Virus record (IMG/VR): IMGVR_UViG_3300032931_001151
Location: 150,201 to 214,200 of that record
Direction: 5' to 3' (one strand)
Length of the DNA: 64,000 bases
In this document: one piece after another, positions 1-64,000 of the stretch
How the letters are laid out: each line of letters opens with the position of its first letter
How positions within the stretch are numbered: the first letter of the stretch is position 1
Translations under genes and position numbers: made by a program
The notes under the pieces: generated by a model
What the model was told of the DNA's origin: nothing
Databases searched by the model: none
The model's input: the letters and a program-made list of their open reading frames with translations, nothing else

Positions 1-396
1 ACCTTTAACCATACTATACATGTCTAAATTCTCGTAAGTAAAAGCATTAGGACTATTATATGCTATATTTCTTTTAACTTTAGACATTTGATTAGTTTGT
101 GGGTCTATTTTTTGGTCCCAATATACCTTTTCAAATCTTCTAAGAAACGATACCCCTATAGATGGTTGTTTATCCATGTAGAACATTCTAAGGTTTGGGC
201 CATATATAAGATTATTAGTAGCATCATATCCAGCAAATACTATTAATGGATTAATAATCTCATCATCTCTATTTGCCCCAGTGTATCCAAAATATAATAT
301 ATCACCCCTCTCCAAGCCTTCAGCCGAGAAGTTCCCAAATGCCATCTTTTTTATATACGGCTGTAATTTAGCATTTTTCGGTCTATCCCCAAACAT
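1..396 (-). CDS. Partial ORF (runs off the window start), possible T4 gp2-like DNA end protector
   Basis: Manual translation MFGDRPKNAKLQPYIKKMAFGNFSAEGLERGDILYFGYTGANRDDEIINPLIVFAGYD...GPNLRMF, open to position 1; GGAGGA SD at 401-406; TATAAATA at 414-421 (-); divergent from gp4. The G-D-x-x-Y-F-x-Y...P-L-I...G-x-N-L pattern resembles gp2. Confidence 0.45.
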   Translation of the reverse strand, partial: MFGDRPKNAKLQPYIKKMAFGNFSAEGLERGDILYFGYTGANRDDEIINPLIVFAGYDATNNLIYGPNLRMFYMDKQPSIGVSFLRRFEKVYWDQKIDPQTNQMSKVKRNIAYNSPNAFTYENLDMYSMVKG

Positions 397-444
397 AGAA
401 TCCTCCAAATATCTATTTATAATAAATAACATTTAGGAGAAATT

Positions 445-933
445 ATGAAAAAACCACACACCCATTTAAATGATAGAAAAGAAGGCTTTAAGCAAGATTA
501 TTTCATTCCAAAAAATAAAGAAAAATACATAGGAACTTGGCCAATTACTTATCTTAGTTCGTGGGAACATAAATTCATGCGCTTTCTAGATATTAATGAA
601 AATATACTTCAATGGGGAAGTGAAAGTATACAAATTAGATATATGTACTTTGACCCTATTAAAAAGACTCAAAGCGAGCACACCTACTTTCCAGACTTTA
701 TTATAAGAATAAAGAAGTCCGAAACCGTCACGAGAACTCAAGTAATAGAAATAAAACCATTTAGAGAGACTAAAGCTCCTAAATTAGCCAAGAATAGAAA
801 TACCAAGACAATGTTATACGAAGTGAAAACATATGCCAAGAATCAAGCAAAATGGGCCGCCGCTAAAGAATATTGTAGAGTTAGGGGTTGGGACTTTGTA
901 GTGATAACGGAAAAGGATTTACCGAATTGTTAG
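445..933 (+). CDS. Head completion nuclease, T4 gp4-like (TnsA-type PD-(D/E)xK)
   Basis: KYIG..PITYLSSWE..FMRFLD.N..ILQWGSE..I.Y; YFPDF; IEIKP..ET; NQAKW.AA..YC...GW.F...TE motifs. Confidence 0.9.
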   Translation: MKKPHTHLNDRKEGFKQDYFIPKNKEKYIGTWPITYLSSWEHKFMRFLDINENILQWGSESIQIRYMYFDPIKKTQSEHTYFPDFIIRIKKSETVTRTQVIEIKPFRETKAPKLAKNRNTKTMLYEVKTYAKNQAKWAAAKEYCRVRGWDFVVITEKDLPNC

Positions 934-1795
934 GATTTAATTTTTTGAGTATCTTTTCAATCTTTCCAATCTTATAAAACATATCTCTCATTTTATGTTT
1001 AACTATATAATCATAAAATCCTTTTGACGAGGCTGGATGAGCGTCATCAACAACTTTTTCTAATATATCAATAAGTTGGGCCGGGGTTTTAGTTAAATCT
1101 ATTAATTTTTTATTTCTATTATAATTTTTAACTAACTCGGTTGGTCCACCTTCTGGAGTTGTTTCTTTTAGTAATTCGTCTAATTTCCCAGACTCTATTA
1201 ATTCGGCGCTTCGTACTTTACCCAAACCTACACGAATCGAAGGTATATTATCCGAATTCTTATCACCCATTACAATCTTTCTCTCAAGATGAAATATAGG
1301 ATTGTCGAACTCAATGTATGTTTTCTTTAATGGGCAATATATTTTTGTATTTGGATATCTCAACAATTGAACGAAATCCGAGTCAGATGAAATAATTAAC
1401 TTTTCATCATTGATATTCTTTCTAACTAAATATGAAATAATATCATCTGCCTCAAGCCAATCTACTTGAAGGACATAAAAAGGAAAACTAGATTTAAATC
1501 CCATTTTAACTTCTTCAACTATTTCTTGGAATTGGTTCCAATCAATATCAGTTTTTTCTTTTGCGGCGGCTCTATGTGCCTTGTAAGGCTCATAGAACTT
1601 CTTACGCCAATTTCTTGGAGCATCACAACAAATAAAAACTTTATTAGGTTCAAATTTTTCAACATTATATAAAACGCTTGTTATAATTGCGTGACGTAAA
1701 ATACCGTAACCATTAGACTTTAGATCCGGTCCTAATTGGTGAACATTTCTATAACAAATATTAGATAAGTCTATATATAGATGTTTTTCTGGCAT
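881..1795 (-). CDS. rnh: T4-like RNase H / 5'-3' exonuclease
   Basis: IDLSN; D...NWRKKFY..YKAHR; EADDII; SSDSDF.QL; GDKNSDNIP motifs. Confidence 0.9.
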   Translation of the reverse strand: MPEKHLYIDLSNICYRNVHQLGPDLKSNGYGILRHAIITSVLYNVEKFEPNKVFICCDAPRNWRKKFYEPYKAHRAAAKEKTDIDWNQFQEIVEEVKMGFKSSFPFYVLQVDWLEADDIISYLVRKNINDEKLIISSDSDFVQLLRYPNTKIYCPLKKTYIEFDNPIFHLERKIVMGDKNSDNIPSIRVGLGKVRSAELIESGKLDELLKETTPEGGPTELVKNYNRNKKLIDLTKTPAQLIDILEKVVDDAHPASSKGFYDYIVKHKMRDMFYKIGKIEKILKKLNPNNSVNPFPLSLQSPNP

Positions 1796-1834
1796 TGGAA
1801 TTCCTTTTCAATAGGATATATCCAAAAACAAAAA

Positions 1835-1865
1835 AATAAAGGGAGCCAATTAGGCTCCCTTTATT
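1835..1865. terminator. Bidirectional intrinsic terminator
   Basis: AATAAAGGGAGCC-aatta-GGCTCCCTTTATT perfect inverted repeat. Confidence 0.85.
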
Positions 1866-1889
1866 TAGAACAACTAACTTATCTTTAGA

Positions 1890-2462
1890 TTACTTACCTT
1901 TATTGAGGCCCTTATTTGGTTCGTTTAGAGGTCCGTTTACTATTTTTTCGTTACCGGCAAGGCCGAGTATATTACGAACTTTGCTACGGAAATCGGCATA
2001 AGGTTCTGCGCCTTCTTTCGTTTCGCCGGTTTCAACTTTGGTTCCTTTTGCTGCTCCACCCTTTGAGGCTTCTTCAGCGCCTTCACCACGTTTAACGCCA
2101 CCATCTTCACCAGCCGCTTTCTTTGAGCCAATATCAGCTTTCTTTGCTTCGGGTTGGGCATCTTTGACGCCTTCGCCACGAGCAACGGGTTTTACTCCGT
2201 CGCCGGTAGCAGACTTGTCGCCATGCTCGGTTTCATTTTTTACTTCTACTTGTTCGCCCGTTTTTGCTTTTGTTCCAGTTGAGCCGGCTACATCAGCGCC
2301 GCCTGCGGCACCAACTTCACGGCTTACTTCGGTTGGCTTTTTATCGCCATATCCTTTTATGGGTTTAATGCCTTGACCGGCGGGGAGAGTATTGTAAGCT
2401 TCACCTTCGGTTAGATTTTTATAGGCTTTTCTGATTTCGCTGAGAGTTACATCTTCTTGCAT
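1890..2462 (-). CDS. Late, low-complexity G/A/K/E-rich protein (putative virion internal protein)
   Basis: ORF with AAGGAG SD; TATAAATA at 2501-2508 (-); LSE/LTE motifs near the N-terminus. Confidence 0.6.
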   Translation of the reverse strand: MQEDVTLSEIRKAYKNLTEGEAYNTLPAGQGIKPIKGYGDKKPTEVSREVGAAGGADVAGSTGTKAKTGEQVEVKNETEHGDKSATGDGVKPVARGEGVKDAQPEAKKADIGSKKAAGEDGGVKRGEGAEEASKGGAAKGTKVETGETKEGAEPYADFRSKVRNILGLAGNEKIVNGPLNEPNKGLNKGK

Positions 2463-2517
2463 TTTATTTCTCCTTAAAGAAGTATTGTTGTTCTAAATAT
2501 TATTTATATGAGATCGG

Positions 2518-3552
2518 TCAAATTTCATTTGACTCTTTTATGGCTCGTAGAAATAATCTTAAATTTGTTTGATAATTTGAATTTTCTTCCATTTTTATAT
2601 ACTCTTTTATTCCAGCCGATTCAACCCCTTGCTCTCTTGGAACTGGATTATCTATGTCCATTTTTGCTTTAGAAGGAGTAAACTCGGATATGTTAGATCC
2701 TTCAACACCTTGCTCTCTTGGAACTGGATTATCCACGTCCATTTTTACTTTAGAAGGGGCGAATTCTTTTATTCCAGACCCTTCAACACCTTGCTCTCTA
2801 GCCACTTCCGTTGGAGCCTTAGAATTTCCATCTTTATACCAAATAAAATCTTTCTTCTCACCTTTTCTATATAAGTTTTTGCCTTCCGGCTTTATTTGTG
2901 CTATTACCGCAACTTCTTCAGCCTTAATAGACGGATTTGTTAAAGGTTGAGTTGACGGTTCATTAGGAGCTGCGCCCAAAGTTTTTCCATCGTTATTAGA
3001 CCCTACACTATGGACAACATCTGGAGATTTTTCTGAAGTACCATTAGTATACGGTTGCTCTGTTTTTTGAGCTTCATCTAAACTATATGTTTTTGATGGT
3101 GTTGGAATTATATTAGAATCTATATGTTTTGTTGAAGTAGATAAAATATCTTTGTTTTCATGCATAAATTTTTGTACCGATTTTATAGTAGATTTTAATA
3201 TACCCTCAGATAATGAATCAACCCAATTTTTTAATTTAGTTTGAATATCTATAAAAATTGCCTCACTTGAGTCTTCCGATTTAAACTCTCTTAGACTTAA
3301 CTCGCTATTTGAATTATCTAACATAGTTGCATTATACACTATTTTATCTTTATTTTGTTCAATTTGCTCTTTAAGCCCATCCACATATGATTTTAAGTCC
3401 TGATCGGAGTCTTTATTTGTCCAAGAATCTAGTCTTTTGTTTATTATTTGTATAGCTTCATCATAAGATTCCACTTCTTTCTCAAATAGAAGACTTTCAT
3501 CTACTTGAGGTGATGTAACTTGACTAAATGATTCCGGATCGGTAAGTGCCAT
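2518..3552 (-). CDS. Late hypothetical protein with 27-aa tandem repeats
   Basis: AGGAG SD; TATAAATA at 3572-3579 (-); REQGVE repeat x3. Confidence 0.65.
   Translation of the reverse strand: MALTDPESFSQVTSPQVDESLLFEKEVESYDEAIQIINKRLDSWTNKDSDQDLKSYVDGLKEQIEQNKDKIVYNATMLDNSNSELSLREFKSEDSSEAIFIDIQTKLKNWVDSLSEGILKSTIKSVQKFMHENKDILSTSTKHIDSNIIPTPSKTYSLDEAQKTEQPYTNGTSEKSPDVVHSVGSNNDGKTLGAAPNEPSTQPLTNPSIKAEEVAVIAQIKPEGKNLYRKGEKKDFIWYKDGNSKAPTEVAREQGVEGSGIKEFAPSKVKMDVDNPVPREQGVEGSNISEFTPSKAKMDIDNPVPREQGVESAGIKEYIKMEENSNYQTNLRLFLRAIKESNEI
2598..2815 (-). repeat. 81-nt (27-aa) coding tandem repeat, about 2.7 copies
   Basis: TCAACxCCTTGCTCTCT at 2621, 2702 and 2783 (period 81). Confidence 0.85.
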
Positions 3553-3560
3553 AAAAACTC

Positions 3561-4052
3561 CTATTTTACATTATTTATAGTAATCGTTCCATAATGACCG
3601 ATACAAATTGAATCGGCTTTTCCGTCGTGTGGAACTTTACATCTTGCCGATTTTAATAAGTTCATAGTCGGGTATGTATCTTTTACGAAATCTATTGCTC
3701 CACTTTTCTCGTCGTGTATGTATTTTTCACCCAATACATTCTTTTTCCATTTTTGTGGAGATATTTCCTTATATTCTATCCCAAGACACTCACATACCCC
3801 CTTAACCACTCCAACTCCTTCTCCGAAATTCCAAATGGACGTTCTTCCCTGGCCGGCAAATGCATGAACATGTTCCAAGTATACTAATTCAACTTTATTG
3901 GTTTTTAGATAATTAGATAGTTCTTTACCGTTTATTTTATTTTTTCCGTTTTCCTTTTCTTCTATTGGCATAATGATACAATCAATAAGATTTGTATCAT
4001 TAAAGATAGAAATTCCACCACTAAAACCAGGATCAATCCCGCATATAATCAT
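3561..4052 (-). CDS. RuvC-like Holliday junction resolvase
   Basis: ICGIDPGFSGGI; YLEHV; FGEGVG; ISPQKWKK; DGKADSICI catalytic motifs. Confidence 0.85.
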   Translation of the reverse strand: MIICGIDPGFSGGISIFNDTNLIDCIIMPIEEKENGKNKINGKELSNYLKTNKVELVYLEHVHAFAGQGRTSIWNFGEGVGVVKGVCECLGIEYKEISPQKWKKNVLGEKYIHDEKSGAIDFVKDTYPTMNLLKSARCKVPHDGKADSICIGHYGTITINNVK

Positions 4053-4067
4053 TTGTTCCCCTAAAAG

Positions 4068-4099
4068 AATAAACCTTCCCGATTAAAGGAAGGTTTATT
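4068..4099. terminator. Intrinsic terminator
   Basis: AATAAACCTTCC-cgattaaa-GGAAGGTTTATT. Confidence 0.8.
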
Positions 4100-4118
4100 G
4101 TAGTACATTATAGTAAAC

Positions 4119-5075
4119 TTATAGTCCTATATTGGTTCCAATATTAGTTAAACCAATTCCACCTTTGCTCCCGCTTCTATCACCCTCTTCTGCACTCTTT
4201 TTTGCAGTTTCTTCTAATTCTTTTTTCATCATTTCTTCATATGCATTGGATAAGTTACCCATTAATTCGCCACTATTCTCATTATACTCACCTTCGCCAA
4301 CATATCCATATGATTCATCAATAGCGGGATTTCCACGACTCGTGCAAGCATCTTCGTAAACTGAATGAATCTCTTCCATTGAATTTCCGCACATTTCGCC
4401 CAATGATTGTAGTGCGGCACCACGATCTCCATTTTCATGTAGACCATTTGATTTTATGTGATTATATAATTCGTTCTTTTCCATTATACGTGATTCTTGT
4501 TTTGGCATCATTTCGGGTTCCAATTCGGCAGGCCCCCCACAACCTTGGGCAGATTCTACTGAATTCATTTCCATAGTCTCATATATTTTTCTCAAGTCGC
4601 TAACACTATCTTCAAATCTTTCACGGTGTATTTCAACTCCCTCGATATGCTCAACAATCATTTCCGTTGGATTTACTATCATTTTTCTTAGACCACAACG
4701 AAGTCCAAATTTAGCAGAATCTTCGTTTAATTTAATTGATTCAATAATCCACTCACGATTCTTTATATTATTAATACAAACCGTATCACCAACTTTAAAT
4801 TCATTATACGATTCTGCTATTGAGTCGCCGTTTCCAGTCATTGAGCCTCCAAATTTTTTCCCGGTAGATCCTTTTACGCTATGTTTTCCTTTTGCTTTCT
4901 CGTCATCTTCGTCGTCTTCGTCATCTTCATTTCGCAAATTATTACCTTTTAATATTTCCGAATCTTTTACCATATCGTCCTTATCACCTTTTAGTAAAGG
5001 ATCTTGAGTAAAAGGGATAGGACCCTTTTTTACTCCGGCTACTAAATATTCACCTTCTTTAAGTTCTGTTTCCAT
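4119..5075 (-). CDS. Acidic hypothetical protein (late operon)
   Basis: Long ORF with SD, directly downstream of 5086..6933. Confidence 0.65.
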   Translation of the reverse strand: METELKEGEYLVAGVKKGPIPFTQDPLLKGDKDDMVKDSEILKGNNLRNEDDEDDEDDEKAKGKHSVKGSTGKKFGGSMTGNGDSIAESYNEFKVGDTVCINNIKNREWIIESIKLNEDSAKFGLRCGLRKMIVNPTEMIVEHIEGVEIHRERFEDSVSDLRKIYETMEMNSVESAQGCGGPAELEPEMMPKQESRIMEKNELYNHIKSNGLHENGDRGAALQSLGEMCGNSMEEIHSVYEDACTSRGNPAIDESYGYVGEGEYNENSGELMGNLSNAYEEMMKKELEETAKKSAEEGDRSGSKGGIGLTNIGTNIGL

Positions 5076-5085
5076 ATATTATCCT

Positions 5086-6933
5086 TTAGGGCTGTACATT
5101 TGAATTGGGTAGGGTGTCTTCTATTGGGGAAATTTCAACATTCGGATTAGGTGCATCTTCGTATGCTATTCCGAATCCCTTTCCGCCGATTCTTTCTTCT
5201 GGGTCAAATGATTTATTTTTTTGTTCGGCGGGAGTTCCGCCTTTTGGCAATTGTATGGCACCGGATTTGTTAAAATTCTTTAAACTACTCGGAGTTCTTT
5301 TTGGGGGAGCAAGAGTTGCTTCCGGATCAAAATTTTCTATACCTTTTTGTTTTGCTTTAAATTTAGTAGGATCAAACATTCTATCTACTTGCAAAAGAGG
5401 AGCAGATTCGCCAATGCTCTTTTCTATCTTTTCCCATTCTTTTCTTAAATTGTCAGTACCACGTTCATAATGGTCTTCCATTTCGTCAAATCCTTGCCTA
5501 TCTGATAATTCTATATTTTCCATATTAGTTTCGGCGGTTTCGCCGTTATCAGACTCAAGCAATACCGTATCGCCTTGTATCTCCATTATAACCCAATGTT
5601 CGTTCTCAAATATTACATCTTGTCCTTGTTTATAATTTCCTAGTGGAATATCTTCAATTTCTCCAGGTTCTTCTTTTTCATCTTCAAATCCTGGATCTCC
5701 GAAATATGCACCTGGGGAATGTTGCGTGAAATTATTATTTGTGTTAAATGCCAACTCAGATTCTTCCGATGGTGGAATTGATGTTTCTGGAGTAAGTAAC
5801 TCGGGATCTATTCTGTCAATATTAGACTCGGTAACGGTTGGATTTTCCATATCTCTAGTGTCTACTTGAGAGTCGCCCATTTCTTTAGTAGACGTGCTTA
5901 TTGATTGATCTTTTTGGACATTTACTTCATCATGGGTAACTAATTCTGCATCTTCTTTCATGTTAATTCCACATTCTTGTAACATATTGCACGCCTCGTC
6001 GCATACGGTTTGCATGTCTTGCTTCATAGAAGTGATATCGCCATGTCCAATATTAGCATTAAGTTGTTCAGAGATAGTATCTACCGCTCTTCTAATATCG
6101 GGAGCACTATAATGTGCATTTACTTCATTTTGTAAATAATCATTAAGATTAGATTGTATATCATTTATAGCAGACTTTAATTTTTCAAGTATTTGAGCCT
6201 CTTGCTCTTCATGATCATGTCCTTCATCGGACCCATATTGTCTTTCTTGTTCTTCCGCATTATTAAGTAGATTTAAGGCATTTTTAAGACCTTCTACGTT
6301 ATTTTTGAGGGTAGCAAGGGCTAAATGCTCTATTTTTTCGGCGGCAGGAGCATTTTGATCAACCATGCCCATTGGATCCATCGCTTGAGAGCCATCTTCG
6401 GCATCAAACGTTTCGCTTGGGGTTTTTATTTCTATATCACTACCGACTCCAATTTCATCCTCATCATCATCATTTCCCACCATCATATTATTTTCTTGCT
6501 CTTCTTCTTCTTCTTCGGGATAATCAAAATCGGCATCATTTGGATTCTGTATATTATGGAATTCTATTAATTTTTCTATGCCTTCCATAATTGCAGAAAA
6601 GTCATACTCTTCTCTTAACCCGGCTTTATAATCCATATATAATTCGGTGGCAATGCTACTTAATCTTTCAATAAAGTCTTTAGTATATTCTGGACCGTCA
6701 TTAATATAGCCCTCTTTTATTTCACCAATAGCCGATGAAATAATAGCATCATTAAGATTTGATCTCATTCTCTTGATTATAGTTTCACAAAATAATCTAT
6801 AGTTTGGGGATGTATATGCTTCGTTGGTTACTTCTGAGAATTCGGAGCCGCAATCGTTACAAACATATTCTTCACTCAACATAGTTGGTGTGAATTCATT
6901 TGTATTTCCGCAGCAAGGACATTTTTTATCCAT
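5086..6933 (-). CDS. Acidic late protein with N-terminal Zn-ribbon (CPCC...CNDC)
   Basis: AGGGGAG SD; TATAAATA at 6975-6982 (-); many L/I/V-x-E sites. Confidence 0.65.
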   Translation of the reverse strand: MDKKCPCCGNTNEFTPTMLSEEYVCNDCGSEFSEVTNEAYTSPNYRLFCETIIKRMRSNLNDAIISSAIGEIKEGYINDGPEYTKDFIERLSSIATELYMDYKAGLREEYDFSAIMEGIEKLIEFHNIQNPNDADFDYPEEEEEEQENNMMVGNDDDEDEIGVGSDIEIKTPSETFDAEDGSQAMDPMGMVDQNAPAAEKIEHLALATLKNNVEGLKNALNLLNNAEEQERQYGSDEGHDHEEQEAQILEKLKSAINDIQSNLNDYLQNEVNAHYSAPDIRRAVDTISEQLNANIGHGDITSMKQDMQTVCDEACNMLQECGINMKEDAELVTHDEVNVQKDQSISTSTKEMGDSQVDTRDMENPTVTESNIDRIDPELLTPETSIPPSEESELAFNTNNNFTQHSPGAYFGDPGFEDEKEEPGEIEDIPLGNYKQGQDVIFENEHWVIMEIQGDTVLLESDNGETAETNMENIELSDRQGFDEMEDHYERGTDNLRKEWEKIEKSIGESAPLLQVDRMFDPTKFKAKQKGIENFDPEATLAPPKRTPSSLKNFNKSGAIQLPKGGTPAEQKNKSFDPEERIGGKGFGIAYEDAPNPNVEISPIEDTLPNSNVQP

Positions 6934-6988
6934 TTTTTAAACTCCCTTTAATGAAGCGTAATAATCTATATTCTTATTTATAATGCTT

Positions 6989-8107
6989 TTAAAATCCTTC
7001 TTCGGTGCCACTAGCCCCTTCGGGTGGAGTTTCGGACGCCGTAGATGATTCGCCACCCGAAGCAGATTCCGCACCACTAGTATCTTCCGGATTGGTTGGT
7101 TCTGCACTAGCACCGGATTCGGCTGACGCACTTCCGCCCGCACCACCACTAGTTGAACTACTAATAACCGGTTTCAATCCTATTTCTTCGCTAACTTCTT
7201 TTTGTGCTTCTTGTTGTCTATCCGAAACCCTATTTTGATATAACTCTCTCAAGTACATCTTTTTTAATAATTCCATAATAAAAATATAGTTTATATCTTT
7301 TTCGTCTTCTTCTTCGTCGCCAAATACCGACAAATCCGGAAATAGTGCTCTAAATGCTAGTAGATATTTCTCTCCCATAACTTTGAAATGTATCGTTCTA
7401 ACTAGATCTAAAATGTTTGCCAATTTATACTTATAACAAAAACTTTTTAATTCGTCCGGGTTTGGTCTTTCAAAATCCATAAGACAAATAGCTTTGATTA
7501 TTTGCCCCGACATTTTAGCATTACCTAAGAACTCAACGGGGGTGGTTTCTTTTGGCCTCCATGTAATAAATCCAATATTTAAATCTTGGTCAGAGAATTT
7601 TTTAGTTATTTCGTCTGTAGCATTATTATTCTCGGGAAAATCGTCAACGCTTAAAACTATTAATATATTTGCTCTTTGAAATGATTTTTTCAAATTATTA
7701 ATAGAATCTTTAAAATTTTCTTCTTTATCCGTATAATTTTGCTTTTCGTCGGTGGCTAATATTAAGTCTTTAAAGTCCAAAGGGAACATTCGTAACCCGA
7801 AAATCTTCGCAGTAATGAATTCTTTTTCGTCGTTAGTTAAATTGTATTTAAACTTATCTAATATAGCAGATTGGGAAGTTTTTTCTTCGTTACATATTAG
7901 ACCAAACTCTACTTTAGGTGAAAACTTATCTTTATGTTGTCCAGTTTGAACTACCTCTTTTATAAATTTCTTAATCTTCTCATGTTCATCCCTTGTAATA
8001 GGATCATATGTTCCACTAAATAATACAACATCCCATTGATCATTAGTTTTGGGTGTGTTGTTATTTATTCCACTCGCATTTCCAAAAAAAGTTTTAAATG
8101 TTGACAT
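6989..8107 (-). CDS. Cytidylyltransferase-fold (HUP) protein with degenerate HIGH motif
   Basis: VVLFSGTYDPITRDEH resembles GTFDPITxGH. Confidence 0.45.
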   Translation of the reverse strand: MSTFKTFFGNASGINNNTPKTNDQWDVVLFSGTYDPITRDEHEKIKKFIKEVVQTGQHKDKFSPKVEFGLICNEEKTSQSAILDKFKYNLTNDEKEFITAKIFGLRMFPLDFKDLILATDEKQNYTDKEENFKDSINNLKKSFQRANILIVLSVDDFPENNNATDEITKKFSDQDLNIGFITWRPKETTPVEFLGNAKMSGQIIKAICLMDFERPNPDELKSFCYKYKLANILDLVRTIHFKVMGEKYLLAFRALFPDLSVFGDEEEDEKDINYIFIMELLKKMYLRELYQNRVSDRQQEAQKEVSEEIGLKPVISSSTSGGAGGSASAESGASAEPTNPEDTSGAESASGGESSTASETPPEGASGTEEGF

Positions 8108-8119
8108 TATTACCCCGTA

Positions 8120-8476
8120 TTATTTTATATTGCTCAACAAAGTATTTATAAGTTCACGGTCTTTTCTTTTTAAAAATGGGGTCTTTACTAGTTCCCCGCC
8201 AACAACTATAAACTTTTGTCTTGTTAGTAATATATCATTATTTTCCCCTAGACCATAGAAATTCAAAAATTTACTAATTAATATAGCATTGTACACGTCA
8301 TCTTTTGAATTCTTTATAGAATAAATTAATATATCTATAAGCGGAGTTAAATCTTTATCAATATTTTTGAATAATTCCAATAACTCGGTTATCTTACTTT
8401 TAGTTAGAGAATACTCCTTTGCTTCTATATCATCTAACTTTAATTTCAGTTTCTCTTTTATTGAAGATTCTTCCAT
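8120..8476 (-). CDS. Hypothetical protein
   Basis: ORF with SD, in series with its neighbours. Confidence 0.6.
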   Translation of the reverse strand: MEESSIKEKLKLKLDDIEAKEYSLTKSKITELLELFKNIDKDLTPLIDILIYSIKNSKDDVYNAILISKFLNFYGLGENNDILLTRQKFIVVGGELVKTPFLKRKDRELINTLLSNIK

Positions 8477-8540
8477 AATATTTCCTCATAATTTGGTATA
8501 ATAGGTAAGTTAATTATACCATATACAAGGAATATATTTT

Positions 8541-9011
8541 ATGGCCGAAAATGATAAGACAAATGAAGAAAAAAAGGCAATATTGGACGAACTTGATAAT
8601 AGATACAATGAAAAATATCAAGAAATAAAAAAAGAAATTGACGAAATGTTTAAAATCAATCAATTTGAATTGGCCGAAGAAAGTGTAAAACATGTATCAA
8701 AAATGCACTTCTATAATAGTAGACTTTCAGAAGAGAAAATGATGTTATTTAAGATTAAAAGAAAGATGGATGAAATTCATGGAGAATTATTTGAGAAATA
8801 TAGATTTAATAATAGTTTTAAAATAACTACTAAGGGTGAAGTAGAGGAATGGATAAATAGAGACATAAAATGGCAGAATATTAATACAAGATATGAAAAT
8901 CAAAAAATAATGGTAGATCATTATCAACGAGTAGTTGAAGCTATTAAGGATAAAGGGTATATGATTAAAAACTTAATTGACTTAAAAAAGATTGAACTAG
9001 GTCTTCGATGA
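8541..9011 (+). CDS. uvsY: UvsY recombination mediator
   Basis: Helical ~150 aa protein; Y....F..........I..D....; AIKDKGYMIKNLIDLKK; directly upstream of uvsW. Confidence 0.75.
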   Translation: MAENDKTNEEKKAILDELDNRYNEKYQEIKKEIDEMFKINQFELAEESVKHVSKMHFYNSRLSEEKMMLFKIKRKMDEIHGELFEKYRFNNSFKITTKGEVEEWINRDIKWQNINTRYENQKIMVDHYQRVVEAIKDKGYMIKNLIDLKKIELGLR

Positions 9012-10528
9012 GTCTAATTAGCAAAGATATATACATCGTAAAACTCAATAACGTTTGGGGTCAAATTTCATGTGAAGACTATGAAGTTATTGAAGGTGCA
9101 TATCAACAATTTGGTTTATTTGCAGATGGATATTTCTTTGATAAAAGATATAAGGCTGGTATATGGGATGGAAAGGTTCGAGGAGTTAGAAGAGATGGAA
9201 CGTTCTATCTTGGATTATATAAAGAAGTTAAAGACTATCTTGAAAAACAATCAGAATATTCATTACAAATAGATCCAAAGTTTATTTCTACCATTGAAGA
9301 TAAAGAAGAGTTAAAAGATGACTTAGTGATAGTTACTAATAAGATGTTAGATTCTGTTAAATGTGATCTCTCTCCTAGATATTATCAATGGCGGGCCGCA
9401 CTTAAGGCATATTATTATAAAAGAATGATAGTAGAGCATTGTACTAGTGCGGGTAAGTCATTAACTATTGCTATTATAATAAATTACATATTACATAAAA
9501 ATCCAAATTTTAAAATATTAATATTAGTCCCAAGGCTTGATCTTGTTGAACAAATGACCGAAGATTATACTAAATATGGAATTGATCCTAGTAAAATGGG
9601 AAAATTTACCGGAGAATTTAAAGATTTTAATGAACAAATAATAGTTAGTACTTGGCAAAGCATGAACTCTCAAAAATTTCTTTTGGGTAAATTTAATGCT
9701 ATTATAGCTGACGAATGTCACTCTTTAAAAGCTTCCGTAGTTAGATCGGTTGCGGAAGATGCTATTAATGCTGAGTATCGGATAGGAATGACTGGTACTA
9801 TGCCTGATCCGCCGGCAGAGCAAATGCTAATTAAAGGAGTTTTAGGTTTCGTCGGTGATATAGTTAAAGTAGCCGAATTGGCCGAACAAAAAATGATTGC
9901 GATACCGAAAATACATATACCTTATTTGAAATACTCTAAAGAAGATGTTAAGTCTATAGTGTCAGCACAAAAGAATCTTGAAGGAAGAGACGCTTATAGG
10001 TTTGAACAAGAGTTTTTATTTAATCACGATAAAAGAAATGAATTAATTTATAAAATAACTAAAAAGTTCATTCAACGAAAGCAAAATATTCTTATATTAG
10101 TTTCTAAACATGACCATTGTGAAAAAATTAAAGAAAAGTTAATGAGTAGGGGTATTATACCACTAGTAGTCACGGGCGAATTAAAAGATATGGGTGAAAG
10201 AAATAGAATTAGAAAATCATTAGAAGATGAAGGCGGGCAAGTCATATTAGCAACGGTTGGCGTTTATTCAACCGGTATTTCAATTAAGAGACTACATGCT
10301 ATAATATTTGCGGCGGCAGGTAAAAGTAAAATCCAAACATTACAATCTGTTGGTAGAGGTCTTAGACTAGATAAGAGGAATGACAAAACTCAATTATACC
10401 TTTACGACTTTGCCGATGATTTGAAATATTCTAATGACGGGTTAACAACCCGAATGGAATATTATGCTAGAAATGAGTTTAATGTTAAAATTAAGGAAAT
10501 AGATCTTTATGCCGAAATTCCAGAATAA
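9008..10528 (+). CDS. uvsW: UvsW SF2 helicase
   Basis: TSAGKS Walker A; DECH; GMTGT; STGISIKRLH; QSVGRGLR. Confidence 0.93.
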   Translation: MSLISKDIYIVKLNNVWGQISCEDYEVIEGAYQQFGLFADGYFFDKRYKAGIWDGKVRGVRRDGTFYLGLYKEVKDYLEKQSEYSLQIDPKFISTIEDKEELKDDLVIVTNKMLDSVKCDLSPRYYQWRAALKAYYYKRMIVEHCTSAGKSLTIAIIINYILHKNPNFKILILVPRLDLVEQMTEDYTKYGIDPSKMGKFTGEFKDFNEQIIVSTWQSMNSQKFLLGKFNAIIADECHSLKASVVRSVAEDAINAEYRIGMTGTMPDPPAEQMLIKGVLGFVGDIVKVAELAEQKMIAIPKIHIPYLKYSKEDVKSIVSAQKNLEGRDAYRFEQEFLFNHDKRNELIYKITKKFIQRKQNILILVSKHDHCEKIKEKLMSRGIIPLVVTGELKDMGERNRIRKSLEDEGGQVILATVGVYSTGISIKRLHAIIFAAAGKSKIQTLQSVGRGLRLDKRNDKTQLYLYDFADDLKYSNDGLTTRMEYYARNEFNVKIKEIDLYAEIPE

Positions 10529-12353
10529 TAGTAAAAAAAGGATAGATATTATATATCAAGGAAGAAAGATAGTAATTCCAATTGGCGGATTTATTGAAGG
10601 ACCGCCACATTTAAAATTATATAAGGGACTTGAATTATGTATAGATGCTACTAATAAGGTAGCACTCAACTCCTCCAAAAAAATAGAGTCAACTTTAGAT
10701 ATAAACCAAGAGAATATAAACAACATAAATAAAACAATTCAATATATTAGCGATTATACGACTCTACCATCTATATCTATTTGTATATTAACAAAGAATA
10801 AATTACATTTTATCTCCGATTGCATAAATTCTATTCTTGATAAAGTTAAATATCCTAATACAAAAATATTGTTATTTGATACTGGAACAACCGAGCAAGA
10901 AGTTTTAAATTATTATAAAACACTTTCTAATACAAGAATACCTATTATTATTCATAATATAGGAAAATATCATTTTTCAACAAATTACAACGATGGAATA
11001 TTTAAATGCGTTGATACTGATTATTGTCTAATTCAAAATAATGATACTATTGCGTTGAATGATTACGTTAGTAAATTAATGAAAATTTCTATTATTGAAA
11101 AAGTGGGTGCTTGTGGACCTAGAATGTTATATAAAAATGGCACTATACAACACGACGGTCAATATATGTTTAACCATCAAGTAGGATCCGGATTTGTTAA
11201 TCCAGGCCATTTAGGAATGGGAAAATTACCATCTGAAGTTGGAGGAGGTAGACATCTAGTTGATGGCATAACTGCGGCAGGTCAACTTGTTAGAACTAAA
11301 TTATTTAAGAAATTAGGAGGATTTAATACTAATTTTAAAGACATCTATCAAGATGTCCATTTTAATATGACATTAAGAGGGAATGGATATATTTCTATTT
11401 GTGATAGAGATGCGGTAATTAATCACTATGACAATTCTTCTCGTAAAGATTCGTTTCATATACAGGAAGAAGTTGCAAAGATGTGGAAAGATAGTAACTA
11501 TCTATTCCATGAATTAATCCCTCGTGATGGCACATTACGGAATTTTAAAAGAAAAACGCCAATATTTAGCATTATTACATTAGTAAACGATAAAAAACAA
11601 TATATTGATTTTCTAGAAGATCTAAAAAATCAAAAATTTAATGGAATATTTGAAGTAATAGCCTTGCCAAATTTTAATGACGAATATAAAAGTGCAGCGG
11701 AAGCACTTAATGTTGGTAAAGATATAGCAGAAGGTGACTATGTAATGTATTGTCATCAAGATTTAAAAGTTCCATGTGATTGGCTTCTAAAAATATCAAA
11801 TAATATAAACTCATTAAATATGAAATCTATTGGGTTTCTTGGAATGGCTGGAGTTCTTTACAAAGAAGAAAATAATAAAAAGCAAGATGCTGCCATATTT
11901 CTTTCTAATTTAAATAGCAATAAACAAAAATTGTCGGATTACTATATGAAATTAGTGGGAGACAAACTTGAAGTTCAATGTTTAGACGAATTATGTATTA
12001 TAGGGTCTAGATCTGACCGCTATAGATTTGATGAGATTAATTTTGATCACTATCATTGGTATGGAGCCGACATATGCTTACAAGCATTGGTAGATAGTAG
12101 AAAGAATTATGCCATTAATGCCGAATGCTATCATTTATCCAATGGAGTATCCAATTTCAATAGAAGTGGGCATAGTGAAAAATATATAGAAGGTTCAAAA
12201 AAACTATATATTAAGTGGACACCTAAAATAAGTGAATTTAGAACAACTACCGCAACGTTCATTAAATCTACGAAAACTATTAAATTTTTAGTATATAAAG
12301 TATTACCAAATGAATTAAAAAAGAATTTTATTGAAACAATCTTAATGACTTGA
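10509..12353 (+). CDS. Two-domain GT-A/GT2 glycosyltransferase
   Basis: SICILTKN; NND; QDVHFN; second domain SAAEALNVG...CHQD...CLDELC..YGADICLQ. Confidence 0.85.
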   Translation: MPKFQNNSKKRIDIIYQGRKIVIPIGGFIEGPPHLKLYKGLELCIDATNKVALNSSKKIESTLDINQENINNINKTIQYISDYTTLPSISICILTKNKLHFISDCINSILDKVKYPNTKILLFDTGTTEQEVLNYYKTLSNTRIPIIIHNIGKYHFSTNYNDGIFKCVDTDYCLIQNNDTIALNDYVSKLMKISIIEKVGACGPRMLYKNGTIQHDGQYMFNHQVGSGFVNPGHLGMGKLPSEVGGGRHLVDGITAAGQLVRTKLFKKLGGFNTNFKDIYQDVHFNMTLRGNGYISICDRDAVINHYDNSSRKDSFHIQEEVAKMWKDSNYLFHELIPRDGTLRNFKRKTPIFSIITLVNDKKQYIDFLEDLKNQKFNGIFEVIALPNFNDEYKSAAEALNVGKDIAEGDYVMYCHQDLKVPCDWLLKISNNINSLNMKSIGFLGMAGVLYKEENNKKQDAAIFLSNLNSNKQKLSDYYMKLVGDKLEVQCLDELCIIGSRSDRYRFDEINFDHYHWYGADICLQALVDSRKNYAINAECYHLSNGVSNFNRSGHSEKYIEGSKKLYIKWTPKISEFRTTTATFIKSTKTIKFLVYKVLPNELKKNFIETILMT

Positions 12354-12363
12354 AAGAATTATG

Positions 12364-12392
12364 TTGAAGAATATGTTTTTGGATTGTATAAT
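12364..12392 (+). promoter_or_regulatory. Sigma70-type promoter facing an ORF-free region
   Basis: TTGAAG(12364)-17 nt-TATAAT(12387). Confidence 0.55.
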
Positions 12393-12881
12393 GAATAGGT
12401 CGCTCTTTAAAACTATCTTATCTAATGGAGATATAAAAGTACATTAGAGATTTTTAGACATCATTTTTATTAAAATGATTCCACGATGCTACATATAAGG
12501 TTATTATTATCCTTATATTCTGGAGAGAAGGGTTGGAGATCCTGTAGTATGGTACGCTAGTGATAGTCTACCCAACAAATTGCTTTGACGGTAATCATAT
12601 AGTTTAATTGATTACTAACACGCAAAAAAAATAAATTATACATAAAACTAATCAAAGTATAACTCCGCAACTTAGGAGTTTATTACCTCTACTTAAGCTA
12701 AAATCTTCTTTAGTGGCTACTAATTAACCAAAGTGGTGGAAGTAACTAAAAAGAAATAAAAGTTCGTGTAACTTGAAATAACTAGTAAAAAGCCTTCTTA
12801 AAAGAAAATGTAAATAAAATAACACGGAAGGATTTTAAGGAAGAATTGTTTTTAATTTTGTTTTATATAATAGATAATAAA

Positions 12882-12908
12882 AAACCACCATATTGTGTAT
12901 GGTGGTTT
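12882..12908. terminator. Intrinsic terminator (A-tract on the left; likely ends the gp47-gp46 transcript)
   Basis: AAACCACCATA-ttgtg-TATGGTGGTTT. Confidence 0.8.
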
Positions 12909-12931
12909 AATTTAATAAATATGTTAATGTA

Positions 12932-14752
12932 TTATATAATTTTATCTATTGAAGTAAATTCATTCTTTTTAATTAAATGTATAATACTATCAAATATTTC
13001 TTCACCCAGTTCTTTTTTATGTGAAATAATGTAAATACATTTATCAGGACAATTAGTTTTAAATCCATTCTTTAAATGCTCTAAAAATGATTCGGCTCCT
13101 ACGGTATCCAATGATGTATCAAGTACTTCATCAAGTACTAATATATTTGTATCAATTGAATTTCTCTCTTTTGATACATCCATTAAAGCAAGAAGTAATG
13201 CTAAATCTATTCTTTTCTTTTCTCCACCAGAAAACGACTCGTATGATCTTATATCTTTATTTCTTGCTATTAATTTTTCTTTTAGTTCACTATCAAACGT
13301 AATAGTATAATCGGAACCTAACATTGATAAGTAAAAATTAACTTTTTTGTTCAAAATAGGTAATACTTTCATCGTTACATATTTTCTTACACCATCTTCT
13401 CCAAGTAAACCTCTAATAAATTTATTGTACTTAAAGTCTTTTTGGGCAATATTAAATTTTTCTTCGGCTAATTTAACTAAATTTTCTAATTTATTATATT
13501 CTTGTTGGGATATAATCTCTTTTATTTCAAGTTTTCTTTTAATTTCTCTTTCTAAGTTATCATTAGAATTTTTAATTGACATTTCTAATTCACGAATTTT
13601 ATTTTTAGCCATTCGTAATTTATCAACATTATCTTCAAGTTTTGAAATTTTTTCTGTTATTAATTTTGAATTTGTATAACATTCGTTAATAAATGTAGTA
13701 TATTCATTAATTTTTTTATTTAAGTCGTTAACTTTAAGTTTTAAATTATTAACATATTCGGTAATTAATGGATTATTGGTTGAAGTTTGGCATAGCGGAC
13801 AATGTTCCGTATGTTCAAGTTTAGCCAATACACTATTATTCATTTTTATTTCTGTTTCTAATTTTGATTTATCATTAATATAACCATTTCGTTTAATTGT
13901 AATATCATTAAGTTCTTTCTTCAATGTATGAAGTAAATCATCAAAATTGACATCTTTAATTTTTTCTTCTATCTTATTTTTATTAATTTCAAATGATTGT
14001 ATTTCATCTTTTAAATCTTGAATTCTTTTTTGTTTATCCGTTTCAAACTTCAAAGTTTCAATAAGCAATGACTCTCTTCTATCTTTAGTTAAAGAAAGAG
14101 TATTAACCGCATTCTTTAGATCATTTTCAAGTACTGTTATATCACTTTTGGCATTTAGATGTTTAGTTTTAGCCTTATCACTCATTCTTCCATAGATTGA
14201 AAGAGATAGAATGTCTTCTAACACCGATCTTTTAGATGCAGGATCCATACTTAAAAATGGTACAGAGTGGTTTACATTTAAAATAATCATATTAGTGAAG
14301 CAAGTAAAACTAATTTTTATTTTTTCTTCAAGTAACGATTGGGTGTGTTTAATACTGTCCAATTGAATTTCATTGTCATCTTCCCAAACATCTGGGTTAA
14401 TTTCCCAATCCTTTATATCCTTTTCCCAAATTTTCAATAAATTCGGTTTAATTCCTCTTTCGATTTTATAAGCTTTATCTCCAATTTTGAAAGTTCCACT
14501 TAATAAACATCCATCACCATTTGTAGTATTAATAATTTCATCTTTATTAATATTTCTTAATGTTTTACCATAAAGTAAGTATGTTAACGATTCGGCTAAT
14601 AAAGTAGTTTTACCAATACCATTTCTTATAGTAGTATTTGGGACTAAATTGCCGGTTACAGCATGTATTCCCGGAGTATATTTGAAGGTTGTTGGAATAT
14701 TTCCAAAAGATAGAAAGTTTTGGATAGTTATATCAATGAACTCTAATTTCAT
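12932..14752 (-). CDS. gp46 Rad50/SbcC-like ATPase
   Basis: NFLSFGN; NGIGKTT; coiled coil with CPLC hook; FSGGEKKRIDLA; LDEVLD. Confidence 0.95.
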   Translation of the reverse strand: MKLEFIDITIQNFLSFGNIPTTFKYTPGIHAVTGNLVPNTTIRNGIGKTTLLAESLTYLLYGKTLRNINKDEIINTTNGDGCLLSGTFKIGDKAYKIERGIKPNLLKIWEKDIKDWEINPDVWEDDNEIQLDSIKHTQSLLEEKIKISFTCFTNMIILNVNHSVPFLSMDPASKRSVLEDILSLSIYGRMSDKAKTKHLNAKSDITVLENDLKNAVNTLSLTKDRRESLLIETLKFETDKQKRIQDLKDEIQSFEINKNKIEEKIKDVNFDDLLHTLKKELNDITIKRNGYINDKSKLETEIKMNNSVLAKLEHTEHCPLCQTSTNNPLITEYVNNLKLKVNDLNKKINEYTTFINECYTNSKLITEKISKLEDNVDKLRMAKNKIRELEMSIKNSNDNLEREIKRKLEIKEIISQQEYNKLENLVKLAEEKFNIAQKDFKYNKFIRGLLGEDGVRKYVTMKVLPILNKKVNFYLSMLGSDYTITFDSELKEKLIARNKDIRSYESFSGGEKKRIDLALLLALMDVSKERNSIDTNILVLDEVLDTSLDTVGAESFLEHLKNGFKTNCPDKCIYIISHKKELGEEIFDSIIHLIKKNEFTSIDKII

Positions 14753-14753
14753 A

Positions 14754-15833
14754 TTAGTCCCCCTCTTTCAATGATTCGCTATAAATCTCCATAAGATAAC
14801 TCTTTAACTCCGTTTTATCTATTCCATCTTCGTCTATATCAAGATTTTCTACACATTCCATTAGTAAACTAAATGGATCGCTAATTTTAGTAATATCTAT
14901 ATCGGAATCCTCTACTATTGAATCAATAATAGTGTTTTCTACTTCAAAAGTTAAAGATTCCATGCTTTCTAGTTTTGCTCTTGCTTTTATAAGCCACGAC
15001 TCATCAACTTTTTTATCAATCATAAATTTAATATGATTTCCCTTAATCTTCTTTAAAATAGTCATATTTTTAGTTTCAACATCATTAATGAATACCTTAA
15101 CAAATTCTGGGCTTTTGTCATTTTTTATAAAAGTGTGTTTTTCTTCATCTATATCCCAAATATTAATACCTTTGTCGTCACCATAGTCGCCCCAATTTTG
15201 TTGAAATGGGCATCCTAAATAGGTAACATTATCAATAGTATTCCTTATATGGTAATGTCCAGTAAATACTTTTTTAAAGTTCTTAAATGCTGATATTGGT
15301 AAATTTTCAGTGTCATAAGTACCTCTACTTATTTCAAACCCTCTTACTTCAAAGTGACCTAAACAAAGATCATAGAATACATCATTCGATGAAGTTGATA
15401 GAAAATGAGTATGTTCATTGCCACCCGGAACCAACCAAGGATATGTAATTATTTTTTTGCCGTTTATAGTTTCCGTGGTTACTTTATCAATAATTTCAAT
15501 ATTACCTATATGCCTTAAACAATCAATTGAATTAACATCAATTCTATTTTTATAGTAAATATCGTGATTTCCTAATAATATTTTGAATTTTACGTTAGGT
15601 CTATTGGTTTTATACCATCTAAAGGCATCCATAGCCACTGAAAGGGTTCTTACATTAATATTATTGCGACAATCAAATAAATCACCCAATATTCTTACGT
15701 CGGTTATTTTTTGATTATCTAACACATCAAGAAAAGTCTCGGTTAATAACTTTTTAATTATTTCTAGATATGTTTCACTATTATTACGGCACCCGAAGTG
15801 AATGTCGCTTATTAATGCTATTTTATATCCCAT
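14754..15833 (-). CDS. gp47 Mre11/SbcD-like nuclease
   Basis: ISDIHFG; LGDLFD; GNHD; GHFE; GHYH metallophosphoesterase motifs. Confidence 0.95.
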   Translation of the reverse strand: MGYKIALISDIHFGCRNNSETYLEIIKKLLTETFLDVLDNQKITDVRILGDLFDCRNNINVRTLSVAMDAFRWYKTNRPNVKFKILLGNHDIYYKNRIDVNSIDCLRHIGNIEIIDKVTTETINGKKIITYPWLVPGGNEHTHFLSTSSNDVFYDLCLGHFEVRGFEISRGTYDTENLPISAFKNFKKVFTGHYHIRNTIDNVTYLGCPFQQNWGDYGDDKGINIWDIDEEKHTFIKNDKSPEFVKVFINDVETKNMTILKKIKGNHIKFMIDKKVDESWLIKARAKLESMESLTFEVENTIIDSIVEDSDIDITKISDPFSLLMECVENLDIDEDGIDKTELKSYLMEIYSESLKEGD

Positions 15834-15902
15834 ATCCTATCCCCTTATCTATAGTTCCATTTGTTAATTATAGGTCCAAGAAACGGGGATAAAAATGAAA
15901 TA

Positions 15903-16358
15903 TTAAAGGTCTTCGGCAATAGAAAATGATAATTTTTGAAGAGATACTTTATCTTGATTTTTAATTAAGGCGTCTTTAACCTTACTTTGATGTTTCTCTT
16001 TGTACATAACTTGAATAAATGCTCTTACTATTATAGTAGTACAGTAGCTAAAAGCATCGGTTGGTTTTCCCTCTCTCGTTTTTCTAGTTGGATCGTAATT
16101 ATGACTATATTTTAGAAGATGTAATAGAGCCGTCCCTTCCATATCAGATTTATACGTATAGTCTTTAAAATTATGGGCACTTGATACTCTAGATACATGT
16201 AACATGAATAATTCACCAAGTCTATCGGTGGCTTTACCAGTTTTAGTATATTTTATCAATTCATTAGAATATTCGTCTTTATCAATATAATACCGTGATT
16301 CGTCAGAGAACGTTCTTCTTTTTCTTAGAATAATTCTCTTCTTTTCTTTTTTGGACAT
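15903..16358 (-). CDS. gp55 late-transcription sigma factor
   Basis: YYIDKDEY; NF..YTYK.DM; NYDP; AFSYCTTI..RAF....KEK; consistent with TATAAATA promoters in the window. Confidence 0.85.
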   Translation of the reverse strand: MSKKEKKRIILRKRRTFSDESRYYIDKDEYSNELIKYTKTGKATDRLGELFMLHVSRVSSAHNFKDYTYKSDMEGTALLHLLKYSHNYDPTRKTREGKPTDAFSYCTTIIVRAFIQVMYKEKHQSKVKDALIKNQDKVSLQKLSFSIAEDL

Positions 16359-16482
16359 ATAATATCTCCTTATAGATTTAACTATATTATAACATTAAGA
16401 TACAATATATTGTAAATTATTTAGTTATAAAATTTACGAACTATGTGTTATAATATTTTTATTAATACCTTGAAAGGAATTT

Positions 16483-17526
16483 ATGACTACTCAAAATCAA
16501 CCTGATAAAAATATTGTTAACTTTCCATCAGACAAGAATGGGTGTGGATATTATAGAACATTTATACCCTATGGCTATTTAGCTTGTAAATATAATTATA
16601 ATGTTACGAACCTAATGGAATTCGTATTTGATTTAAATTTTATAGCAAGATCGCAATCTATAAGATTTCAACGTCAAGTAACAGAAGCACAAAAGAAAGT
16701 AGTTTTTGAGTATAAAAAAGTAATTCAACGAGTTGGCGCAAAAACTAAGTTAATTTACGAGATTGACGATAATGTACATGAAATTATGCCGTCCAATATA
16801 GTAGCATATCAATTCTACACCGAGACGAAAAAGAATAATATGCTTCAGATTATGAGGAATGTTGATAAAGTAACCTTTAGTACACAATTCCTTAAAGATT
16901 ATTACAAAGAGAGATTTGGCATTGAAAATTCTATAGTTGTTCCAAATTATCTACCAAAATTCCTTTGGGGTGGAGCCGGTAAGAGAGATAAGTACAAAAA
17001 AGGATCAAAGCCAAGAATTTTATGGGCAGGTTCCGCCTCGCACGTAGGAAAAGGGGGAGATTTAGAATTCTTATTACCTTTAATTAAGAAGACGAAGGAT
17101 GAGTTTGAATGGGTATTCTTTGGTGTAATTCCCCCAGAATTAACTGGTCAATTTGAATTCCACAATTGGTCGGATTTTTATTCTTATCCCGCCGCACTAG
17201 ACGCTATTAATGCGGATATAGCTTTAGCTCCAATTTGTGATAATGCTTTCAATTATGGAAAATCCGATTTGAAATTGCTTGAATATGCGGCATTAGGTCT
17301 TCCCGGAGTATACTCATCAATAGGTGATGGTCTAGGCCCATACGATCTAGTTGAAGGTATTCCATGTGTTAAAAATAATATGGATGAGTGGTATCAAGCT
17401 ATTAAAGGGCTAACTAGCGATCAAGCAAAATGGGATGCGGCACTTCAAGCATCACAAAGAGAATTATCAAAGCGTTGGTTAGAGGATGAGAGTAATATAA
17501 AAGTTTACCACGATGTACATTCTTGA
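16483..17526 (+). CDS. GT-B glycosyltransferase
   Basis: GCGYYR; YEIDD; ILWAGSASH; DIALAP..DN.FN..KSDLKLLEYAALG.P...S. Confidence 0.85.
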   Translation: MTTQNQPDKNIVNFPSDKNGCGYYRTFIPYGYLACKYNYNVTNLMEFVFDLNFIARSQSIRFQRQVTEAQKKVVFEYKKVIQRVGAKTKLIYEIDDNVHEIMPSNIVAYQFYTETKKNNMLQIMRNVDKVTFSTQFLKDYYKERFGIENSIVVPNYLPKFLWGGAGKRDKYKKGSKPRILWAGSASHVGKGGDLEFLLPLIKKTKDEFEWVFFGVIPPELTGQFEFHNWSDFYSYPAALDAINADIALAPICDNAFNYGKSDLKLLEYAALGLPGVYSSIGDGLGPYDLVEGIPCVKNNMDEWYQAIKGLTSDQAKWDAALQASQRELSKRWLEDESNIKVYHDVHS

Positions 17527-17541
17527 TAAAAGGAATATAAA

Positions 17542-17943
17542 ATGGATGACCCAACGAATGTATTAGTTGACCAAGAAGTATCCGATGCCATATCAAAAAG
17601 ATGTGCTGAAGAAAAAAGAAAAGAAGAAATTCGTCAAGAAATGAAGATGGCAGACGCAAGAGCGAAAATGAAAAATAAAAATGTTGTAAATGATGCAAAA
17701 GTAATAGCTCAACCATCGGAAATTGTCCAACCAACAAAAAAAGAAGAAATTTCCGAGCCGATTAAGGTAGAAAACGGAGAAGAGTTGGTAACTAAACAAA
17801 AATTAGTGGAAGTTGTTGGCGGAATAAACAAAAGTTTTGCATGGTTAGAGAAGTTTATACAAGCACAAAATACGCAAAATGCAAAAGTTAATAAATTTAT
17901 TTCAGATATTTCAAAGGCAATTGAAGAATATAATAAAAAGTAA
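17542..17943 (+). CDS. Hypothetical protein
   Basis: ORF with AAGGA SD. Confidence 0.6.
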   Translation: MDDPTNVLVDQEVSDAISKRCAEEKRKEEIRQEMKMADARAKMKNKNVVNDAKVIAQPSEIVQPTKKEEISEPIKVENGEELVTKQKLVEVVGGINKSFAWLEKFIQAQNTQNAKVNKFISDISKAIEEYNKK

Positions 17944-18003
17944 TTTCTATTTTTGATTTTGGATTTATATTATGGTCATCACCTAATGAAAAGGAGTATA
18001 TGT

Positions 18004-18393
18004 ATGGGTAAAAAACCTAACGACGTTGAAGAAGATAAGAAACCACCAAAACCAAAGAAAATTTTTATGTTAACATATGAATTTTGGGACGATGGCGAAG
18101 TGACTTGTTCTAGAATAGAAAAGGTCCCTCAAGAAAGAGGTGCTCCAAAAAATCTTCCTTATTTTGAAGAGAATAAATTAGATTTTGTTACTTCTCTTAA
18201 GTCAAGGTTGGCCAAGGATAAATATGAAATTTTCCAAGAGGTTATAAAAGCAATTTCAATAACGGAAGATGAAATTAAGCATTTTTATGCTCCAACTACA
18301 AAAAAAGTAATGACCAAAGAGGACGCTGATATAGTTAGCGAAGTTAACAAAAAAGATTCTAAAGTAGATGGGTTTGATTTTGAAGAAAAATGA
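18004..18393 (+). CDS. Hypothetical protein
   Basis: ATG 18004 after AAGGAG SD. Confidence 0.6.
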   Translation: MGKKPNDVEEDKKPPKPKKIFMLTYEFWDDGEVTCSRIEKVPQERGAPKNLPYFEENKLDFVTSLKSRLAKDKYEIFQEVIKAISITEDEIKHFYAPTTKKVMTKEDADIVSEVNKKDSKVDGFDFEEK

Positions 18394-18400
18394 AATAATT

Positions 18401-18470
18401 TAAAATTATTTAAAATTATTTAAAATTATTTAAAATTATTTAAAATTATTTAAAATTATTTAAAATTATT
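18401..18470. repeat. Perfect tandem repeat (TAAAATTATT)x7
   Basis: Read directly; 100% AT; preceded by the variant TGAAATAATT. Confidence 0.95.
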
Positions 18471-18472
18471 TA

Positions 18473-18503
18473 AATAAAGGGGAAGTAAATCTTCCCCTTT
18501 ATT
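18473..18503. terminator. Intrinsic terminator
   Basis: AATAAAGGGGAAG-taaat-CTTCCCCTTTATT followed by a T-tract. Confidence 0.85.
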
Positions 18504-18573
18504 TTTTTGTTCTTGGATGTTAAATAGGTAATACATCAAGACGAAACCCCGTCTTACTCAATAGGATATAAAA

Positions 18574-21450
18574 ATGTATTCATCTATCTACTTTAATAGG
18601 TCTAAATCTATAATCCATCTATGGGAATATATTGATGGAGTAAAAACCCATAATACATTTGAGGCTCCACTCTATTTTTACAAACAAGATAAAGATGGTC
18701 CTTTTACTTCAATATATGGCGAAAAACTAAAAAAAGTTGAATGTAAAACATATAACGAATATCAAGAGAAGATTGAAAATCTCAAAAAGATGGGTAAAAA
18801 GTTATATGAATCCGACGTTTCAATAGATTCTAAATTTATTATTGATCATTACATAGGACAAGATTTACAACCACCAAAATTCAATATACACTTTATTGAT
18901 ATTGAGGTTCATTCTGAGGATGGATTTCCTTCACCCGACGAAGCAAAACATCCTATTACGGTTATAACCGTGTGGTCAACAAAGCACGAAAAATTTTTCA
19001 TTTTTGCTGAAAAAGATTTTGAAGTTAATTTTCTTCGTGAAGGTGAGAGTTGTCAAAAAATAATTTGCTCCGATGAGGCTGGCAGATTAAGGGAATTCGT
19101 TAATTTTATCAATGAAGAGCATCCGGATGTGATTTCCGGGTGGAACTCGGATGGATTTGATATACCATATATTATTCGTAGAACAGAACAATTATGTGGA
19201 GAACGATGGGTAAAAAAGTTAAGTCCTATTGGGGTAGTTAGAGAAGTGGAAATGACCGTAGGAAAAGGTGCAAACAAAAAGAAAGAAAAAAGATTCATAA
19301 TTGGGGGAATTAATTGTCTTGATCTATTATGGGTTTATAGAAATTATACTTTCTCGGATAGAGAAAACTATAGATTGGGATATATAGCCGAACTTGAGAT
19401 AGGGGAAACGAAGCTTGAGTATGACGGATCTTTGTCGGATCTATATAAAGACTGGCAAAAGTATATGGAATATAACGTTCAAGATACTCGTCTTTTAAAA
19501 TTAATTGAACAAAAACTTGGATATCTTGGTTTATTATTTACCTTTTGTTATGGATGCCGTGTTCCATTTGATCAATATAGTAAAACTACAAGAGTCCTTG
19601 ATGGGGCTTTTATCTCGGAACTATCAAGAGAAGGCATAATTCTCCCCGATGTAAATAGAGACATCACGGACGTTCAATATCCTGGTGGGTTCGTGAAGGA
19701 TCCGGATAGAGGTGTTCACGATTGGATTATGTCGTTTGACGCAACCTCGCTTTATCCATCAATTATGATGAATTGGAATATAAGCCCCGAAACTAAATAT
19801 GCCGTATTAAATAAGAAATTTATTGATGCTACCGTTGAAGCATATCGTGGGGTTTCGCTTAACGATGATTTAAAATTTAATCTTCCGGGAAAAGCACAAA
19901 ATAAAACAATTTATGAAATAGTATCATATGTAAGACAAAAAGGATTGAAAGAGGTAAACAAAGAAGACGGTGGAATACATGGTTTATTTAATGACGAACC
20001 TATAAAGCACATAACAAATGCTTTAGCTAATCTTCCATATGAAAACATTGAGGTATATTTTAATAATGAATTAACTAACATAGTTAATGTCGTAAAGATT
20101 ATAAAAGATAAGAACTTATGTCTATCTGGAAATGGGATTTTATATACTCAAGATAAGATCGGGGTTATTCCAAGATTCGTTAAAATATGGTTTGATAAGA
20201 GAAAAGAATATAAAAAGAAAATGCTTGAAGCCGAAACTCTAGGTGATAAAGATAAGAAGAAATACTACGATTTACTCCAATTAAATTTTAAGATTCTAAT
20301 TAATAGCGTATATGGTTATTTAGGTACTTGCCATTCAAGGTTCTACGATTTTGATAATGCTGTGGCGGTTACGATAAATGGTCAAAATATTATTAAAGAT
20401 GCATCATATTCTATTGAAAACTTCTTTCTTAATAAATGGTCAACCCATTTCATGGGAGAAAAGTTAAAAGCAAGTAACTTTGAAGGTGTTATTACATATA
20501 ACGATACGGATAGCGTATATGTAAATGGTGGAAGAATTATTAATAGTATTAAAGCAATAGACATGAACTCTTATGACATGAATAAAATAAAGAACTTTAT
20601 AATATTTGGAAAGCCATATTCCAATGAAGATTTGTACGATATCCACGAAGAAAAAGGTAAGAAGAATCTAAAAATAAAAGAACAATTTAAAAAATTAGAA
20701 GATAACGCTAAAAGTATTCAAAATATTATTCAAAAACTTATAACGGACTCCATGATACATTTAACGACTATAAAATTTAATTGTAAAGAAAATAAAATCT
20801 TCTTCAAGAGAGAGGCGGTTGCAAGGCGAGCTGGGTTCTTACAACGAAAGAGATATGTTGCATGGGTTCTTAATAATGAAGGAGTTGAATGTGATAAGAT
20901 GAAATGTGTTGGGGTTGAAATGGTTAGATCTTCAACCCCATTATTCATTCAAGATGTTCTTGAAGATGTTGTTTTTGATATGTTGAAGTATAAATCTCTT
21001 GAAAAAAGCGATGAAAAGGTAAAAGATATTAGAGATAAATTTCTTAAGGCTCCTATAGAACAAATCTCATTTCCAAGAGGTATTCATGGGATGGACAAAT
21101 ATGAAGAAGGCGGTGAAAGTGAAAATAAATCCCAACCCATTCATGTTAGAGCGTCTATGTTATATAATGATATGATAAGTTCAAATCCTATACTTAAAAA
21201 TAAATATAATTTAATTAAGAATGATTCAAAGTTAAAATTCATATATATGAAACCATCGGCTATCTTTAGATCAAATGTTATTGCTTTCGTCGATAAATGG
21301 CCTAAAGAGTTTAATCTTGAAGCCAATATTGATAAAGATTTACAATTTGAAAAGACTTTTATTATGCCTATGACACAGTTTTATGAGTTGTTTGGCTGGA
21401 CTATGCCAAATTTAAAAAATGTAGATGTTTCTGATCTATTCGTTTTTTAA
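18574..21450 (+). CDS. Family B DNA polymerase (gp43)
   Basis: Exo DIE, GWNSDGFD, YNVQD; polymerase SFDATSLYPS, KILINSVYG, YNDTDS. Confidence 0.97.
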   Translation: MYSSIYFNRSKSIIHLWEYIDGVKTHNTFEAPLYFYKQDKDGPFTSIYGEKLKKVECKTYNEYQEKIENLKKMGKKLYESDVSIDSKFIIDHYIGQDLQPPKFNIHFIDIEVHSEDGFPSPDEAKHPITVITVWSTKHEKFFIFAEKDFEVNFLREGESCQKIICSDEAGRLREFVNFINEEHPDVISGWNSDGFDIPYIIRRTEQLCGERWVKKLSPIGVVREVEMTVGKGANKKKEKRFIIGGINCLDLLWVYRNYTFSDRENYRLGYIAELEIGETKLEYDGSLSDLYKDWQKYMEYNVQDTRLLKLIEQKLGYLGLLFTFCYGCRVPFDQYSKTTRVLDGAFISELSREGIILPDVNRDITDVQYPGGFVKDPDRGVHDWIMSFDATSLYPSIMMNWNISPETKYAVLNKKFIDATVEAYRGVSLNDDLKFNLPGKAQNKTIYEIVSYVRQKGLKEVNKEDGGIHGLFNDEPIKHITNALANLPYENIEVYFNNELTNIVNVVKIIKDKNLCLSGNGILYTQDKIGVIPRFVKIWFDKRKEYKKKMLEAETLGDKDKKKYYDLLQLNFKILINSVYGYLGTCHSRFYDFDNAVAVTINGQNIIKDASYSIENFFLNKWSTHFMGEKLKASNFEGVITYNDTDSVYVNGGRIINSIKAIDMNSYDMNKIKNFIIFGKPYSNEDLYDIHEEKGKKNLKIKEQFKKLEDNAKSIQNIIQKLITDSMIHLTTIKFNCKENKIFFKREAVARRAGFLQRKRYVAWVLNNEGVECDKMKCVGVEMVRSSTPLFIQDVLEDVVFDMLKYKSLEKSDEKVKDIRDKFLKAPIEQISFPRGIHGMDKYEEGGESENKSQPIHVRASMLYNDMISSNPILKNKYNLIKNDSKLKFIYMKPSAIFRSNVIAFVDKWPKEFNLEANIDKDLQFEKTFIMPMTQFYELFGWTMPNLKNVDVSDLFVF

Positions 21451-21451
21451 A

Positions 21452-22894
21452 TTATTTTATATCCGGGGTGGATCCTCCCATTTTACTCCAAGTATCACCC
21501 GCTTGTTGGAGATAATCATTTAATCCCCCTAATATATTCTTAACAAATCTACCAGATAAAATGCCATCGACTACTTTAAATGAAGCTCCGACAGCTTTAA
21601 GCCAAGCAAACCCTTTAGCATAGTTTACTTTAGATACAAGTTTAGATTCAACGTCTTTAAATTTATTTTGTGGCTTTCCTTTACTAATAACAAATGCTTT
21701 AGTTAAAGGTTTGTTATTAATAGAGTTATCAATAATTTTTGCTTTTGTATTTCCATCAAAATTAACCAATTGAATATGCATCATCTTCGTTCCCGAAGAT
21801 TTAGCTTCTTTAGTATCTTCAATTTGCGCTTTAATATCAACTATTTCTTTAATTGCTTCTTCAAATTGCGGACTACTAGCTTTTTCTTCCAAAGCTTTTC
21901 TTAAAGCGGTATTTCCCATAACTTTTGTATACATAACATCGGTTTTTTCTTTTTGTATAGCATCCGCATTAACTTTAGTATTTAAAGGCGATCCACTTTT
22001 TAGATTAGAACATATTTGTGCTATTTTATTCTCATATATAGTTGTAGCCTTTTCAACATTTCTATCTGCTTGATAATATCCGAATTGAATACATTCCGTA
22101 ATAGTCGCCCTATCTAATATTAAATCAACTAATTTTACTACCACTTCTTTTCCCTTTTCTGGTCCGTCAGTATATACTACTTTAGCCGTTCCATTTTTTT
22201 CGTCAATATATTTAGGTGGAAGTTTATTATCTTTAGTATCAATTGGGGGTTTCGGGTCTTCAATTTGTTTGGGGTCTTCCGAGGTGGAATCAGGAGTAGA
22301 GGTCGGAGCATTGAGATCTTCCGCCGCTTCGTAAAACAAAGACGATATATGTTCTTTTAACTCTTTGATATTATTATCTTTAGGCGCATTCATATCAACG
22401 AACTTCACATGATACTTATCAATTTTAATCTTTCCTTCTAATTGTTCTGGTTTTTTGAGTTTATTTAATAGCGTTTCGGTGTCAACGTACCATACCATAT
22501 CTCCGGGAGTAGCATCTTTTGATGTTGACATAGTTTCAGAATCTTCCGCTTCTTTCATATAAAAAGATTCGCTCACTACTTTTTTAATTTTACTTTTTAT
22601 TTTTTTCTTTTTTGTTTTCTTATCAACCATAGATTTAGGTCCAATTACTTTTGTAATCTCGTCATGAGTCGGAGACTGGCTAATGGGTGTATCATCTATT
22701 TTTCCGCCAACTTGAGTTACTTTTTTATCCATACTAATTTTGTTCAATGCGTCTCCTACTACTAAAGAGGGATTATCAAATCCAGATTTTATATCACTTA
22801 CGGCACCTTTAAATTTACTCCAAATTCCTTCCTTTTTATTAGAATCCGCCTCATTTTTTTGTTCTTCTAATAATGTCTTGAAAAAGTCTTCCAT
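21452..22894 (-). CDS. Late hypothetical protein (putative virion internal protein)
   Basis: TATAAATA at 22968-22975 (-); starts MEDFFKTLLEE. Confidence 0.6.
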   Translation of the reverse strand: MEDFFKTLLEEQKNEADSNKKEGIWSKFKGAVSDIKSGFDNPSLVVGDALNKISMDKKVTQVGGKIDDTPISQSPTHDEITKVIGPKSMVDKKTKKKKIKSKIKKVVSESFYMKEAEDSETMSTSKDATPGDMVWYVDTETLLNKLKKPEQLEGKIKIDKYHVKFVDMNAPKDNNIKELKEHISSLFYEAAEDLNAPTSTPDSTSEDPKQIEDPKPPIDTKDNKLPPKYIDEKNGTAKVVYTDGPEKGKEVVVKLVDLILDRATITECIQFGYYQADRNVEKATTIYENKIAQICSNLKSGSPLNTKVNADAIQKEKTDVMYTKVMGNTALRKALEEKASSPQFEEAIKEIVDIKAQIEDTKEAKSSGTKMMHIQLVNFDGNTKAKIIDNSINNKPLTKAFVISKGKPQNKFKDVESKLVSKVNYAKGFAWLKAVGASFKVVDGILSGRFVKNILGGLNDYLQQAGDTWSKMGGSTPDIK

Positions 22895-22992
22895 TTTATC
22901 CTCATTTTAGTGATACCAAGTTTGTATTGGTTTTTGGATTTATGTGCGATATAATAACTACAATTCATATTTATACAAAAGGAGAAATTGAT

Positions 22993-24150
22993 ATGGCTAG
23001 AAAATCATCCACCCCAGAAGATGGCGAAGCAAAACAAAGTAAGTCTTTAATTGCAGATTTCTTAAAGAAATCACAAATAAAAGGACTTGAAATGGCGAGT
23101 GTGTTAAGCACTAGTCTTCTTTCAAACGTGTCGGAATGGGTTAGTACCGGTAGTCTATCTCTTAATAAGATAATATCTGGTGATATCTATAAAGGTTTAC
23201 CAAGAGGTAGAATTATGGCCTTTGCTGGACCTTCTGGTGTCGGTAAAACCTATTTACTTATGTCTTCAGCAAGAGAAGCTCAAAAACAAGGATATACTAT
23301 ATTAGTATTAGATTCGGAAAACGCTTTTGACGCTGACTCTTTTCGAAGACTCGGCGGAAATCCTGACGAGGTTCTGCATTTCCCGGTTATAACTGTTACG
23401 GAGTGCCGTAATAAATGTGTTCAAATAATGGACGAATGGATGAAACTTCATCCCGAGTCAAAGTTGTTTATTATAGTGGACTCATTAGGTGGACTAACTA
23501 CGGAAAAGGTATTTGAAGATATAGAAAAGGATGAAGGTAAGGCCGACATGGGTAATAGAGCCAAACAACTTCGTGAGATGGCTAAAGTATTCACTAATTA
23601 TATTGCCAAGCATCAAGCTATCATGATCGTTTCCAATCACACGTATGAGCAACCACCCCCAAATCCAAAAATGCCACCCGTTGTTAAATTTGGTGGCGGT
23701 GAGGGATTTGTATATGCTACTTCTGGCATAGTATTCTTAAAAAAGAGTCAAATCCGTGAAGAAGAAGTTGACGCTCAAGGCAATTCCGTTAAGGTTAAAA
23801 AGGGAAATATTCTCAAAGCAACCGCTGAAAAAAATAGATTCGTCCCAGAAGGCATGGTTGGGGAGATTTATCTTTCGTTTGAAACCGGACTTAATAAGTG
23901 GTATGGATTACTTAATGATGCGCTTGAAGCACAATTAATAACTGAGCCGTCTCAAGGTTGGTATCACTTTGCACACCAAGAAGGCAATGTTAGAAAGAAA
24001 GAATTATATAAAACGGCAAATTGGGTTGGATTAATTGATAAGTTGGCTGAACATATTAGAAATAAATACAAATATACCAAATTTACTACCGATGAAGAGA
24101 TTGAGGCTACCTTGGGGTCAGTAGAAAAAGAAGAAGATAAAGGCGATTGA
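22993..24150 (+). CDS. uvsX: UvsX RecA-like recombinase
   Basis: STGSLSLN; AGPSGVGKT; DSENA; IVDSLG; KADMG.RAK; NHTY. Confidence 0.93.
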   Translation: MARKSSTPEDGEAKQSKSLIADFLKKSQIKGLEMASVLSTSLLSNVSEWVSTGSLSLNKIISGDIYKGLPRGRIMAFAGPSGVGKTYLLMSSAREAQKQGYTILVLDSENAFDADSFRRLGGNPDEVLHFPVITVTECRNKCVQIMDEWMKLHPESKLFIIVDSLGGLTTEKVFEDIEKDEGKADMGNRAKQLREMAKVFTNYIAKHQAIMIVSNHTYEQPPPNPKMPPVVKFGGGEGFVYATSGIVFLKKSQIREEEVDAQGNSVKVKKGNILKATAEKNRFVPEGMVGEIYLSFETGLNKWYGLLNDALEAQLITEPSQGWYHFAHQEGNVRKKELYKTANWVGLIDKLAEHIRNKYKYTKFTTDEEIEATLGSVEKEEDKGD

Positions 24151-24205
24151 CATATAGTTATTTTGGAACTATAGTTAGAATTATCAACCAAGGAGGTAGC
24201 GGCGA

Positions 24206-25633
24206 GTGTCGGACAACAATATTCAATATTATATTTTAAACGGGCTTCTATCAATAGAAGATTATGCGTCTAAATATATTGATAAAATAGATGCCTCGCA
24301 TTTTGCAATAGAAATGCGACCAATTATAAAGGGGATTCAGAAGTTCCATTTAAAGAACTTGAAAATCCCCTCAATTGGCATCCTTATTGATAGAGTTATT
24401 CCAGTAATTACGAAAAATGATCCAGAGCAACAACAAAAATGTGAAGATATAATTCAATCCGCAATGGCTATTGAGTTTAAGAAAAATGACTTTTATGATT
24501 GGTTAAAAACGGAAACTAATGAGTTTATCAAGAAACAACGAGTTATTGATGCTTTGATGAAAGCCGTAGATATTGTAAATAACGGTGACGTGGACGAAGC
24601 CAAAAAACTAATGGATGAGGCTTATCAAATTACATTTGATGATAATCTCGGATTAGATTATTTTGGAAATTTAGAAGATAGAATGAAAAGACTTAAAACT
24701 GGAGCAAACATAATTAATACTGGATTAGAAATACTTAATAATATGATTGGTGGTGGTTGGAGAAATAAGTCATTAATAGTGTTTGGTGCTGGAACTAACG
24801 TAGGTAAAACTCTAATTTTAAGTGATATATCATTTAAGTTAATAAAGCAAGGTCTTAACGGATTATATGTAACTCTTGAAATTTATGAAGATAGTTTGGC
24901 GAATAGAATAGATGCTAATTTATCTAATATTGAATTAAGTGAGTTACCTTCAAATGTTGATTATTTAATGCAAAAAATATTAGAAGAAAAGAAAAACGCC
25001 GAAGCTTCGGGTAATCCGTTTGGAAGATTTATTATCAAAGAATTCCCACCTGGCATTAATTGTAATACTATTCTTTCTACCATTAGAGAATTAAATCTTA
25101 AACAAGGATTTAAACCGGATTTCCTTGTGATAGATTATATTGGATTATTGGCTCCAAATGGAAAAACTGCCGATAATTCTTTTACGGATTTAAAGAAAGT
25201 ATCGGAACAAGTTAGAACTCTATCGTCAATGTTGAATATTCCCGTATTTACCGCCCAACAAACAAATCGTGATAGTTACGGGTTGAGTGAAATCGGACTT
25301 GAATCCACCTCGGAATCAATGGGTATACCTTTTACCGCCGATATTATGATTATGTGTTCACGGACGAAAGATATGGAAGAAGAAAATCAAATGTATTGGT
25401 ATATAGCCAAGAGTAGATTTAGTAAAAATAACGTTGGATTCTTTGTAAATGTTGAATATCCATATATGAGAATATCTGAAACTAACGTATCTATCCAAAA
25501 TATATCCCAAAATGTATCTACAAAACCCAAGGCTGAAAAAAGAAAAGTTGAAGTAAACTTTTCTTCTCATTCCCCAAATATTAGCGGAGGCATAGATGAA
25601 ACCGAAGAATGGACAAAGACAATTAACTTATGA
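24206..25633 (+). CDS. gp41 DnaB-like replicative helicase
   Basis: AGTNVGKT; YVTLE; VIDYIG; TAQQTNR; TSESMG. Confidence 0.95.
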   Translation: MSDNNIQYYILNGLLSIEDYASKYIDKIDASHFAIEMRPIIKGIQKFHLKNLKIPSIGILIDRVIPVITKNDPEQQQKCEDIIQSAMAIEFKKNDFYDWLKTETNEFIKKQRVIDALMKAVDIVNNGDVDEAKKLMDEAYQITFDDNLGLDYFGNLEDRMKRLKTGANIINTGLEILNNMIGGGWRNKSLIVFGAGTNVGKTLILSDISFKLIKQGLNGLYVTLEIYEDSLANRIDANLSNIELSELPSNVDYLMQKILEEKKNAEASGNPFGRFIIKEFPPGINCNTILSTIRELNLKQGFKPDFLVIDYIGLLAPNGKTADNSFTDLKKVSEQVRTLSSMLNIPVFTAQQTNRDSYGLSEIGLESTSESMGIPFTADIMIMCSRTKDMEEENQMYWYIAKSRFSKNNVGFFVNVEYPYMRISETNVSIQNISQNVSTKPKAEKRKVEVNFSSHSPNISGGIDETEEWTKTINL

Positions 25634-25886
25634 CGAAATAGCTCGTAAGTACGATATGACCCCCGCCAAAGCACATTCGGTGGTCAAACAAGCATACAAT
25701 AAAATGGTCAAAGCATTGATAGAAAGAGAAAAAATAAATATTTTTGATGCAATTTTAGCACTTCGAGAATATTTTAATATGTCAGAGCAAGAAGCATATG
25801 ATAAACTAACCGACGAACATAAAGAATTATTAAAAGAATATGCTATAAAAGAGTTTGATATAAGATCAAAGAAAGGCAAGGCGTAA
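25596..25886 (+). CDS. Small protein with sigma70 region-4-like HTH
   Basis: LTYDEIARKYDMTPAKAHSVVKQAYNKM. Confidence 0.55.
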   Translation: MKPKNGQRQLTYDEIARKYDMTPAKAHSVVKQAYNKMVKALIEREKINIFDAILALREYFNMSEQEAYDKLTDEHKELLKEYAIKEFDIRSKKGKA

Positions 25887-25887
25887 A

Positions 25888-26478
25888 GTGATTCCGCACG
25901 ATCTATTTAAATTATGCATGGGGTGTTTACATAGATCGTGTGGCACTACTATACAAGATTTTAACGAGTCTAAACATTATAATTTTTTTAATATGCTACT
26001 TAAATATTTTAAAAATGAATTGAAGTTTAATAGTATACAAATAAGACAATATGTAACGGTATTAGCCAAAATACATGAAAATAGTTTTGACCCTTGGAAG
26101 TTAGATTCTCAAGAATACTTTAATGATTTTAAGGCTTGGTATAAAGTCAACTCCTCTAAAGATGCTTACTTAAATAATGTTAAAGAAAGCGTTAAGACCA
26201 TAATAAAATTTTGTAAAACGAAAAAAATAAAAAAGTTAGAAGACTATGTAAAGAATTGGGGTGTAACACATTATATCTCCGGAGTGCTTAACGAAAACGT
26301 CGCATATGCAATAGGTTTACATGAACTTACTCTATCTAAACCTGAAAAATTTATGGTAAAAAGATTTTTGAAGAATGTTCCAATGATAAAAGAGAGACTT
26401 GAGAGAGAAGGTCGCTTAAAAGTATTATTAGAAGATGAAATAAAACAAGCCAAAGAAATGTTGATTTGGATTTCTTGA
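25888..26478 (+). CDS. Probable gp59-like helicase loader
   Basis: Size and position (immediately before gp32, as in T4); sequence similarity weak by eye. Confidence 0.5.
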   Translation: MIPHDLFKLCMGCLHRSCGTTIQDFNESKHYNFFNMLLKYFKNELKFNSIQIRQYVTVLAKIHENSFDPWKLDSQEYFNDFKAWYKVNSSKDAYLNNVKESVKTIIKFCKTKKIKKLEDYVKNWGVTHYISGVLNENVAYAIGLHELTLSKPEKFMVKRFLKNVPMIKERLEREGRLKVLLEDEIKQAKEMLIWIS

Positions 26479-26578
26479 CTTGCTATAATAAATAAAGAAT
26501 GAGTTGGGAATGTTTCCCGATTTCTATATCTAGTTAGAAGTATCTAACGTATCCAATATATCCCAAAAGGAAATATCC

Positions 26579-27556
26579 ATGTCAAAATTCGACACATTAT
26601 CCCAAAACACTAAATTTGAAGAACTTCGCCAGAAACTTCAAAAGCAACGCACCGATGCTGAAAATAAAAAGAACGGTGGGACTACCCGAGATGATACTTG
26701 GAAGTTTCTTCCCGAGCTTCCAGCCGATAAGCCAAGTGCAAAATACACACTAAGAATTCTACCAAATCGCCACGATATGGAATCGTCATATCCTTGGATT
26801 GATGGTTATTTCCATATGTTCCGTAGAAGCGATGGTAAGTTCATCTATACTATGTGTCCTACTACGGTGGACGAAAAAGCCCCATGTCCAATTTGTGAAA
26901 AAGCTAAAAAACTATTCGCAACTAAAGATAAAGCAGACGAGGATGCCGCTTTTAAACTCTATAGAAAACAACGCTTCTTCGTTAACGTTTACGTAAAAGC
27001 GGATCCGAGAGTTGGCGAAACCAATCAAGCAGGTAAAGTCGTTGTATACGAATTTGGTAAGAAATTATTTGATAAGTTCTCGGATGCTATTCTTGAGCAA
27101 CAACTTGAAATTGTTAATACTTTAAACGGACACGATTTCATGCTTGTACTTAAGAAACAAGGCGAATATACAAACTATGATAGTTCGCTATTCGTTGCTA
27201 AAGAAAGTGTAGTCCATGAAGAGGAAGAAGAGTTGAATAAGATTTATGATTCGATAATTAATCTTAAAGAGAAAGTTATAGGTCGTGGACCGCAAACTTA
27301 CGAGAAACTTCAAGAGATGCTTACTGGTCAACCCGCTAATGGGGCTTCAGTATCAAATGCTCCTAAAGTTTCAATTACGAGTGATTCGGCTAAAGGTGGA
27401 GCAAAGGTAATTGAAAAGCCATCAGAAGGGGTAGTTCCCGACGAAGCCGCATTCAATGAAGGTCTTGGTGCTAAACCAAAGGTAGAAACGAAAGTAAAAG
27501 CCGATGTCGCTAAAAAGAGCGACGATGACTTTGACTTTGATTTTGATGAAAAGTGA
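26579..27556 (+). CDS. gp32 ssDNA-binding protein
   Basis: RILP; H.F......IY..CP.T.....CPIC; R...NV.V..DP; YEFGKKLFD; G.DF.L; NYD.S.F; acidic C-terminal tail. Confidence 0.92.
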   Translation: MSKFDTLSQNTKFEELRQKLQKQRTDAENKKNGGTTRDDTWKFLPELPADKPSAKYTLRILPNRHDMESSYPWIDGYFHMFRRSDGKFIYTMCPTTVDEKAPCPICEKAKKLFATKDKADEDAAFKLYRKQRFFVNVYVKADPRVGETNQAGKVVVYEFGKKLFDKFSDAILEQQLEIVNTLNGHDFMLVLKKQGEYTNYDSSLFVAKESVVHEEEEELNKIYDSIINLKEKVIGRGPQTYEKLQEMLTGQPANGASVSNAPKVSITSDSAKGGAKVIEKPSEGVVPDEAAFNEGLGAKPKVETKVKADVAKKSDDDFDFDFDEK

Positions 27557-27577
27557 TAATCTTATAAAATAGGATAT

Positions 27578-27611
27578 AATAAAGGGGTGCTCAATTGAGT
27601 GCCCCTTTATT
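27578..27611 (+). terminator. Intrinsic terminator after gp32
   Basis: AATAAAGGGGTGCTC-aatt-GAGTGCCCCTTTATT. Confidence 0.8.
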
Positions 27612-27626
27612 TTTGAAAGGAACTAA

Positions 27627-28652
27627 ATGGATAAAGTTTTAATATTGACTGGAATGGCCGGATTTATAGGAATGAATGTATTAAAAGAAATGGCAAAAGA
27701 TGAAAATTTTATAAAATCATATAAAGATGTAATTTCTATAGATAAAATGGGATATGCTACCAAATATAACGATGCCGAATATAAAAAAATATGCGATTTG
27801 CATTGTATTAATATAATTAACATAAATATTAACGATTTACCTAAATCTAAATATAAATTAGAATATAAAGACGTTAAATATGATATTTTAGATATGGCTT
27901 CAGAATCGCATGTTGACAATAGCATACTAGATCCCTTTTCAATATATAATCAAAATACATCAATACCAGCAAAGTTACTTGAGTGGATTGGAAAAGAAAA
28001 TTGGAAAAATATTGGAACATATTACCATATTAGCACTGACGAAATATACTCAGAAATACCTTTAAATAAAGTAAATGATGATAAAAATTGGTTTAAAATC
28101 GATGACTCATTTAAGCCGAACAACCCATATTCAGCGTCAAAGGCGGCACAAGATTGTTTCTTAATAGCAATGAGACATACCTTTGGGTTAAATGTCAAAT
28201 TTATTAGGATGGCGAATCAAGTTGGCACATTCCAACATATAGAAAAAATGGTTCCCGCAAGCACATTAAGAATTTTAAAAGGCGAGGCTATAAAGATTTA
28301 TGGAGAGGGATTAAATGTCCGTCAATGGACCCCTGTTAATGTGACGGCTAAAATAATAGTTGATATATTAAGAGAAAAAGTTATCTTTAATGATATATTA
28401 CACATTGCTTATAGATACGGGATATATAACAATAATGAAATTTCAAATTTGATATCGGAATGCATGTTAGACTTTGGGTATAATGCTAAAATAGAATATA
28501 TTGAAGATAGATTGGGGCATGATTCCGCATACGCATTGGATACAACTCCAATAGTTGATGAATATTTTGAAGAAATAATAAACTTCAAAGACTACTTAAA
28601 ATCAACTATTGAGTTCTATGTTAAAAATAAAGAATTATATTTAGGAAAATAA
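27627..28652 (+). CDS. rmlB: dTDP-glucose 4,6-dehydratase
   Basis: TGMAGFIG; ASESHVD.SI; HISTDE; NPYSASKA; DRLGHD..YALD. Confidence 0.88.
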   Translation: MDKVLILTGMAGFIGMNVLKEMAKDENFIKSYKDVISIDKMGYATKYNDAEYKKICDLHCINIINININDLPKSKYKLEYKDVKYDILDMASESHVDNSILDPFSIYNQNTSIPAKLLEWIGKENWKNIGTYYHISTDEIYSEIPLNKVNDDKNWFKIDDSFKPNNPYSASKAAQDCFLIAMRHTFGLNVKFIRMANQVGTFQHIEKMVPASTLRILKGEAIKIYGEGLNVRQWTPVNVTAKIIVDILREKVIFNDILHIAYRYGIYNNNEISNLISECMLDFGYNAKIEYIEDRLGHDSAYALDTTPIVDEYFEEIINFKDYLKSTIEFYVKNKELYLGK

Positions 28653-28653
28653 A

Positions 28654-29952
28654 ATGAAAACCGTAGCACATAAAAATATACATAATTGGTGGGATGGAAA
28701 AGTTATTATTGATGAAGTTAGGGAATATATAGACGATCGAGGATCGTTGACGGAATTGTGGAGAACTGATGACGAGGTAATGTGCGAAGACCCATATTGC
28801 CCGCAAATGTCATATTGGTCAATAACAAAGCCATATGTAATGCGTGGAATGCATCAGCATTCAATGGCTCAATGTGACTGGTTCTATACTTTCAAAAGTA
28901 AAATGGTGTATCAATTATATAACGAAGAAACTAAAGAGATGCGATGCTATTTCACCAATCCTAATGCTATAACAAGAGTTAAAGTGTCGCCCCCTATAAT
29001 TCACGGATATAGATCCCTAGAAAATAGAGATATAGTTACCGCAAATTTCCCATCTTCGCTATTCATGGGGGAGAATAAAAAAGAACCGATTGATGAAATT
29101 AGATGGGAAGATAAATTTAAGGATGTACCCGTAGTCTTCATTTTTGGCGCTAATGGTAGATTGGGTAAAGCTTTAACAAAATCTTTTTTTGATAATATGG
29201 GGTTTTGTACTTATGAGGTAGTTCCATGCTATGAGAAACTTAATAGTGTTGAAGAAGTTTCAAAATTGTTTAAGACACTTGAGGCATTGTTTAAAGGTAG
29301 AAAACTATATTTCTTTAATTGTGCTGCGCTAACAAATGTTCAAGATAAAAATACACTTTTTGATATTTGGGAATGGGCTAATGCTAAAATGCCATCATAT
29401 ATGGCAAACTATTGCGTTGCCAATGATTGGAAATTTATAGGGTTTAGCACGGATTATATATATCAAAATAGCGAAGAAACTAAAAATAATTATACGTTAT
29501 CAAAGAAGTTATTTGAGAAATTAATTGAGACTAATTCAAGAAATGATGGGATATCTATATTAAGAGTAGCAAATCTCTATTCAAAAGACCCTAATGATGT
29601 TCATAATGCCATTATTAAGTTTTGTAATGTTATAAAATCGTGTAAAGAAGCAACTATAGACCCAAAATTAAGTATATTCCCAACAAACGTAGAAATATTA
29701 TCTTTTAAAATTGTTGGATTATTTAAAAATTCATCATTTGATCATATGGATTGCAAGTATTTCAATATAATACCGAAAAAATATAAACTTGATAATTTTA
29801 TATCCACGTTCTTTCCTAACACTCCGATTAAAACTATTGACTCTAAATTAACTCCGTGGGATATAAAATTTGAAACCGATAAAGAGCCAATTAAATTAAA
29901 TATAGGTCAATCGGAAAATGCCATCCAAAATATAATTTCATTAAATAGTTAG
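28654..29952 (+). CDS. Fused dTDP-sugar 3,5-epimerase (RmlC cupin) and dTDP-4-dehydrorhamnose reductase (RmlD)
   Basis: DDRGSLTE; RGMH; IHGY; then GANGRLG, NCAALTNV, STDY, YTLSK. Confidence 0.8.
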   Translation: MKTVAHKNIHNWWDGKVIIDEVREYIDDRGSLTELWRTDDEVMCEDPYCPQMSYWSITKPYVMRGMHQHSMAQCDWFYTFKSKMVYQLYNEETKEMRCYFTNPNAITRVKVSPPIIHGYRSLENRDIVTANFPSSLFMGENKKEPIDEIRWEDKFKDVPVVFIFGANGRLGKALTKSFFDNMGFCTYEVVPCYEKLNSVEEVSKLFKTLEALFKGRKLYFFNCAALTNVQDKNTLFDIWEWANAKMPSYMANYCVANDWKFIGFSTDYIYQNSEETKNNYTLSKKLFEKLIETNSRNDGISILRVANLYSKDPNDVHNAIIKFCNVIKSCKEATIDPKLSIFPTNVEILSFKIVGLFKNSSFDHMDCKYFNIIPKKYKLDNFISTFFPNTPIKTIDSKLTPWDIKFETDKEPIKLNIGQSENAIQNIISLNS

Positions 29953-29994
29953 AATGTCATATTAGTATAAATACTAGTAAAAGGAATTACTATT

Positions 29995-30837
29995 ATGAAA
30001 AATATTAAATATATAGCAATGGGATATTTATTAGCAACAATAACCTTTGTTTTACTTAGTTGTGCTGATAATAGACCCATACAACAACCAGAAACTAAAC
30101 CGGAACAACAAATAGCGACCAATGTTCCGCAAGCACCAAAGGAAACTAAAACTCCATTGGAGCAGAAAATAGATGCTTTACAAAAGCAACTTGATGTATT
30201 AAATACAAAAGCGGATACGGCAGCGTCATCCGGAAATAAAGTAGATCAATTAACTGCCGAAAAAGATGCATTGTTAATAAAAACTCAATTAGCAGAAGCA
30301 TATGCCACGGAATGGAAGAATAACGCTGCCGCCTATAGTAGTCAAGGAAAAGAAAAAGAAAAAGAGTTAGCACAAGCAAAACTTGATGCTTGGAAGGTAA
30401 AACTTTGGTGGATGGCTGGGATTTGTGGGTTTTTAGCTATAGTTAGTGCGGGATTGGCTTGGGGAATGCCATTACTTAGACCTATAGCAAAAAAGGCAGC
30501 AATTATATTTGCGGCTATAGCTGGATTGATGTTATTTGTAGCGGAAAGTATATCAACAATTGCTTGGCTATTAGGATTAGTTCCATATATTATAGGTATT
30601 GCGGTTGTGATAGCAATGATATACATAGTAGTTGGCCTCTATCATTGGTGGTTAGATCACCATAGTTTATCTCAAGTCATACAAGCAATTGATCCTATTA
30701 AAACTCAAGTTTCCAACTTTGGAGAACATATGGAAAAGAATCTTGATTCGTCTTTAATAAAAAATATAGATAAGTATAGAGTTGGATTGGGAATAAAAAA
30801 AGTAAAATCTAAAATTCTAGATATACCGCAAAAGTGA
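29995..30837 (+). CDS. Late lipoprotein with coiled coil and three C-terminal TM segments (unimolecular-spanin-like architecture)
   Basis: Signal peptide with LLSC lipobox; TATAAATA at 29966-29973. Confidence 0.55.
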   Translation: MKNIKYIAMGYLLATITFVLLSCADNRPIQQPETKPEQQIATNVPQAPKETKTPLEQKIDALQKQLDVLNTKADTAASSGNKVDQLTAEKDALLIKTQLAEAYATEWKNNAAAYSSQGKEKEKELAQAKLDAWKVKLWWMAGICGFLAIVSAGLAWGMPLLRPIAKKAAIIFAAIAGLMLFVAESISTIAWLLGLVPYIIGIAVVIAMIYIVVGLYHWWLDHHSLSQVIQAIDPIKTQVSNFGEHMEKNLDSSLIKNIDKYRVGLGIKKVKSKILDIPQK

Positions 30838-30859
30838 AAAATAAATAATTTTATTTATT

Positions 30860-30889
30860 AAAACTCTAGTTAGAAATAACTAGAGTTTT
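30860..30889 (+). terminator. Intrinsic terminator
   Basis: AAAACTCTAGTTA-gaaa-TAACTAGAGTTTT. Confidence 0.8.
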
Positions 30890-30928
30890 TCTTTTTTGGA
30901 TATAGTATAGAGGTATATAGGAGATATT

Positions 30929-32809
30929 ATGACTAATGTGAATGATGTAAAGATACTCACCGATAATGACCATGTGTTATTACGAAGTGAAATGTACATT
31001 GGAACTGTTAGTTTAGAAAAACAACCTTTTTTCGTTCCAATAAATGATAAATTTAAAATTAAAGAAATTAATAATATTCCCGGACTATATAAAATAGTAA
31101 ATGAGATAATTGATAATGCTATCGATGAACATCAGAGAGGATTTTGTAGTGAGATTTGGATTTCGGCTGATACCGAAGAAGGAATTTATTCAGTAAAAGA
31201 CAACGGAAGAGGAATAAGCCCGGATAAACATGAGTGTGGCAAACATGTGCCCGAAGTTCTATTCACAATGTTAAGATCTGGTACTAATTTTGATGATAGT
31301 AAAAGAAATACACTGGGAATGAATGGAGTTGGAGCGGCACTAACTAATATATTTTCCACTAAATTTACGGTTGAAATACACCGTGATAACAAAATTTATA
31401 TTCAAACATATTCAAATAATAATAAAGATATCTCGTCGCCCCAAATATTAAAAGAAAAAACGAAACAAACTGGAACAAAAGTAACATTTATCCCCGATCA
31501 AAACATATTCAAAACCACTCTTAACCCGTTATTATTAAAAAAGAGATGTTTAGAGTTGGCCTACATGTTCCCCGAATTAACTATTAATCTTAGAGTTAAT
31601 GGGGAGACGGAAACATATAAAGGAAAAGACTTTGAAGAATTAGTAAAAATGTTTGGTGAAGAATACTATATATTAGATGAAAAGAAACTTGGGGTTAGAT
31701 TAGCCATAGTAAAAGGTGATGGTGAATCGTTCTCACACTTTTCAATAGTAAATGGAGCAGATACTATTAGAGGCGGAACCCACGTTGATTACATAAAAGA
31801 TTGCATAATTGATAAATTAAAAGAAGTCATAAAAAAAGAATATAAATTAGAAGCCACTTCAATTGACCTAGCTAAACATTTACATATTGTTAATTTTCTA
31901 AAAATGAATGCCCCTAGATTTGATAGTCAAACAAAAGAAAAATTGTCATCTTCTAAGGAGGATATTGCTAAGATATACGATCCTTTATTTACGACACGTA
32001 GAATTAATATGATACTTGATTCTATGAAGGGTTTAATAAATCAAATACACGAATCATTAATGTCAAAAAATGAAGCAAGGGAATTAGCGGATCTTAAAAA
32101 AGCACAAAAAGATATAAAATCAAAAAAAGTCGCAAAATTAATTGATTGTTCATCAAAAGATAGAAAAAATTGCACAATATTTCTAACTGAAGGAGATTCG
32201 GCTGTTGCAGGGTTATCGGCTATTAGAGACACTAAACATCATGCGGGTCTACCCTTGAGAGGTAAAGTGCTAAATGTGTCTGGAATGACACCTAAAGATA
32301 TTATAGAAAATAAAGAAATACAAACCCTTATGGGGGTTATTGGATTGGAATTTGGAAAATCTCCTATAACAATATCAAGAGGCAAACCAGATTTGAATGG
32401 TCTGAGATATGGTAATATTTCCATATTGACCGACGCTGACCATGATGGTAGTGCCATTAGGTGTTTATTGATTAATTTTTTCTTTAGATTTTGGCCAGAA
32501 TTATTTGAACATGGGTTTATAACCATTTCAGAGGCTCCGCTATATGAGGTCATAGAAAAGAAATCTGGAAAACAAGAATTTTTTTATGATAAGATAGAAT
32601 TTACTAGTTTCTTAAAAGGAAAGAATTCTTTAGATTATGAAATAAGTTATTTTAAAGGTCTTGGTTCATGTGATAAGAACGGATGGGATTTTTTCATAAA
32701 CAAAAAACCTAAAATGTATAAGGTTGATAAAGACGAGCAATCAAAATCAAAATTATTAATGGCATTTGGAGATGATGCGGATTTAAGAAAGCAATGGCTC
32801 CGTAAATAA
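30929..32809 (+). CDS. Type IIA topoisomerase ATPase/TOPRIM subunit (gp39+gp60 equivalent)
   Basis: EIIDNAIDE; DNGRGI; GMNGVGA; TEGDSA; PLRGK; TDADHDG; YFKGLG. Confidence 0.95.
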   Translation: MTNVNDVKILTDNDHVLLRSEMYIGTVSLEKQPFFVPINDKFKIKEINNIPGLYKIVNEIIDNAIDEHQRGFCSEIWISADTEEGIYSVKDNGRGISPDKHECGKHVPEVLFTMLRSGTNFDDSKRNTLGMNGVGAALTNIFSTKFTVEIHRDNKIYIQTYSNNNKDISSPQILKEKTKQTGTKVTFIPDQNIFKTTLNPLLLKKRCLELAYMFPELTINLRVNGETETYKGKDFEELVKMFGEEYYILDEKKLGVRLAIVKGDGESFSHFSIVNGADTIRGGTHVDYIKDCIIDKLKEVIKKEYKLEATSIDLAKHLHIVNFLKMNAPRFDSQTKEKLSSSKEDIAKIYDPLFTTRRINMILDSMKGLINQIHESLMSKNEARELADLKKAQKDIKSKKVAKLIDCSSKDRKNCTIFLTEGDSAVAGLSAIRDTKHHAGLPLRGKVLNVSGMTPKDIIENKEIQTLMGVIGLEFGKSPITISRGKPDLNGLRYGNISILTDADHDGSAIRCLLINFFFRFWPELFEHGFITISEAPLYEVIEKKSGKQEFFYDKIEFTSFLKGKNSLDYEISYFKGLGSCDKNGWDFFINKKPKMYKVDKDEQSKSKLLMAFGDDADLRKQWLRK

Positions 32810-32864
32810 ACTACTTTTATTCTATGATTTTGGACTTACGATGTGGGTATAAGGAGTTTATAAA

Positions 32865-33638
32865 ATGAGTGAATTTAATATACAAGCGACTCTTACGGAT
32901 AAACAAGCAAAGGACTTTTTTACTCCATTAAACGATATTTTGAGAAATTGTGGCCAAAAAGTTGTAATTAGATTTTTCAAAGAGAAGAAAATAATTATTA
33001 AGACTATTACTGAGCAACGAGATTTAATTCAATTTGTTAACTATAATGATAGTATTTCTTCTCTTTTCAATATAGAGAATGATTATAGAACTGGAATTTA
33101 TGACTTAAGTGAATTTGTTAATCTTTTCAAGATATTTGACACGGGATTAGATTTTAAGTATCACGCAAATGAGAAAAAAATAGAGTTAAGCAATAATGTT
33201 AACGGTGAGGATCAATCCCTTCAATACTATATTTGCGACGAAACTGTAGTCCCAAAGCCACCCGAAGGCATTGATTTTTCGAAGATTACATGGTCCACTT
33301 CATTTGTTTGGAATATCTCTAAATACGATACTCTTTTTAATGCAATGAAGAGTCTTAAATATCCCAATATAATTATAGTAGGAAAGAAGGACGAAAAGCA
33401 TCTAACGGTTTCAATTACCGAAAGTGATATCAAAACTACTACTTTTAAATCAAAGATAAATCTTGATGCTCCTATAGTATCAAGCTTCAATATAATTGTT
33501 GATAAGGCTAAATTCATCAACATAGTATCAAGTAGTATAAAAGAGTTTAATATTAATATATGTGAAAGATTGCTACATTTCAAGGGGAAGTCTGACATTT
33601 GTGATGTAGAATATATGCTTTCACCTTTGAAGAAATGA
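32865..33638 (+). CDS. gp45 sliding clamp
   Basis: GIYDLSEFVNL; position before clamp loader. Confidence 0.75.
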   Translation: MSEFNIQATLTDKQAKDFFTPLNDILRNCGQKVVIRFFKEKKIIIKTITEQRDLIQFVNYNDSISSLFNIENDYRTGIYDLSEFVNLFKIFDTGLDFKYHANEKKIELSNNVNGEDQSLQYYICDETVVPKPPEGIDFSKITWSTSFVWNISKYDTLFNAMKSLKYPNIIIVGKKDEKHLTVSITESDIKTTTFKSKINLDAPIVSSFNIIVDKAKFINIVSSSIKEFNINICERLLHFKGKSDICDVEYMLSPLKK

Positions 33639-33648
33639 GAAATATAAT

Positions 33649-34548
33649 ATGTCCGATTTACTTGTAGAAAAATATAGACCTACTACTTTATCCGATATTA
33701 TTCTATCGGAACAACTTAAAGAGAAGTTTAAAGAATATATTGACCAAAAGTATATTCCTCACATACTTTTAAATGGGCCACCGGGAATAGGGAAAACTAC
33801 GATAGCTAAAATACTAGCTAAAAGTATAACCGAAGATTATTTATTTGTATGTGCGAGCGATCACAATTCGGTTGAGGATATTCGTGGTAAAGTAAAAGGG
33901 TTTTGTATTACGATGGGATTCTCAAAATTTAAAATAGTTATTCTAGATGAATGTGATGCCATATCATTAAATGGCCAAATGATGTTGAGAAATCTAATGG
34001 AAGAGTTTCATGAAACTTGTAGGTTTATATTGACTTGTAATCTTGGAGAGAAAGTTTTAGATGCCGTGAAATCTAGATGTCAATCTTTTGATTTAGTTGC
34101 CCCGGATATGAAAAGTGTTGCTATGAGATGCATGGAGATATTAAAGAGTGAAAATATAAAATGTGATAATAAAGAAGATATTAAATCATTAGTAAAGAGA
34201 TTTTACCCAGATATTAGAAGAGTAATTAATAACTTACAAAAGATGACTACTAACGGGGAGTTTAAATATACAGAATCAAAATCGTTGGAAGACCAAGATA
34301 TACTAATAGAATCTTTAAAAAATGGAGATTTAAAAAAGATATACAAAGAAATTCTCGGCCCTGGTTGCGATTATATATCATTATATAGAATTCTTTTTGA
34401 TAGATGCGACGAGATATCGGAGAGCCAAAAGATAGAAATTATGTTAATTGTTGGCGATTTTCATAAATATCACGGATTGGTAATTGATCCACAGATACAT
34501 TTTAAGACTTGTTTACTAACTATCGCTAAATTAATATTCAAAAAGTAA
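33649..34548 (+). CDS. gp44 clamp loader AAA+ subunit
   Basis: EKYRP; GPPGIGKTT; ILDECD; FILTCN; SRC. Confidence 0.95.
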   Translation: MSDLLVEKYRPTTLSDIILSEQLKEKFKEYIDQKYIPHILLNGPPGIGKTTIAKILAKSITEDYLFVCASDHNSVEDIRGKVKGFCITMGFSKFKIVILDECDAISLNGQMMLRNLMEEFHETCRFILTCNLGEKVLDAVKSRCQSFDLVAPDMKSVAMRCMEILKSENIKCDNKEDIKSLVKRFYPDIRRVINNLQKMTTNGEFKYTESKSLEDQDILIESLKNGDLKKIYKEILGPGCDYISLYRILFDRCDEISESQKIEIMLIVGDFHKYHGLVIDPQIHFKTCLLTIAKLIFKK

Positions 34549-34555
34549 TAGTTTT

Positions 34556-35320
34556 GTGGTAGAATATACAATGGAATTTCTAAAAACTATAAAAAACTTC
34601 TTTAAAAGGACTTTAAACATGGAATTATATCTTGTTACTATTGATACAACTTTCTCTCAAAAATTAGGGAAGTCTTTGCAAAATTACGGCATTTGCTTGG
34701 CTAGTGATCCCAACAATGCACGAGAAAGATTTATACAACCTCTTCGTACAAGAGTTCCACCCAACGTTCTTGCAGATATATATCCATATGTATATGCCTA
34801 TAAATTGAGTGACATAACAGAAACAATTAATGACCAACATCCTATGTGGGCATATGTTTCTAATTCTCAAAATAGAAGCGTTGGACAACAAACAAAATAT
34901 CCATTTTTTGTACCAGTTCCTAATACAATAGAATCCCCGCCTCCAATTCAAGAAGTCCAACCTACCGCACCCCCAATTCCTATCGTTGAAGAGTTTAAAG
35001 CCCCCGATGGAGTAACGGATCCGGTCCAATTAGCTATGTTGAAGACTATGTATGATATGGCCAAAGAAATAAAGAGCTTAAAATCCGCTCCTTCCAACCC
35101 TCAAACAGGCTCAAAAGTATCAATACTTGATTTGGAGTCCCAATTTCGTGCACCACCTCCAGCATCTATTATGCCGGGGTCTTCACCTCTTAATGTTAAT
35201 TCTATACCCGTTCCACAAGTTCCACATGTTACTTCATTTCCTAAAGGAAAAATTGACCGTGAAACGAAAGCAAGGTTAGAACAAAATATGCGACCAAGTA
35301 ACTTTGAAGTTATAGATTGA
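34556..35320 (+). CDS. Proline-rich hypothetical protein between gp44 and gp62
   Basis: ORF in operon; exact start uncertain. Confidence 0.6.
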   Translation: MVEYTMEFLKTIKNFFKRTLNMELYLVTIDTTFSQKLGKSLQNYGICLASDPNNARERFIQPLRTRVPPNVLADIYPYVYAYKLSDITETINDQHPMWAYVSNSQNRSVGQQTKYPFFVPVPNTIESPPPIQEVQPTAPPIPIVEEFKAPDGVTDPVQLAMLKTMYDMAKEIKSLKSAPSNPQTGSKVSILDLESQFRAPPPASIMPGSSPLNVNSIPVPQVPHVTSFPKGKIDRETKARLEQNMRPSNFEVID

Positions 35321-35331
35321 TATAATAAATT

Positions 35332-35766
35332 ATGGCAAAGCGTGAAGGACTATCAAAGCAAATAAAAGAGAAGCCAACAAATTATCTTTTTGAAATTTTA
35401 AATGATATTAAAGTTTATAAAAAAGGTAATTTGTTGGATATTTCGGAGTATGAAAGAGCATTTGATAAGTTTATAATTATGAAGTTTCTTTCTATGAATG
35501 ACGAAATTTGTGAAATAATTAATTATGTTAATGATTTTCATGATATTTTATCTAAAAAACAACTTTATAAATTACTAATTGAAATAGTTCCTATCACAAA
35601 ATCATATGACCCGTATATAAAGTCGGATGTTGAGGTTATTGAAGATGGGGCAAAGAAAGTTGCGGAATATTACGAATGTTCTCTTAAAGATGCTAATGAA
35701 TATATAAAAATTATGGGGTCAGATTGGTTAGTGCTTTTAAATGGAAAATTTGGACGTACAATATAA
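35332..35766 (+). CDS. gp62 clamp loader small subunit
   Basis: FDKFII.KFLSM; YECS...A.EY; position. Confidence 0.7.
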   Translation: MAKREGLSKQIKEKPTNYLFEILNDIKVYKKGNLLDISEYERAFDKFIIMKFLSMNDEICEIINYVNDFHDILSKKQLYKLLIEIVPITKSYDPYIKSDVEVIEDGAKKVAEYYECSLKDANEYIKIMGSDWLVLLNGKFGRTI

Positions 35767-35805
35767 ATAATGATTGATATAAAACCTTATAAGGATTGAA
35801 ATTAT

Positions 35806-36210
35806 ATGAATGATTTAGATATTATTAATAAGATTGGAATAAAAGTTCTTTTAAAGGCCGACTATCCGATAGTGTGTGAAACTCTTGAAAGAATTGGCAT
35901 AGTTAATAAAATCGAAAAAAAGATATTCCCAAGTTGCTATTGTATAAAATATCAAGACCAAGAAGGTAGTGAATGTTATAGAATATGCCACTTCAAGGAG
36001 ATGTTTTTGCTCCAAAATAAAGAATCAACTTTCAATGATCTTGACAAGGTTCGTAGAAATACAATTGGATATTTGCTTCAATCATGGAATCTAATTGAAG
36101 CACTTAATCCGGATGATATTGCAGATATTCTAAATAGAAAAATACCAGTTGTTCCTTACAAAGAAAAGAAAGACTATAGAATAATACATAAATTTAGAAA
36201 TATTCATTAA
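35806..36210 (+). CDS. regA: RegA translational repressor
   Basis: VCETLERIGI; SC; Y.I.HFKEMF; D..RRNTI..LL..WNLI; K..Y....K. Confidence 0.88.
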   Translation: MNDLDIINKIGIKVLLKADYPIVCETLERIGIVNKIEKKIFPSCYCIKYQDQEGSECYRICHFKEMFLLQNKESTFNDLDKVRRNTIGYLLQSWNLIEALNPDDIADILNRKIPVVPYKEKKDYRIIHKFRNIH

Positions 36211-36249
36211 TTCCGTTTTTCCAACAATTTAGTTGGATGTGAAAATATT

Positions 36250-37377
36250 ATGTCATATGTGAAATTACCAAGTTATGCTATTAAAACTTCATTTTTTAGG
36301 GTGATGCATACGCAATCGCCGGTAGAATCCCGTCACTCTTTCTTATTATTAAGTTGTAAATGTCCTCTATGTGGGGACTATAAGAGAAGAATGTACCTAA
36401 GAGAATATCCGGGCGATTATCTTCTATTTTGCCATAATTGTGGATACTCAAGGCCATATGGTCTATATTTAAAAGACGAGAAACCCGATGAAATAGAGAA
36501 TTTAAAAGAATATTTTCTTAAGTCTATTAGCGACGGTTCGGCATTTAAACCTAAATCAAATATAATTGAAAAAGAACCTAAAAGTAAATTTGATGAAGTA
36601 AATTATAAATTAAGAAAGTATTTATCTTTTAGATCATTCCCTATATTTGATGAACAACCTAATGAGAAAAAAGAGAAATTTAGGCAACTATGTCTAAATG
36701 AGATGAAAAGACGAAAAATATCCGAAGAAATCTATTCCGATTTTTATTGCATTACTAAAGGTCCATTAAAGGGATATCTAGGCATTCCATTTTTTGATAG
36801 AGAACAAAAGAATCTTATTCATATTCAAGGTAGAAGAATGTTTAAGCCTAAAGATGAGTATGAGGAAAGTTGTTGTCCAAAGTACCTATTCTTAAAAGAT
36901 TCCGAAGAAGACATTATGCTTGATAAAAAATATATATGGGGACAATGGAACGTTGATAGAAGTAAAGAGGTAATCGTAAATGAGGGAACTCTAAATGCTG
37001 GATTTTACGATAATGGTATAGCAACGTGTGGCGCAAGAGTATCTTCTTCTTTTATATCAAAGTTAAAAACTGAATATCCTAAAAGAATTTGGGCATTTGA
37101 TAATATATGGAACGACGAAACAGGTAGAGAATTAACCATATCATTATTACATTCCGATGAAACGTGTTTTATTATACCAAAGGAATTTAAGGCTAAAGAT
37201 GGAAATGACTTGGCTTTGGAAATGAATGTTGATAAAATTCCTATGGACTTCGTTATGAAGAATACCTATAAAGGAAAGTCGGGACTTATAAAATTGAGCC
37301 TAATGGATGAAAGAATATCTCAAATAATTAAATATCAAATTAAAAATATTGAAAGAAAGAGTAATTATGCAAATTAG
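36250..37377 (+). CDS. gp61 DNA primase
   Basis: CPLCGD...CHNCG Zn finger; IPFFD; QGR; EG; FDN..D; KDGND. Confidence 0.88.
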   Translation: MSYVKLPSYAIKTSFFRVMHTQSPVESRHSFLLLSCKCPLCGDYKRRMYLREYPGDYLLFCHNCGYSRPYGLYLKDEKPDEIENLKEYFLKSISDGSAFKPKSNIIEKEPKSKFDEVNYKLRKYLSFRSFPIFDEQPNEKKEKFRQLCLNEMKRRKISEEIYSDFYCITKGPLKGYLGIPFFDREQKNLIHIQGRRMFKPKDEYEESCCPKYLFLKDSEEDIMLDKKYIWGQWNVDRSKEVIVNEGTLNAGFYDNGIATCGARVSSSFISKLKTEYPKRIWAFDNIWNDETGRELTISLLHSDETCFIIPKEFKAKDGNDLALEMNVDKIPMDFVMKNTYKGKSGLIKLSLMDERISQIIKYQIKNIERKSNYAN

Positions 37378-38668
37378 TGATATCATAGAAGGCCAATATA
37401 AGCCATTTAGTCATTATGTGATTGAATCTCGTGCCATTCCAAAAATAGCGGATGGCCTAAAGCCAGTAGAAAGAAGATCACTTTGGGCAGCTAAAAAAGT
37501 AGCGGCGAAAGAGTGGTGCAAAGTTAGTAAGTTGGCAGGCGCAACTATGAGCAATCACCCCCACGGAAATATGTCAATTGAAGCCACTATATCTTCTATG
37601 GCTCAAGACTTTGCCGGAGCCAACAACGTCCCGTTCTTTGACGGAAAAGGAACCTTTGGGTCGAGATTAACCGGATCGGGAGATGGATATGCATCGGCAC
37701 GTTATGTTGCCGTCAAACTATCCGACAACTTTTATAAGTACTTTGATGTTGATTCGGATTTGGTTCCATTTGTGCCTAATTATGACGAGACGGATAAAGA
37801 ACCTAATTACTTTTTACCTATAGTTCCCGCCGTTCTTTTGAATCCGACAACCGGTATAGCAGTAGGATTCGCTTGCGAGATACTCCCTAGAAACATTGAC
37901 GAGGTTAAAAAAGCACAAATAGCATATTTACAAGGTAAGAAATTGCATAACCTAACCCCATACTATAAAGGATTTAAAGGTCAAATTTATAAGAATGCTG
38001 AAGGAGGTTGGGCAAGCCGGGGTGTGTGGAAAATGGAAGGGAATAAAATACATATAAGTGAATTGCCTGCGGGTTACAATAGAGAACATTTTGTAAATAT
38101 TTTAGATAAATTGGATGAAAAGGGGATTATTAAAAATTTCGTAGACAATTGTAAAGAAGATTTTGATTTTGACATAGTATTGACTCAACCAATTACCGAA
38201 GAAGAGTTTATATTAAAATTCAAAATGACCAATAATCTTAATGAGAATATTACCCTTATTGGTTTTAATAATGAGGTTTTAGAGAAAATTAGTGATATTG
38301 ATGTTATAGAGAAATTCACTAAATGGAGATTTTCATTCTACTTGGACAGATATAAGAGAAAATTAGAAGATACTATAGTAGATCTAGAATTGAAAATATC
38401 TATACTATTGGTCATTGAAAAAGGAATATTTAAGAAATTTCCAAATCAATCAAAAAAAGAAATTATCAAGATATTACAAGATGAAAATATTAAAAAAGAT
38501 AATATTATAAAGATAATGCAACTCCCAATCTATAAATTTGGTAAAGATGAAGTAGATAAGTTAAAAACCCAAATAGATGAGTTAGAAAAGAATCAAAAAG
38601 AATATACGGATTTGGTCAACAATGAAGATAAAAGAAAAGAAATGTATATAAAAGAATTAAAAATATGA
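37367..38668 (+). CDS. Type IIA topoisomerase breakage-reunion subunit (gp52)
   Basis: RAIP...DGLKPV.RR; HPHG; G.FG; ASARY; GIAVGFA. Confidence 0.95.
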   Translation: MQISDIIEGQYKPFSHYVIESRAIPKIADGLKPVERRSLWAAKKVAAKEWCKVSKLAGATMSNHPHGNMSIEATISSMAQDFAGANNVPFFDGKGTFGSRLTGSGDGYASARYVAVKLSDNFYKYFDVDSDLVPFVPNYDETDKEPNYFLPIVPAVLLNPTTGIAVGFACEILPRNIDEVKKAQIAYLQGKKLHNLTPYYKGFKGQIYKNAEGGWASRGVWKMEGNKIHISELPAGYNREHFVNILDKLDEKGIIKNFVDNCKEDFDFDIVLTQPITEEEFILKFKMTNNLNENITLIGFNNEVLEKISDIDVIEKFTKWRFSFYLDRYKRKLEDTIVDLELKISILLVIEKGIFKKFPNQSKKEIIKILQDENIKKDNIIKIMQLPIYKFGKDEVDKLKTQIDELEKNQKEYTDLVNNEDKRKEMYIKELKI

Positions 38669-38694
38669 TATAATATCCTTAATGGGAGGATATT

Positions 38695-39723
38695 ATGATT
38701 AAAAAAGCTTTTATAACCGGTACGACAGGGCAAGATGGTAGTTATCTAATAGAATTTTTGCTTAATAAAGGTTACGAGGTTCACGGAATAGTTAGAAGAG
38801 CCTCAACTTTTAATACATCAAGGATTGATCATTTAATAAACGATTCAAATATTTTTGGAAAAACGTTTTTTACACATTATAGTGATATAACCGATCCTCA
38901 GAGTATAAATGAACTAATTAGTAAGATACAACCCGATGAGGTATATAATCTTGCTGCGCAAAGTCACGTTAAAGTTAGTTTTGAAATTCCGTATTATACG
39001 GCCCAAGTTGATGCATTGGGAACTTTAAATATTCTTGAAGCTATTAGAAATCATTGCCCGAAATCAAAAGTATACCAAGCATCAACCTCTGAAATGTTCG
39101 GTGGACAAGTAGATGAGATGCCTATAGGTGGATTTGTGGAAACTACTCCATTCCATCCTCGTAGTCCATATGGATGTGCTAAAATTTATGCATATTGGAT
39201 AACTAAAAATTATAGGGAAGCATATAATATCTTTGCGTGTAATGGACTTCTATTTAATCACGAATCTCCTAGGCGTGGTGATACATTTGTTACAAAAAAA
39301 ATAACCAATTGGGTTAAAAATTGGAACAACGATAATAAAACCCCAACATTAAAATTGGGTAATCTTGAAGCTTCTCGTGATTGGGGGCATGCTCGTGACT
39401 ATATAGAGGCTCAATGGTTAATATTGCAACAAAATATACCGCAAGATTATGTTATTGCAACCGGCACCACCTATACCGTCAAGCAATTTATAGAGGAATG
39501 TTTTAAATATATAGGAAAGAAAATAGATTGGGTTGGCATTGGCATTGATGAAAAAGGATATTGTGATGGTAAAATAGTAATAGAAGTAGATGCGAAATAT
39601 TTTAGACCATCCGAAGTTGACTATTTGTTGGGAAATCCATCTAAAGCATTTAAAGAGCTTAAATGGACACCGAAATTCACATTTGAAACTCTTGTACAGG
39701 ATATGATGAAAAATGAAAAATGA
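38695..39723 (+). CDS. gmd: GDP-mannose 4,6-dehydratase
   Basis: ITGTTGQDGSYL; YNLAAQSHV; QASTSE; PRSPYG.AK; FNHESPRRG; RDWGHA. Confidence 0.96.
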   Translation: MIKKAFITGTTGQDGSYLIEFLLNKGYEVHGIVRRASTFNTSRIDHLINDSNIFGKTFFTHYSDITDPQSINELISKIQPDEVYNLAAQSHVKVSFEIPYYTAQVDALGTLNILEAIRNHCPKSKVYQASTSEMFGGQVDEMPIGGFVETTPFHPRSPYGCAKIYAYWITKNYREAYNIFACNGLLFNHESPRRGDTFVTKKITNWVKNWNNDNKTPTLKLGNLEASRDWGHARDYIEAQWLILQQNIPQDYVIATGTTYTVKQFIEECFKYIGKKIDWVGIGIDEKGYCDGKIVIEVDAKYFRPSEVDYLLGNPSKAFKELKWTPKFTFETLVQDMMKNEK

Positions 39724-40642
39724 CAATATTTTAGTATTAGGTGGATCGGGATTAGTTGGAAGTTCAATAATTAGAAATCTTAAAGCTAAAGGATATTCTA
39801 ATATACACTCACCTAGGAGTTCTACTCTCAATTTATTAGATAAGACCGATGTATGTGCGTATATGTCGGAAATACAACCGGAGGTTGTAGTTATGTGTGC
39901 GGCAAAAGTTGGCGGCATTTCTGCAAATATCAAATATCCAGCCGAATTTGGGTATATAAATGGAATGATGAGTTTAAATGTAATTGATTGTTCTTATAAG
40001 AATAGAGTTAATAAATTACTTTACTTGGGTAGTAGTTGTATATATCCAAGAAATTGTCCGCAGCCTATGACAGAGGATAGTTTATTACAGGGACAATTTG
40101 AGCCAACAAATGAAATGTATGCTCTTTCAAAGGTGTTTGGATTAAAACTTTGTGAGGCATATAATAAGCAATACGGAACTAACTTCATAACTGTTCAACC
40201 ATGTAACATATATGGGGTTGGTGATAATTTTAATCCGGAGAATAGTCACGTTGTTGCTGGATTAATAGGAAAATTTCATAAAGCAAAAATTAATAATACC
40301 CCTTCAATAAGTATGTGGGGCACCGGAAATGCAAAACGAGAACTTATGTACGTAGATGATTGTGCCGAGGCTTGTACCTTTCTTCTTGAAAATTATAACG
40401 ATTCACAATTTATTAATGTTGGCACCGGAGTAGATATTACTATTAAAGAATTGTCCGAATTAGTTAAAGAAATAGTTGGATATAACGGGGAACTTACTTG
40501 GGATATCTCTAAACCAGACGGCATGCCTAGAAGAGTTCTTAATGTATCTAAAATAAATGCACTTGGATGGAAGCACACAATAAATATAAAGGAAGGTCTT
40601 CAAAAGACTTACGAGTGGTACTTAAAGAATGTGGGGAATTAA
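39713..40642 (+). CDS. fcl: GDP-L-fucose synthase / GDP-colitose synthase (Fcl/ColC family)
   Basis: GGSGLVG; AAKVGGI; LGSSCIYP; YALSK; SHV...LI; KPDGMPRR. Confidence 0.92.
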   Translation: MKNDNILVLGGSGLVGSSIIRNLKAKGYSNIHSPRSSTLNLLDKTDVCAYMSEIQPEVVVMCAAKVGGISANIKYPAEFGYINGMMSLNVIDCSYKNRVNKLLYLGSSCIYPRNCPQPMTEDSLLQGQFEPTNEMYALSKVFGLKLCEAYNKQYGTNFITVQPCNIYGVGDNFNPENSHVVAGLIGKFHKAKINNTPSISMWGTGNAKRELMYVDDCAEACTFLLENYNDSQFINVGTGVDITIKELSELVKEIVGYNGELTWDISKPDGMPRRVLNVSKINALGWKHTINIKEGLQKTYEWYLKNVGN

Positions 40643-41469
40643 TGATTAATACTATTATTTGGAGCAAAGATAGAGCTTGTCAATTAGATTTAACCCTTAA
40701 TACATATAAAAAATATTTTACCGAGTGGAAAGAACAACAAGTAAATATAATATATACTTATTCTAATCAGTTATATCATCAGGGATATGAAATAGTAAAG
40801 GCGAAACATCCGGAATTTAATTGGATAAAAGAGACTAACTTTAGACAAGACACTATAAATTGTTTTAATAAGTATAGAAGAACATATACATCTTTCGTCG
40901 TTGACGATGATGTGTTTATTGATTATTTTTCATTGAAGAGTGACGAATTTAGAATTTTTCAAAATGAGCCTAGCATAATATGTGTTAGTCCTAGAATGGC
41001 ACCATATGTTAATTATTGTTATCCTGCCAATTTAGATAGTCCACCCCCCCAGTTCCTATCTCAATACGATAAAAGGGTCTGGAATTGGAAATTGGGACAC
41101 CTCCGAGGGGATTGGGCATATGCCGCAAGTGTTGCTTGCCATCACATTTTTAGATCCGAAGACTTAGAGTATCCAATCAATAATATCCCATTTAAATTTG
41201 CTAATTCGTTTGAAGGTAATTGTTTACTTGGACATATTGATAATATAATTGGCCCTAAAAGACCCTATATGGTGTGCTTTGAAACATCTAAATGTATATG
41301 TTCGGAGAATAATAAGGTTCAAAACGAAAATCAAAATAGAAACGAGAATAGTCATCCCTTAGAATATATGAATGATATGTTGCTACAAGGAAAGAGATTA
41401 TGCCCTAATATAAACCATCAAGCAAGAATTAATGCTTGTCATGGCCCAGTACAAATCAAATGGATTTAA
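40642..41469 (+). CDS. Putative GT-A glycosyltransferase
   Basis: IIWSKDRACQL; VDDD. Confidence 0.55.
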   Translation: MINTIIWSKDRACQLDLTLNTYKKYFTEWKEQQVNIIYTYSNQLYHQGYEIVKAKHPEFNWIKETNFRQDTINCFNKYRRTYTSFVVDDDVFIDYFSLKSDEFRIFQNEPSIICVSPRMAPYVNYCYPANLDSPPPQFLSQYDKRVWNWKLGHLRGDWAYAASVACHHIFRSEDLEYPINNIPFKFANSFEGNCLLGHIDNIIGPKRPYMVCFETSKCICSENNKVQNENQNRNENSHPLEYMNDMLLQGKRLCPNINHQARINACHGPVQIKWI

Positions 41470-41479
41470 AGGAAAACAA

Positions 41480-42688
41480 ATGAAGTATCCTCTTGCTACC
41501 GAGTCTTGGGACGAAAAAGAAATCAATGCCGCATGCGAAGTTATAAAGTCCATGAAGTGTACTATGGGTGATAGATGCAAACAATTTGAGCAAGAGTTTG
41601 CTAAAATGTTCGGGAGTAAATATGCTATTTTTAGCAATTCGGGATCTTCCGCTAATTTATTAATGCTATCCGCATTAATGTATAGAAAAAATGGTCTAAA
41701 ATTAGAAATTGGAGATGAAGTAATAGTTCCTACAGTTTCTTGGAGTACTACTTATTACCCTATACATCAAAATGGATTAGCGTGTTGTTTTGTTGATATT
41801 GACAAAGACACGTTAAACATAGATTGTAATAAGATAGAAGCCGCTATTACTCCTAAAACAAAAGCTATATTAGCTGTAAATCTTTTAGGAAATCCTAACG
41901 ATTTTGATAGACTTAATGAAATATGTGTAAAGCACAATTTAATTTTACTTGAAGATAATTGTGAGTCTATGGGTGCTTTATACAAAGGAAAATATTGCGG
42001 ATCTATAGGACTAATGGGTTCTTTTAGTACGTTTTTTAGCCACCATATTAACTCAATTGAGGGCGGAATAACATTAACTAACGACGAAGAATTATATCAA
42101 ATAATGATCTCATTAAGAGCGCACGGATGGACACGAGGGTTGCCCAATAAGAATTTTGTTCATGATAAAGATGGTGTTGCTTTTAACGATTTATTTAGAT
42201 TCGTTTTACCGGGATATAATCTAAGACCAAATGAGGTATTTGCCGCTCTAGGTCTAGAACAACTAAAGAAGTTGCCCAAATTCATTGAAGATAGAATAAA
42301 AAATGCGGAATACTTTAATACAAGAATGGGTTATATTAAAAATAAATATCCAAACATGTTCACTACTCAATCCATTACTTTAAACTCAACCTCTTCTTGG
42401 TTTGGATTTGCTTTCGTTTTAGATTCGGAATTGAAAGGAAAGCGACTTGAAGTGGTTGAAGGGCTTACAATAGCTAATATTGATTGTAGACCAATCGTAG
42501 CAGGCAATTTCTGTAAGAACCCGGTCATTCAGCACATGAAAACGAGAATTAGTGGAAATACTAACTACGCAAATCATATAGATGAAAATGGGTTATTTAT
42601 TGGAAACAATCAAGGTAATATTAAAGATCAAATAGACCACTTTGCTAATACTTTTGATGCAATTATAGCAAGTATTCTTTCTAAATAG
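41480..42688 (+). CDS. colD: GDP-4-keto-6-deoxy-D-mannose 3-dehydratase (ColD, PLP-dependent)
   Basis: YPLA..SW; SGSSANLLM; VSWSTTYYP; VNLLGNP; LEDNCESMGA; FFSHH (His in place of the Schiff-base Lys); RAHGWTR; PGYN.RP. Confidence 0.88.
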   Translation: MKYPLATESWDEKEINAACEVIKSMKCTMGDRCKQFEQEFAKMFGSKYAIFSNSGSSANLLMLSALMYRKNGLKLEIGDEVIVPTVSWSTTYYPIHQNGLACCFVDIDKDTLNIDCNKIEAAITPKTKAILAVNLLGNPNDFDRLNEICVKHNLILLEDNCESMGALYKGKYCGSIGLMGSFSTFFSHHINSIEGGITLTNDEELYQIMISLRAHGWTRGLPNKNFVHDKDGVAFNDLFRFVLPGYNLRPNEVFAALGLEQLKKLPKFIEDRIKNAEYFNTRMGYIKNKYPNMFTTQSITLNSTSSWFGFAFVLDSELKGKRLEVVEGLTIANIDCRPIVAGNFCKNPVIQHMKTRISGNTNYANHIDENGLFIGNNQGNIKDQIDHFANTFDAIIASILSK

Positions 42689-42711
42689 TGAAACTATAGC
42701 AAGAATACTTG

Positions 42712-43551
42712 CTATTTAATTTTTTTGTATATTTTAACTAAATGAGCGAACGAGCTATTAGGATGATATATTCTAAAGTTAGTTCTTGCCAATAGTAGTA
42801 AATCAACAAAAGCATCTTCTACCGAATCGGTCGGTGTGTATACATTATTTGACCAACCGCCGTTTTGTTGTTTGGACACATATTTTTTATCAGATCTAAT
42901 AACAATATTTCTTTTATCTTTTTCTTTTATATATCGTTCATATTGAGGTGAATCCGAGCATACAAAGAAACTCCAGTTTGACATTACACTCATGCTATCC
43001 AAATAGTAATCGGCGTTTATTCCAGAATCTTCAAAGTCTGTACCTCTTGCATGAACGCCGATATAATCTTTATGTAAGTTAGCATTTTTCCAAAATTCAT
43101 CCACTTTATCAATAATATTTTTATTTATAGTAAGATAATATTGAAATATAGCCGTATGAGAGTCTATGCTTATATCGGGTAAGAATGTATTAGAGAATAC
43201 GACTAAATTTTCCGTTTTATCTTCGATTATTTTTTTGGTGTCAATTAAAGTACTACCATATTTTTTTATTAAGTCTCTCATCCCGGAAAGTTTGTTTAGA
43301 TTGTATTCATAATCACCCGCATCACTTGGACACCATACTTTAACATTAGATAGTAGTGATAGCTCCGATTCCTTTATGAATTTTATGTTTTTATTTGAAA
43401 ATAGGGATTCAAATGGTGCGAGACACCTTAAAGTTGGTTCCCATACTACTACAAGTTCTCTCCCGGTAAGATTAGCAATAACCCAACATGAAGCAATTGG
43501 CTTTAATCTATTCCCAATTCCCCCAGAACAATAACAAATTATACGACTCAT
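42712..43551 (-). CDS. Fucosyltransferase-like GT (GT11/GT23/NodZ-like)
   Basis: GGIGNRL; IGVHARGTD; FVCSDS; DLLLLA...SSF. Confidence 0.75.
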   Translation of the reverse strand: MSRIICYCSGGIGNRLKPIASCWVIANLTGRELVVVWEPTLRCLAPFESLFSNKNIKFIKESELSLLSNVKVWCPSDAGDYEYNLNKLSGMRDLIKKYGSTLIDTKKIIEDKTENLVVFSNTFLPDISIDSHTAIFQYYLTINKNIIDKVDEFWKNANLHKDYIGVHARGTDFEDSGINADYYLDSMSVMSNWSFFVCSDSPQYERYIKEKDKRNIVIRSDKKYVSKQQNGGWSNNVYTPTDSVEDAFVDLLLLARTNFRIYHPNSSFAHLVKIYKKIK

Positions 43552-44231
43552 ACATCTACCCAAGGCTTAGGTTGTCTAGGATCATGTCCCCATTTACTCA
43601 CAAATAACTCGGTGTTGTGTCCTATAATATTCCACGATCTATCATTATCCGCATAGTTTTTTCCTAAATGATATGTTAAAGTTCCTAGTTGTTGTGGTGC
43701 GGACTTTGTATATCCAAATTGTCTTAATGTTAATCCTATATCTTGATCTTCATGGCCATAGTGTCCGTTGTATCTTTCGTCATAATAACCAATTTCTTTT
43801 AACACATCATTTTTGAACCCTATATTAGCACACGAGAACCAAGCATTAGCATTAGCGAAATTATCAGAAGGAAATTGTATTATTCCTCTTGATATAGGAA
43901 AATTCTCTAATGAATGTAAGTGATTTTCAATAAATGTTTGAGATTGTGGAACACAATCGTCATCAAGAATTATGATATCCGGCGAATTACACATTTTCAT
44001 TGCTTCGTTTAGTCTTGCAACTTTAGTGTATCCCTCATCCTTAGCCCATAAATATCTTGAAACTATTCCGAATTTATTCGGATCAATCATATGGTGTGAT
44101 TTACTACCATCATCGGTAACTATTAAATTAAAATTGGTTATAGTTTGATACATCAATTTTTGCAAAGTTTGTTGTAAAAACTCGCTTCTATTATATGTAA
44201 CTATAATAATATCAACATCTTTAATTTTCAT
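43548..44231 (-). CDS. GT2 glycosyltransferase
   Basis: IIVTYNR; VTDDGS; LDDDC; YGHEDQD. Confidence 0.85.
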   Translation of the reverse strand: MKIKDVDIIIVTYNRSEFLQQTLQKLMYQTITNFNLIVTDDGSKSHHMIDPNKFGIVSRYLWAKDEGYTKVARLNEAMKMCNSPDIIILDDDCVPQSQTFIENHLHSLENFPISRGIIQFPSDNFANANAWFSCANIGFKNDVLKEIGYYDERYNGHYGHEDQDIGLTLRQFGYTKSAPQQLGTLTYHLGKNYADNDRSWNIIGHNTELFVSKWGHDPRQPKPWVDV

Positions 44232-44234
44232 ATT

Positions 44235-44936
44235 TCATTCCCAAAATACTTGGTTTTCTCTTTTTTTACCATAAGCGTCTACTATTAACGGAAAGCACAC
44301 TTCAAAAAAGTATCTATCTTTAAGATTCGTAGTGAAGAATTCTTCGGTGCTATTGTCTAAAAACCACTTTACTATTTTACCTTTTATAGCATAATGCGTT
44401 AATAACCACATAGTATTTGTTGGAATAGTTTCCGAATTTATGGGAATTTTCATATAAGAAGATATTACTTCTAAATTTTTACTAATTTTCATATCAAAAT
44501 TTCTTGCTATATGTGCCCAGCCACCAATTTCATCATTTTCAAGAATCTCATCATATTCTTTTCTCTTTTCAGCAAATTGCATAAAATAATCTCGGCATGA
44601 GATATACCATACACTATCTAGCGGATAGCTAATTCCTTTAGAATGCATAAAATATACATTTTCATAATCTTCTCTATTATCCTTCATCAATTTTAATGCC
44701 GATTGGAATCCGGATACATCGGAATTTACAGCTAAGTCGGGATCAACTAATGCGATATGAGCCTCTGGTAGTGTTGATTCAATTAAATCAATCCATGCTA
44801 AATCTGATTCGGCATTCACTCCAATATATACATCACAATCTCCAAAGTAATCTCTAATGTAACTTAAATATATTCCCGATCGATGTATAGTTGAATTTGG
44901 AATCCACGAAGAGAATACTACCGCATTTTTTTTCAT
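44235..44936 (-). CDS. Hypothetical, possibly GT-like
   Basis: YFMHSKG motif; embedded in the GT operon. Confidence 0.45.
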   Translation of the reverse strand: MKKNAVVFSSWIPNSTIHRSGIYLSYIRDYFGDCDVYIGVNAESDLAWIDLIESTLPEAHIALVDPDLAVNSDVSGFQSALKLMKDNREDYENVYFMHSKGISYPLDSVWYISCRDYFMQFAEKRKEYDEILENDEIGGWAHIARNFDMKISKNLEVISSYMKIPINSETIPTNTMWLLTHYAIKGKIVKWFLDNSTEEFFTTNLKDRYFFEVCFPLIVDAYGKKRENQVFWE

Positions 44937-44964
44937 TTTTTTAATCCTTTAATAATATTATACA

Positions 44965-46320
44965 CTAAAATCCTATTTTTTCATTAGGAGAAAATGGAAA
45001 ATTATTTATATTTAAATAGTTACCTATTACCGATTTGTATTGACTATTCTTAAGTGTATGTGTTATATTTAAGAATTCTTGAACAACTTCAGTATCAAGA
45101 AAAGGATATCTTCCTTCTTGTGAATAACTTCCCGTAACAAATTCGTCTTTTTTAAGATATGAGCACATACTACTACTATAAAACGACGCCCAAATAGGTT
45201 TATTATTTAGTTTCGTTGGAAATATAGTTTCTAAATTCTCGGGAAATACTCCTAGGAAATTTGAATGTTGGTATTTTGATGAGCCGTTCCAAGCATAATC
45301 TGAAAATAATTCATCCGCTCCCGCTCCGCTCATAAAGACTTTTCTATCATCTAATTTTGCTTTTGAACATACATAAGAAAGGCCATTAGACCCATTATCA
45401 TCCCATAAAGATAGATATGATTCCGAATAATTAGATCTCGCTGAATAAATTGTGTATTTAAACTCTTCGGTGTTGTCTAATAGATATTGGTGTGCCATAT
45501 TTCGCATACTAGGGGTTATAGTTAAAACTTCTAATTCGCAATTTGGATAGGACGTTAATATATTATATCTTTTATCTAATATCTCTTTATTTTCCGACCC
45601 TATTACACTAAATGCTTTAAATTTCGCCCCTTGCTTAATCATCTCACATATTAATGCTCCGCTATCATATCCACTTGACATTCCGATAAATAATTTTTGC
45701 GACATGTTTTGACAAGAACGTTTTTTTATACTATTTGAGAATGCTTTATTCCAATCATCAAAGTTTGTTTTATATTGATCTAAATTGAAGTCATAAATAG
45801 TTTTGGTTTCATAAATCCCGGTTAACATATCAAAAATAAGTGTAGTATTAGCATCAAACATCTTTATATTGCTATAAGTTTCTTCAAGCCCACTTTTATA
45901 TGACGCCACTCCTATATCTTTACCTTCTATGGCATACCATAACGGCTTCGTGCAAAAAACATCCCCCGTTACTATTAATATATTATTTTTAAAATCGGCC
46001 AATACTATTGCGAATTCTCCATCAAGCTTTTTTACAAAATCATTTCCATATTTTTTATAAAGCGGAATAATACATTTAGTATCATTATCATAGTCCCCAA
46101 ATTCTTTAAAGTTATATATCTCTCCATTAAAGATAATTACTATATCATCATCAACTAATGGTTGTGGAGTAAAAGTTCCGGTAATGCTTAGTAAATTATG
46201 AAGAAAAGTACATCCTTTATAATCTATAATATTAGTGGAATCCGGTCCACGCAATTTCATAAATCTATTTCTATGATCTATATTATCAATATTTTTTGTT
46301 GAAAATAGGATACTACACAT
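44965..46320 (-). CDS. AsnB-type glutamine amidotransferase
   Basis: N-terminal MC; RGPD; FNGEIYN; SSGYDS; SGAGADELF; RYPFLD. Confidence 0.88.
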   Translation of the reverse strand: MCSILFSTKNIDNIDHRNRFMKLRGPDSTNIIDYKGCTFLHNLLSITGTFTPQPLVDDDIVIIFNGEIYNFKEFGDYDNDTKCIIPLYKKYGNDFVKKLDGEFAIVLADFKNNILIVTGDVFCTKPLWYAIEGKDIGVASYKSGLEETYSNIKMFDANTTLIFDMLTGIYETKTIYDFNLDQYKTNFDDWNKAFSNSIKKRSCQNMSQKLFIGMSSGYDSGALICEMIKQGAKFKAFSVIGSENKEILDKRYNILTSYPNCELEVLTITPSMRNMAHQYLLDNTEEFKYTIYSARSNYSESYLSLWDDNGSNGLSYVCSKAKLDDRKVFMSGAGADELFSDYAWNGSSKYQHSNFLGVFPENLETIFPTKLNNKPIWASFYSSSMCSYLKKDEFVTGSYSQEGRYPFLDTEVVQEFLNITHTLKNSQYKSVIGNYLNINNFPFSPNEKIGF

Positions 46321-46328
46321 AATTTTCC

Positions 46329-47033
46329 TTATTTTGGGCCGCTACTAATATGACCACGAACTTGAGGCATTAGTCTATTACATCCTAAAGAGCCATCAGA
46401 ATTAAACCCGTTAGCATATCCTGGTAATATTTTTAATTCAATTCCAGTTTTCCAAACACATCTTGGAAAACTTAATTGATCTCTTGAACTAAATTTTTCA
46501 ATTTCATTCCACCACATCTCATTAAATTCTATCACATTACGGGTATTTTTTCTAATTGAGACTGGCAATTCAAATAATCCAAAGTTTTTTGGAAATCCTT
46601 CCTTTTCATATGATTGTATTTGGCTATCTATTAAATTGATATGATCATAATTTAATTCTTTTAATATCTTTGACTCTTCATAAGCACAATTTCGTTGATT
46701 GTGCTTAAATACCCCAATTTCAAGTTCTTTCAAATAATCTCTAATTATTATTCTAGGATCCTCAACTACGGCATGAGATACGTCGGCCCATAACCAATAA
46801 TCGTACATTGGTAAAATTCTATGTGGTAAAATTTTGTAGTATTTAGCATTTCTTCTATTAGAGTACATGTCCCCAATATGTCTTTTTTCTAAAGGAATTT
46901 GTCTCCATATAGTAGAATTAGGCCAAGGTCTATCAACGAAGGCATAGTAATCAACATTAGAATGGATTATAGTCGGATTGACTAGACTTTCTCTATCGCC
47001 ACATAATGAAGTTATTATTGCAATTTTATTCAT
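46329..47033 (-). CDS. DUF616-type glycosyltransferase
   Basis: R.AKYYKILPH; W.D; H..RNC.YEE; WW.EI....RDQLSF. Confidence 0.75.
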   Translation of the reverse strand: MNKIAIITSLCGDRESLVNPTIIHSNVDYYAFVDRPWPNSTIWRQIPLEKRHIGDMYSNRRNAKYYKILPHRILPMYDYWLWADVSHAVVEDPRIIIRDYLKELEIGVFKHNQRNCAYEESKILKELNYDHINLIDSQIQSYEKEGFPKNFGLFELPVSIRKNTRNVIEFNEMWWNEIEKFSSRDQLSFPRCVWKTGIELKILPGYANGFNSDGSLGCNRLMPQVRGHISSGPK

Positions 47034-47797
47034 TCTAATCTTTCCGGTTTTAAGATATAGTCGGAATGCTTTTCTAATACATACTTTTGTTCTTTTTGAG
47101 TTATCTCTATATTATCCCTTACTTGAGACGATATAGACTTTTCCCATATTCTAATACTAACTAAAAATTCATTAATAAGCTTTGGGGGTCCGTATTTTTT
47201 ATGTAATCTATAAAATAATTCACAATCCATTAGCCATATAAGTTCTTCATCAAAAAAATTATCATTATTTTTAAAATATATAGCACTAGGACATCCTAAC
47301 TCATTATATCCTTGTAATATATCATCGGTATATTTTGGGAATTGCGGTTTATGTTTTATTCCATTATATATTTGATTTGCATTAGAAATGTGATTAAATC
47401 CTATAGCGCCCCAATTATTGCCATTTTTATATTCTCTTATTATTTTATCAAGACAATCTATATCATAAAACATATCATCTTGGAACATGGGCTTTATAAT
47501 TTCTCCTTTAGAGTTCTTTATCCCCATATTTACGTTTGCCGATGAATTTCCTCTTTTATAATTATGCCTCATATAATTTATGAGGATATTTGATCCCATA
47601 AACTTAGATTTCAAATACATTTCAATTTCATTATTTTCCGAATGGTCTGTGATATTAATTTCATAATTTTTATACGTTTGACATATTATAGATTTCATTA
47701 GCTCATTAAGATATTTTATTCCGTTACCACTCATTTCATAACATGGAATACAAATAGAGATTTTACACATTGAATTTTTCCCATAGATAATGTGCAA
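47030..47797 (-). CDS. GT2 glycosyltransferase
   Basis: SICIP.YE; ITDHS; N..IKNSKGEII..MFQDD; LMDCE. Confidence 0.8.
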   Translation of the reverse strand: MHIIYGKNSMCKISICIPCYEMSGNGIKYLNELMKSIICQTYKNYEINITDHSENNEIEMYLKSKFMGSNILINYMRHNYKRGNSSANVNMGIKNSKGEIIKPMFQDDMFYDIDCLDKIIREYKNGNNWGAIGFNHISNANQIYNGIKHKPQFPKYTDDILQGYNELGCPSAIYFKNNDNFFDEELIWLMDCELFYRLHKKYGPPKLINEFLVSIRIWEKSISSQVRDNIEITQKEQKYVLEKHSDYILKPERLE

Positions 47798-48638
47798 AAT
47801 TCTTTTCTCCTCTTAATAAGTTTTTAGCAATTTTATAGTTCTTAGTACTTCCGTTTCTATAAGTATTAATTATGATATCCATCATATCGTTAATATTCTT
47901 ATTAGTTATATCAATATGAGATTCGTTAGTGAATATTTTAGATACTTCCGATGCTCCCCAATAAATCGGAATACTATTACACAAGATAGGATCATAGAAT
48001 TTTTCAGTTACCCAATATCTATAAGAGGCATTTTCAATTGCTATAGAATATTCATATGGTGAGAAAGCATCCGGCTTATGTTCTACTATTCCCTTAACTC
48101 TTGAATCTCCTTGATAGTAACGACATCCTCTTCCGTATATATGAATATCTAAATTAGTTTTTAATATTCTTTTTATTAGTTCATGTCTTAATGCATGTCC
48201 GCTAAAGTATGTTTTATCCGATGCTATTATAGACATTCTATATGGTTTACTGACATTTTCAAATTCGTCTTTTTCTCCGTAAATTGGGACTTGCGGAGCT
48301 AAATAGCAAATACCTTCTTGAAAACATGGCCAATTCGGAAATCTTTTCTTATCGTGGCATATATACGTTCCAATATTTTCTTTAATATATGGCAAATAAC
48401 TAGACGAATCTAATATCTCAAAAGGCTCATGCATTAACCCTAATACTCTTTCTTTTGGTACTTTTAATTGCGGAGTTCCATGATTTATAATAACCGCATG
48501 AGTATAGTTATCATCGTCAACAATTTTCATATTTTTATATTCTGCTTTTCCATATCCCCAAGATTTAAAAGCATTTCTTAATCCATATGATGGTGCAAAG
48601 TCGGAAAATATTTGTACTCTTATTTCGTCCATGGCCAA
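47763..48638 (-). CDS. GT10 (alpha-1,3/4-fucosyltransferase-like)
   Basis: YEYSIAIEN...YWVTEKFYD..L...IPIYWG. Confidence 0.8.
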   Translation of the reverse strand: MAMDEIRVQIFSDFAPSYGLRNAFKSWGYGKAEYKNMKIVDDDNYTHAVIINHGTPQLKVPKERVLGLMHEPFEILDSSSYLPYIKENIGTYICHDKKRFPNWPCFQEGICYLAPQVPIYGEKDEFENVSKPYRMSIIASDKTYFSGHALRHELIKRILKTNLDIHIYGRGCRYYQGDSRVKGIVEHKPDAFSPYEYSIAIENASYRYWVTEKFYDPILCNSIPIYWGASEVSKIFTNESHIDITNKNINDMMDIIINTYRNGSTKNYKIAKNLLRGEKNFAHYLWEKFNV

Positions 48639-49411
48639 CTCCTTACATAAGCTTTTAAATCTTCTTTTGACATTCCAATGATTTTTTTATATTCTTCTTC
48701 GTTTTGTTTAAATCTTGGATTGGTTGTATCGCTATTAAATGTTCTAGAATGGTCTAAATGGAATAATTTACCATCAATCGATCCTATTTTATATCCCAAT
48801 TTTCCAAATCTATCTCTTCTCTCAACATCTTCAGGTCCCCAAGACATAAAGTTTTCATTTTCCATACCTCCTTCTACGTATTTTGATTTATTCATAAATA
48901 AACATCCGCCGGGCGGTGGTGACGGATGTTCAAATGATACTAATGGATCAATTCCTGCTAAATTGAGAGTTAATCCAAATGAATTATGGTATTTACTTGG
49001 AATATTATGATTCGGCTTATTAAAAGGATAGCAAAAATCTAATATATTACCTCTAACAACTTGTGCGGCATTAAGATATTGATGTGGATAAAAAACTACA
49101 TCCGAGTCTTGGCTAACTATTATTGGGGTTTTAGCCCTCTTCGCCATAATATTTAGGTTTTTTGTTTTATGGAATAAGTCGGAGTCGTTTTGTCTATATA
49201 TGTATGTTAATTTTTTATTCCATTCTGCTCTCATTAATTGTGGAAATAGTGCTTGTTTCCCTTCTTCACATATGATGACAGAAGTATCAAAGTGCTTAAA
49301 AAGATACGAGAGAAGTAAATCTATTATTTTCTTTCTATCTTCTGATTCTATTTTAAGAGGTATTAAAAACGTTACGTCACGCAAATTAGACATTATTTTA
49401 TCCATCCCCAA
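48620..49411 (-). CDS. GT2/GT7-C-like glycosyltransferase
   Basis: QDSDV; GGCLF; NENF.SWGPED. Confidence 0.8.
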   Translation of the reverse strand: MGMDKIMSNLRDVTFLIPLKIESEDRKKIIDLLLSYLFKHFDTSVIICEEGKQALFPQLMRAEWNKKLTYIYRQNDSDLFHKTKNLNIMAKRAKTPIIVSQDSDVVFYPHQYLNAAQVVRGNILDFCYPFNKPNHNIPSKYHNSFGLTLNLAGIDPLVSFEHPSPPPGGCLFMNKSKYVEGGMENENFMSWGPEDVERRDRFGKLGYKIGSIDGKLFHLDHSRTFNSDTTNPRFKQNEEEYKKIIGMSKEDLKAYVRSWPWTK

Positions 49412-50151
49412 GTTGCCACTTGTGTTTTCAATGCTTCTCTTGAAAGAGATGATATTCTATGAAATTCCATCTCGTTATCTCTATATGCTTTATGTTCGGT
49501 GTTTGCGCTATTAGGACTTCTCGGATGCGATAGATGATAAAGAGCGCCCTCTATTCTTGAAATTCTATATCCTAATGTTCCAAAACGTTTTAACCTTTCA
49601 TCATCTTCCCAACCCCATGACACAAATCGTTCATTTTCCATTCCACCTTCAATGAACTTTTGCTTATTCCAGAATATAGCACCACCAACGGATTTAGGAT
49701 GAATTAAGTTGCCATTTGATGGTGTTATATTCTCAATCGTTAGATTATTTTGAACATTTGATATGTGTGGTTCAATTAAATCTATAAATCGTCCATCATA
49801 TGGGTAAACCATATCATATTTATTCTCTCTAATAACTCTTACGGCTTGGACATATTGTGCAATTGGGAATAAAACGTCGGTGTCATAGTTAACTATAATT
49901 GGCGTAGTTGATTGTTTGGCTAGAACATTAAGACAATACGTTCTATGCATAAGATAATCACCACGAGGAATGAAAATATGCTTGAATTTTCCAACATCTT
50001 TAAATTTTGATTCCGTGTCATTTTCGCAAATTAATATATTTGTATCAAAATGTTTATTGAGATAATTTATAATAATTCTAATATTTCGTAATCTTTCGGG
50101 GGTGTCTAATTTGAAGGGGATATTAAATGTCACGTCGGTTAAATTTATCAT
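49393..50151 (-). CDS. GT2/GT7-C-like glycosyltransferase, paralog of the adjacent gene
   Basis: YDTDV; GGAIF; NERFVSWGWED. Confidence 0.8.
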   Translation of the reverse strand: MINLTDVTFNIPFKLDTPERLRNIRIIINYLNKHFDTNILICENDTESKFKDVGKFKHIFIPRGDYLMHRTYCLNVLAKQSTTPIIVNYDTDVLFPIAQYVQAVRVIRENKYDMVYPYDGRFIDLIEPHISNVQNNLTIENITPSNGNLIHPKSVGGAIFWNKQKFIEGGMENERFVSWGWEDDERLKRFGTLGYRISRIEGALYHLSHPRSPNSANTEHKAYRDNEMEFHRISSLSREALKTQVATWGWIK

Positions 50152-50774
50152 ATTTCTTTTATTAAACCTTTATCTAAATAGTGGTTATATAATACCGTTT
50201 CTGCTTGTTGTGGATGATAATTAAAACAATCGCTTTTATCTAAATATTTTTCCCAATAATACTTGTATGGGTATTTTCTAGCCGGATCAAATCCTGTCAC
50301 GAATATTTCAGCATCTTTGAATCTATATAAACATGATTCTATAGTAGTCATTCCTGAGTCTGGGTAATACCATTCCATGTTATTTTTTAAATTCTCGCTT
50401 ATTGTCTTCATTTTATTGTATAAATTGTCGTAAATGTAAGGATCTACAAATATAAATTCTAATGGTTTAAATCTACCAAAATGTTCTCTAGCCCTAACTC
50501 TATTATTATGATGTCCTTTTGCAAATTTGTCTGGTATCCAAACTTCATTGCATAGTTTGAAATTTTCTATTAATCTATGACTCCCTAATAATCCCGCCGT
50601 AGCCCCTTCTCCCGTTATCATCATAGAAATAATATCTACTTTTTTACCAACATAACTTTCCCACCCTTCAATGAGAAAATTATTCATCCTAATAACCCTA
50701 TCACAAGAATCAATGAAATCTCCATTTTTAACCATGGAAGCCTTATATCCATTTGCAACAATCGCTATTCTCAT
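50148..50774 (-). CDS. GT29 (sialyltransferase-like) protein
   Basis: IAIVANG...NGDFIDSCDRVIRMN (sialylmotif L-like); PDSG...I...L......VTGFD (motif S-like). Confidence 0.65.
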   Translation of the reverse strand: MRIAIVANGYKASMVKNGDFIDSCDRVIRMNNFLIEGWESYVGKKVDIISMMITGEGATAGLLGSHRLIENFKLCNEVWIPDKFAKGHHNNRVRAREHFGRFKPLEFIFVDPYIYDNLYNKMKTISENLKNNMEWYYPDSGMTTIESCLYRFKDAEIFVTGFDPARKYPYKYYWEKYLDKSDCFNYHPQQAETVLYNHYLDKGLIKEI

Positions 50775-51589
50775 TTATGATTTCTCCAAAATTCAGAAGC
50801 CTCTTGGATTTGTTGATTAATATTTTGTTTAACTACTCCGCTATCTCTTTGGCATACTTTTACTTTCCATTTAGCATATTCTTCGTCATTTTCCGGTGGG
50901 TGGATGATGGGTATAGAATCTGACATTTGCCAAGTAAATCCTTTCTGTCCCAAATCCATAAGGAAATAAGCATCATCACCGGCGTATACGCCCATAACCC
51001 TATATCCGCCAATCGTTTCCCATGCCCTTCTTGACATAAATAGGCATCCGCCCGCAATTCCACTCGGTTGATTAGGCCATACAACTTTTTCGTTGAATGT
51101 TTTGCCATTAAATGTTATAGAATAATCATTTACATTTTCATAACAAGTTTTATAATGACATCCGTGTCCGTTTTGTTGTAATCCTATTAACCCAAATGGT
51201 TTGCCTTTTATAGTCTCTGTCTTATTAGCCATAGCAATAAGACGATTGAAGAATTCTTCATTATCTTGGGGGAATAGTATATCCGAATCGGCTGACATAA
51301 TATACTTGTGGTGAGACTTTAAGAACTTTTTCGTTAAAGTGTTTACTACTACGGCTTTACCTACATTATCATTAAATGATAATATGTCTTTTTTTCCAAA
51401 TTGGTCTTTAATGGTTGATAAAATTGGTGCCCACTGTTGTTTATCTTTGCACCATCCGCCGAAGCAAACGTCAACATTCTCTACTTTGTGTTCTTTTAAG
51501 TATTTGCCCAAAGATATTAGAGAATTTATGTTTCTTTCTGTAACTCTAGTTATTGGTCCAAATATTGGCTGACAAAGTAAAATTGACAT
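50771..51589 (-). CDS. GT2-like glycosyltransferase
   Basis: NVGKA; ADSDI; AGGCLF; YAGDDA. Confidence 0.7.
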   Translation of the reverse strand: MSILLCQPIFGPITRVTERNINSLISLGKYLKEHKVENVDVCFGGWCKDKQQWAPILSTIKDQFGKKDILSFNDNVGKAVVVNTLTKKFLKSHHKYIMSADSDILFPQDNEEFFNRLIAMANKTETIKGKPFGLIGLQQNGHGCHYKTCYENVNDYSITFNGKTFNEKVVWPNQPSGIAGGCLFMSRRAWETIGGYRVMGVYAGDDAYFLMDLGQKGFTWQMSDSIPIIHPPENDEEYAKWKVKVCQRDSGVVKQNINQQIQEASEFWRNHK

Positions 51590-51673
51590 AAATATTCCTT
51601 ATATTGTATAATGTAATTATACCATAGAAGATATTTATTTTCCCTTCTAAATATATGTAATAGGAGATAATTT

Positions 51674-51844
51674 ATGATTATTCGTAGATATATTAATGGA
51701 AAGAAAGTTGACATAGAGGTTAATACGACACCTCCATCGCCAATTCCTCCACCAAATCCTAATCAACCTACACCAACTCAAACTAATCCTCAAGCACCAC
51801 CAGTTCCTCCACCGAGAAAAGGTTGTGGGTGTAAACGAAAATGA
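51674..51844 (+). CDS. 56-aa Pro-rich micro-protein ending RKGCGCKRK (not in ORF track)
   Basis: AGGAG SD; TGA overlaps the ATG of the next gene (ATGA). Confidence 0.7.
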   Translation: MIIRRYINGKKVDIEVNTTPPSPIPPPNPNQPTPTQTNPQAPPVPPPRKGCGCKRK

Positions 51845-53004
51845 TATTTAAGACATTTTTTGAAGATTATGAGAATATAATAAAAGAGTCAACTATTAAT
51901 ATGGGAGACTTTACGGAAGTATTATTTGCTATCGGGTTACTTCATTACACTCTAAAAAAGCAAATAACTCCCAAAGACATATTAGATACCCTTGATAATA
52001 TTCCATCTTTACCTTTTGAAAATACTTATAATCATGATAACTACGACGTTGCTTTACACTTAGAGGGCAAGTCGGGAATATCCAATTTAATTGGCGGTAA
52101 TTTTAAAAATTTGGAAGAAGAATATAAAAAACAAGTTATGGACATAATTCAAAAAATAACTAATAATATACCAAAATTAAAAACTATACATAAAGTTGAT
52201 AATTTTATAAAAGCATCAAAAGAAATATTAGAAAATAATAAATTTATCGTAGTTATTAAATCCACTGGATCAAAAACTACTCAAGGTGATGAAGTTAAAG
52301 CGGATGTAACTATGGATTTAATACCAAAAGAGAACATTAAAGTTCCCCAAGATATAAAGAAAATAGTATATTCTATTAAATATAGTAATAAAAAATTAGA
52401 AAGTAAAGTTTCCGAAATTAGTATATTTACTTTAATATTAAGATTAGGTATCGCTTTTAGATTGCCTATGGTAAGCGGACTTGACAATATGAGGGAATTA
52501 CCATATAAAGTAAATGCTCAAAGTGGATCAAAATGGCTTCACGAACTATTCTATGATAATGCACAATATAAGCAATTAAGTTTACAAGAAAATCATTTAT
52601 TTAATTTTATAAGAAAATTTTATACTACTAATGTGGGCGATAGAGAATCTATATTAAAACAATTTTTATTAGAATTCAATAATGAAATGTTAATTAAAGA
52701 AAAGAAACAACCCGAATTCTCCAATATATTATATAATTTTCTTGAAAAAGAATTATTTGGTAAGGACTTAGCAGACATAGTTAAAATAGATATTAATGGC
52801 ATAAGTGATATTGACGTAGAGGCTTATAATAAAATTAGAAATAACTATTTAGTTGATTTTAGTACAAGGCCATCAAAATCAAAAAATCTATTATTTAAAT
52901 TTGAAGCGGTTGGTAAAGATGATAGTAGATTTGTTCTATTTTGGATAGATAATCATAGGGATGGAACGGTTCAAATATATATAGGTGATGACCTACTTAA
53001 ATAA
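51841..53004 (+). CDS. Hypothetical protein
   Basis: 387-aa ORF starting MIFKTFFEDY..IIKE. Confidence 0.6.
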   Translation: MIFKTFFEDYENIIKESTINMGDFTEVLFAIGLLHYTLKKQITPKDILDTLDNIPSLPFENTYNHDNYDVALHLEGKSGISNLIGGNFKNLEEEYKKQVMDIIQKITNNIPKLKTIHKVDNFIKASKEILENNKFIVVIKSTGSKTTQGDEVKADVTMDLIPKENIKVPQDIKKIVYSIKYSNKKLESKVSEISIFTLILRLGIAFRLPMVSGLDNMRELPYKVNAQSGSKWLHELFYDNAQYKQLSLQENHLFNFIRKFYTTNVGDRESILKQFLLEFNNEMLIKEKKQPEFSNILYNFLEKELFGKDLADIVKIDINGISDIDVEAYNKIRNNYLVDFSTRPSKSKNLLFKFEAVGKDDSRFVLFWIDNHRDGTVQIYIGDDLLK

Positions 53005-53014
53005 GGAAATGAAA

Positions 53015-53239
53015 ATGAGTGAATACTTTTTACAACGCTTTAAAGTCAAAAAAGTTATTTTTGTTAATAACGAAAGATTTAGATATATTTCTAAAGATGA
53101 GATGGCAGAAGTCCGTCCAACTCATATTAGAATGTTAGAACAAATGGGTGACTTATCGGAAAAAAATCTTTATTTTATGCCGAATAATCCCGTTGATTTG
53201 CAAACGCAAATATTTAGAATTCATCTAAGCGATAAGTGA
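53015..53239 (+). CDS. Hypothetical protein
   Basis: AAGGA SD; start chosen among several nearby ATGs. Confidence 0.5.
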   Translation: MSEYFLQRFKVKKVIFVNNERFRYISKDEMAEVRPTHIRMLEQMGDLSEKNLYFMPNNPVDLQTQIFRIHLSDK

Positions 53240-53345
53240 TCTTATCCAAATAACACTAGAAACAACCAAATAAAATTTGAGTTGATGTTGGACTATTTTA
53301 GAAGATAAATAGTCCTTACCCAGATAATTAATAGGAGAGAAAGTT

Positions 53346-55598
53346 ATGTCAGTTAAAATGCTTCAAGAATATACTAGATATTCAAAATACTCAAAATACT
53401 TGCCAAATGAGAAAAGAAGAGAGACTTGGGAAGAACAAGTAAATAGAGTATTTAGTATGCACGAAGCAAATTTTGGAGATAAATTAAAAGATATTAAAGA
53501 AGATTTTGATTTTGCTAAATCAATGGTAATGAAAAAAAGAGTGTTAGGTTCTCAACGAGCATTACAATTTGGTGGAAAACCAATACTTGATAAGAATGCT
53601 AAAATGTACAACTGTACCGTTAGTTATGTAGATAGACCTAGATTTTTCCAAGAATGCATGTATTTATTATTGTGCGGATGTGGTACGGGATTCTCGGTAC
53701 AAACCCATCACATACAAAAACTTCCTGGAATTATGGCAAGAACTAATGGTGAAAAAACTTATGAAATTCCCGATAGCATTGAAGGTTGGGCGGATGCGGT
53801 TGGAATTTTAGTATCTTCATATTTTACGAATGATCAACCATTTAAAGACTATATTGGATATAAAGTAAATTTTGATTATAGTAAGATTAGGCCAGCCGGA
53901 GCTTCTCTCTCTTGGGGTGGGAAGGCTCCAGGACCTAAAGGATTACAAGCCTCTTTGAATAAAATAGAAGAAATTTTTGAAAATGTTTTAAAGTCTTCAG
54001 AAAAAGTAAGTTCCAAGTTAAGACCAATTGACGCATATGATATGATAATGCACTTATCCGATGCCGTAATTAGTGGAGGTGTGCGTCGAAGTGCGTGTAT
54101 TTCAATATTTTCCGCCGATGATATGGAAATGGCAAATGCTAAAACCGGAGATTGGTTTATAAAGAATCCGCAAAGAGGTCGATCAAATAATTCAGCTTTA
54201 CTAATTCGTAAGGAAACCACTAAAGAAGACTTTACAAAGTTAATGAAATCGGTTAAAGAATTTGGAGAGCCTGGATTTATTTGGAGCGATAATAAAGAAT
54301 CATTATATAATCCATGTGTTGAAATTAATATGTATGCTTATAATGACGAAGGAAAGTCTGGTTGGCAATTTTGCAACCTTTGTGAAATCAATATGAAAAA
54401 ATGCAAGACAAGAGAAGAGTTTTTAGAGTCATGTCGAGCCGCAGCAATTTTAGGAACATTGCAAGCCTCATATCATAAATTTGATTATTTGGGGGAGATA
54501 TCGGAGCAAATTGTTAAAAAAGAGGCATTATTAGGATGCTCAATGACTGGAATGATGGATAGTCCCGATATAGCATTTAATCCCGAAATACAAAAAGAGG
54601 GTGCTCAATTAATTCTTGATGTAAATGAAAAAATAGCTAAAATACTCGGAGTTAATAAATGTGCAAGAGCCACATGTGTTAAACCTGCTGGTAGTACAAG
54701 TTGTCTTCTTGGTTCGGCTAGTGGAATTCATCCACATCATGCTCGTAGATATTTCCGTAGAGTTCAAGCAAATGTAAATGAGGCACCTCTTAAGTATTTC
54801 CAGGCCCATAATCCAAGAGCCGTAGAAACTTCGGTTTGGAGTAATACCAAAACCGATATGGTAATTTCGTTCCTTTGTGAAGTTCCAGATGGTGCTAAGA
54901 TAAAAAATCAAGTAAATGCTATTCAACTATTAGATCATGTAAAATTGACCCAACAAAATTGGGTTGAATTTGGTACAAGAAAAGATGCACCCGTTGCATC
55001 TTGGCTAAGACATAACGTATCAAATACTATAACGGTAAAGGACGATGAGTGGGATGGAGTAACCGATTATATTTACGAAAATAGAAAATGGTTCGCCGGA
55101 ATATCACTATTGCCAATGTCGGGAGATCTTGATTATCCACAAGCGCCATTTACCACCGTACTTGAACCTAAAGAAATAATGGCTCAATATGGAGAAGGAT
55201 CGCTATTTGCTTCTGGTTTAATCGTTGATGGATTAAAAGCATTTAATGACAATCTTTGGGCAGCTTGCGATTGCGCTTTAGGAATAGGAGAAAAACTTTC
55301 ACTAACTCCCGAACAAGCAAAATTGACCAATGGGAAACTTAAAGCATTAGTTGATAAGTTATCGGAGAAAGAAGATTGGATTCGTAGATTTAAGCAATTT
55401 GCTGAAAGATATTGTAATGGCGATTTAAGAAGATGCTCACATCTTTTGAAGCACGTTACTAATTATAAACTTTGGGTGGATTTGAAGAGAGAATACCAAC
55501 CAGTTGATTGGTCATTATGCTATGAAGAAGACTTTAAAATAGATGTTACTACTTTGGCGGGCCAAGCATGTAGCGGCGGTCAATGTGAAATGAAGTAA
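53346..55598 (+). CDS. nrdJ: Class II (B12-dependent) ribonucleotide reductase
   Basis: YSKY....KRRETWEE; YNC; GGVRRSA; NPC.EI; CNLCE; TCVKPAGS; C-terminal CSGGQC. Confidence 0.9.
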   Translation: MSVKMLQEYTRYSKYSKYLPNEKRRETWEEQVNRVFSMHEANFGDKLKDIKEDFDFAKSMVMKKRVLGSQRALQFGGKPILDKNAKMYNCTVSYVDRPRFFQECMYLLLCGCGTGFSVQTHHIQKLPGIMARTNGEKTYEIPDSIEGWADAVGILVSSYFTNDQPFKDYIGYKVNFDYSKIRPAGASLSWGGKAPGPKGLQASLNKIEEIFENVLKSSEKVSSKLRPIDAYDMIMHLSDAVISGGVRRSACISIFSADDMEMANAKTGDWFIKNPQRGRSNNSALLIRKETTKEDFTKLMKSVKEFGEPGFIWSDNKESLYNPCVEINMYAYNDEGKSGWQFCNLCEINMKKCKTREEFLESCRAAAILGTLQASYHKFDYLGEISEQIVKKEALLGCSMTGMMDSPDIAFNPEIQKEGAQLILDVNEKIAKILGVNKCARATCVKPAGSTSCLLGSASGIHPHHARRYFRRVQANVNEAPLKYFQAHNPRAVETSVWSNTKTDMVISFLCEVPDGAKIKNQVNAIQLLDHVKLTQQNWVEFGTRKDAPVASWLRHNVSNTITVKDDEWDGVTDYIYENRKWFAGISLLPMSGDLDYPQAPFTTVLEPKEIMAQYGEGSLFASGLIVDGLKAFNDNLWAACDCALGIGEKLSLTPEQAKLTNGKLKALVDKLSEKEDWIRRFKQFAERYCNGDLRRCSHLLKHVTNYKLWVDLKREYQPVDWSLCYEEDFKIDVTTLAGQACSGGQCEMK

Positions 55599-55622
55599 AT
55601 TATATAATTAATTTATGATATA

Positions 55623-55650
55623 ATTACCTCCGTGGAAATACGGAGGTAAT
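55623..55650 (+). terminator. Intrinsic terminator after RNR
   Basis: ATTACCTCCGT-ggaaat-ACGGAGGTAAT plus T-tract. Confidence 0.85.
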
Positions 55651-55654
55651 TTTT

Positions 55655-55963
55655 TTGAAAACACTCACTGATCAATATAAATGTTACTTTTGTGAATTAC
55701 AAGAACCTATTAATGTATCTAAAACTAATAATTTTAGAAGGCTCATAGAAAAGCACCATATTATAGAAAAAAACCAAAATGGAAATAATGATGCTAATAA
55801 TTTAGTTCCAGTATGCTCTAATTGTCACTCAAAGATACATCTAGGACTTATTAATCCAAAAATGTGGCTATTTACTACTAGCGGTTGGAAATTGCTTTGG
55901 AAAGATTCTAAGAATATAGAGTATCTCGGAAGAGATAAAATTTCTATAAATAGTCATATATAG
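55655..55963 (+). CDS. HNH endonuclease
   Basis: CYFC; EKHHI; N.ANNL..VCSNCHSKIH; TTG start and no clear SD. Confidence 0.7.
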   Translation: MKTLTDQYKCYFCELQEPINVSKTNNFRRLIEKHHIIEKNQNGNNDANNLVPVCSNCHSKIHLGLINPKMWLFTTSGWKLLWKDSKNIEYLGRDKISINSHI

Positions 55964-55986
55964 AAACTATTATTAGGAGTCTCATT

Positions 55987-57273
55987 ATGGATGCTATATT
56001 CAATGAAGAAGTTAAAAATATATTTACAACTACTTATAATACAACATTTAACGAAAATGTTAAAATTAGAAATTATTTGACGGAATCAAAAAAGAGATTT
56101 CCACATCTTAATGAGAGTTTTCTTATTGAAAATAAAGATTTGATGGAAAACATTAAGAAATTTGACGTATCTGATAGAGATATTATGGATGCTTTTCATG
56201 TTGACTTAGTACAAGCTAAAAATATTCATACATCATTTAGATCATTCGCAATAGCAGAACATTATGCAAAGATCGAACAAGACGTAGAATTATTCAATGA
56301 AAAAGTAAATGCCTCTTGTTTATCGGTTTTATTAGTTGAAGCACCTAAATTTGACCCAGAAGCAACTTTAGATCCGGCTTTTATGTCTCAACAAAAGTTG
56401 GCGGCAGTTAAAAAGGCTTCCCAAAAAGCACAACAATCTACTCCAAAAGCACTAGAAGTAGCACCTGAAGCCCCAAAGGCAGCCGAAACTACCCCCGAAC
56501 CGGCTAAAGCTGAAGAAAAAAAAGGATTCTTGGCAAAAGTTAAAGACTTCCTTGTAAAAGCTGGAAAAATAGTCGTGGCGGTTGGCCAATCTAAAGCTTT
56601 CTATAAAGCCCTTGCTATGGGTGCTATTATGGTTATTCTCGGAGTAATAGCCGGAGCATTAGGCGGTTGGTTCGCAATAGGATTTGCAGGGATAAAAGGT
56701 CTTTTAGGATTATTCTCAATATATAAGGGTTCAAAAGAACTTATTAAAACTGCCGATTTTGCACAAGGTAAAAAGGGAATAGAAGGTGTCAAAGAGTGGA
56801 TTAAGAGTTCTAAAGATCCAAAAAATGCAACCAAAATAATCGTTGCTATCGCTAAGATAGCTCTAGGTACTTGGGGTGCGTCATCTGCAATAGGTAAGAT
56901 AATGACTGAAATTACTATTATGGGTGGATCTCATGTTGGGGCTACTCCTGATGTAAGTAAAGCGGCACCAACTACTAGTCCAACTTCGGATATAGCGAAA
57001 GTGTCTGGCGCTGAAGCCGTTCCTACGGTTGATCACGCTAAAGATCAATTAGAAAAAATATCTAAAATATTTGCTACCAATCCAACTCAAGGAAAAGTTT
57101 TATTTTCAAAGTGGGGAGAAGCATTAGCATCGGCAGAATCTGAAGGAAAAATAACGGATGGTCAAGTGTTGGAAATGCTTAAAGGCAAAATGTCTCCAGA
57201 AAAAGCAGATACTTGGTGGGAAATGGCAAAACAAAGTTTTGACTCGGCCCAAAAAGCAACGGCGATTAGATAA
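55987..57273 (+). CDS. Late protein with central Gly/Ala-rich hydrophobic hairpin
   Basis: TATAAATA 55945-55952; AGGAG SD. Confidence 0.6.
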   Translation: MDAIFNEEVKNIFTTTYNTTFNENVKIRNYLTESKKRFPHLNESFLIENKDLMENIKKFDVSDRDIMDAFHVDLVQAKNIHTSFRSFAIAEHYAKIEQDVELFNEKVNASCLSVLLVEAPKFDPEATLDPAFMSQQKLAAVKKASQKAQQSTPKALEVAPEAPKAAETTPEPAKAEEKKGFLAKVKDFLVKAGKIVVAVGQSKAFYKALAMGAIMVILGVIAGALGGWFAIGFAGIKGLLGLFSIYKGSKELIKTADFAQGKKGIEGVKEWIKSSKDPKNATKIIVAIAKIALGTWGASSAIGKIMTEITIMGGSHVGATPDVSKAAPTTSPTSDIAKVSGAEAVPTVDHAKDQLEKISKIFATNPTQGKVLFSKWGEALASAESEGKITDGQVLEMLKGKMSPEKADTWWEMAKQSFDSAQKATAIR

Positions 57274-57274
57274 A

Positions 57275-57601
57275 TCATTTTAAATTTTGTGCGGCCTTGA
57301 TGTCTTTATCAAGGTCGCTAAATTTCTTCTCCGTGCTATCATTATTTTTCCGACCTAGAACTTTGTGATTTTTCATATCATCAATAGACTCCGATACCAT
57401 CTTATCAATGGTCAAATCTAAAGAAATGTACGGACTCATTTCGTTGATTTTTTCTTTGAGTTTCTTATTCTCGGTTTGATACGTGATTAGAGTCACTTCA
57501 AGTTGCTTAACTTTATTACGACTTTGAAGTCCATCCATAATAGATGAAGCTACTAATATAACTCCCGAAAGAATAAGACCGATTGCTAGTGATTTTGACA
57601 T
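57275..57601 (-). CDS. Small N-anchored coiled-coil membrane protein
   Basis: LAIGLILSGVILVA TM followed by coiled coil; AAGGAG SD. Confidence 0.6.
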   Translation of the reverse strand: MSKSLAIGLILSGVILVASSIMDGLQSRNKVKQLEVTLITYQTENKKLKEKINEMSPYISLDLTIDKMVSESIDDMKNHKVLGRKNNDSTEKKFSDLDKDIKAAQNLK

Positions 57602-57672
57602 TTTGTATCTCCTTGGCCTTATTATAGAGATAGATTTGGATATGTCAAGAAGGTAATTCTAAAAGAAAGTTG

Positions 57673-57700
57673 TTGACAAACTTAAAAGGTATGCTAGAAT
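57673..57700 (+). promoter_or_regulatory. Sigma70 promoter with extended -10 for the tRNA array
   Basis: TTGACA-16 nt-TAGAAT with TG extension; a late TATAAATA follows at 57725-57732. Confidence 0.75.
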
Positions 57701-57751
57701 GAAAGAGAAGAAAAAAGAAATCAATATAAATAACACTAAAGGATATAAATC

Positions 57752-57868
57752 ATGACCACTCAAACTAACATTAAGCTTCGCTCGGATAGCAAGCCCTTAT
57801 CATGGGATTCCCATAGTATGTTAGTGTCCCTCTTTAGCATTATGCCAAGCAAGGGACTCCTAGGTTAA
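57752..57868 (+). CDS. 38-aa attenuator leader peptide (8 Ser)
   Basis: AAAGGA SD; MTTQTNIKLRSDSKPLSWDSHSMLVSLFSIMPSKGLLG; stop lies in the 5' arm of the antiterminator. Confidence 0.75.
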   Translation: MTTQTNIKLRSDSKPLSWDSHSMLVSLFSIMPSKGLLG

Positions 57869-57922
57869 GATTCGGACACATCCGATAACTCTTAAACCTA
57901 GGGCCAAAACCCTAGGTTTTTT
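57859..57922 (+). promoter_or_regulatory. Mutually exclusive antiterminator/terminator
   Basis: CCTAGGTTAAGA(57859-70) pairs with TCTTAAACCTAGG(57890-902); AAACCTAGGG(57894-903)-ccaaaa-CCCTAGGTTT plus U-tract. Confidence 0.8.
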
Positions 57923-57979
57923 CGTATTTGACAACTATATAATTGTAGAATAGAAGACATACTCTTTGAGTGTGTCTAT

Positions 57980-58070
57980 GGAGTAGACAATAGGAAAAGT
58001 TCCTAGAGAGTTTGCTAAACTCATCGTGCCTTTTATTAGGCATTCAGTGCGAATCTGAGCTACTCCACCA
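57980..58070 (+). tRNA. tRNA-Ser(GCT), atypical D-arm
   Basis: GGAGTAG/CTACTCC acceptor; loop TT-GCT-AA; long variable arm; CCA. Confidence 0.8.
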
Positions 58071-58072
58071 AT

Positions 58073-58150
58073 GGGCAAAAGTCTAGCTGGTATGCTAGTA
58101 AACGTCTGATAAGCGTTTTTAGGTGAGTTCGATTCTCACTTTGCCCACCA
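58073..58150 (+). tRNA. tRNA-Ile(GAT)
   Basis: GGGCAAA/TTTGCCC; CT-GAT-AA; TTCGATT; CCA. Confidence 0.85.
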
Positions 58151-58218
58151 TTCCCTTTAATAGAGTTGGAGTTGAAACTATTTTAGCTGAGGTTAAGCTA
58201 ATTAAAACCTCAAGTCAT

Positions 58219-58294
58219 CAGGCCGTAGTGTTTAACAGTAGCATGGCTCGTTTGGGGCGAGGTGGAGGGAGTGCAAATCTCCCCGGCTTGACCA
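58219..58294 (+). tRNA. tRNA-Pro(TGG)
   Basis: CAGGCCG/CGGCTTG; TT-TGG-GG; CCA. Confidence 0.85.
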
Positions 58295-58309
58295 TTTTTA
58301 GTAATTCAT

Positions 58310-58383
58310 ACCGATGTAGCATAAGTAGCAAATGCGAAAGATTGTCGATCTTTAGATAGTGGGTGCAAGTCCCATCATCGGTG
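58310..58383 (+). tRNA. tRNA-Asp(GTC), CCA not encoded
   Basis: ACCGATG/CATCGGT; AAAGA-TTGTCGA-TCTTT. Confidence 0.85.
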
Positions 58384-58444
58384 CTTTTATTAACAATAGA
58401 ATTAATATATGATATAATGTACTTTCACTATTAGAAAGGATTAT

Positions 58445-58714
58445 ATGAAAGATTCAAAATATGGCATATTTCAAGAATATATAAGATGCTATAGAGATAT
58501 ACTCATTTATATAAAAAAGTATGAACATGATAGCGATGAAATCACTAAGGATAGATTTGAAAGTAAAAGGTTAAAATTAATAGATATGGAAGAAAACGAA
58601 TCGTTTATTGTTAATATTCTATCTATATTAGAAATGCCTAGCACACAAGATATTTGTATTACGAGTAGTTTCCCAAGTAATATTTTGAAATGCACTACAT
58701 ATAATAAAAATTAA
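58445..58714 (+). CDS. Hypothetical protein in the tRNA array
   Basis: AAAGGA SD. Confidence 0.55.
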   Translation: MKDSKYGIFQEYIRCYRDILIYIKKYEHDSDEITKDRFESKRLKLIDMEENESFIVNILSILEMPSTQDICITSSFPSNILKCTTYNKN

Positions 58715-58730
58715 TTTATATAGAATTTAT

Positions 58731-58805
58731 GCCGGGGTCGTATATGAGGTAATACGCAAGTCTGAAGAACTTGATCAACGGATTCGAGCGCCGTCCCCGG
58801 CACCA
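58731..58805 (+). tRNA. tRNA-Phe(GAA)
   Basis: GCCGGGG/CCCCGGC; CT-GAA-GA; CCA. Confidence 0.85.
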
Positions 58806-58850
58806 TTTACATAGGGTTACAACTCCCATAGTTAAAAGTTGAAACTTTGT

Positions 58851-58927
58851 GGGTTGCAAGCATAAATGGAAGGATGCCATCGATTCTTAATCGATAGAGT
58901 AGGGTTCGAATCCCTAGCGACCCACCA
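58851..58927 (+). tRNA. tRNA-Lys(CTT)
   Basis: GGGTTGC/GCGACCC; TT-CTT-AA; TTCGAAT; CCA. Confidence 0.9.
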
Positions 58928-58930
58928 CAT

Positions 58931-59019
58931 GGATTAGGCAATTGCAGGAGATGCAACATTGTTTGGAAAACAATTGGGGCCTTTACGGGCCTTTGGAGCG
59001 TAACCAAGCTAATCCGCCA
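58931..59019 (+). tRNA. tRNA-Ser(GGA), atypical D- and T-arms
   Basis: GGATTAG/CTAATCC; ATTGT-TTGGAAA-ACAAT; long variable arm; G73; CCA. Confidence 0.75.
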
Positions 59020-59024
59020 TTTTT

Positions 59025-59114
59025 GGAAATACGGGAACATAGTTGTTCAAATAGTTTCGAAAACTATCCTTGGTCTTAATTGGCCTAACCGTGCGATTCG
59101 GTGTATTTCCTCCA
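59025..59114 (+). tRNA. tRNA-Ser(CGA), 8/4 acceptor/T-stem fold
   Basis: GGAAATAC/GTATTTCC 8 bp; ACCG/CGGT T-stem; TT-CGA-AA; CCA. Confidence 0.75.
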
Positions 59115-59148
59115 ACTTCGTGATATAATAAATAGTACGAGAGGCAAT

Positions 59149-59937
59149 ATGAATATAACAATTGATCACGATAACGATGGTTTTGGCGCACAAATGATGG
59201 GTATTATATCTGCTATAGCATATGCAAAATTTCATGAACATACTTATTATCACACACCAAGAAAAAATATAAAATTGGTTGGGATAGAAGAACCTCAGAA
59301 TGCGGAGATTGATAAAATTAATGAGTTTTTAAACACATTTATGAAAAATTTGGGAATAAATTTAATGCCATCTGAAATTTTACTTGACGGAGAGGGTAAA
59401 CCAAAATTTACATGTGAAGTTAGGCCACATTTTCATGACGAAATATATTACAACGGATCAAACTATTATACGAAAGAATTTAATACATATCTAAGACAAA
59501 ATTATCCACTTACTAAACCTAACTATTATGAAAATATGCATAATATAGCAATTCACATTAGAAGGGGATCTGATATAGATTCACCATCGCAACGGCATAA
59601 TAGATGGATTGATTCAAACGTTTATAATTGTCTTATAGACTTAATACACGTAAAATATCCAAATAGTATTATACATGTATTTTCTTGGGGTGATCCAGAA
59701 ATAGAGATAAAACCGTTCATAGTATTTCATTCATCAAATAGTGGTTCAACATTTTTAGATGACTATAATGCATTAGTTTGGGCCGACATATTGGTAGTGG
59801 GGTCAAGTACTTTTAGTCTTTCTGCCGCTCTTATAAACAATAATAAAATAATAATTGATGGGGCATTTTATAAATTAAATGGTATGTACATACCAAATGA
59901 ATGGATGCAAAATTTTAAAGAATTTTATGTAATGTGA
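59149..59937 (+). CDS. GT11-like (alpha-1,2-fucosyl/colitosyl-transferase-like) glycosyltransferase
   Basis: DGFGAQ; IAIHIRRGSD; ADIL..G.STFS; true start after the tRNA-Ser(CGA). Confidence 0.75.
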   Translation: MNITIDHDNDGFGAQMMGIISAIAYAKFHEHTYYHTPRKNIKLVGIEEPQNAEIDKINEFLNTFMKNLGINLMPSEILLDGEGKPKFTCEVRPHFHDEIYYNGSNYYTKEFNTYLRQNYPLTKPNYYENMHNIAIHIRRGSDIDSPSQRHNRWIDSNVYNCLIDLIHVKYPNSIIHVFSWGDPEIEIKPFIVFHSSNSGSTFLDDYNALVWADILVVGSSTFSLSAALINNNKIIIDGAFYKLNGMYIPNEWMQNFKEFYVM

Positions 59938-59986
59938 AATATTATAGAATAAAGAATTATTCTAAAGATTATGAAAAAATTAAAAT

Positions 59987-60078
59987 GGATCGGTGAGTGA
60001 GCGGTCAAAACTAGAAATTTACTAAATTTCCGATCCCAGAAATGGGGTCCGTAGGTTCGAATCCTACCCGATCCGCCA
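59987..60078 (+). tRNA. tRNA-Ser(ACT)
   Basis: GGATCGG/CCGATCC; GAAAT-TTACTAA-ATTTC; long variable arm; G73; CCA. Confidence 0.85.
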
Positions 60079-60081
60079 TAT

Positions 60082-60174
60082 GGAGAGAACAACCGAGAAT
60101 AGTTTTCGGCACTGATTTGAAATCAGAGGGTTCCGTGCAAACGGGATAAGGTGCGATACCTTGGCTCTCCACCA
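60082..60174 (+). tRNA. tRNA-Ser(TGA), extended D-stem
   Basis: GGAGAG/CTCTCC; CTGA-TTTGAAA-TCAG; long variable arm; CCA. Confidence 0.75.
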
Positions 60175-60176
60175 TC

Positions 60177-60204
60177 TTGACAATATATTAAAATATGCTA
60201 TAAT
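60177..60204 (+). promoter_or_regulatory. Sigma70 promoter with extended -10 directly upstream of the suppressor tRNA
   Basis: TTGACA-16 nt-TATAAT with TG extension. Confidence 0.75.
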
Positions 60205-60214
60205 GAACTCACAT

Positions 60215-60286
60215 GGGTCATTGACCGAGTGGCACAGGTGATGGGTTCTAAACCCATTTAGAAGTGTTCAAATCACTTATGACTCA
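60215..60286 (+). tRNA. Amber suppressor tRNA (anticodon CTA)
   Basis: GGGTCAT/ATGACTC; ATGGG-TT-CTA-AA-CCCAT; AAGTG-TTCAAAT-CACTT; A73; followed by CAA, not CCA. Confidence 0.8.
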
Positions 60287-60319
60287 CAATTATAAATAAA
60301 CACTAGCAAAGGAGCTAAT

Positions 60320-60430
60320 ATGATTGCTTAGAAGAAATTAGAATATGGGTAGGTAGGTTGTCGTGGACCTCCTATTTGTTATTGGTTGAATAATCTCAAA
60401 TTAACACCAATAACAAGGAATATAATATGA
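60320..60430 (+). promoter_or_regulatory. Leader ORF with two in-frame UAG codons, coupled to the downstream gene
   Basis: AAAGGAG SD; MIA*KKLEYG*VGCRGPPICYWLNNLKLTPITRNII-TGA; TGA overlaps ATG 60427; hairpin 60376-60416 abuts and covers the downstream SD. Confidence 0.7.
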
Positions 60431-60855
60431 ATAAAAAAGAATTGATTGCTAAGATTAAAGAAGAAATTAAAGTCACTTCCGAGATCCTTAGAATAAATAA
60501 AAAGACTCACAAACAAAACCAAAGAATGTATTCACAAGGCACAAGACCTTTTGAGTTAATTCAACTTTATCCGTTTGATGTGGAAAAGGTAACACCTTTT
60601 AATCATAATTATGTAAAAGTAATTGATGGAAAACATTATTGGAACTATAGTTACAACGAAACTCCATGCAATGCGGGCATTGAGTCGGCAAAGTGCCACT
60701 TGACTTGTCTACATATTGTGTATAATATGCTTCGTACAAAAAAGACGCATTGCCACAACATTGAAAGGAATGATTATTATGTTAAATATTTTGATAAGCT
60801 CATACAAGGATATCTTAGCCAAGTGGAAGAGGAACAAAATGTTGTCGTATCCTGA
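60427..60855 (+). CDS. Hypothetical protein preceding the PTH2-like gene
   Basis: AAGGA SD; LHIVYNMLR motif. Confidence 0.65.
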   Translation: MNKKELIAKIKEEIKVTSEILRINKKTHKQNQRMYSQGTRPFELIQLYPFDVEKVTPFNHNYVKVIDGKHYWNYSYNETPCNAGIESAKCHLTCLHIVYNMLRTKKTHCHNIERNDYYVKYFDKLIQGYLSQVEEEQNVVVS

Positions 60856-61210
60856 ACCACCATCTTTAGAAGAAGCACTAAAACAAGTTAGAATGTATGT
60901 TTTAGTAAGAAGGGAAATTTTACCTTTAGTCCATTGTGTTTGTCAATGTACACATGCGGTAGCCGAATTTATTCATTATCATCAAAATGATAATACTAAA
61001 TTATGGGTTACATGTGAAAAAACTTTAATTGTTTTAGAAGCGACGGAAGACCAAATAAAAGAAAAAATGATTTGGTTTGCTGACCGTCATATGAATTATC
61101 AACCTTTTTGTGAACCGGATATGAATAATGTTCTAACGGCGGTTGCGTTTCAACCAATTACAAAACAAATTGGTAATGAAGTTTTTGGTAACTTAAAGCT
61201 TCTAAAATAA
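60839..61210 (+). CDS. Peptidyl-tRNA hydrolase, PTH2-like phage family
   Basis: YVLVRR; Q..HAVAEF; W.....LIVL; F.EPDM...LTAVA. Confidence 0.7.
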   Translation: MLSYPEPPSLEEALKQVRMYVLVRREILPLVHCVCQCTHAVAEFIHYHQNDNTKLWVTCEKTLIVLEATEDQIKEKMIWFADRHMNYQPFCEPDMNNVLTAVAFQPITKQIGNEVFGNLKLLK

Positions 61211-61223
61211 TATTTAAAAATGA

Positions 61224-61262
61224 CCCGTCCAAGTATAAATAAGTTTATAACACTTGGACGGG
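61224..61262 (+). promoter_or_regulatory. 11-bp hairpin enclosing a late promoter and sequestering the SD of the endonuclease gene
   Basis: CCCGTCCAAGT...ACTTGGACGGG; TATAAATA 61234-61241; ATG 61271. Confidence 0.8.
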
Positions 61263-61270
61263 ACACTATT

Positions 61271-61897
61271 ATGAATGAAAATGTACTTAGAAAAGATAAA
61301 CAAAAATTACATCTTATTAAAAAATTAAGATGTATTATGGATCATGGCGGAAAATGTAAACATTGTGGAAAGGATTTAATAATAAACCACTACGATGCAG
61401 ATTTTCATCATATAGACCCTTCGATTAAAGAAGTTGTGGGGCATTCTTTAATGAATGGGCATTATTACAAAATAAAAAAAGAAGTTGATAAGTGTATTTT
61501 ATTATGTGGATCGTGTCATAGGTATGAACATTGTAAATGGAAAGATTGGATTAATCACAAAGAAGAATTACTTTCTTTAGCAAAAAATATTCATAATAGG
61601 AGAACCATAGAAGATACACAACAACGTATTAAAAAAATTAAAGAATTATATTTAAGCGGTAATGGTATAAGACAAATAGCAAAAATATTAGGAATACCTG
61701 TATCCTCTGTTGGATATACAATTAAGAAATTGGGTATAGGTAGACCATTTATTACTAAAGTGTCTAATGAAGAATTGATAGAATGTTTTAAGCAAGGAAT
61801 GACAGCAAGTGAGGTTTCAAAAAAATATAATTGTTGTTATGCAAACTGTTGTAGAAAACATAAAAAATGGAGAAATAAAAAAAGTAAGCTGCTATAG
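61271..61897 (+). CDS. HNH-type homing endonuclease with C-terminal HTH domains
   Basis: CKHCG; DFHHID; CILLCGSCHRYEH; GIRQIAKILG. Confidence 0.8.
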   Translation: MNENVLRKDKQKLHLIKKLRCIMDHGGKCKHCGKDLIINHYDADFHHIDPSIKEVVGHSLMNGHYYKIKKEVDKCILLCGSCHRYEHCKWKDWINHKEELLSLAKNIHNRRTIEDTQQRIKKIKELYLSGNGIRQIAKILGIPVSSVGYTIKKLGIGRPFITKVSNEELIECFKQGMTASEVSKKYNCCYANCCRKHKKWRNKKSKLL

Positions 61898-61961
61898 TAT
61901 AATGGTATTATGCGATCTTGGTATGATTGAGACGGAAGTTCGATTCTTCCTGGCAGCACCA
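61888..61961 (+). tRNA. tRNA-Thr(GGT)
   Basis: GCTGCTA/TGGCAGC; TT-GGT-AT; CCA; overlaps the endonuclease stop. Confidence 0.85.
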
Positions 61962-62027
61962 TTCAAGTTACACTTTTTTCTAAGAGTTTTGTGTTTCCAA
62001 GCAAGCAAACGAAAAAACTTAGTGCAT

Positions 62028-62101
62028 ACAGTAATAGTATAACGGAATTATTTTCCACTCCAAACGGAAAGATCGTGGTCCGACTCCACGTTACTGTGCC
62101 A
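62028..62101 (+). tRNA. tRNA-Trp(CCA)
   Basis: ACAGTAA/TTACTGT; CT-CCA-AA; CCA end. Confidence 0.75.
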
Positions 62102-62106
62102 ATCAT

Positions 62107-62182
62107 ATCCGTTTAGCTCATTAGGAAGAGTTTCTTGGTCCTAACAAGAAGGTAGTAGGTTCGAATCCTACAACGGATGCCA
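62107..62182 (+). tRNA. tRNA-Arg(CCT)
   Basis: ATCCGTT/AACGGAT; GT-CCT-AA; CCA. Confidence 0.85.
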
Positions 62183-62193
62183 AAATTTAGTAT

Positions 62194-62267
62194 ACCCGGT
62201 TCATCTAATGGAAGGATATAAAACTACGAATTTTATCATTTAGGTTCGAATCCTAAGCCGGGTGCCA
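62194..62267 (+). tRNA. tRNA-Arg(ACG)
   Basis: ACCCGGT/GCCGGGT; CT-ACG-AA; CCA. Confidence 0.9.
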
Positions 62268-62270
62268 TTT

Positions 62271-62393
62271 CTCTAGATGCATTAAAGGATTACACCAAAC
62301 AGTGGATTGTAGGTTCAACTCCTACCAAGTGAAAGCTTGTAGCTTAATTGGCAAAGCAACCGTCAAAAACATCTTTTAAACTTTTTGCTAGAG
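62271..62393 (+). ncRNA. Circularly permuted tRNA-like RNA (T-arm, loop-closed acceptor stem, D-arm); Y-RNA/YrlA-like architecture
   Basis: GTAGG-TTCAACT-CCTAC; CAAGT-GAAA-GCTTG; TA-GCTT-AATTGGCA-AAGC. Confidence 0.65.
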
Positions 62394-62405
62394 AATCTTT
62401 TTCAT

Positions 62406-62495
62406 GCGGATGTGTTGGAATTGGCAGACATCATAGTTTTAGACACTATGGCGAAATTAAGTAGCGTGCAGGTTCAACTCCTGTCGTCCGCACCA
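62406..62495 (+). tRNA. tRNA-Leu(TAG)
   Basis: GCGGATG/CGTCCGC; TT-TAG-AC; long variable arm; CCA. Confidence 0.9.
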
Positions 62496-62499
62496 AATT

Positions 62500-62636
62500 G
62501 TTGTCGTGTAGCTCAGTGGTTAGAGCGAATTTTTGAGGAAACGAGAAATTGTTTCTAGGTCGCAAATAGTGACCGTTCAAAATTGTGCGGGTAAAAATGT
62601 CTTTAGTGACATGGTTCGATTCCCCCTACGACAACA
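62500..62636 (+). ncRNA. tRNA-like RNA with a branched insert replacing the anticodon loop
   Basis: GTTGTCGT/ACGACAAC; canonical D-arm GCTCAGTGGTTAGAGC; TTCGATT T-loop; no 7-nt anticodon loop. Confidence 0.6.
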
Positions 62637-62646
62637 TCTTTTTCAA

Positions 62647-62732
62647 GCGTCTATGGAGAAATAGAAGACTCGTGAGACTAAGAATCTCATTCCGTAAATG
62701 GAGTACAAGTGCAAGTCTTGTTAGGCGCACCA
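62647..62732 (+). tRNA. tRNA-Leu(AAG)
   Basis: GCGTCTA/TAGGCGC; TGAGA-CTAAGAA-TCTCA; CCA. Confidence 0.85.
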
Positions 62733-62747
62733 TTTTGTAAAATCCAC

Positions 62748-62835
62748 GGGGGCGTGGTGAAATAGAAAACACACAACGCTTAAAACGTTGCGGATAGAAA
62801 TATCCTTGCAGGTGCAAGTCCTGTCGCCCCTACCA
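62748..62835 (+). tRNA. tRNA-Leu(TAA)
   Basis: GGGGGCG/CGCCCCT; CT-TAA-AA; CCA. Confidence 0.9.
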
Positions 62836-62840
62836 ATTAC

Positions 62841-62914
62841 GCCGATTTAGTATAGTGACATTACAATTGATTCGTATCCAATAAACGATGGTTTAATTCC
62901 ATCAATCGGCACCA
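62841..62914 (+). tRNA. tRNA-Thr(CGT)
   Basis: GCCGATT/AATCGGC; TT-CGT-AT; T-loop TTTAATT; CCA. Confidence 0.75.
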
Positions 62915-62915
62915 G

Positions 62916-63344
62916 TTATTCGTGAAATAGTTTCTTTACTTTATTCGTAAGTTCAACATTTTCTACTAATTTAGGAATGACCATTCCAAATTCTCTACCT
63001 TTAGTTTTAATATAAGGAAATGCAATCATAAGAATATCGAGTAACTCTCTATATTTTCTAAAGTTTTCTATAAATTGTTTTTTATCTTTTATCTCTTTTA
63101 TGTTGTTTAAATTGGACAATAAAGAAATAAAACAAACTAAATCATCGTTATTCTTAAAGTGATCTAATGATATATTGGTAGAGTTGGTTAAATCGTCGTC
63201 AATTTGTGATTTTGAGGGTACTAATGGTTCTATTTTTTTAGGAGTTGGTCTTGACTTCCATTTATCAAAAAAACCTTCAATTAATTGTAAATCTTCTGTT
63301 AAACTTGATAAATCTTCATTTAATTCTTGTTGTTCTAATGGCAT
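62916..63344 (-). CDS. Late hypothetical protein (MPLEQQELNE...)
   Basis: AGGGGAG SD; TATAAATA 63364-63371 (-). Confidence 0.65.
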   Translation of the reverse strand: MPLEQQELNEDLSSLTEDLQLIEGFFDKWKSRPTPKKIEPLVPSKSQIDDDLTNSTNISLDHFKNNDDLVCFISLLSNLNNIKEIKDKKQFIENFRKYRELLDILMIAFPYIKTKGREFGMVIPKLVENVELTNKVKKLFHE

Positions 63345-63408
63345 AATGACTCCCCTATTGACATATTTATAATGAGGACTATAATAAATATAAGAAAAGG
63401 GGTATAAA

Positions 63409-63639
63409 ATGAGTACTCTAGAACTCTTAAATAATGAAGACCTAGATTGCCTAGATGGTATGCTCATCTTTGGCATGAATGGGGATATTAATCGGTATAA
63501 CGTGTGTAAACTTAAGGTTGATGAATATTTAGTGGAAGAAGCCATTAAGGAATATGGATTAAAAGATGCTTTAAAAGAAAAAGTAATTACCCAAAAAGAG
63601 GCTAACGAGTATCTTGAAAAGCATAAGTTTGTTGCATAA
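63409..63639 (+). CDS. Hypothetical protein
   Basis: AAGGGG SD. Confidence 0.55.
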   Translation: MSTLELLNNEDLDCLDGMLIFGMNGDINRYNVCKLKVDEYLVEEAIKEYGLKDALKEKVITQKEANEYLEKHKFVA

Positions 63640-63640
63640 T

Positions 63641-63714
63641 GGGCGTTTAGTTTAATGGAAAAACATCTCTTTTACACGGAGAATTCGGGGGTTCGATTCC
63701 CTCAATGCCTACCA
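63641..63714 (+). tRNA. tRNA-Val(TAC)
   Basis: GGGCGTT/AATGCCT; TT-TAC-AC; CCA. Confidence 0.9.
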
Positions 63715-63718
63715 ATAT

Positions 63719-63804
63719 GCGGAGTGAAGTCCAATGGCCGGACATCAGATTGTGGCTCTGAGTGCGAAAGCACATTGCGGGTTCGAATCCCGTCACTTCG
63801 CCCA
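63719..63804 (+). tRNA. tRNA-His(GTG) with long variable arm
   Basis: G-1:C73; TCAGA-TTGTGGC-TCTGA; GTGC-GAAA-GCAC extra arm; CCA. Confidence 0.85.
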
Positions 63805-63809
63805 TTTAC

Positions 63810-63885
63810 GGTGGATTAGTTATTCGGCAATAACAGTAGTATCATAAACTACACAAAAAGGGTTCGACTCCCTTATCCACTACCA
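63810..63885 (+). tRNA. tRNA-Met or Ile2 (CAT)
   Basis: GGTGGAT/ATCCACT; AT-CAT-AA; CCA. Confidence 0.8.
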
Positions 63886-63937
63886 ATTTTCTATTCTACA
63901 ATTCCCCTATTATAAATAAGTTAATAAGGGGCTTTCA

Positions 63938-64000
63938 ATGAACTTTAAGCAATTTTATAAAGAAGGTTTAGTCCGTACTCCTACGGACGATATTCGTAAA
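63938..64000 (+). CDS. Partial late ORF (MNFKQFYKEG...)
   Basis: TATAAATA 63911-63918; AAGGGG SD. Confidence 0.55.
   Translation, partial: MNFKQFYKEGLVRTPTDDIRK

What the first reader, a model, noticed from the sequence alone, without database searches (positions are those of the whole stretch)
57980..60174. Five tRNA-Ser genes, four with non-canonical Sec-like D-arms and one with an 8/4 fold
Seen: Ser(GCT), (GGA), (CGA) and (TGA) lack U8 and have long D-stems with tiny loops (TAGGAA/TTCCTA, TTGCA/TGCAA, GAACA/TGTTC, CCGAGAA/TTTTCGG). Their discriminators vary (A, G, U, A) and their T-loops are odd (TGCGAAT, AGCGTAA, TGCGATT, TGCGATA). Ser(CGA) folds with an 8-bp acceptor and 4-bp T-stem. 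Established: 8/4 tRNA-Ser occur in some bacteria and phages, and SerRS recognises the long variable arm. Inference: remodelled bodies may stay chargeable while evading host tRNA nucleases.
Basis: partly seen in the sequence, partly recalled or inferred. Interest (0 to 1): 0.7.

Follow-up and report, generated by a model that had tools for sequence, protein, structure and literature searches.

The report
Compact serine tRNAs in a jumbo phage
A 214-kb phage carries five serine tRNA genes, four of which have a shortened, selenocysteine-tRNA-like shape and a rewired "elbow" that standard tRNA finders miss, yet comparison with related phages shows that their fold is conserved.

Summary
Window 57980-60174 holds five tRNA-Ser genes. 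One is canonical, Ser(ACU). Four are non-canonical: GCU, GGA, CGA and UGA. ARAGORN and the Rfam tRNA and Sec models miss all four, even at E<=10. All four sit 2-5 nt from canonical tRNAs in a phage tRNA array. They encode CCA, start GGA and end UCC, have a long variable arm, lack U8, and have a 5-7 bp D-stem with a 3-5 nt loop.

Orthologues in six related metagenomic phage contigs keep every helix through compensatory changes. For Ser(CGA), 97% of cells are paired, 20 of 28 pairs changed on both sides, and 0 of 500 shuffles did as well.

Ser(CGA) is a true 8/4 tRNA, and its 8th acceptor pair covaries (C-G/U-A). The other three have 7 bp (UGA: 6 bp plus a 7:66 mismatch), then a non-Watson-Crick 8:65 layer, then a 4-bp T-stem.

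The "odd" T-loops are not decay. G55 always comes with A18 in the D-loop, and U55 with G18. The 19:56 pair covaries as G-C, U-A and C-G.

These are most likely working tRNA-Ser isoacceptors of the known phage (8/4) allo-tRNA-Ser kind, with a new elbow variant. Charging, expression and nuclease evasion remain untested.

The parts
57980..58070 (+). tRNA-Ser(GCU), compact type. It has a 7-bp acceptor, A8 opposite G65, linker CAA, a 6-bp D-stem with loop AAG, a 6-bp V-stem, a 4-bp T-stem, T-loop UGCGAAU, A73 and an encoded CCA.
   Evidence: Fold. CM R1 scores 99.9 bits. There are 4 orthologues, and the RNAalifold consensus has 15 pairs changed on both sides. ARAGORN and Rfam do not find it.
58931..59019 (+). 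tRNA-Ser(GGA), compact type. It has a 7-bp acceptor, G8 opposite G65, linker CAA, a 5-bp D-stem with loop GGAGA, T-loop AGCGUAA (an A54/U58 swap plus G55), G73 and CCA.
   Evidence: Against the L141 orthologue there are 2 compensatory D-stem pairs, 2 compensatory T-stem pairs, and the linked change A18/G55 to G18/U55.
59025..59114 (+). tRNA-Ser(CGA), a true 8/4 tRNA. It has an 8-bp acceptor, linker GG, a 5-bp D-stem with tetraloop UAGU, a 4-bp T-stem, T-loop UGCGAUU, U73 and CCA.
   Evidence: Over 7 orthologues 97.4% of cells are paired and 20 of 28 pairs changed on both sides. The 8th acceptor pair is C-G in 4 and U-A in 3.
59987..60078 (+). tRNA-Ser(ACU), a canonical class II 7/5 tRNA with a GG D-loop, UUCGAAU T-loop, G73 and CCA. 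It has an unusual A34.
   Evidence: ARAGORN. Rfam tRNA 47.9 bits. A canonical Ser(ACU) is also found in L141, L144, L145, L146, L148 and L152.
60082..60174 (+). tRNA-Ser(UGA), compact type. It has a 6-bp acceptor followed by tandem A.G mismatches at 7:66 and 8:65, linker CAA, a 7-bp D-stem with loop UAG, a 4-bp T-stem, T-loop UGCGAUA, A73 and CCA.
   Evidence: There are 3 compact orthologues, and 14 pairs changed on both sides. More distant relatives (L144, L145, L148) carry a canonical 7/5 Ser(UGA) instead.
58073..58927 (+). Canonical tRNAs packed between the Ser genes: Ile, Pro, Asp, Phe and Lys. Spacers to the Ser genes are 2-5 nt, so the genes form polycistronic tRNA clusters.
   Evidence: Pro and Asp also carry the A18/G55 elbow.
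57894..57919 (+). Terminator-like hairpin that closes the upstream unit, just before the tRNA array begins.

Best explanation
The four odd genes are working serine tRNA isoacceptors of a compact, tRNA-Sec-like / allo-tRNA-like design that is inherited within a clade of T4-related jumbo phages.

They are probably transcribed with their canonical neighbours as polycistronic precursors and trimmed by host RNase P and 3' processing; the CCA end is already encoded. They are then probably serylated by the host SerRS, which reads the long variable arm and the GGA/UCC end of the acceptor stem rather than the anticodon. Together with the canonical Ser(ACU) they decode all six Ser codons of the phage.

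Their acceptor/T coaxial stack still has 12 layers. In Ser(CGA) this is 8 Watson-Crick pairs plus 4. In GCU and GGA it is 7 pairs, one non-Watson-Crick 8:65 layer, then 4. In UGA it is 6 pairs, two non-Watson-Crick layers (7:66 and 8:65), then 4.

The short D hairpin still docks on the T-loop. G19 pairs with C56, and position 18 contacts position 55. In the window's sub-lineage the 18:55 contact has switched from the tRNA-type G18/U55 to A18/G55. That gives a UGNRA-type T-loop with an adenosine partner, as seen in riboswitch T-loops.

Shown here: the sequence features, conservation, secondary covariation and tertiary covariation. Inferred: transcription, processing, serylation and use on the ribosome.
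For: (1) All four fold as cloverleaves with a long V-arm and encoded CCA.

(2) They lie 2-5 nt from canonical tRNAs, in stretches where no protein gene was called.

(3) Their anticodons are GCU, GGA, CGA and UGA. Each anticodon loop is kept in its orthologues. All six Ser codons are used and make up 7.6% of codons.

(4) Orthologues occur in L141, L152, L138, L144, L145 and L148.

(5) Secondary covariation is strong. For CGA, 97.4% of cells are paired, 20 of 28 pairs changed on both sides, 0 of 500 shuffles did as well, and slid controls pair only 33-45%. RNAalifold predicts the 8/4 fold by itself. The GCU, GGA and UGA groups are 93-100% paired; GCU and UGA have compensatory changes in every helix including the D hairpin, and the two GGA orthologues in the D- and T-stems.

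(6) Tertiary covariation is consistent. D-loop [18,19] against T-loop [55,56] is GG/UC, AG/GC, GU/UA or GC/UG in all 18 compact Ser genes.

(7) Among 164 ARAGORN-detected tRNAs of the clade, 127 are UC with GG, 25 are GC with AG and no GG, 5 are UU with GA, and 2 are UA with GU.

(8) UGNRA T-loops that take an intercalating adenosine are the common non-tRNA solution (bioRxiv 10.1101/2022.12.26.521914).

(9) SerRS accepts 8/4, 9/3 and Sec-type bodies, and (8/4) tRNA-Ser occur in phage tRNA clusters (PMC5389517).
Against: There is no expression or aminoacylation evidence. No sequencing run was listed for this DNA, and the host is unknown.

Two of the four (GCU, UGA) have A73. That is not the G73/U73 seen in most allo-tRNAs. 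From memory, A73 is also a leucine identity element in bacteria.

The L138 orthologue of Ser(UGA) has two acceptor mismatches, so some copies may be decaying.

The anticodon stems of GCU and UGA open with an A.A mismatch.

For GCU, GGA and UGA the choice between 7 + non-WC + 4 and 7/5 with a U.G wobble cannot be settled from sequence. The record holds no SerRS-type core (PF00587 not found), so charging must rely on an unknown host enzyme.
Confidence: 0.75

Rival explanations
1. The remodelled bodies (compact D-arm, no U8, 8/4-type junction, A18/G55 elbow) are an adaptation. They would let phage tRNA-Ser escape a host tRNA nuclease, or another host factor that reads the canonical D-arm or elbow, while SerRS still charges them.
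For: The G18/U55 to A18/G55 switch appears in different tRNA families and different sub-lineages. In the window it is in all four compact Ser genes, each with a different T-stem. In L141 only two of the four have it. That pattern looks like repeated selection rather than one inherited change.

The genome also carries an Rnl1-type RNA ligase, a CCA-adding-type enzyme and a Pth2-like hydrolase, which are typical of phages investing in tRNA upkeep.
Against: No nuclease, target or host is known here. The compact design predates the elbow switch and is shared across the clade, so it may simply be inherited. Many other tRNAs in the same array keep canonical bodies. Parallel change could also reflect relaxed constraint plus a neutral isosteric swap.
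Confidence: 0.2
2. They are decaying pseudo-tRNAs or non-translational tRNA-like RNAs (decoys, or processing or regulatory elements), and only Ser(ACU) is a real tRNA.
For: ARAGORN and Rfam do not call them. They have unusual discriminators, T-loops without U55 and non-Watson-Crick layers in the acceptor branch. One orthologue (L138 UGA) has acceptor mismatches. Mukai et al. found some allo-tRNAs inactive in E. coli.
Against: Every helix is maintained by compensatory changes, and the elbow contacts covary. Anticodon loops are kept unchanged. The four anticodons form a complete, non-redundant Ser set. Without them the phage would supply only AGU decoding. Orthologues with a canonical T-loop are called as tRNA-Ser by ARAGORN.
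Confidence: 0.07
3. GCU, GGA and UGA are ordinary 7/5 tRNAs with a U49.G65 wobble closing a 5-bp T-stem. Only the D-arm and T-loop are unusual.
For: In the window, L141 and L152 the 7/5 parse scores slightly higher than the 8/4-like parse (for example 44.1 against 42.1). A U.G pair is possible in all three isoacceptors of that sub-lineage.
Against: The same positions are U.C or C.C in L144, L145, L148 and L138. RNAalifold gives a 4-bp T-stem plus unpaired 3' nucleotides for the GCU (one nt) and UGA (two nt) groups. U49 is also the closing partner of the V-stem. Even as 7/5 they have a 4-nt linker and no U8.
Confidence: 0.3

Closest known systems
(8/4) tRNA-Ser / (8/4) allo-tRNA of phages and bacteria (Mukai et al. 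2017, NAR, PMC5389517)
   Same: Ser(CGA) shares the 8-bp acceptor with a 4-bp T-stem, the long V-arm, a Sec-like long D-stem with a tetraloop, a serine anticodon and U73. Like the published cases, it sits in a phage tRNA gene cluster.
   Different: Three of the four genes have a non-Watson-Crick 8th layer instead of a true 8th pair. The anticodon stems are 5 bp, not longer. Two genes have A73. The T-loops carry G55 with A18, which that paper's main text does not mention. The His tRNA in the same array is 7/5 with G-1:C73 and a long V-arm, not the (8/4) tRNA-His reported alongside phage (8/4) tRNA-Ser.
Bacterial tRNA-Sec (selC; Rfam RF01852)
   Same: Long D-stem with a very small loop, long V-arm, an acceptor that starts GGA, and presumed charging by SerRS.
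   Different: The acceptor branch has 12 layers, not 13 (8/5). The anticodons are serine sense anticodons, not UCA. There is no Rfam Sec hit.
Canonical bacterial class II tRNA-Ser (Rfam RF00005), such as Ser(ACU) at 59987-60078
   Same: Long V-arm, a GGA...UCC acceptor end, serine anticodons and an encoded CCA like the neighbouring tRNAs.
   Different: No U8. The acceptor-to-D linker is 3-4 nt (2 nt in CGA). The D-arm is 5-7 bp with a 3-5 nt loop, instead of 3-4 bp with an 8-11 nt loop. The T-stem is 4 bp, and the elbow is G55/A18.
UGNRA T-loops with an intercalating adenosine in riboswitches and rRNA (bioRxiv 10.1101/2022.12.26.521914)
   Same: The T-loop pentamer U-G-N-R-A is paired with an adenosine from the partner loop. 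This matches UGCGA/UGCAA with the 'AG' D-loops seen here.
   Different: Here the motif sits in the tRNA elbow, where U55 and G18 are otherwise nearly universal. The contact geometry here is inferred from covariation only.

Membership tests
(8/4) tRNA-Ser / allo-tRNA (Mukai 2017) | 12-bp acceptor branch split 8/4 (or 9/3) | tested here: met
   Met for Ser(CGA). The 8-bp acceptor and 4-bp T-stem are 100% paired in 7 orthologues, and the 8th pair is C-G or U-A. For GCU, GGA and UGA the 8th layer is A.G, G.G or A.C, never Watson-Crick, so the feature is met only in a loose sense for those three.
(8/4) tRNA-Ser / allo-tRNA (Mukai 2017) | Long variable arm | tested here: met
   All four have 4-7 bp V-stems, kept with covariation.
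(8/4) tRNA-Ser / allo-tRNA (Mukai 2017) | Sec-like D-arm: long stem with a tetraloop | tested here: met
   D-stems are 5-7 bp and loops 3-5 nt, with compensatory changes in the stem.
(8/4) tRNA-Ser / allo-tRNA (Mukai 2017) | Anticodon stem longer than in canonical tRNAs | tested here: not met
   The stems are 5 bp. In GCU and UGA the outermost pair is A.A.
(8/4) tRNA-Ser / allo-tRNA (Mukai 2017) | Discriminator G73 or U73 | tested here: inconclusive
   GGA has G73 and CGA has U73, but GCU and UGA have A73. Orthologues vary between G, A and U.
(8/4) tRNA-Ser / allo-tRNA (Mukai 2017) | Serylated by SerRS and used in translation | not testable with these tools
   No RNA data were listed and the host is unknown.
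tRNA-Sec (RF01852) | UCA anticodon, a 13-bp acceptor branch and a match to the Sec covariance model | tested here: not met
   The anticodons are GCU, GGA, CGA and UGA. The branch has 12 layers. There is no RF01852 hit at E<=10.
Canonical tRNA (RF00005) | 7/5 branch, U8, G18G19 with U55C56, and a match to the tRNA covariance model | tested here: not met
   There is no RF00005 hit at E<=10 and no ARAGORN call for any of the four. Position 8 is A, G, C or A. The D-loops lack GG, apart from two non-elbow Gs opening the 5-nt GGA loop, and G55 replaces U55.

The most novel reading that the evidence does not exclude
A clade of jumbo phages has rebuilt two parts of the tRNA body under selection. One is the core of its serine tRNAs: a compact D hairpin, no U8 and an 8/4-type junction. 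The other is the elbow of many of its tRNAs, which has switched from G18/U55 to A18/G55, a riboswitch-style UGNRA T-loop. If adaptive, this would yield natural tRNAs that still work with SerRS, EF-Tu and the ribosome, but are no longer substrates for a host factor that reads the canonical elbow or D-arm. Such factors could be a tRNase, or TruB/TrmH-type marking that feeds a defence. The same tRNAs also go unseen by annotation software.
Probability: 0.2. Interest if true: 0.85.

Novelty: new variant of a known kind. Interest (0 to 1): 0.62.

Why it matters
First, standard annotation (ARAGORN, Rfam tRNA and Sec models) misses four of the five serine tRNAs. The phage would therefore be scored as lacking any UCN decoder. 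tRNA counts for huge phages may be underestimates in the same way.

Second, the relatives form a natural series, from canonical to compact bodies and from G18/U55 to A18/G55 elbows. In that series nature has already made the compensatory "double mutants". I found no paper describing an A18/G55 tRNA elbow, so the near-universal G18-psi55 contact appears to have a working alternative. That bears on RNase P, CCA-adding enzyme, TruB, TrmH and ribosome recognition of the elbow, and on the design of orthogonal tRNAs.

Third, if the remodelling is adaptive, it points to an unknown host pressure on the tRNA body rather than on the anticodon loop.

Tried and rejected
- Near and distant DNA searches of the GenBank phage set found no relative. 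Only short chance or tRNA-level hits came back.
- The search for related loci in IMG/VR with the glycosyltransferase-like and Pth2-like proteins found nothing.
It returned tmRNA-like and unrelated GC-rich sequences and no family member.
- Two sequencing-run look-ups listed no run, so expression could not be examined.
- A phage-encoded SerRS was sought and not found: PF00587 is absent from a record estimated 90% complete.
- A TadA-like deaminase that might explain the A34 tRNAs was sought. The only deaminase-fold ORF looks like a dCMP/ComEB type.
- The IMG/VR label 'provirus' gave no host clue. The 3.3 kb trimmed from the original contig holds only small ORFs without bacterial hallmarks.
- The model-fitted alignments A2 and A3, and the MAFFT alignment A5 of mixed isoacceptors, were out of register in the D-arm and at the 8/4 junction. 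I did not use them for pair counts. I used per-isoacceptor alignments and an explicit structural parse instead.
- Alternative genetic codes were considered because of the CUA tRNA. Table 11 already gives dense long ORFs, so I did not adopt one.
Full report
**Context**

The window is the last 64 kb of a 214.2-kb single-contig IMG/VR virus record with 32.8% GC, which reads densely under table 11. It encodes:
- a T4-type large terminase, about 31% identical to the gp17 homologues of cultured phages
- a class II ribonucleotide reductase
- a Pth2-like hydrolase and an HNH/HTH homing endonuclease inside the tRNA array
- an Rnl1-type RNA ligase and a CCA-adding-type nucleotidyltransferase elsewhere in the genome

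It is therefore a jumbo myovirus. The 'provirus' label gave no host information. ARAGORN finds 18 tRNAs, all between 58073 and 63885.

**Checking the observation**

| Gene | Window coordinates | Position 8 | Acceptor-to-D linker | D-stem / loop | T-loop | Discriminator |
|---|---|---|---|---|---|---|
| Ser(GCU) | 57980-58070 | A | CAA | 6 bp / AAG | UGCGAAU | A |
| Ser(GGA) | 58931-59019 | G | CAA | 5 bp / GGAGA | AGCGUAA | G |
| Ser(CGA) | 59025-59114 | C (paired) | GG | 5 bp / UAGU | UGCGAUU | U |
| Ser(UGA) | 60082-60174 | A | CAA | 7 bp / UAG | UGCGAUA | A |

- All four fold as cloverleaves with a long variable arm. They begin GGA, end UCC-N-CCA and lack U8.
- The fifth gene, Ser(ACU) at 59987-60078, is a canonical class II tRNA.
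- ARAGORN does not report the four. The Rfam tRNA and tRNA-Sec models give no hit on them even at E<=10, although they hit 17 neighbours.
- The four lie 2-5 nt from canonical tRNAs (GCU-Ile, Lys-GGA, GGA-CGA, ACU-UGA). The source's own gene calls place no protein gene over them.

**Relatives**

Cultured-phage databases hold no near relative. Protein searches with two array-flanking genes led to metagenomic contigs that carry the same array:
- L137 is a near-identical strain.
- L141 has a 76% identical flanking protein.
- L138, L144, L145, L146, L147 and L148 are more distant.
- A DNA pattern taken from the CGA gene added L152.

A covariance model built from the four window genes found orthologues in these contigs. 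It also found an 8/4 Ser(GGA), with a 7-bp D-stem and a tetraloop, in a 306-kb phage whose terminase is only 43% identical.

**Secondary structure is under selection**

For the seven Ser(CGA) orthologues:
- The 8/4 cloverleaf has 97.4% of cells paired, and 20 of 28 pairs changed on both sides.
- None of 500 shuffles reached this, and sliding the partner columns drops pairing to 33-45%.
- The 8th acceptor pair is C-G in four sequences and U-A in three.
- RNAalifold predicts the same 8/4 fold without being told.

For the other three isoacceptors:
- A structural parse gives 97.8% paired cells for GCU, 100% for GGA and 93.0% for UGA. GCU and UGA show compensatory changes in every helix, including the short D hairpin. 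The two GGA orthologues show them in the D- and T-stems.
- RNAalifold gives 15 doubly changed pairs for GCU and 14 for UGA. For GCU its consensus is a 7-bp acceptor, a 4-nt linker, a 6-bp D-stem, a 4-bp T-stem and one unpaired nucleotide before the 3' acceptor strand. For UGA it is a 6-bp acceptor and a 4-bp T-stem with two unpaired nucleotides between them.
- Positions 8 and 65 are A.G, G.G or A.C and never Watson-Crick. Ser(UGA) has a tandem purine-purine pair at 7:66 and 8:65.
- I therefore read these three as 8/4-like, with a non-Watson-Crick 8th layer that keeps a 12-layer acceptor/T stack.
- In the window's sub-lineage a 7/5 fold closed by U49.G65 is also possible and scores slightly higher. 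The same positions are U.C or C.C in the more distant relatives. This point is not settled.

**The odd T-loops are explained**

Across the 18 compact Ser genes, the two central D-loop bases and T-loop positions 55-56 always match:
- GG with UC
- AG with GC (all four window genes, plus the L141 GCU and CGA genes and the L152 CGA gene)
- GU with UA (L152 UGA)
- GC with UG (L138 UGA)

So the 19:56 tertiary Watson-Crick pair covaries as G-C, U-A and C-G. The 18:55 contact switches between G/U and A/G.

Between the window and L141, the only D-loop change in Ser(GGA) is GGAGA to GGGGA, and it coincides with G55 to U55. The same holds for Ser(UGA).

The rule extends to the canonical tRNAs of the clade. 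Of 164 ARAGORN calls:
- 127 have U55C56 with a GG D-loop.
- 25 have G55C56 with an AG D-loop and no GG. These include Pro, Asp, several Leu, Lys, Arg, Phe and His.
- 5 have U55U56 with GA.
- 2 have U55A56 with GU.

Sister-lineage orthologues differ: the window's Pro, Asp, Leu(AAG) and Leu(UAA) are AG/G55, while those of L141 are GG/U55. The switch has therefore happened repeatedly.

A preprint on T-loops reports that UGNRA is the dominant T-loop in riboswitches. It also reports that the partner loop almost always donates an adenosine, and that tRNA is the exception in having U at position 2. The A18/G55 elbow thus looks like that general solution transplanted into tRNA. A full-text search found no paper describing an A18/G55 tRNA elbow. 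That is absence in the searched library, not proof of novelty.

**Function**

- Anticodon loops are kept within each orthologue group.
- The phage uses all six Ser codons, 7.6% of codons in total: UCU 18.8, UCA 19.3, AGU 17.9, UCG 8.3, UCC 6.7 and AGC 5.3 per thousand.
- GGA, UGA, CGA, GCU and ACU together decode all of them.
- No class II synthetase core is present in the record, so charging must fall to the host SerRS.
- Published work shows SerRS accepts 8/4, 9/3 and Sec-type bodies, and that (8/4) tRNA-Ser occur in phage tRNA clusters.
- The discriminator varies among orthologues (G, A, U). This suggests it is weakly constrained here, but the A73 of GCU and UGA is a real uncertainty.
- Expression could not be checked.

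**Evolution**

All sampled members with the relevant region carry an 8/4 Ser(CGA) and a compact Ser(GCU). Compact Ser(UGA) is limited to the window, L141, L152 and L138. L144, L145 and L148 have a canonical 7/5 Ser(UGA) instead. Where the T-loop is canonical, ARAGORN calls several of the compact orthologues, and it also calls the L152 CGA gene despite its G55. In the window the compact D-arm together with G55 probably explains why all four genes go undetected.

**Comparison and verdict**

Ser(CGA) is a member of the published phage (8/4) tRNA-Ser kind. The other three are variants of it. Their differences are a non-Watson-Crick 8th layer, A73 in two of them, a 5-bp anticodon stem and the A18/G55 elbow.

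The nuclease-evasion idea remains an untested inference. It is compatible with the repeated elbow switches and with the phage's tRNA-maintenance genes, but neutral isosteric drift is equally compatible.

Noticed in passing
window 58219-58294 (Pro), 58310-58384 (Asp), 62647-62732 (Leu AAG), 62748-62835 (Leu UAA); also L137, L138, L144-L147: Otherwise canonical tRNAs carry the same elbow variant: T-loop UGCRA (G55) with an 'AG' D-loop in place of GG. All 25 G55 tRNAs in the clade lack GG. The L141 orthologues of Pro, Asp and Leu have GG/U55.
   Followed up: yes
window 62841-62914 (Thr CGU); L137 11702-11787 (Cys); L141 14216-14310, 15456-15529, 15596-15673: The 19:56 elbow pair is not G-C in several tRNAs. 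It is A19-U56 (D-loop GA with T-loop UUU) or U19-A56 (GU with UUA), and is always complementary.
   Followed up: partly
window 63720-63804; L137 11370-11458 and 11702-11787: tRNA-His(GUG) is 85 nt, with G-1:C73 and a 4-bp variable-arm hairpin (GAAA loop). In the near-identical strain, tRNA-Asn (89 nt) and tRNA-Cys (86 nt) also have long variable arms. These are class II-like bodies on tRNAs that are normally class I. The long His is found in L141 and L144-L148 as well.
   Followed up: partly
window 60215-60287, promoter-like site 60177-60204: An amber-suppressor-type tRNA (anticodon CUA) lies behind a perfect TTGACA-16-TATAAT site, and is also present in L141, L138, L145, L148 and L152. TAG ends only 11 of 181 crude long ORFs. 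Table 11 still gives dense ORFs.
   Followed up: partly
window 59987-60078, 62647-62732, 62194-62267; L144, L145, L147: There are many A34 tRNAs: Ser(ACU), Leu(AAG) and Arg(ACG) here, and Thr(AGU), His(AUG), Tyr(AUA) and Ser(AGA) in relatives. No TadA-like deaminase was found. The one deaminase-fold ORF looks like a dCMP/ComEB type.
   Followed up: partly
window 62270-62397: A Y RNA-like (YrlA, RF02553) match at 35.4 bits, E 5e-5, below the gathering score of 69. It lies between Arg(ACG) and Leu(UAG) and includes a tRNA-like T-arm.
   Followed up: no
window 62502-62634: A 133-nt stretch with tRNA-like acceptor, D-arm and T-loop (weak RF00005 hit, 24 bits), interrupted by about 60 nt in the anticodon/variable region. 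It could be an intron-containing or disrupted tRNA.
   Followed up: no
window 60839-61210; G000:C1:60192-60824; G000:C1:24369-24773: The phage encodes a Pth2-type peptidyl-tRNA hydrolase inside the array, and a Pth2-type gene also lies beside the arrays of L141, L138, L144, L145 and L148. It also encodes an Rnl1-type RNA ligase and a CCA-adding/poly(A) polymerase-family enzyme.
   Followed up: partly
window 61220-61897; L137 3498-4320: An HNH/HTH homing-endonuclease-like gene sits inside the tRNA array. In the near-identical strain the same region is called as three short ORFs, so it may be disrupted there.
   Followed up: no
window 59149-59937: A 262-aa glycosyltransferase-family-11-like ORF lies between Ser(CGA) and Ser(ACU). 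Its homologues in other contigs (L139, L140) lie in large sugar-modification gene clusters. The phage has several other glycosyltransferases upstream (window 49393-51589).
   Followed up: no
L147 4356-4724; L148 13038-13397: Two related phage contigs encode a tmRNA (tag peptide DDSVEYAMAA) next to their tRNA arrays.
   Followed up: no

Follow-up and report, generated by a model that had tools for sequence, protein, structure and literature searches.

Small upstream ORFs that end near an R-[A/G]-P-P ribosome-arrest core are known from the SecM, ApdA, ApdP, ApcA and CruR peptides and the Streptomyces lividans set (PMC7897499, PMC10951233, PMC10987492, PMC12992588), where the ribosome-binding site of the downstream gene sits in a stem-loop that a stalled ribosome would open and where the regulated genes can have diverse functions. 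These examples are bacterial secreted or membrane proteins of 50-200 aa that contain no stop codons and whose arrest is relieved by pulling force or a ligand. The locus described here is phage-borne and has a leader peptide of only about 17 aa without a signal sequence, and its R-G-P-P core could be reached only after suppression of two UAG codons. In the ermCL and cat leaders a ribosome stalled on a short leader likewise melts a hairpin that sequesters the Shine-Dalgarno (SD) sequence of the next gene, although there the stall needs an antibiotic, whereas here it would need a suppressor tRNA.

Stop codons serve as regulatory signals in several described systems. In prfB an early in-frame UGA turns the competition between release factor and an alternative decoding event into control of downstream synthesis, but it uses a +1 frameshift promoted by a slippery codon and an internal SD, with a single stop and no arrest or hairpin, and it regulates the release factor (RF2) itself; in the present leaders the codons after both TAGs continue in the zero frame in all variants, and the downstream genes are not release factors. 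PepNL of Escherichia coli (PMC11890864) is a short arrest peptide whose regulatory state depends on read-through of a stop codon by a tRNA, but with the opposite logic, since it arrests at the UGA stop by blocking RF2, near-cognate Trp-tRNA read-through cancels the arrest, and no dedicated suppressor tRNA is involved. Switches in which a UAG in a leader peptide makes downstream expression depend on an orthogonal suppressor tRNA have so far only been built synthetically (Liu et al. 2011, reviewed in PMC6412442); these were engineered in tna and trp leaders and act on transcription termination, and the present locus would be a natural translational counterpart with two UAGs. Phages that recode stop codons also encode a tRNA(CUA), whose use is suggested to time late functions (bioRxiv 10.1101/2021.08.26.457843; PMC10879173), but in those phages TAG is reassigned across many late genes, whereas here no other in-frame TAG was found in about 64 kb plus about 85 kb of relatives, and no theta or HDV-like ribozyme lies next to the tRNA. 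Finally, phage PTH2 genes are found in tRNA-repair and ribosome-rescue islands (PMC7824862); here too a PTH2-fold gene sits among tRNA genes, and in relatives it lies beside Thg1, SpoU, tRNA-ligase CPD, peptide deformylase and a tmRNA. No regulated leader has been described for such genes, and the PTH2-like gene of Aeromonas phage CC2 stands alone, without a leader or a nearby CUA tRNA in the annotation.

The locus lies on the + strand of a 64 000 nt stretch (the window, positions 150 201 to 214 200 of IMG/VR record IMGVR_UViG_3300032931_001151). A first-pass annotation, made from sequence alone, had proposed a stop-codon-sensing switch consisting of a CUA-anticodon tRNA, a leader with two UAGs, two hairpins and a peptidyl-tRNA hydrolase-like gene, and every sequence feature that it listed is indeed present. 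A consensus sigma-70-type promoter at 60177-60204 (TTGACA at 60177-82, a 16 nt spacer, then TGcTATAAT with the -10 at 60199-204) matches at 12 of 12 positions with an extended -10, and the hexamers are kept while the spacer varies in relatives' loci L003, L004, L006, L009 and L076-78 (L numbers designate the loci compared). It is followed by the tRNA at 60215-60287, by TATAAATA, a T4-type late-promoter-like box, at 60291-60298, and by the SD AAAGGAG at 60308-60314, 5 nt before the leader ATG. The late-type box occurs 16 times in the window, mostly 15-45 nt upstream of an SD and ATG, and at this site it is kept in L003-L009, L076-78, L080 and L081.

The leader begins with ATG ATT GCT at 60320 and meets its first TAG at 60329-31; the KKLEYG codons then lead to a second TAG at 60350-52, and V-G-C-R-G-P-P follows at 60353-60373, with the RGPP core (CGT GGA CCT CCT) at 60362-73, where the predicted stall has its P site at 60368-70 and its A site at 60371-73. 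The frame stays open to TGA at 60428-30, which overlaps the ATG at 60427. A frame open for 36 codons apart from TAGs is not rare in DNA of 32 % G+C (we estimate about 0.1 per frame), but the full signature M-x(1-6)-TAG-x(4-9)-TAG-x(1-6)-[RLD][AGD]PP occurs once in the window and not at all in 20 shuffled windows, and it recurs in every true homologous locus examined.

The decisive evidence comes from these relatives, in which conservation of the two in-frame TAGs had been singled out in advance as a point on which the proposal could fail. In 16 distinct versions of the locus, 12 of them found only through homology of the first downstream protein, both stops are always TAG (32 of 32) and never TAA, TGA or a sense codon, although TAG ends only 10 of 68 ORFs in the window and 15 of 156 in relatives. 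The first TAG follows 1-4 sense codons and is followed by A in 15 of 16 variants. [E/D]-Y-G precedes the second TAG in 16 of 16, with synonymous variation (TAT or TAC, GGG or GGA, GAA or GAG), and two to five codons later comes RGPP in 13 variants including the window, RAPP in L017, RDPP in L078 and LDPP in L009. Arginine is encoded by CGT, CGC, CGA or AGA and proline by CCT, CCC or CCA, and spacer lengths change only by whole codons, a pattern that indicates codon-level selection downstream of both TAGs. RGPP and RAPP are published arrest cores refractory to EF-P (PMC12992588, PMC10951233), RGPP being the strongest and the most avoided tetrapeptide, and RDPP is arrest-permissive (PMC12992588); the LDPP of L009 is a Pro-Pro stall motif but not an RxPP core. 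Composition predicts 4.5e-6 such cores per site, and there is one R[AG]PP in 19 111 aa of window proteins. Leader DNA is 79-90 % identical where the adjacent gene is 65-66 % identical.

The next gene's SD (AAGGA, 60415-19) is contained in a hairpin at 60370-60419, with its 5′ arm at 60376-86, its 3′ arm at 60406-16 and an extension in which UCCU at 60370-73 pairs with AGGA at 60416-19; its MFE is -14.2 kcal/mol, with z about -4 against shuffles. In all 16 variants a hairpin sits at the same place, the 5′ arm beginning 3-9 nt after the first Pro codon and the 3′ arm covering or abutting the SD, with dG of -11 to -17 and z of -2.4 to -5.5. No compensatory base changes were seen within alignable groups (the L009 group among them), and support for the structure rests instead on the non-homologous helices found at this position in other lineages. 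A second, upstream hairpin (60347-60374) pairs GGGUAGGUAGGU, which contains the second UAG, with ACCUCCUA, the Pro codons, and thus offers an alternative partner for the anti-SD-like CCUCCU. It appears in the MFE fold of the whole leader in the window, L003 and L004, with small analogous stems in L016, L056 and L017, but its role is inferred only. No Rfam family matches the leader, even with lax filters.

The tRNA is of type I, has the anticodon loop UUCUAAA (7 nt, with U33, C34-U35-A36 and a purine at 37) and does not encode CCA; it was found by ARAGORN and scores 51.9 bits against the Rfam tRNA model RF00005 (gathering score 29). A CUA-anticodon tRNA sits within about 1 kb in 23 of 26 loci carrying the module, the other three being truncated, and there is none in 381 kb of unrelated loci. 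It lies upstream of the leader in T4-like relatives and downstream of PTH2 in the L016, L056 and L054 lineage. The tRNA has G1:C72 and is not Gln-like at position 1, the discriminator is A, G or U in different relatives, and no close paralogue exists among the other phage tRNAs (at most 64-72 % identity), so that this comparison leaves its amino acid, and even its charging, undecided.

The first gene downstream (60427-60855), which we call X, encodes a 142 aa orphan protein with the motif LT.LHI.YN.LRNKK.H.H. Thirty-five homologues were found, none of them named; there is no matching Pfam, PHROG or NCBIfam family, and a model with pLDDT 84.7 has no match in PDB or BFVD. X was absent from 50 697 records of cultured phages, no close DNA relatives were found among phage records, and searches of IMG/VR with X, with PTH2 or with the alignment returned only the window's own contig. 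A doubtful homologue without a leader (L079) also lacks the tRNA and PTH2, and the first ORF in the L016 lineage is not detectably homologous to X.

The second gene (60839-61210) overlaps X by 17 nt and encodes a 123 aa protein with a predicted PTH2 fold; a protein with this fold follows in most lineages. Whether this ORF is PTH2-like had likewise been set out as a test of the proposal, and it passes the Pfam PF01981 threshold (30.1 bits, cutoff 23), as do 6 of 7 relatives. The profile hits Pth2 2zv3 at E 1.4e-5, and the top 12 PDB matches of an AF2 model (pLDDT 89) are all Pth2 (3erj, 2zv3, 1q7s, 1xty, 1wn2, 1rlk) at TM 0.72-0.82 and rmsd 2.1-2.8 Å. However, orthology to cellular Pth2 is not supported, since the NCBIfam equivalog NF003314 gives 13.2 bits against a cutoff of 126 and identity to solved Pth2 is 16-21 %. 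Catalytic competence is not supported either, in that the loop aligning with GMGKGK of the Methanocaldococcus jannaschii protein (2zv3) lacks its Lys residues; activity was not assayed.

We favour, with a probability of about 0.6, the reading that the locus is a translational switch built from four parts that travel together: a UAG-reading tRNA, a roughly 17-codon arrest leader of the SecM/ApdA type, an SD-sequestering hairpin, and an operon of an orphan protein and a PTH2-fold hydrolase. In this view ribosomes start on the leader and meet UAG at codon 4; if RF1 wins they leave, and the SD of X stays paired, in part to the CCU CCU Pro codons themselves. If the phage tRNA(CUA) decodes this UAG and the second one 7 codons later, the ribosome would make ...E-Y-G-x-V-G-C-R-G-P and stall, covering the Pro codons and the 5′ arm of the hairpin, which starts 8 nt downstream, and so freeing the SD. 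Other ribosomes would then translate X and, by coupling through the 17 nt overlap, the PTH2-like enzyme. Two UAGs in series would make the output depend roughly on the square of suppression efficiency and so filter out background read-through.

The sequence features and their conservation, the tRNA and the PTH2 fold are established by this analysis, and arrest by RGPP and RAPP in other peptides is published, whereas it is inferred that the tRNA is charged and decodes these UAGs, that this peptide stalls, that the stall opens the hairpin and what X and PTH2 then do, for which recycling of peptidyl-tRNA or rescue of ribosomes seems most likely. No experiment was performed: arrest on this peptide was not measured and the amino acid inserted at UAG was not identified. 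Arrest by RAPP-like cores also needs a suitable N-terminal neighbour (PMC12992588), and the one present here is untried. Only 13-17 residues precede the core, so that the whole chain would lie inside the exit tunnel; there is no signal peptide or transmembrane segment to allow force-dependent release, and no other means of release was identified. In the window-type leader the naked-RNA MFE pairs CCUCC with the region of the second UAG, which leaves only 2 of the 5 SD bases inside the main helix, and the OFF state may therefore leak; moreover, TAG still ends about 15 % of genes, which would be read through. The interpretation in the first-pass annotation is partly supported: dependence of downstream expression on reading two UAGs, membership of the cognate CUA tRNA in the same unit, occlusion of the downstream SD by the hairpin and a PTH2-type hydrolase among the outputs are borne out by comparative evidence, but the conserved arrest core directly upstream of the hairpin had been missed.

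Its more specific proposal, that read-through carries the ribosome through the hairpin to a stop overlapping the start of X, which is then translated by termination-reinitiation without a special role for RGPP, seems unlikely. The leader stop does overlap or lie within 5 nt of the main ATG in the window, L004, L006, L007, L009, L076-78 and L081, and a translating ribosome would also melt the hairpin. However, the leader ends right after PP in L016, 2 codons after it in L080, 3 codons after it in L011 and inside the loop in L056, is fused in frame in L003, and runs 23-53 nt past the ATG in L054 and L017. After PP the reading frame relative to the hairpin arm differs between the window and L003, so the peptide there is not conserved, and this model does not explain the conserved [E/D]YG-x...RGPP.

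About equally improbable is that the mechanism is as we propose but that the physiological signal is host RF1 activity, lost or inhibited during infection, with the tRNA merely a constant co-factor, in parallel with the sensing of RF2 by prfB. The outcome at UAG is a competition between RF1 and the tRNA; the Gly before the second UAG is fixed, mostly as the rare codon GGG (12 % of Gly codons), release after Gly is slow, and the tRNA has its own constitutive-looking consensus promoter. Sequence alone does not separate this from the favoured reading, though no RF1-targeting gene was identified, and X is an orphan.

General reassignment of UAG in late genes, as in crAss-like and Lak phages, with the leader being just a small late gene or an N-terminal extension, is still less likely. 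It would fit the suppressor tRNA and the TATAAATA box before the leader, and a public gene caller translated the L003 version with TAG as Q, fused to X (proteins P0001 and P0006). Nevertheless, in the window, including ORFs behind TATAAATA boxes, there is no gene interrupted by TAG, and TAG flanked by 50 or more open codons on both sides is no more frequent than TGA or TAA there or in the loci of 8 relatives, although 150 kb of the 214 kb contig were not examined. TAG ends 15 % of the window's ORFs, and the in-frame fusion exists only in L003. Least likely is that the TAGs are ordinary stops behind a translated mini-ORF of 2-5 codons, a bar-like minigene or ribosome-loading site (short minigenes such as lambda bar load Pth), with the remainder conserved as RNA structure or a protein-binding site, because, although the nucleotide core GAATATGGGTAGGT is strongly conserved, GGG is fixed in 14 of 16 variants and a local stem involves the second UAG, the switching of Arg between CGN and AGA codons, the other synonymous changes and the whole-codon indels point to selection on the encoded peptide, and the exclusive use of TAG and the linked CUA tRNA would go unexplained.

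If the favoured reading is correct, this is the first natural regulatory leader whose arrest motif is gated by stop-codon suppression and the first arrest-peptide switch described in a phage. It would give phage suppressor tRNAs a function other than genome-wide recoding, link a strongly avoided stalling motif to translation quality-control genes and give an orphan protein family a testable context, and it offers a compact natural part, a tRNA plus about 110 nt of leader, for UAG-dependent gene switches of the kind that synthetic biology built by hand. A more speculative possibility, which we consider doubtful although it is not excluded, is that the four parts form a self-contained cassette that moves between unrelated phage backbones, in which the CUA tRNA is not used to recode genes at all but is a dedicated regulatory key or timer for one arrest leader. 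The leader would then act as a monitoring substrate for its own products, with X and the PTH2-fold enzyme resolving the RGPP-stalled complex or acting on the suppressor itself, and so closing a feedback loop on peptidyl-tRNA hydrolysis, ribosome rescue or amber suppression during infection.

Some further readings were examined and rejected. A first pattern scan, with a spacer that did not suit the window-type leader, gave mostly chance matches in Gly/Val-rich genes, and 39 of 45 hits in a metagenome scan were due to chance. A MotA-box middle promoter in ATTGCTTAG plus TAGAAT has the wrong spacing (7 nt against about 12), and the box is absent from L009-type leaders. Frameshifting at GGG-UAG-G is contradicted by the zero-frame continuation of all variants. 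The motif TATAAATA(A)ACACTA..AAAGGA, which had been noted as common to this leader and the leader at 57752 that it was said to mirror, is literally shared with 57725, but the ACACTA similarity is not conserved in relatives, and the supposed mirror is a conserved ORF of 38-40 aa with its own terminator and no TAG or RGPP.

The contig IMGVR_UViG_3300032931_001151 is 214.2 kb long and the window forms its last 64 kb. It derives from a distant T4-like myovirus of about 32 % G+C and encodes a family-B DNA polymerase, a split topoisomerase II, a gp46-like nuclease and a DnaB-like helicase. The best match to the polymerase in 50,697 phage records is only about 30 % identical, and there are no close DNA relatives. 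Positions 58-64 kb hold a tRNA island with 18 ARAGORN calls, and the features listed in the first-pass annotation of this region were all found to be present. These include a perfect TTGACA-16-TGcTATAAT promoter (60177-204), a tRNA with anticodon CUA (60215-287), TATAAATA at 60291-98 and AAAGGAG at 60308-14, followed by ATG ATT GCT TAG, six codons, a second TAG and a frame that stays open down to a TGA overlapping the ATG at 60427. An 11 bp hairpin (60376-86 / 60406-16) and a smaller stem that joins the region of the second UAG (UAG2) to ACCUCCUA are also present. The downstream ORFs encode a 142 aa orphan protein, here called X, and a 123 aa protein. A profile search had been proposed as the test of whether the latter is PTH-like, and it passes the Pfam PTH2 threshold; its AlphaFold model (pLDDT 89) matches only Pth2 structures, at TM 0.72-0.82.

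X has 35 homologues in public metagenomes, none of which is annotated. Two of the database entries (P0001 and P0006; positions 150-683 of locus L003) had been called with TAG translated as Q and begin MIAQKKLEYGQV..., which is the leader fused to X, and this prompted us to retrieve the corresponding DNA. Automatic choice of genetic code on short contigs can therefore hide this kind of leader. Eleven further distinct loci (L003, L004, L006, L007, L009, L011, L076, L077, L078, L080 and L081) were obtained through protein homology alone, and four more (L016, L017, L054 and L056) from DNA-pattern scans; since that pattern presupposes the core motif, the latter four are ascertainment-biased for it and are treated as such. 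With the window this gives 16 distinct leaders, of which 12 are free of pattern bias. All 16 have a start codon, one to four sense codons and a TAG, followed by A in 15 of 16, then six to seven codons ending in [E/D]-Y-G and a second TAG, and after a further two to five codons the sequence R-G-P-P (13 leaders), R-A-P-P (L017), R-D-P-P (L078) or L-D-P-P (L009). The signature is unique in the window and absent from 20 shuffled windows.

Conservation of the two in-frame TAGs in relatives had been set out in advance as a test of the stop-codon-sensing idea, and both stops are TAG in 32 of 32 cases. Elsewhere TAG ends only 10 of 68 long ORFs in the window and 15 of 156 in the relatives' loci, where TAA dominates, and a stop that only had to stop would drift to TAA. 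The codons after each TAG vary synonymously (Tyr as TAT or TAC, Gly as GGG or GGA, Glu as GAA or GAG, Pro as CCT, CCC or CCA), Arg is encoded by CGT, CGC, CGA or AGA and thus crosses the two Arg codon families, and all length differences are of whole codons. This pattern points to selection on a peptide that can exist only if both UAGs are decoded. The leader DNA is also as conserved as, or more conserved than, the flanking genes, with 79-90 % identity where X is 65-66 % identical.

A component that the first-pass annotation did not report is the arrest core. RGPP and RAPP are the cores of a described class of bacterial ribosome-arrest peptides (Fujiwara et al., PMC12992588; Morici et al.). 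Fujiwara et al. show that RAPP and RGPP support arrest in several peptide contexts in vivo and in PURE systems, that the arrest is refractory to EF-P, and that RGPP is generally the strongest core. RGPP is the most avoided tetrapeptide in many bacterial phyla, RDPP is an arrest-permissive variant, and such motifs sit near the C-termini of small ORFs upstream of diverse genes (PMC12992588). RAPP-like cores do need a compatible upstream segment, and the segment present here has not been assayed for this. By composition R[AG]PP is expected at 4.5e-6 per position here, and it occurs once in 19,111 aa of window proteins; this one, the only R[AG]PP besides that of the leader, is at residue 198 of a 254 aa ORF (34556-35320).

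With CCT 60368-70 in the P site, a ribosome covers roughly the next 12-15 nt, a span that includes most of the 5′ arm of the hairpin at 60376-86. When the RNA from the Pro codons to the start of X is folded alone, the Pro codons themselves (UCCU, 60370-73) pair with AGGA of the SD (60416-19) and extend the helix, although the OFF state of the window-type hairpin may leak. The same arrangement holds in all 16 variants, with the 5′ arm starting 3-9 nt after the first Pro codon, the 3′ arm covering or abutting the SD, dG of −11 to −17 kcal/mol and z of −2.4 to −5.5. The helices are not homologous between lineages (TTGTTATTGG/CCAATAACAA, TCTTATCTC/GAGATAAGA, ATATTGTCT/AGACAATAT, CCTTGTATG/CATACAAGG, CCTTGTTGTT/AACAACAAGG, CTTGGG/CCCAAG and CCTTTG/CAAAGG), and within the one group that can be aligned there are no compensatory changes, so that the structural argument rests on convergence of position and not on covariation.

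A single CUA tRNA lies within about 1 kb of the leader in 23 of 26 module-bearing loci, the other three being cut off by contig ends, and there are none in 381 kb of unrelated loci retrieved in the same study. It sits just upstream of the leader in the T4-like relatives, directly after the PTH2 gene in the L016, L056 and L054 lineage, and in L017 it is separated from the leader by a patatin-like gene; the linkage therefore survives rearrangement. The tRNA is of type I with the anticodon loop (U/C)UCUAAA, the loop context favoured by efficient amber suppressors, a point that was not tested here. Its discriminator base varies and it has no close paralogue among the phage tRNAs, so the amino acid that it inserts was not identified, and its charging is assumed. 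In L004 (859-931) and L007 (3189-3263) the suppressor tRNA has a replaced T arm (CCGGG-AUCGUAC-CCCGG) that lacks the usual TTC, and similar non-canonical T loops occur in other tRNA-like elements of these phages.

The predicted structure of X is confident (pLDDT 84.7) and mostly helical with one small beta-hairpin, but it matches nothing in PDB or BFVD. X of L017 is a true homologue (hhalign probability 97.6 %), whereas the first ORF of the L016 lineage is not detectably homologous. The PTH2-fold gene is homologous across all lineages that have it, although it is missing after X in L009 and L078, and it is far from cellular Pth2, the NCBIfam equivalog scoring 13 bits against a cutoff of 126. 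Neighbouring genes in the relatives are tRNA- and translation-related. In L080 (1113-4351) the module is flanked by a SpoU methylase, a Thg1-like gene and a gene for a tRNA-ligase CPD domain, a tRNA-repair neighbourhood; peptide deformylase genes lie downstream in L009, L076, L077, L078 and L081; and in L077 a phage-encoded tmRNA (1368-1739; tag DDSVEYAMAA) lies about 1.2 kb upstream of the suppressor and leader module. This fits the proposal of Iyer et al. that phage PTH2 serves ribosome rescue and tRNA recycling (PMC7824862).

We favour, with a probability of about 0.6, an arrest-peptide translational attenuator of the SecM/ApdA/ermCL type, gated by two UAG codons that the linked tRNA must decode in competition with RF1. 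In this view suppression would lead to a stall at RGPP, the stall to exposure of the SD, and this to synthesis of X and the PTH2-type protein. Two UAGs would give a roughly quadratic response and suppress noise from near-cognate read-through, and a long-lived stall would let rare successful read-throughs license many initiations. Gly before UAG2 and A after the first UAG are contexts that disfavour release and favour suppression, respectively. The upstream stem between the UAG2 region and the Pro codons may act as an anti-anti-SD, although we have nothing further on its role. The sequence features and their conservation are what the analysis demonstrates; all of the evidence is comparative and predictive, and the course of events proposed here, from decoding to output, is inferred from it. 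The reason for a PTH2-type output is likewise only inferred: the enzyme may clear peptidyl-tRNA produced by suppression and stalls, and it may release this very stall, which would be a feedback loop.

The suggestion that downstream expression depends on reading of the UAGs is supported by the comparative evidence, but not in the form first proposed. The quantity sensed could be the amount of charged suppressor (a timer) or falling RF1 activity, which the analysis did not separate. The earlier proposal that read-through carries the ribosome through the hairpin to re-initiate on X is unlikely as the general mechanism, since the place where the leader ORF ends is not conserved: relative to the start of X it is +1, +5, −4, −19, −43, −49, +23 or +53 nt, or the leader is fused in frame. 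General recoding of TAG is less likely still, since no gene in the window is interrupted by TAG, including ORFs behind TATAAATA boxes, and TAG between two open stretches of at least 50 codons is no commoner than TGA or TAA in the window or in eight relatives' loci, although the other 150 kb of the contig were not examined.

The individual parts (a suppressor tRNA, an RGPP arrest core, an SD hairpin and PTH2) are all of known kinds, but we did not find their combination described. Full-text searches on RGPP arrest in bacteriophages returned nothing, and those linking suppressor tRNAs, peptidyl-tRNA hydrolase and phages returned only general recoding papers. The nearest natural case, PepNL, uses read-through to cancel an arrest (PMC11890864), and the nearest case in logic is synthetic (PMC6412442).

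The parallel that had been drawn with a second leader at 57752 does not hold. That ORF (57752-57868; 38 aa) sits behind a TATAAATA box, is followed by a strong terminator of its own (57894-57919) and contains no TAG or RGPP. It is a conserved gene of 38-40 aa, kept as an ORF in L006 and L007 with an in-frame 6 nt indel, and no function is assigned to it; the ACACTA similarity after TATAAATA is not kept in relatives.

Two segments of roughly 95 nt (60081-60176 and 57979-58072) end in CCA and fold into five-arm, type-II tRNA-like cloverleaves with anticodon-like loops reading UGA and GCU (Ser) and odd D and T loops; neither ARAGORN nor the Rfam tRNA model calls them, although ARAGORN does call a tRNA-Ser(tga) at the homologous position in L009 and L077. 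The stretch 59017-59112 is 90-93 % identical to L006 and L004, where ARAGORN calls a tRNA-Ser(cga) (L004 524-613), but it is not called in the window, where it overlaps the start of the listed ORF 59101-59937. A tRNA-Ser with the unusual anticodon ACU (A34; 59987-60078) is conserved across relatives, including L004, L005 (a further relative's locus), L006, L007 and L076, directly upstream of the suppressor unit. L007 also carries a tRNA with anticodon UUA (1791-1862), which is ochre-suppressor-like, and an odd tRNA call with a 2 base anticodon (1517-1588). At 62270-62397 and 62502-62634 there are a sub-threshold YrlA (Y-RNA-like) match (35 bits; gathering score 69) between tRNA-Arg and tRNA-Leu and a weak, over-long tRNA match (24 bits over 133 nt), which may be a tRNA with an insertion. 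An HNH endonuclease with a C-terminal HTH domain (61220-61897), whose gene ends in TAG, is inserted between the PTH2-like gene and tRNA-Thr; it is absent at this position in L006 and L007 and is thus probably a mobile homing-type gene.

What the first reader, a model, noticed from the sequence alone, without database searches (positions are those of the whole stretch)
60215..60286. Amber suppressor tRNA in a phage that is not TAG-recoded
Seen: a well-formed cloverleaf with CTA anticodon, short variable loop, A73 and its own promoter. All large genes are intact under code 11 and few end in TAG (e.g. gp4, RmlC-D, ColD, with another stop within about 15 codons). Established: amber suppressors usually accompany code-15 phages. 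Inference: regulatory rather than recoding use, or an early stage of recoding. The charged amino acid cannot be assigned by eye.
Basis: partly seen in the sequence, partly recalled or inferred. Interest (0 to 1): 0.6.

Follow-up and report, generated by a model that had tools for sequence, protein, structure and literature searches.

The report
Orphan amber-suppressor tRNA in standard-code phage
A well-formed tRNA gene that reads the UAG stop codon, with its own strong promoter, sits in the tRNA cluster of a large T4-like phage that uses the ordinary genetic code; such orphan suppressors are already known from other big phages, so it is real but not a new kind of thing.

Summary
Window 60215-60286 (+) is a canonical 72-nt tRNA with anticodon CUA (ARAGORN; Rfam tRNA 51.9 bits, E 2.8e-9). 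A perfect TTGACA-16-TGnTATAAT promoter lies 10 nt upstream, and a hairpin plus U-run lies downstream.

The genome is a 214-kb T4-like myovirus with at least 29 tRNAs. It is not TAG-recoded:
- Code 11 gives 94.9% ORF coverage, against 93.6% with TAG read as sense.
- No homology match to two relatives crosses a TAG.
- TAG ends 14 of 223 ORFs, the same share as in relatives that lack the tRNA.
- The nearby back-up stops are only the AT-rich background.

No dedicated read-through target was found, and the phage has no release factor or matching synthetase. The tRNA body is tRNA-Cys-like: its 19-nt D-arm is identical to tRNA-Cys genes elsewhere. It has lost both Cys determinants (A73 instead of U73, CUA instead of GCA), so the inserted residue stays open; Lys or Gln are the likeliest.

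One suggestive datum: a sibling genome from another sample differs at 1 of 18,028 bases, and that change turns Lys codon 51 (AAG) of an HNH gene 1.1 kb downstream into TAG.

Standard-code jumbo phages with CUA suppressors and no targets are published (XacN1), as is the "suppressor first, recoding later" model. This is a new member of a known kind.

The parts
60177..60204 (+). Perfect sigma-70-type promoter (TTGACA, 16-nt spacer, TG-extended TATAAT). It ends 10 nt before the tRNA 5' end.
   Evidence: 12/12 match, TG present; 11 perfect sites in the genome against 0.54 in shuffles.
60215..60286 (+). tRNA gene with anticodon CUA (reads UAG). 72 nt up to discriminator A73, no encoded CCA, tRNA-Cys-like body.
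   Evidence: D-arm matches to tRNA-Cys genes. Identical copy in a second sample.
60349..60385 (+). Terminator-like hairpin (60349-60375) followed by a U-rich run. Together with the promoter it makes the tRNA a stand-alone transcription unit (inferred).
   Evidence: Folds (local fold about -13.6 kcal/mol). The consensus terminator scan did not list it, so this part is weak.
61370..61372 (+). Codon 51 (AAG, Lys) of the HNH endonuclease gene 61220-61897. It is TAG in the sibling contig L078. This is the only difference in 18,028 compared bases.
   Evidence: Allele distribution across samples.

Best explanation
This is an intact, independently transcribed amber-suppressor tRNA gene in the accessory tRNA island of a lytic T4-like jumbo phage that uses the standard code.

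Proposed mechanism:
1. Host RNA polymerase transcribes the gene from a consensus sigma-70 promoter. Promoter shown; early expression inferred.
2. RNase P trims a leader of a few nucleotides, and a CCA-adding enzyme adds the missing CCA. The phage encodes such an enzyme; its use here is inferred.
3. A host synthetase charges the tRNA. This step is inferred and the residue is unknown. Lys or Gln are the likeliest, because U35 is kept, the discriminator is A73 and both Cys determinants are gone.
4. The charged tRNA competes with release factor 1 at UAG and gives partial, untargeted read-through.

The phage tolerates this because only about 6-7% of its genes stop at TAG, and the AT-rich DNA supplies another stop within a few to a few dozen codons. 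The likely pay-off is not a programmed extension. It is buffering of amber nonsense mutations, plus some collateral read-through of host genes. This is the 'suppressor first' state from which TAG recoding can start. The gene arose from a tRNA-Cys-type body by changes at positions 34, 35 and 73.
For: Structure:
- tRNA quality and universal residues are intact.
- It has a dedicated perfect promoter of a class that is 20-fold enriched in this genome, and a downstream hairpin.
- An identical copy exists in an independent sample.
- The phage encodes a CCA-adding enzyme, and a PTH2 peptidyl-tRNA hydrolase 550 bp downstream.

Standard code:
- ORF coverage is 94.9% under code 11 against 93.6% with TAG as sense.
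- No clean homology match crosses a TAG.
- No release factor, Gln/GluRS, Lys-type, CysRS or PylS gene was found, so host enzymes must do the charging.

Buffering:
- The only SNP between two environmental genomes (1 in 18,028 bp) is AAG to TAG in a gene 1.1 kb downstream. A random SNP has a 1.3% chance of making an in-frame TAG.

Origin:
- The 19-nt D-arm is identical in four tRNA-Cys(GCA) genes in metagenomic arrays, and in a Pedobacter tRNA whose family homologues are tRNA-Cys.

Precedent:
- PMC5852040, PMC6102473, PMC8386662 and 10.1101/2021.08.26.457843.
Against: - There is no expression, processing or aminoacylation evidence.
- Both major CysRS determinants are lost and no positive identity set for another synthetase is complete, so the tRNA may be poorly charged.
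- No CUA tRNA was found in the tRNA clusters, located by an Rfam scan, of the four long relatives that have tRNAs. The gene is therefore young or dispensable.
- TAG usage and back-up stops show no adaptation to a suppressor.
- The TAG allele is a single change in a homing-endonuclease gene. Such genes often decay anyway. It is seen in one assembly only and could be an assembly or consensus artefact.
- The two copies are nearly identical genomes, so their identity says nothing about selection.
Confidence: 0.55

Rival explanations
1. Inactive or barely active relic. A tRNA-Cys-type gene mutated in its anticodon and discriminator and is no longer charged by any synthetase. It is carried neutrally in a fast-turning accessory island, or acts only as a non-translating decoy.
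For: - Both Cys determinants are changed.
- It is one of only 2 of 18 tRNAs without an encoded CCA.
- No counterpart was found in the tRNA clusters of four relatives.
- None of the neighbouring protein genes has a homologue in relatives G001 and G002, so the island is highly variable.
- There is no adaptation of TAG usage.
Against: - All universal tertiary-interaction residues and all stems are intact, and the Rfam score is above most sister tRNAs.
- It has one of the 11 perfect promoters of the genome, which a dead gene would not be expected to keep.
- From established E. coli work, recalled and not tested here: CUA tRNAs that lack strong determinants are readily charged with Gln or Lys.
Confidence: 0.22
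2. Programmed regulatory read-through. The tRNA exists to extend one or a few specific TAG-terminated phage proteins, or to couple their expression to the time of tRNA synthesis.
For: - One pair of ORFs (genome 116288-116716 and 116039-116278, minus strand) is in frame across a single TAG and would fuse into 225 aa.
- A 36-codon ORF with a Shine-Dalgarno site and two TAGs lies just after the tRNA and overlaps the next start codon.
Against: - The fused product has no family match and no homologue in relatives. Being in frame has a 1 in 3 chance, and that TAG overlaps the downstream ribosome-binding site.
- The mini-ORF DNA is better explained by the hairpin.
- All other extensions are 0-38 codons, no shorter or longer than after TAA/TGA. 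Two TAG stops are followed directly by TGA.
- TAG-ending genes are mostly mobile endonucleases and sugar-pathway genes, not one module.
Confidence: 0.08
3. Weapon or counter-defence aimed at the host. Read-through of host UAG-terminated genes, or replacement or decoy for a tRNA attacked by a host anticodon nuclease, helps take-over.
For: - Early-type consensus promoter.
- A peptidyl-tRNA hydrolase gene is next to it.
- Authors of other standard-code phages with suppressors have raised this idea (PMC8386662, PMC6102473).
Against: - The host is unknown, so its UAG usage could not be examined.
- Nothing in the sequence links the tRNA to a defence system.
- No close tRNA homologue was found among 301 Bacteroidota genomes sampled.
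Confidence: 0.1
4. The genome is in fact TAG-recoded, wholly or in a late-gene block, and this is an ordinary code-15 tRNA.
For: Low GC (32.8%) and rare TAG stops are the background from which recoding arises, according to Borges et al.
Against: - Coverage per 10 kb is as high or higher under code 11 everywhere except the non-coding tRNA island.
- Zero clean homology matches cross a TAG.
- Structural genes (capsid, portal, sheath, terminase, baseplate) are intact under code 11.
- Only about 90% of the genome is in hand.
Confidence: 0.02

Closest known systems
CUA suppressor tRNAs of Xanthomonas jumbo phage XacN1 (PMC5852040)
   Same: Both are standard-code jumbo myoviruses with a very large tRNA set. 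Each carries a CUA-anticodon tRNA inside the tRNA cluster and has few amber stops (18 there, 17 here). In-silico read-through finds no targets in either.
   Different: No sequence relationship beyond the general tRNA fold (alignment). XacN1 has two tandem copies with encoded CCA. This phage has one copy, without CCA, with its own promoter and on a tRNA-Cys-like body.
Suppressor tRNAs of TAG-recoded (code 15) phages: crAss-like, Lak and others (10.1101/2021.08.26.457843, PMC9523058)
   Same: Phage-encoded CUA tRNA in a low-GC genome with rare TAG stops. It is presumed to be charged by a host synthetase.
   Different: Those genomes have many in-frame TAGs in structural and lysis genes, read as Gln, and some carry RF2. 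Here there are no sense TAGs and no release factor, and the tRNA lacks the Gln features (G73, weak 1-72 pair, 5-nt variable loop).
Standard-code relatives of recoded phages that have gained a suppressor (Agate phage example in Borges et al.); opal or ochre suppressor-like tRNAs in Atu_ph07 and phiKp24 (PMC6102473, PMC8386662)
   Same: A suppressor tRNA without recoding. It is interpreted as a possible first step, or as nonsense buffering or host interference.
   Different: Those examples read other stop codons (TGA, TAA). No sibling genome with a new in-frame stop was reported there, as far as I read.
Bacterial and phage tRNA-Cys(GCA)
   Same: Identical 19-nt stretch covering positions 8-26, a purine13.A22 mismatch, a 4-nt variable loop and 72 nt length.
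   Different: Anticodon CUA instead of GCA, A73 instead of the U73 seen in all compared tRNA-Cys, G48 instead of C48, and unrelated acceptor and T stems.
Laboratory amber suppressors (E. coli supE/supF, T4 psu1+)
   Same: A sense tRNA turned into a UAG reader by anticodon change. It rescues amber mutants.
   Different: Those arise by one base change and keep the parent identity. Here at least three identity positions differ from the nearest body type, and the gene is natural with a dedicated promoter. This comparison rests on my own knowledge.

Membership tests
tRNA (Rfam RF00005) | Cloverleaf with conserved tertiary residues, scoring above the family's gathering threshold (29 bits) | tested here: met
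   51.9 bits, E 2.8e-9, full-length match. ARAGORN call. U8, A14, G18 G19, U33, A37, G53, U54 U55 C56, A58 and C61 read from the sequence.
Amber suppressor tRNA | Anticodon CUA at positions 34-36 of a 7-nt loop | tested here: met
   The loop is UUCUAAA.
Amber suppressor tRNA | Is expressed, aminoacylated and inserts a residue at UAG | not testable with these tools
Only a promoter and a phage CCA-adding enzyme argue for expression.
Code-15 (TAG to Gln) recoding system of phages | In-frame TAG codons inside conserved genes, and higher coding density when TAG is read as sense | tested here: not met
   Coverage 94.9% (code 11) against 93.6%. Zero clean homology matches cross a TAG. Structural genes are intact.
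Code-15 (TAG to Gln) recoding system of phages | Accessory code-change genes (release factor 2, synthetase). These are frequent, not obligatory. | tested here: not met
   No RF-1 domain, no tRNA-synt_1c, tRNA-synt_2 or tRNA-synt_1e, and no PylS in the 214 kb.
tRNA-Pyl | One nucleotide between acceptor and D stems, a small D loop without G18 G19, a 3-nt variable loop, an atypical T loop, and pylS in the genome | tested here: not met
   Two nucleotides (U8 G9), G18 G19 present, a normal UUCAAAU T loop and a 4-nt variable loop. No PylS. The feature list is from my own knowledge.
tRNA-Cys | Body: 3-bp D stem with a 13.22 mismatch and a 4-nt variable loop | tested here: met
   The 19-nt D-arm is identical to four tRNA-Cys(GCA) genes, and 15 of 17 D-arm bases are shared with Sphingobacteriaceae tRNA-Cys.
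tRNA-Cys | Identity set: U73 discriminator and GCA anticodon | tested here: not met
   A73 and CUA. All compared tRNA-Cys have T at 73 and GCA. It is therefore not filed as tRNA-Cys.
tRNA-Gln-derived suppressor (supE-like, the usual phage case) | G73, weak U1-A72 pair, G2-C71, G10, 5-nt variable loop (E. coli rules, from my own knowledge) | tested here: not met
   A73, G1-C72, G2.U71, A10 and a 4-nt variable loop. No similarity to tRNA-Gln of relatives or of XacN1. Mischarging by GlnRS through C34 U35 is not excluded.
tRNA-Lys-derived suppressor | A73 plus U35, and similarity to tRNA-Lys | tested here: inconclusive
   A73 and U35 are present. The best pairwise match among 104 phage tRNAs is the phage's own tRNA-Lys(CUU), but only 49 of 73 positions. 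The sibling's TAG replaces a Lys codon, n = 1.

The most novel reading that the evidence does not exclude
The suppressor is active, and this phage population has been caught at the very first step of stop-codon capture. With the tRNA in place, an AAG-to-TAG change in a nearby gene has reached consensus in one environmental population. The tRNA is a re-identified tRNA-Cys body, possibly charged with Lys, which would restore the original residue. That would be a non-Gln route to TAG reassignment in a phage.
Probability: 0.12. Interest if true: 0.65.

Novelty: new member of a known kind. Interest (0 to 1): 0.3.

Why it matters
Orphan suppressor tRNAs in standard-code phages are the proposed starting point of stop-codon reassignment, but their activity and inserted residue have hardly been tested. 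This example offers three things:
- a compact unit of about 210 bp (promoter, tRNA, hairpin) that could go straight into an amber-reporter assay;
- an unusual parentage, a tRNA-Cys body that has lost its Cys identity marks;
- a natural pair of near-identical genomes, one with a new in-frame TAG next door.

If the tRNA is active, the pair gives a direct handle on how sense TAGs begin to accumulate. If it is inactive, it warns against reading every CUA tRNA in a phage as a sign of recoding.

Tried and rejected
Expression

Searches for related copies of the tRNA
- blastn against 50,697 reference phages gave nothing meaningful.
- Exact 22-mer and 37-mer scans of viral and metagenome contigs gave no hits. 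The window's own records may be left out of these scans.
- A Cys-body-plus-CUA pattern in viral contigs gave no hits.
- blastn of the tRNA against 301 Bacteroidota genomes gave only chance hits outside tRNA genes.

Relatives
- The tRNA clusters of four long relatives (G001, G002, G004, G005) hold 86 tRNAs and no CUA. A fifth, G003, has no tRNA hit.

Hidden recoding
- Reading TAG as Gln was used only as a diagnostic. The genome gives no support for it.
- All TAG-crossing alignments were shadow-frame artefacts, or ran into stops in the subject.

Read-through targets
- The in-frame ORF pair at genome 116 kb has no family or homologue.
- The RuvC-like gene's apparent extension is spurious.

Other
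- An HDV-like 'theta' ribozyme next to the tRNA (idea from PMC10879173): no Rfam hit at E <= 1 in 57800-64000.
- More SNPs from sibling contigs: a second contig was 100% identical, and a third was hidden by the tool as a duplicate place.
- The genome search could not open the L078 record, so the last 9.4 kb of that contig, which might hold tRNA-Gln or tRNA-Tyr, was not seen.
- The host could not be identified.

Full report
**1. Is it there?**

Yes. ARAGORN finds 18 tRNA genes, all on the + strand between 58073 and 63885. One of them, at 60215-60287, has anticodon CTA. Rfam's default filters missed it. The sensitive run scores it 51.9 bits against the tRNA model (threshold 29, E 2.8e-9, full length), better than 11 of the other 16 tRNAs detected.

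Read directly from the sequence:
- a 7-bp acceptor stem with one G.U (G2.U71), then U8 and G9;
- a 3-bp D stem closed by G13.A22, with G18 G19 in the D loop;
- a 5-bp anticodon stem, extendable by G26.U44, and the loop UUCUAAA;
- a 4-nt variable loop and the T loop UUCAAAU;
- discriminator A73.

Every universal tertiary-contact residue is present. The gene does not encode CCA, whereas 16 of the 18 tRNAs do. The phage encodes a CCA-adding-type nucleotidyltransferase (PF01743, 81 bits, genome 23652-24833, minus strand).

**2. Transcription signals**

A 12/12 match to TTGACA-16 nt-TATAAT, with TG before the -10, lies at 60177-60204 and ends 10 nt before the tRNA. Perfect sites of this kind occur 11 times in the genome, against 0.54 expected in block shuffles (maximum 4). 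They are therefore a real promoter class of this phage, and one of them serves this single tRNA.

Downstream, 60349-60375 folds into a bulged hairpin followed by a U-rich run. The consensus terminator scan did not list it, so I rate it as plausible only.

**3. What genome is this?**

The window is the last 64 kb of a 214,200-bp IMG/VR record (GC 32.8%, estimated 90% complete). The record is cut from a 217,484-bp JGI contig.

Major head protein (Gp23 family), T4-type portal, sheath, large terminase and baseplate proteins identify a T4-like myovirus. The nearest cultured capsids are cyanomyoviruses at about 35% identity. IMG/VR holds 26 relatives with 56-66% capsid identity.

A second contig from another sample (L078) overlaps window 57727-64000 and runs 9.6 kb further. 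With it the tRNA count reaches 29, and no tRNA-Gln or tRNA-Tyr is seen.

**4. Is the genome recoded?**

No. A greedy ORF cover gives these figures:

| Reading | ORF coverage |
|---|---|
| Code 11 | 94.9% |
| TAG as sense | 93.6% |
| TGA as sense | 92.9% |

- Per 10 kb, code 11 is as good or better everywhere except the last 4 kb, which is mostly tRNA genes.
- I translated every stop-to-stop frame that contains a TAG and searched it against two whole relatives (G001, 332 kb; G002, 263 kb). Only shadow-frame matches appeared. After matches with stops in the subject were removed, none crossed a TAG.
- TAG ends 14 of 223 ORFs of 80 aa or more (17 of 250 at 60 aa or more). In the two relatives without a CUA tRNA the figure is 55 of 672 (Fisher p = 0.39).
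- The distance from a TAG stop to the next TAA or TGA has a median of 15.5 codons, against 9 after TAA/TGA stops (p = 0.60).

There is no footprint of adaptation to a suppressor.

TAG-ending genes include two HNH endonucleases, a TnsA-like endonuclease, a RuvC-like gene, an RmlD-like gene, a DegT-type aminotransferase and a possible fucosyltransferase. They are mostly accessory or mobile genes, not one regulatory module.

**5. Read-through targets**

Extensions are 0-38 codons, with one exception. At genome 116288 a 142-aa ORF is in frame with the next 79-aa ORF. The fused product matches no family and has no homologue in the relatives, and that TAG overlaps the downstream ribosome-binding site. 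I treat it as chance.

A 36-codon ORF with two TAGs directly after the tRNA occupies the same DNA as the hairpin and is untestable.

**6. Code-change helpers**

- No release-factor domain, Gln/GluRS, class II Lys/Asp/Asn-type synthetase, CysRS or PylS gene is present. Charging must be done by a host enzyme.
- A PTH2-family peptidyl-tRNA hydrolase gene (30.1 bits, cut-off 23) lies at 60839-61210.
- None of the protein genes of this island has a homologue in G001 or G002.
- The tRNA clusters of four relatives, fetched after an Rfam scan, hold 86 tRNAs and no CUA. The island is a fast-changing accessory region, and the suppressor is a recent gain.

**7. Which amino acid?**

Unresolved, but the parentage is clearer than before. 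Among 104 tRNAs of this phage and its relatives, nothing is close. The best is the phage's own tRNA-Lys(CUU) at 49 of 73 positions, followed by a tRNA-Cys.

The 19 bases covering positions 8-26 gave these results:
- In 596 Gb of prokaryote genomes there is one in-register exact hit. It is a Pedobacter tRNA with anticodon GAU. Its homologues found in the family genomes sampled are tRNA-Cys(GCA) wherever ARAGORN calls a tRNA (9 of the 10 loci).
- In metagenomes there are five exact hits, and four of them are tRNA-Cys(GCA) genes in dense tRNA arrays.

The body (D arm, 13.22 mismatch, 4-nt variable loop, 72 nt) is therefore of the tRNA-Cys type. The two features that define Cys identity are changed: U73, present in all compared tRNA-Cys, is A here, and GCA is CUA. 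Position 48 is G, which gives a G15/G48 pair.

The following rests on established E. coli work, which I recall and did not test:
- CysRS depends on U73.
- GlnRS prefers G73, a weak 1-72 pair and G10, none of which is present.
- LysRS uses U35 and A73, both of which are present.
- CUA tRNAs without strong determinants tend to receive Gln or Lys.

My ranking is Lys, then Gln, then Glu, Cys or none. The tRNA is not Pyl-like and is unrelated to the XacN1 suppressors.

**8. The sibling genome**

L078 (sample 3300058131) is identical to the window at 6,273 of 6,274 positions and carries the identical tRNA. A second contig of that sample is identical over 11,754 bp.

The single difference is window 61370, A to T. 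It turns codon 51 (AAG, Lys) of the HNH endonuclease gene 61220-61897 into TAG. The gene caller there splits the gene into 50 and 153 aa. The AAG allele is on contigs from sample 3300032931 and on a contig recorded in two samples (3300059473); the TAG allele is in one sample.

Of all possible single-base changes in this genome, 1.3% create an in-frame TAG and 5.2% create any stop. This is what a buffering suppressor would allow, and Lys is the residue replaced. But it is one post hoc event in a gene class that often decays, and it is known only from an assembly consensus.

**9. Comparison with the literature**

- XacN1 is a standard-code jumbo myovirus with two CUA suppressors among 56 tRNAs and 18 amber stops. 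In-silico read-through found nothing (PMC5852040).
- Atu_ph07 has a UCA suppressor (PMC6102473).
- phiKp24 has a TTA suppressor. Its authors discuss nonsense rescue and host interference (PMC8386662).
- Borges et al. tabulate suppressors by genome code. They show a standard-code phage that gained a suppressor and propose this order: low GC, rare stop codon, suppressor gain, then sense use (10.1101/2021.08.26.457843).

The present case fits that picture as a further member. Its particular features are the dedicated consensus promoter, the tRNA-Cys-type body stripped of Cys identity, and the sibling TAG.

**10. Verdict**

The best explanation is an active but untargeted, host-charged suppressor (confidence 0.55). 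The main rival is an uncharged relic (0.22). Novelty: new member of a known kind. Interest: 0.3.

Noticed in passing
window 60081-60176 (+): A five-arm, tRNA-like cloverleaf ending in ACCA lies between tRNA-Ser(ACU) and the suppressor's promoter (MFE -33.4 kcal/mol, z = -3.4). ARAGORN and Rfam do not call it. It is most like tRNA-Ser(UGA) of relative G002 (60 of 90 positions) but has non-canonical D and T loops. It may be a degenerate or unconventional tRNA-Ser.
   Followed up: partly
window 60839-61210 (+): PTH2-family peptidyl-tRNA hydrolase gene (Pfam 30.1 bits against a cut-off of 23; phrog_3668) inside the tRNA island, 550 bp after the suppressor. No homologue in relatives G001 or G002.
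   Followed up: partly
window 62270-62397 (+) and 62502-62634 (+): Two sub-threshold RNA hits between tRNA genes: YrlA (Y RNA-like) at 35.4 bits (threshold 69), and a 133-nt stretch matching the tRNA model end to end at 24 bits, which could be an intron-containing or broken tRNA.
   Followed up: no
window 59987-60078 (+); L037:3192-3282; L040:5249-5338: A tRNA-Ser with the unusual anticodon ACU (A34) is conserved in this phage and in relatives G001 and G002.
   Followed up: no
L040:2249-2324 (relative G002): ARAGORN calls a UCA-anticodon (opal-suppressor-like) tRNA in a relative that also uses the standard code (no clean TGA-crossing homology). Its anticodon loop lacks U33, so it is doubtful.
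   Followed up: partly
L085:2604-2675 (-), Pedobacter sp. SYP-B3415: A tRNA-Cys-type body carrying anticodon GAU (Ile). Homologues in the family genomes sampled are ordinary tRNA-Cys(GCA). This is a second case of this body type with a changed anticodon.
   Followed up: partly
window 61888-61897: The HNH endonuclease gene ends with a TAG that lies inside the first bases of tRNA-Thr(GGU). Homing-type endonuclease genes (also 55655-55963) are interspersed in the tRNA island.
   Followed up: no
window 63720-63804 (+); L078:11702-11787: Unusually long tRNAs: tRNA-His of 85 nt, and tRNA-Cys of 86 nt with a long extra arm. The latter is shared with relative G002.
   Followed up: no
whole record and L078:6279-15917: IMG/VR labels the record 'provirus', but it is a T4-like lytic-type genome trimmed from a 217-kb contig. 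The genome continues past the window's end for at least 9.6 kb, with 11 more tRNA genes.
   Followed up: partly
window 28654-46320: A block of sugar-nucleotide and glycosyltransferase genes (epimerase/RmlD-like, DegT aminotransferase, NodZ-like, GT2) is interleaved with replication genes. Several of them end in TAG, which may reflect foreign origin.
   Followed up: no
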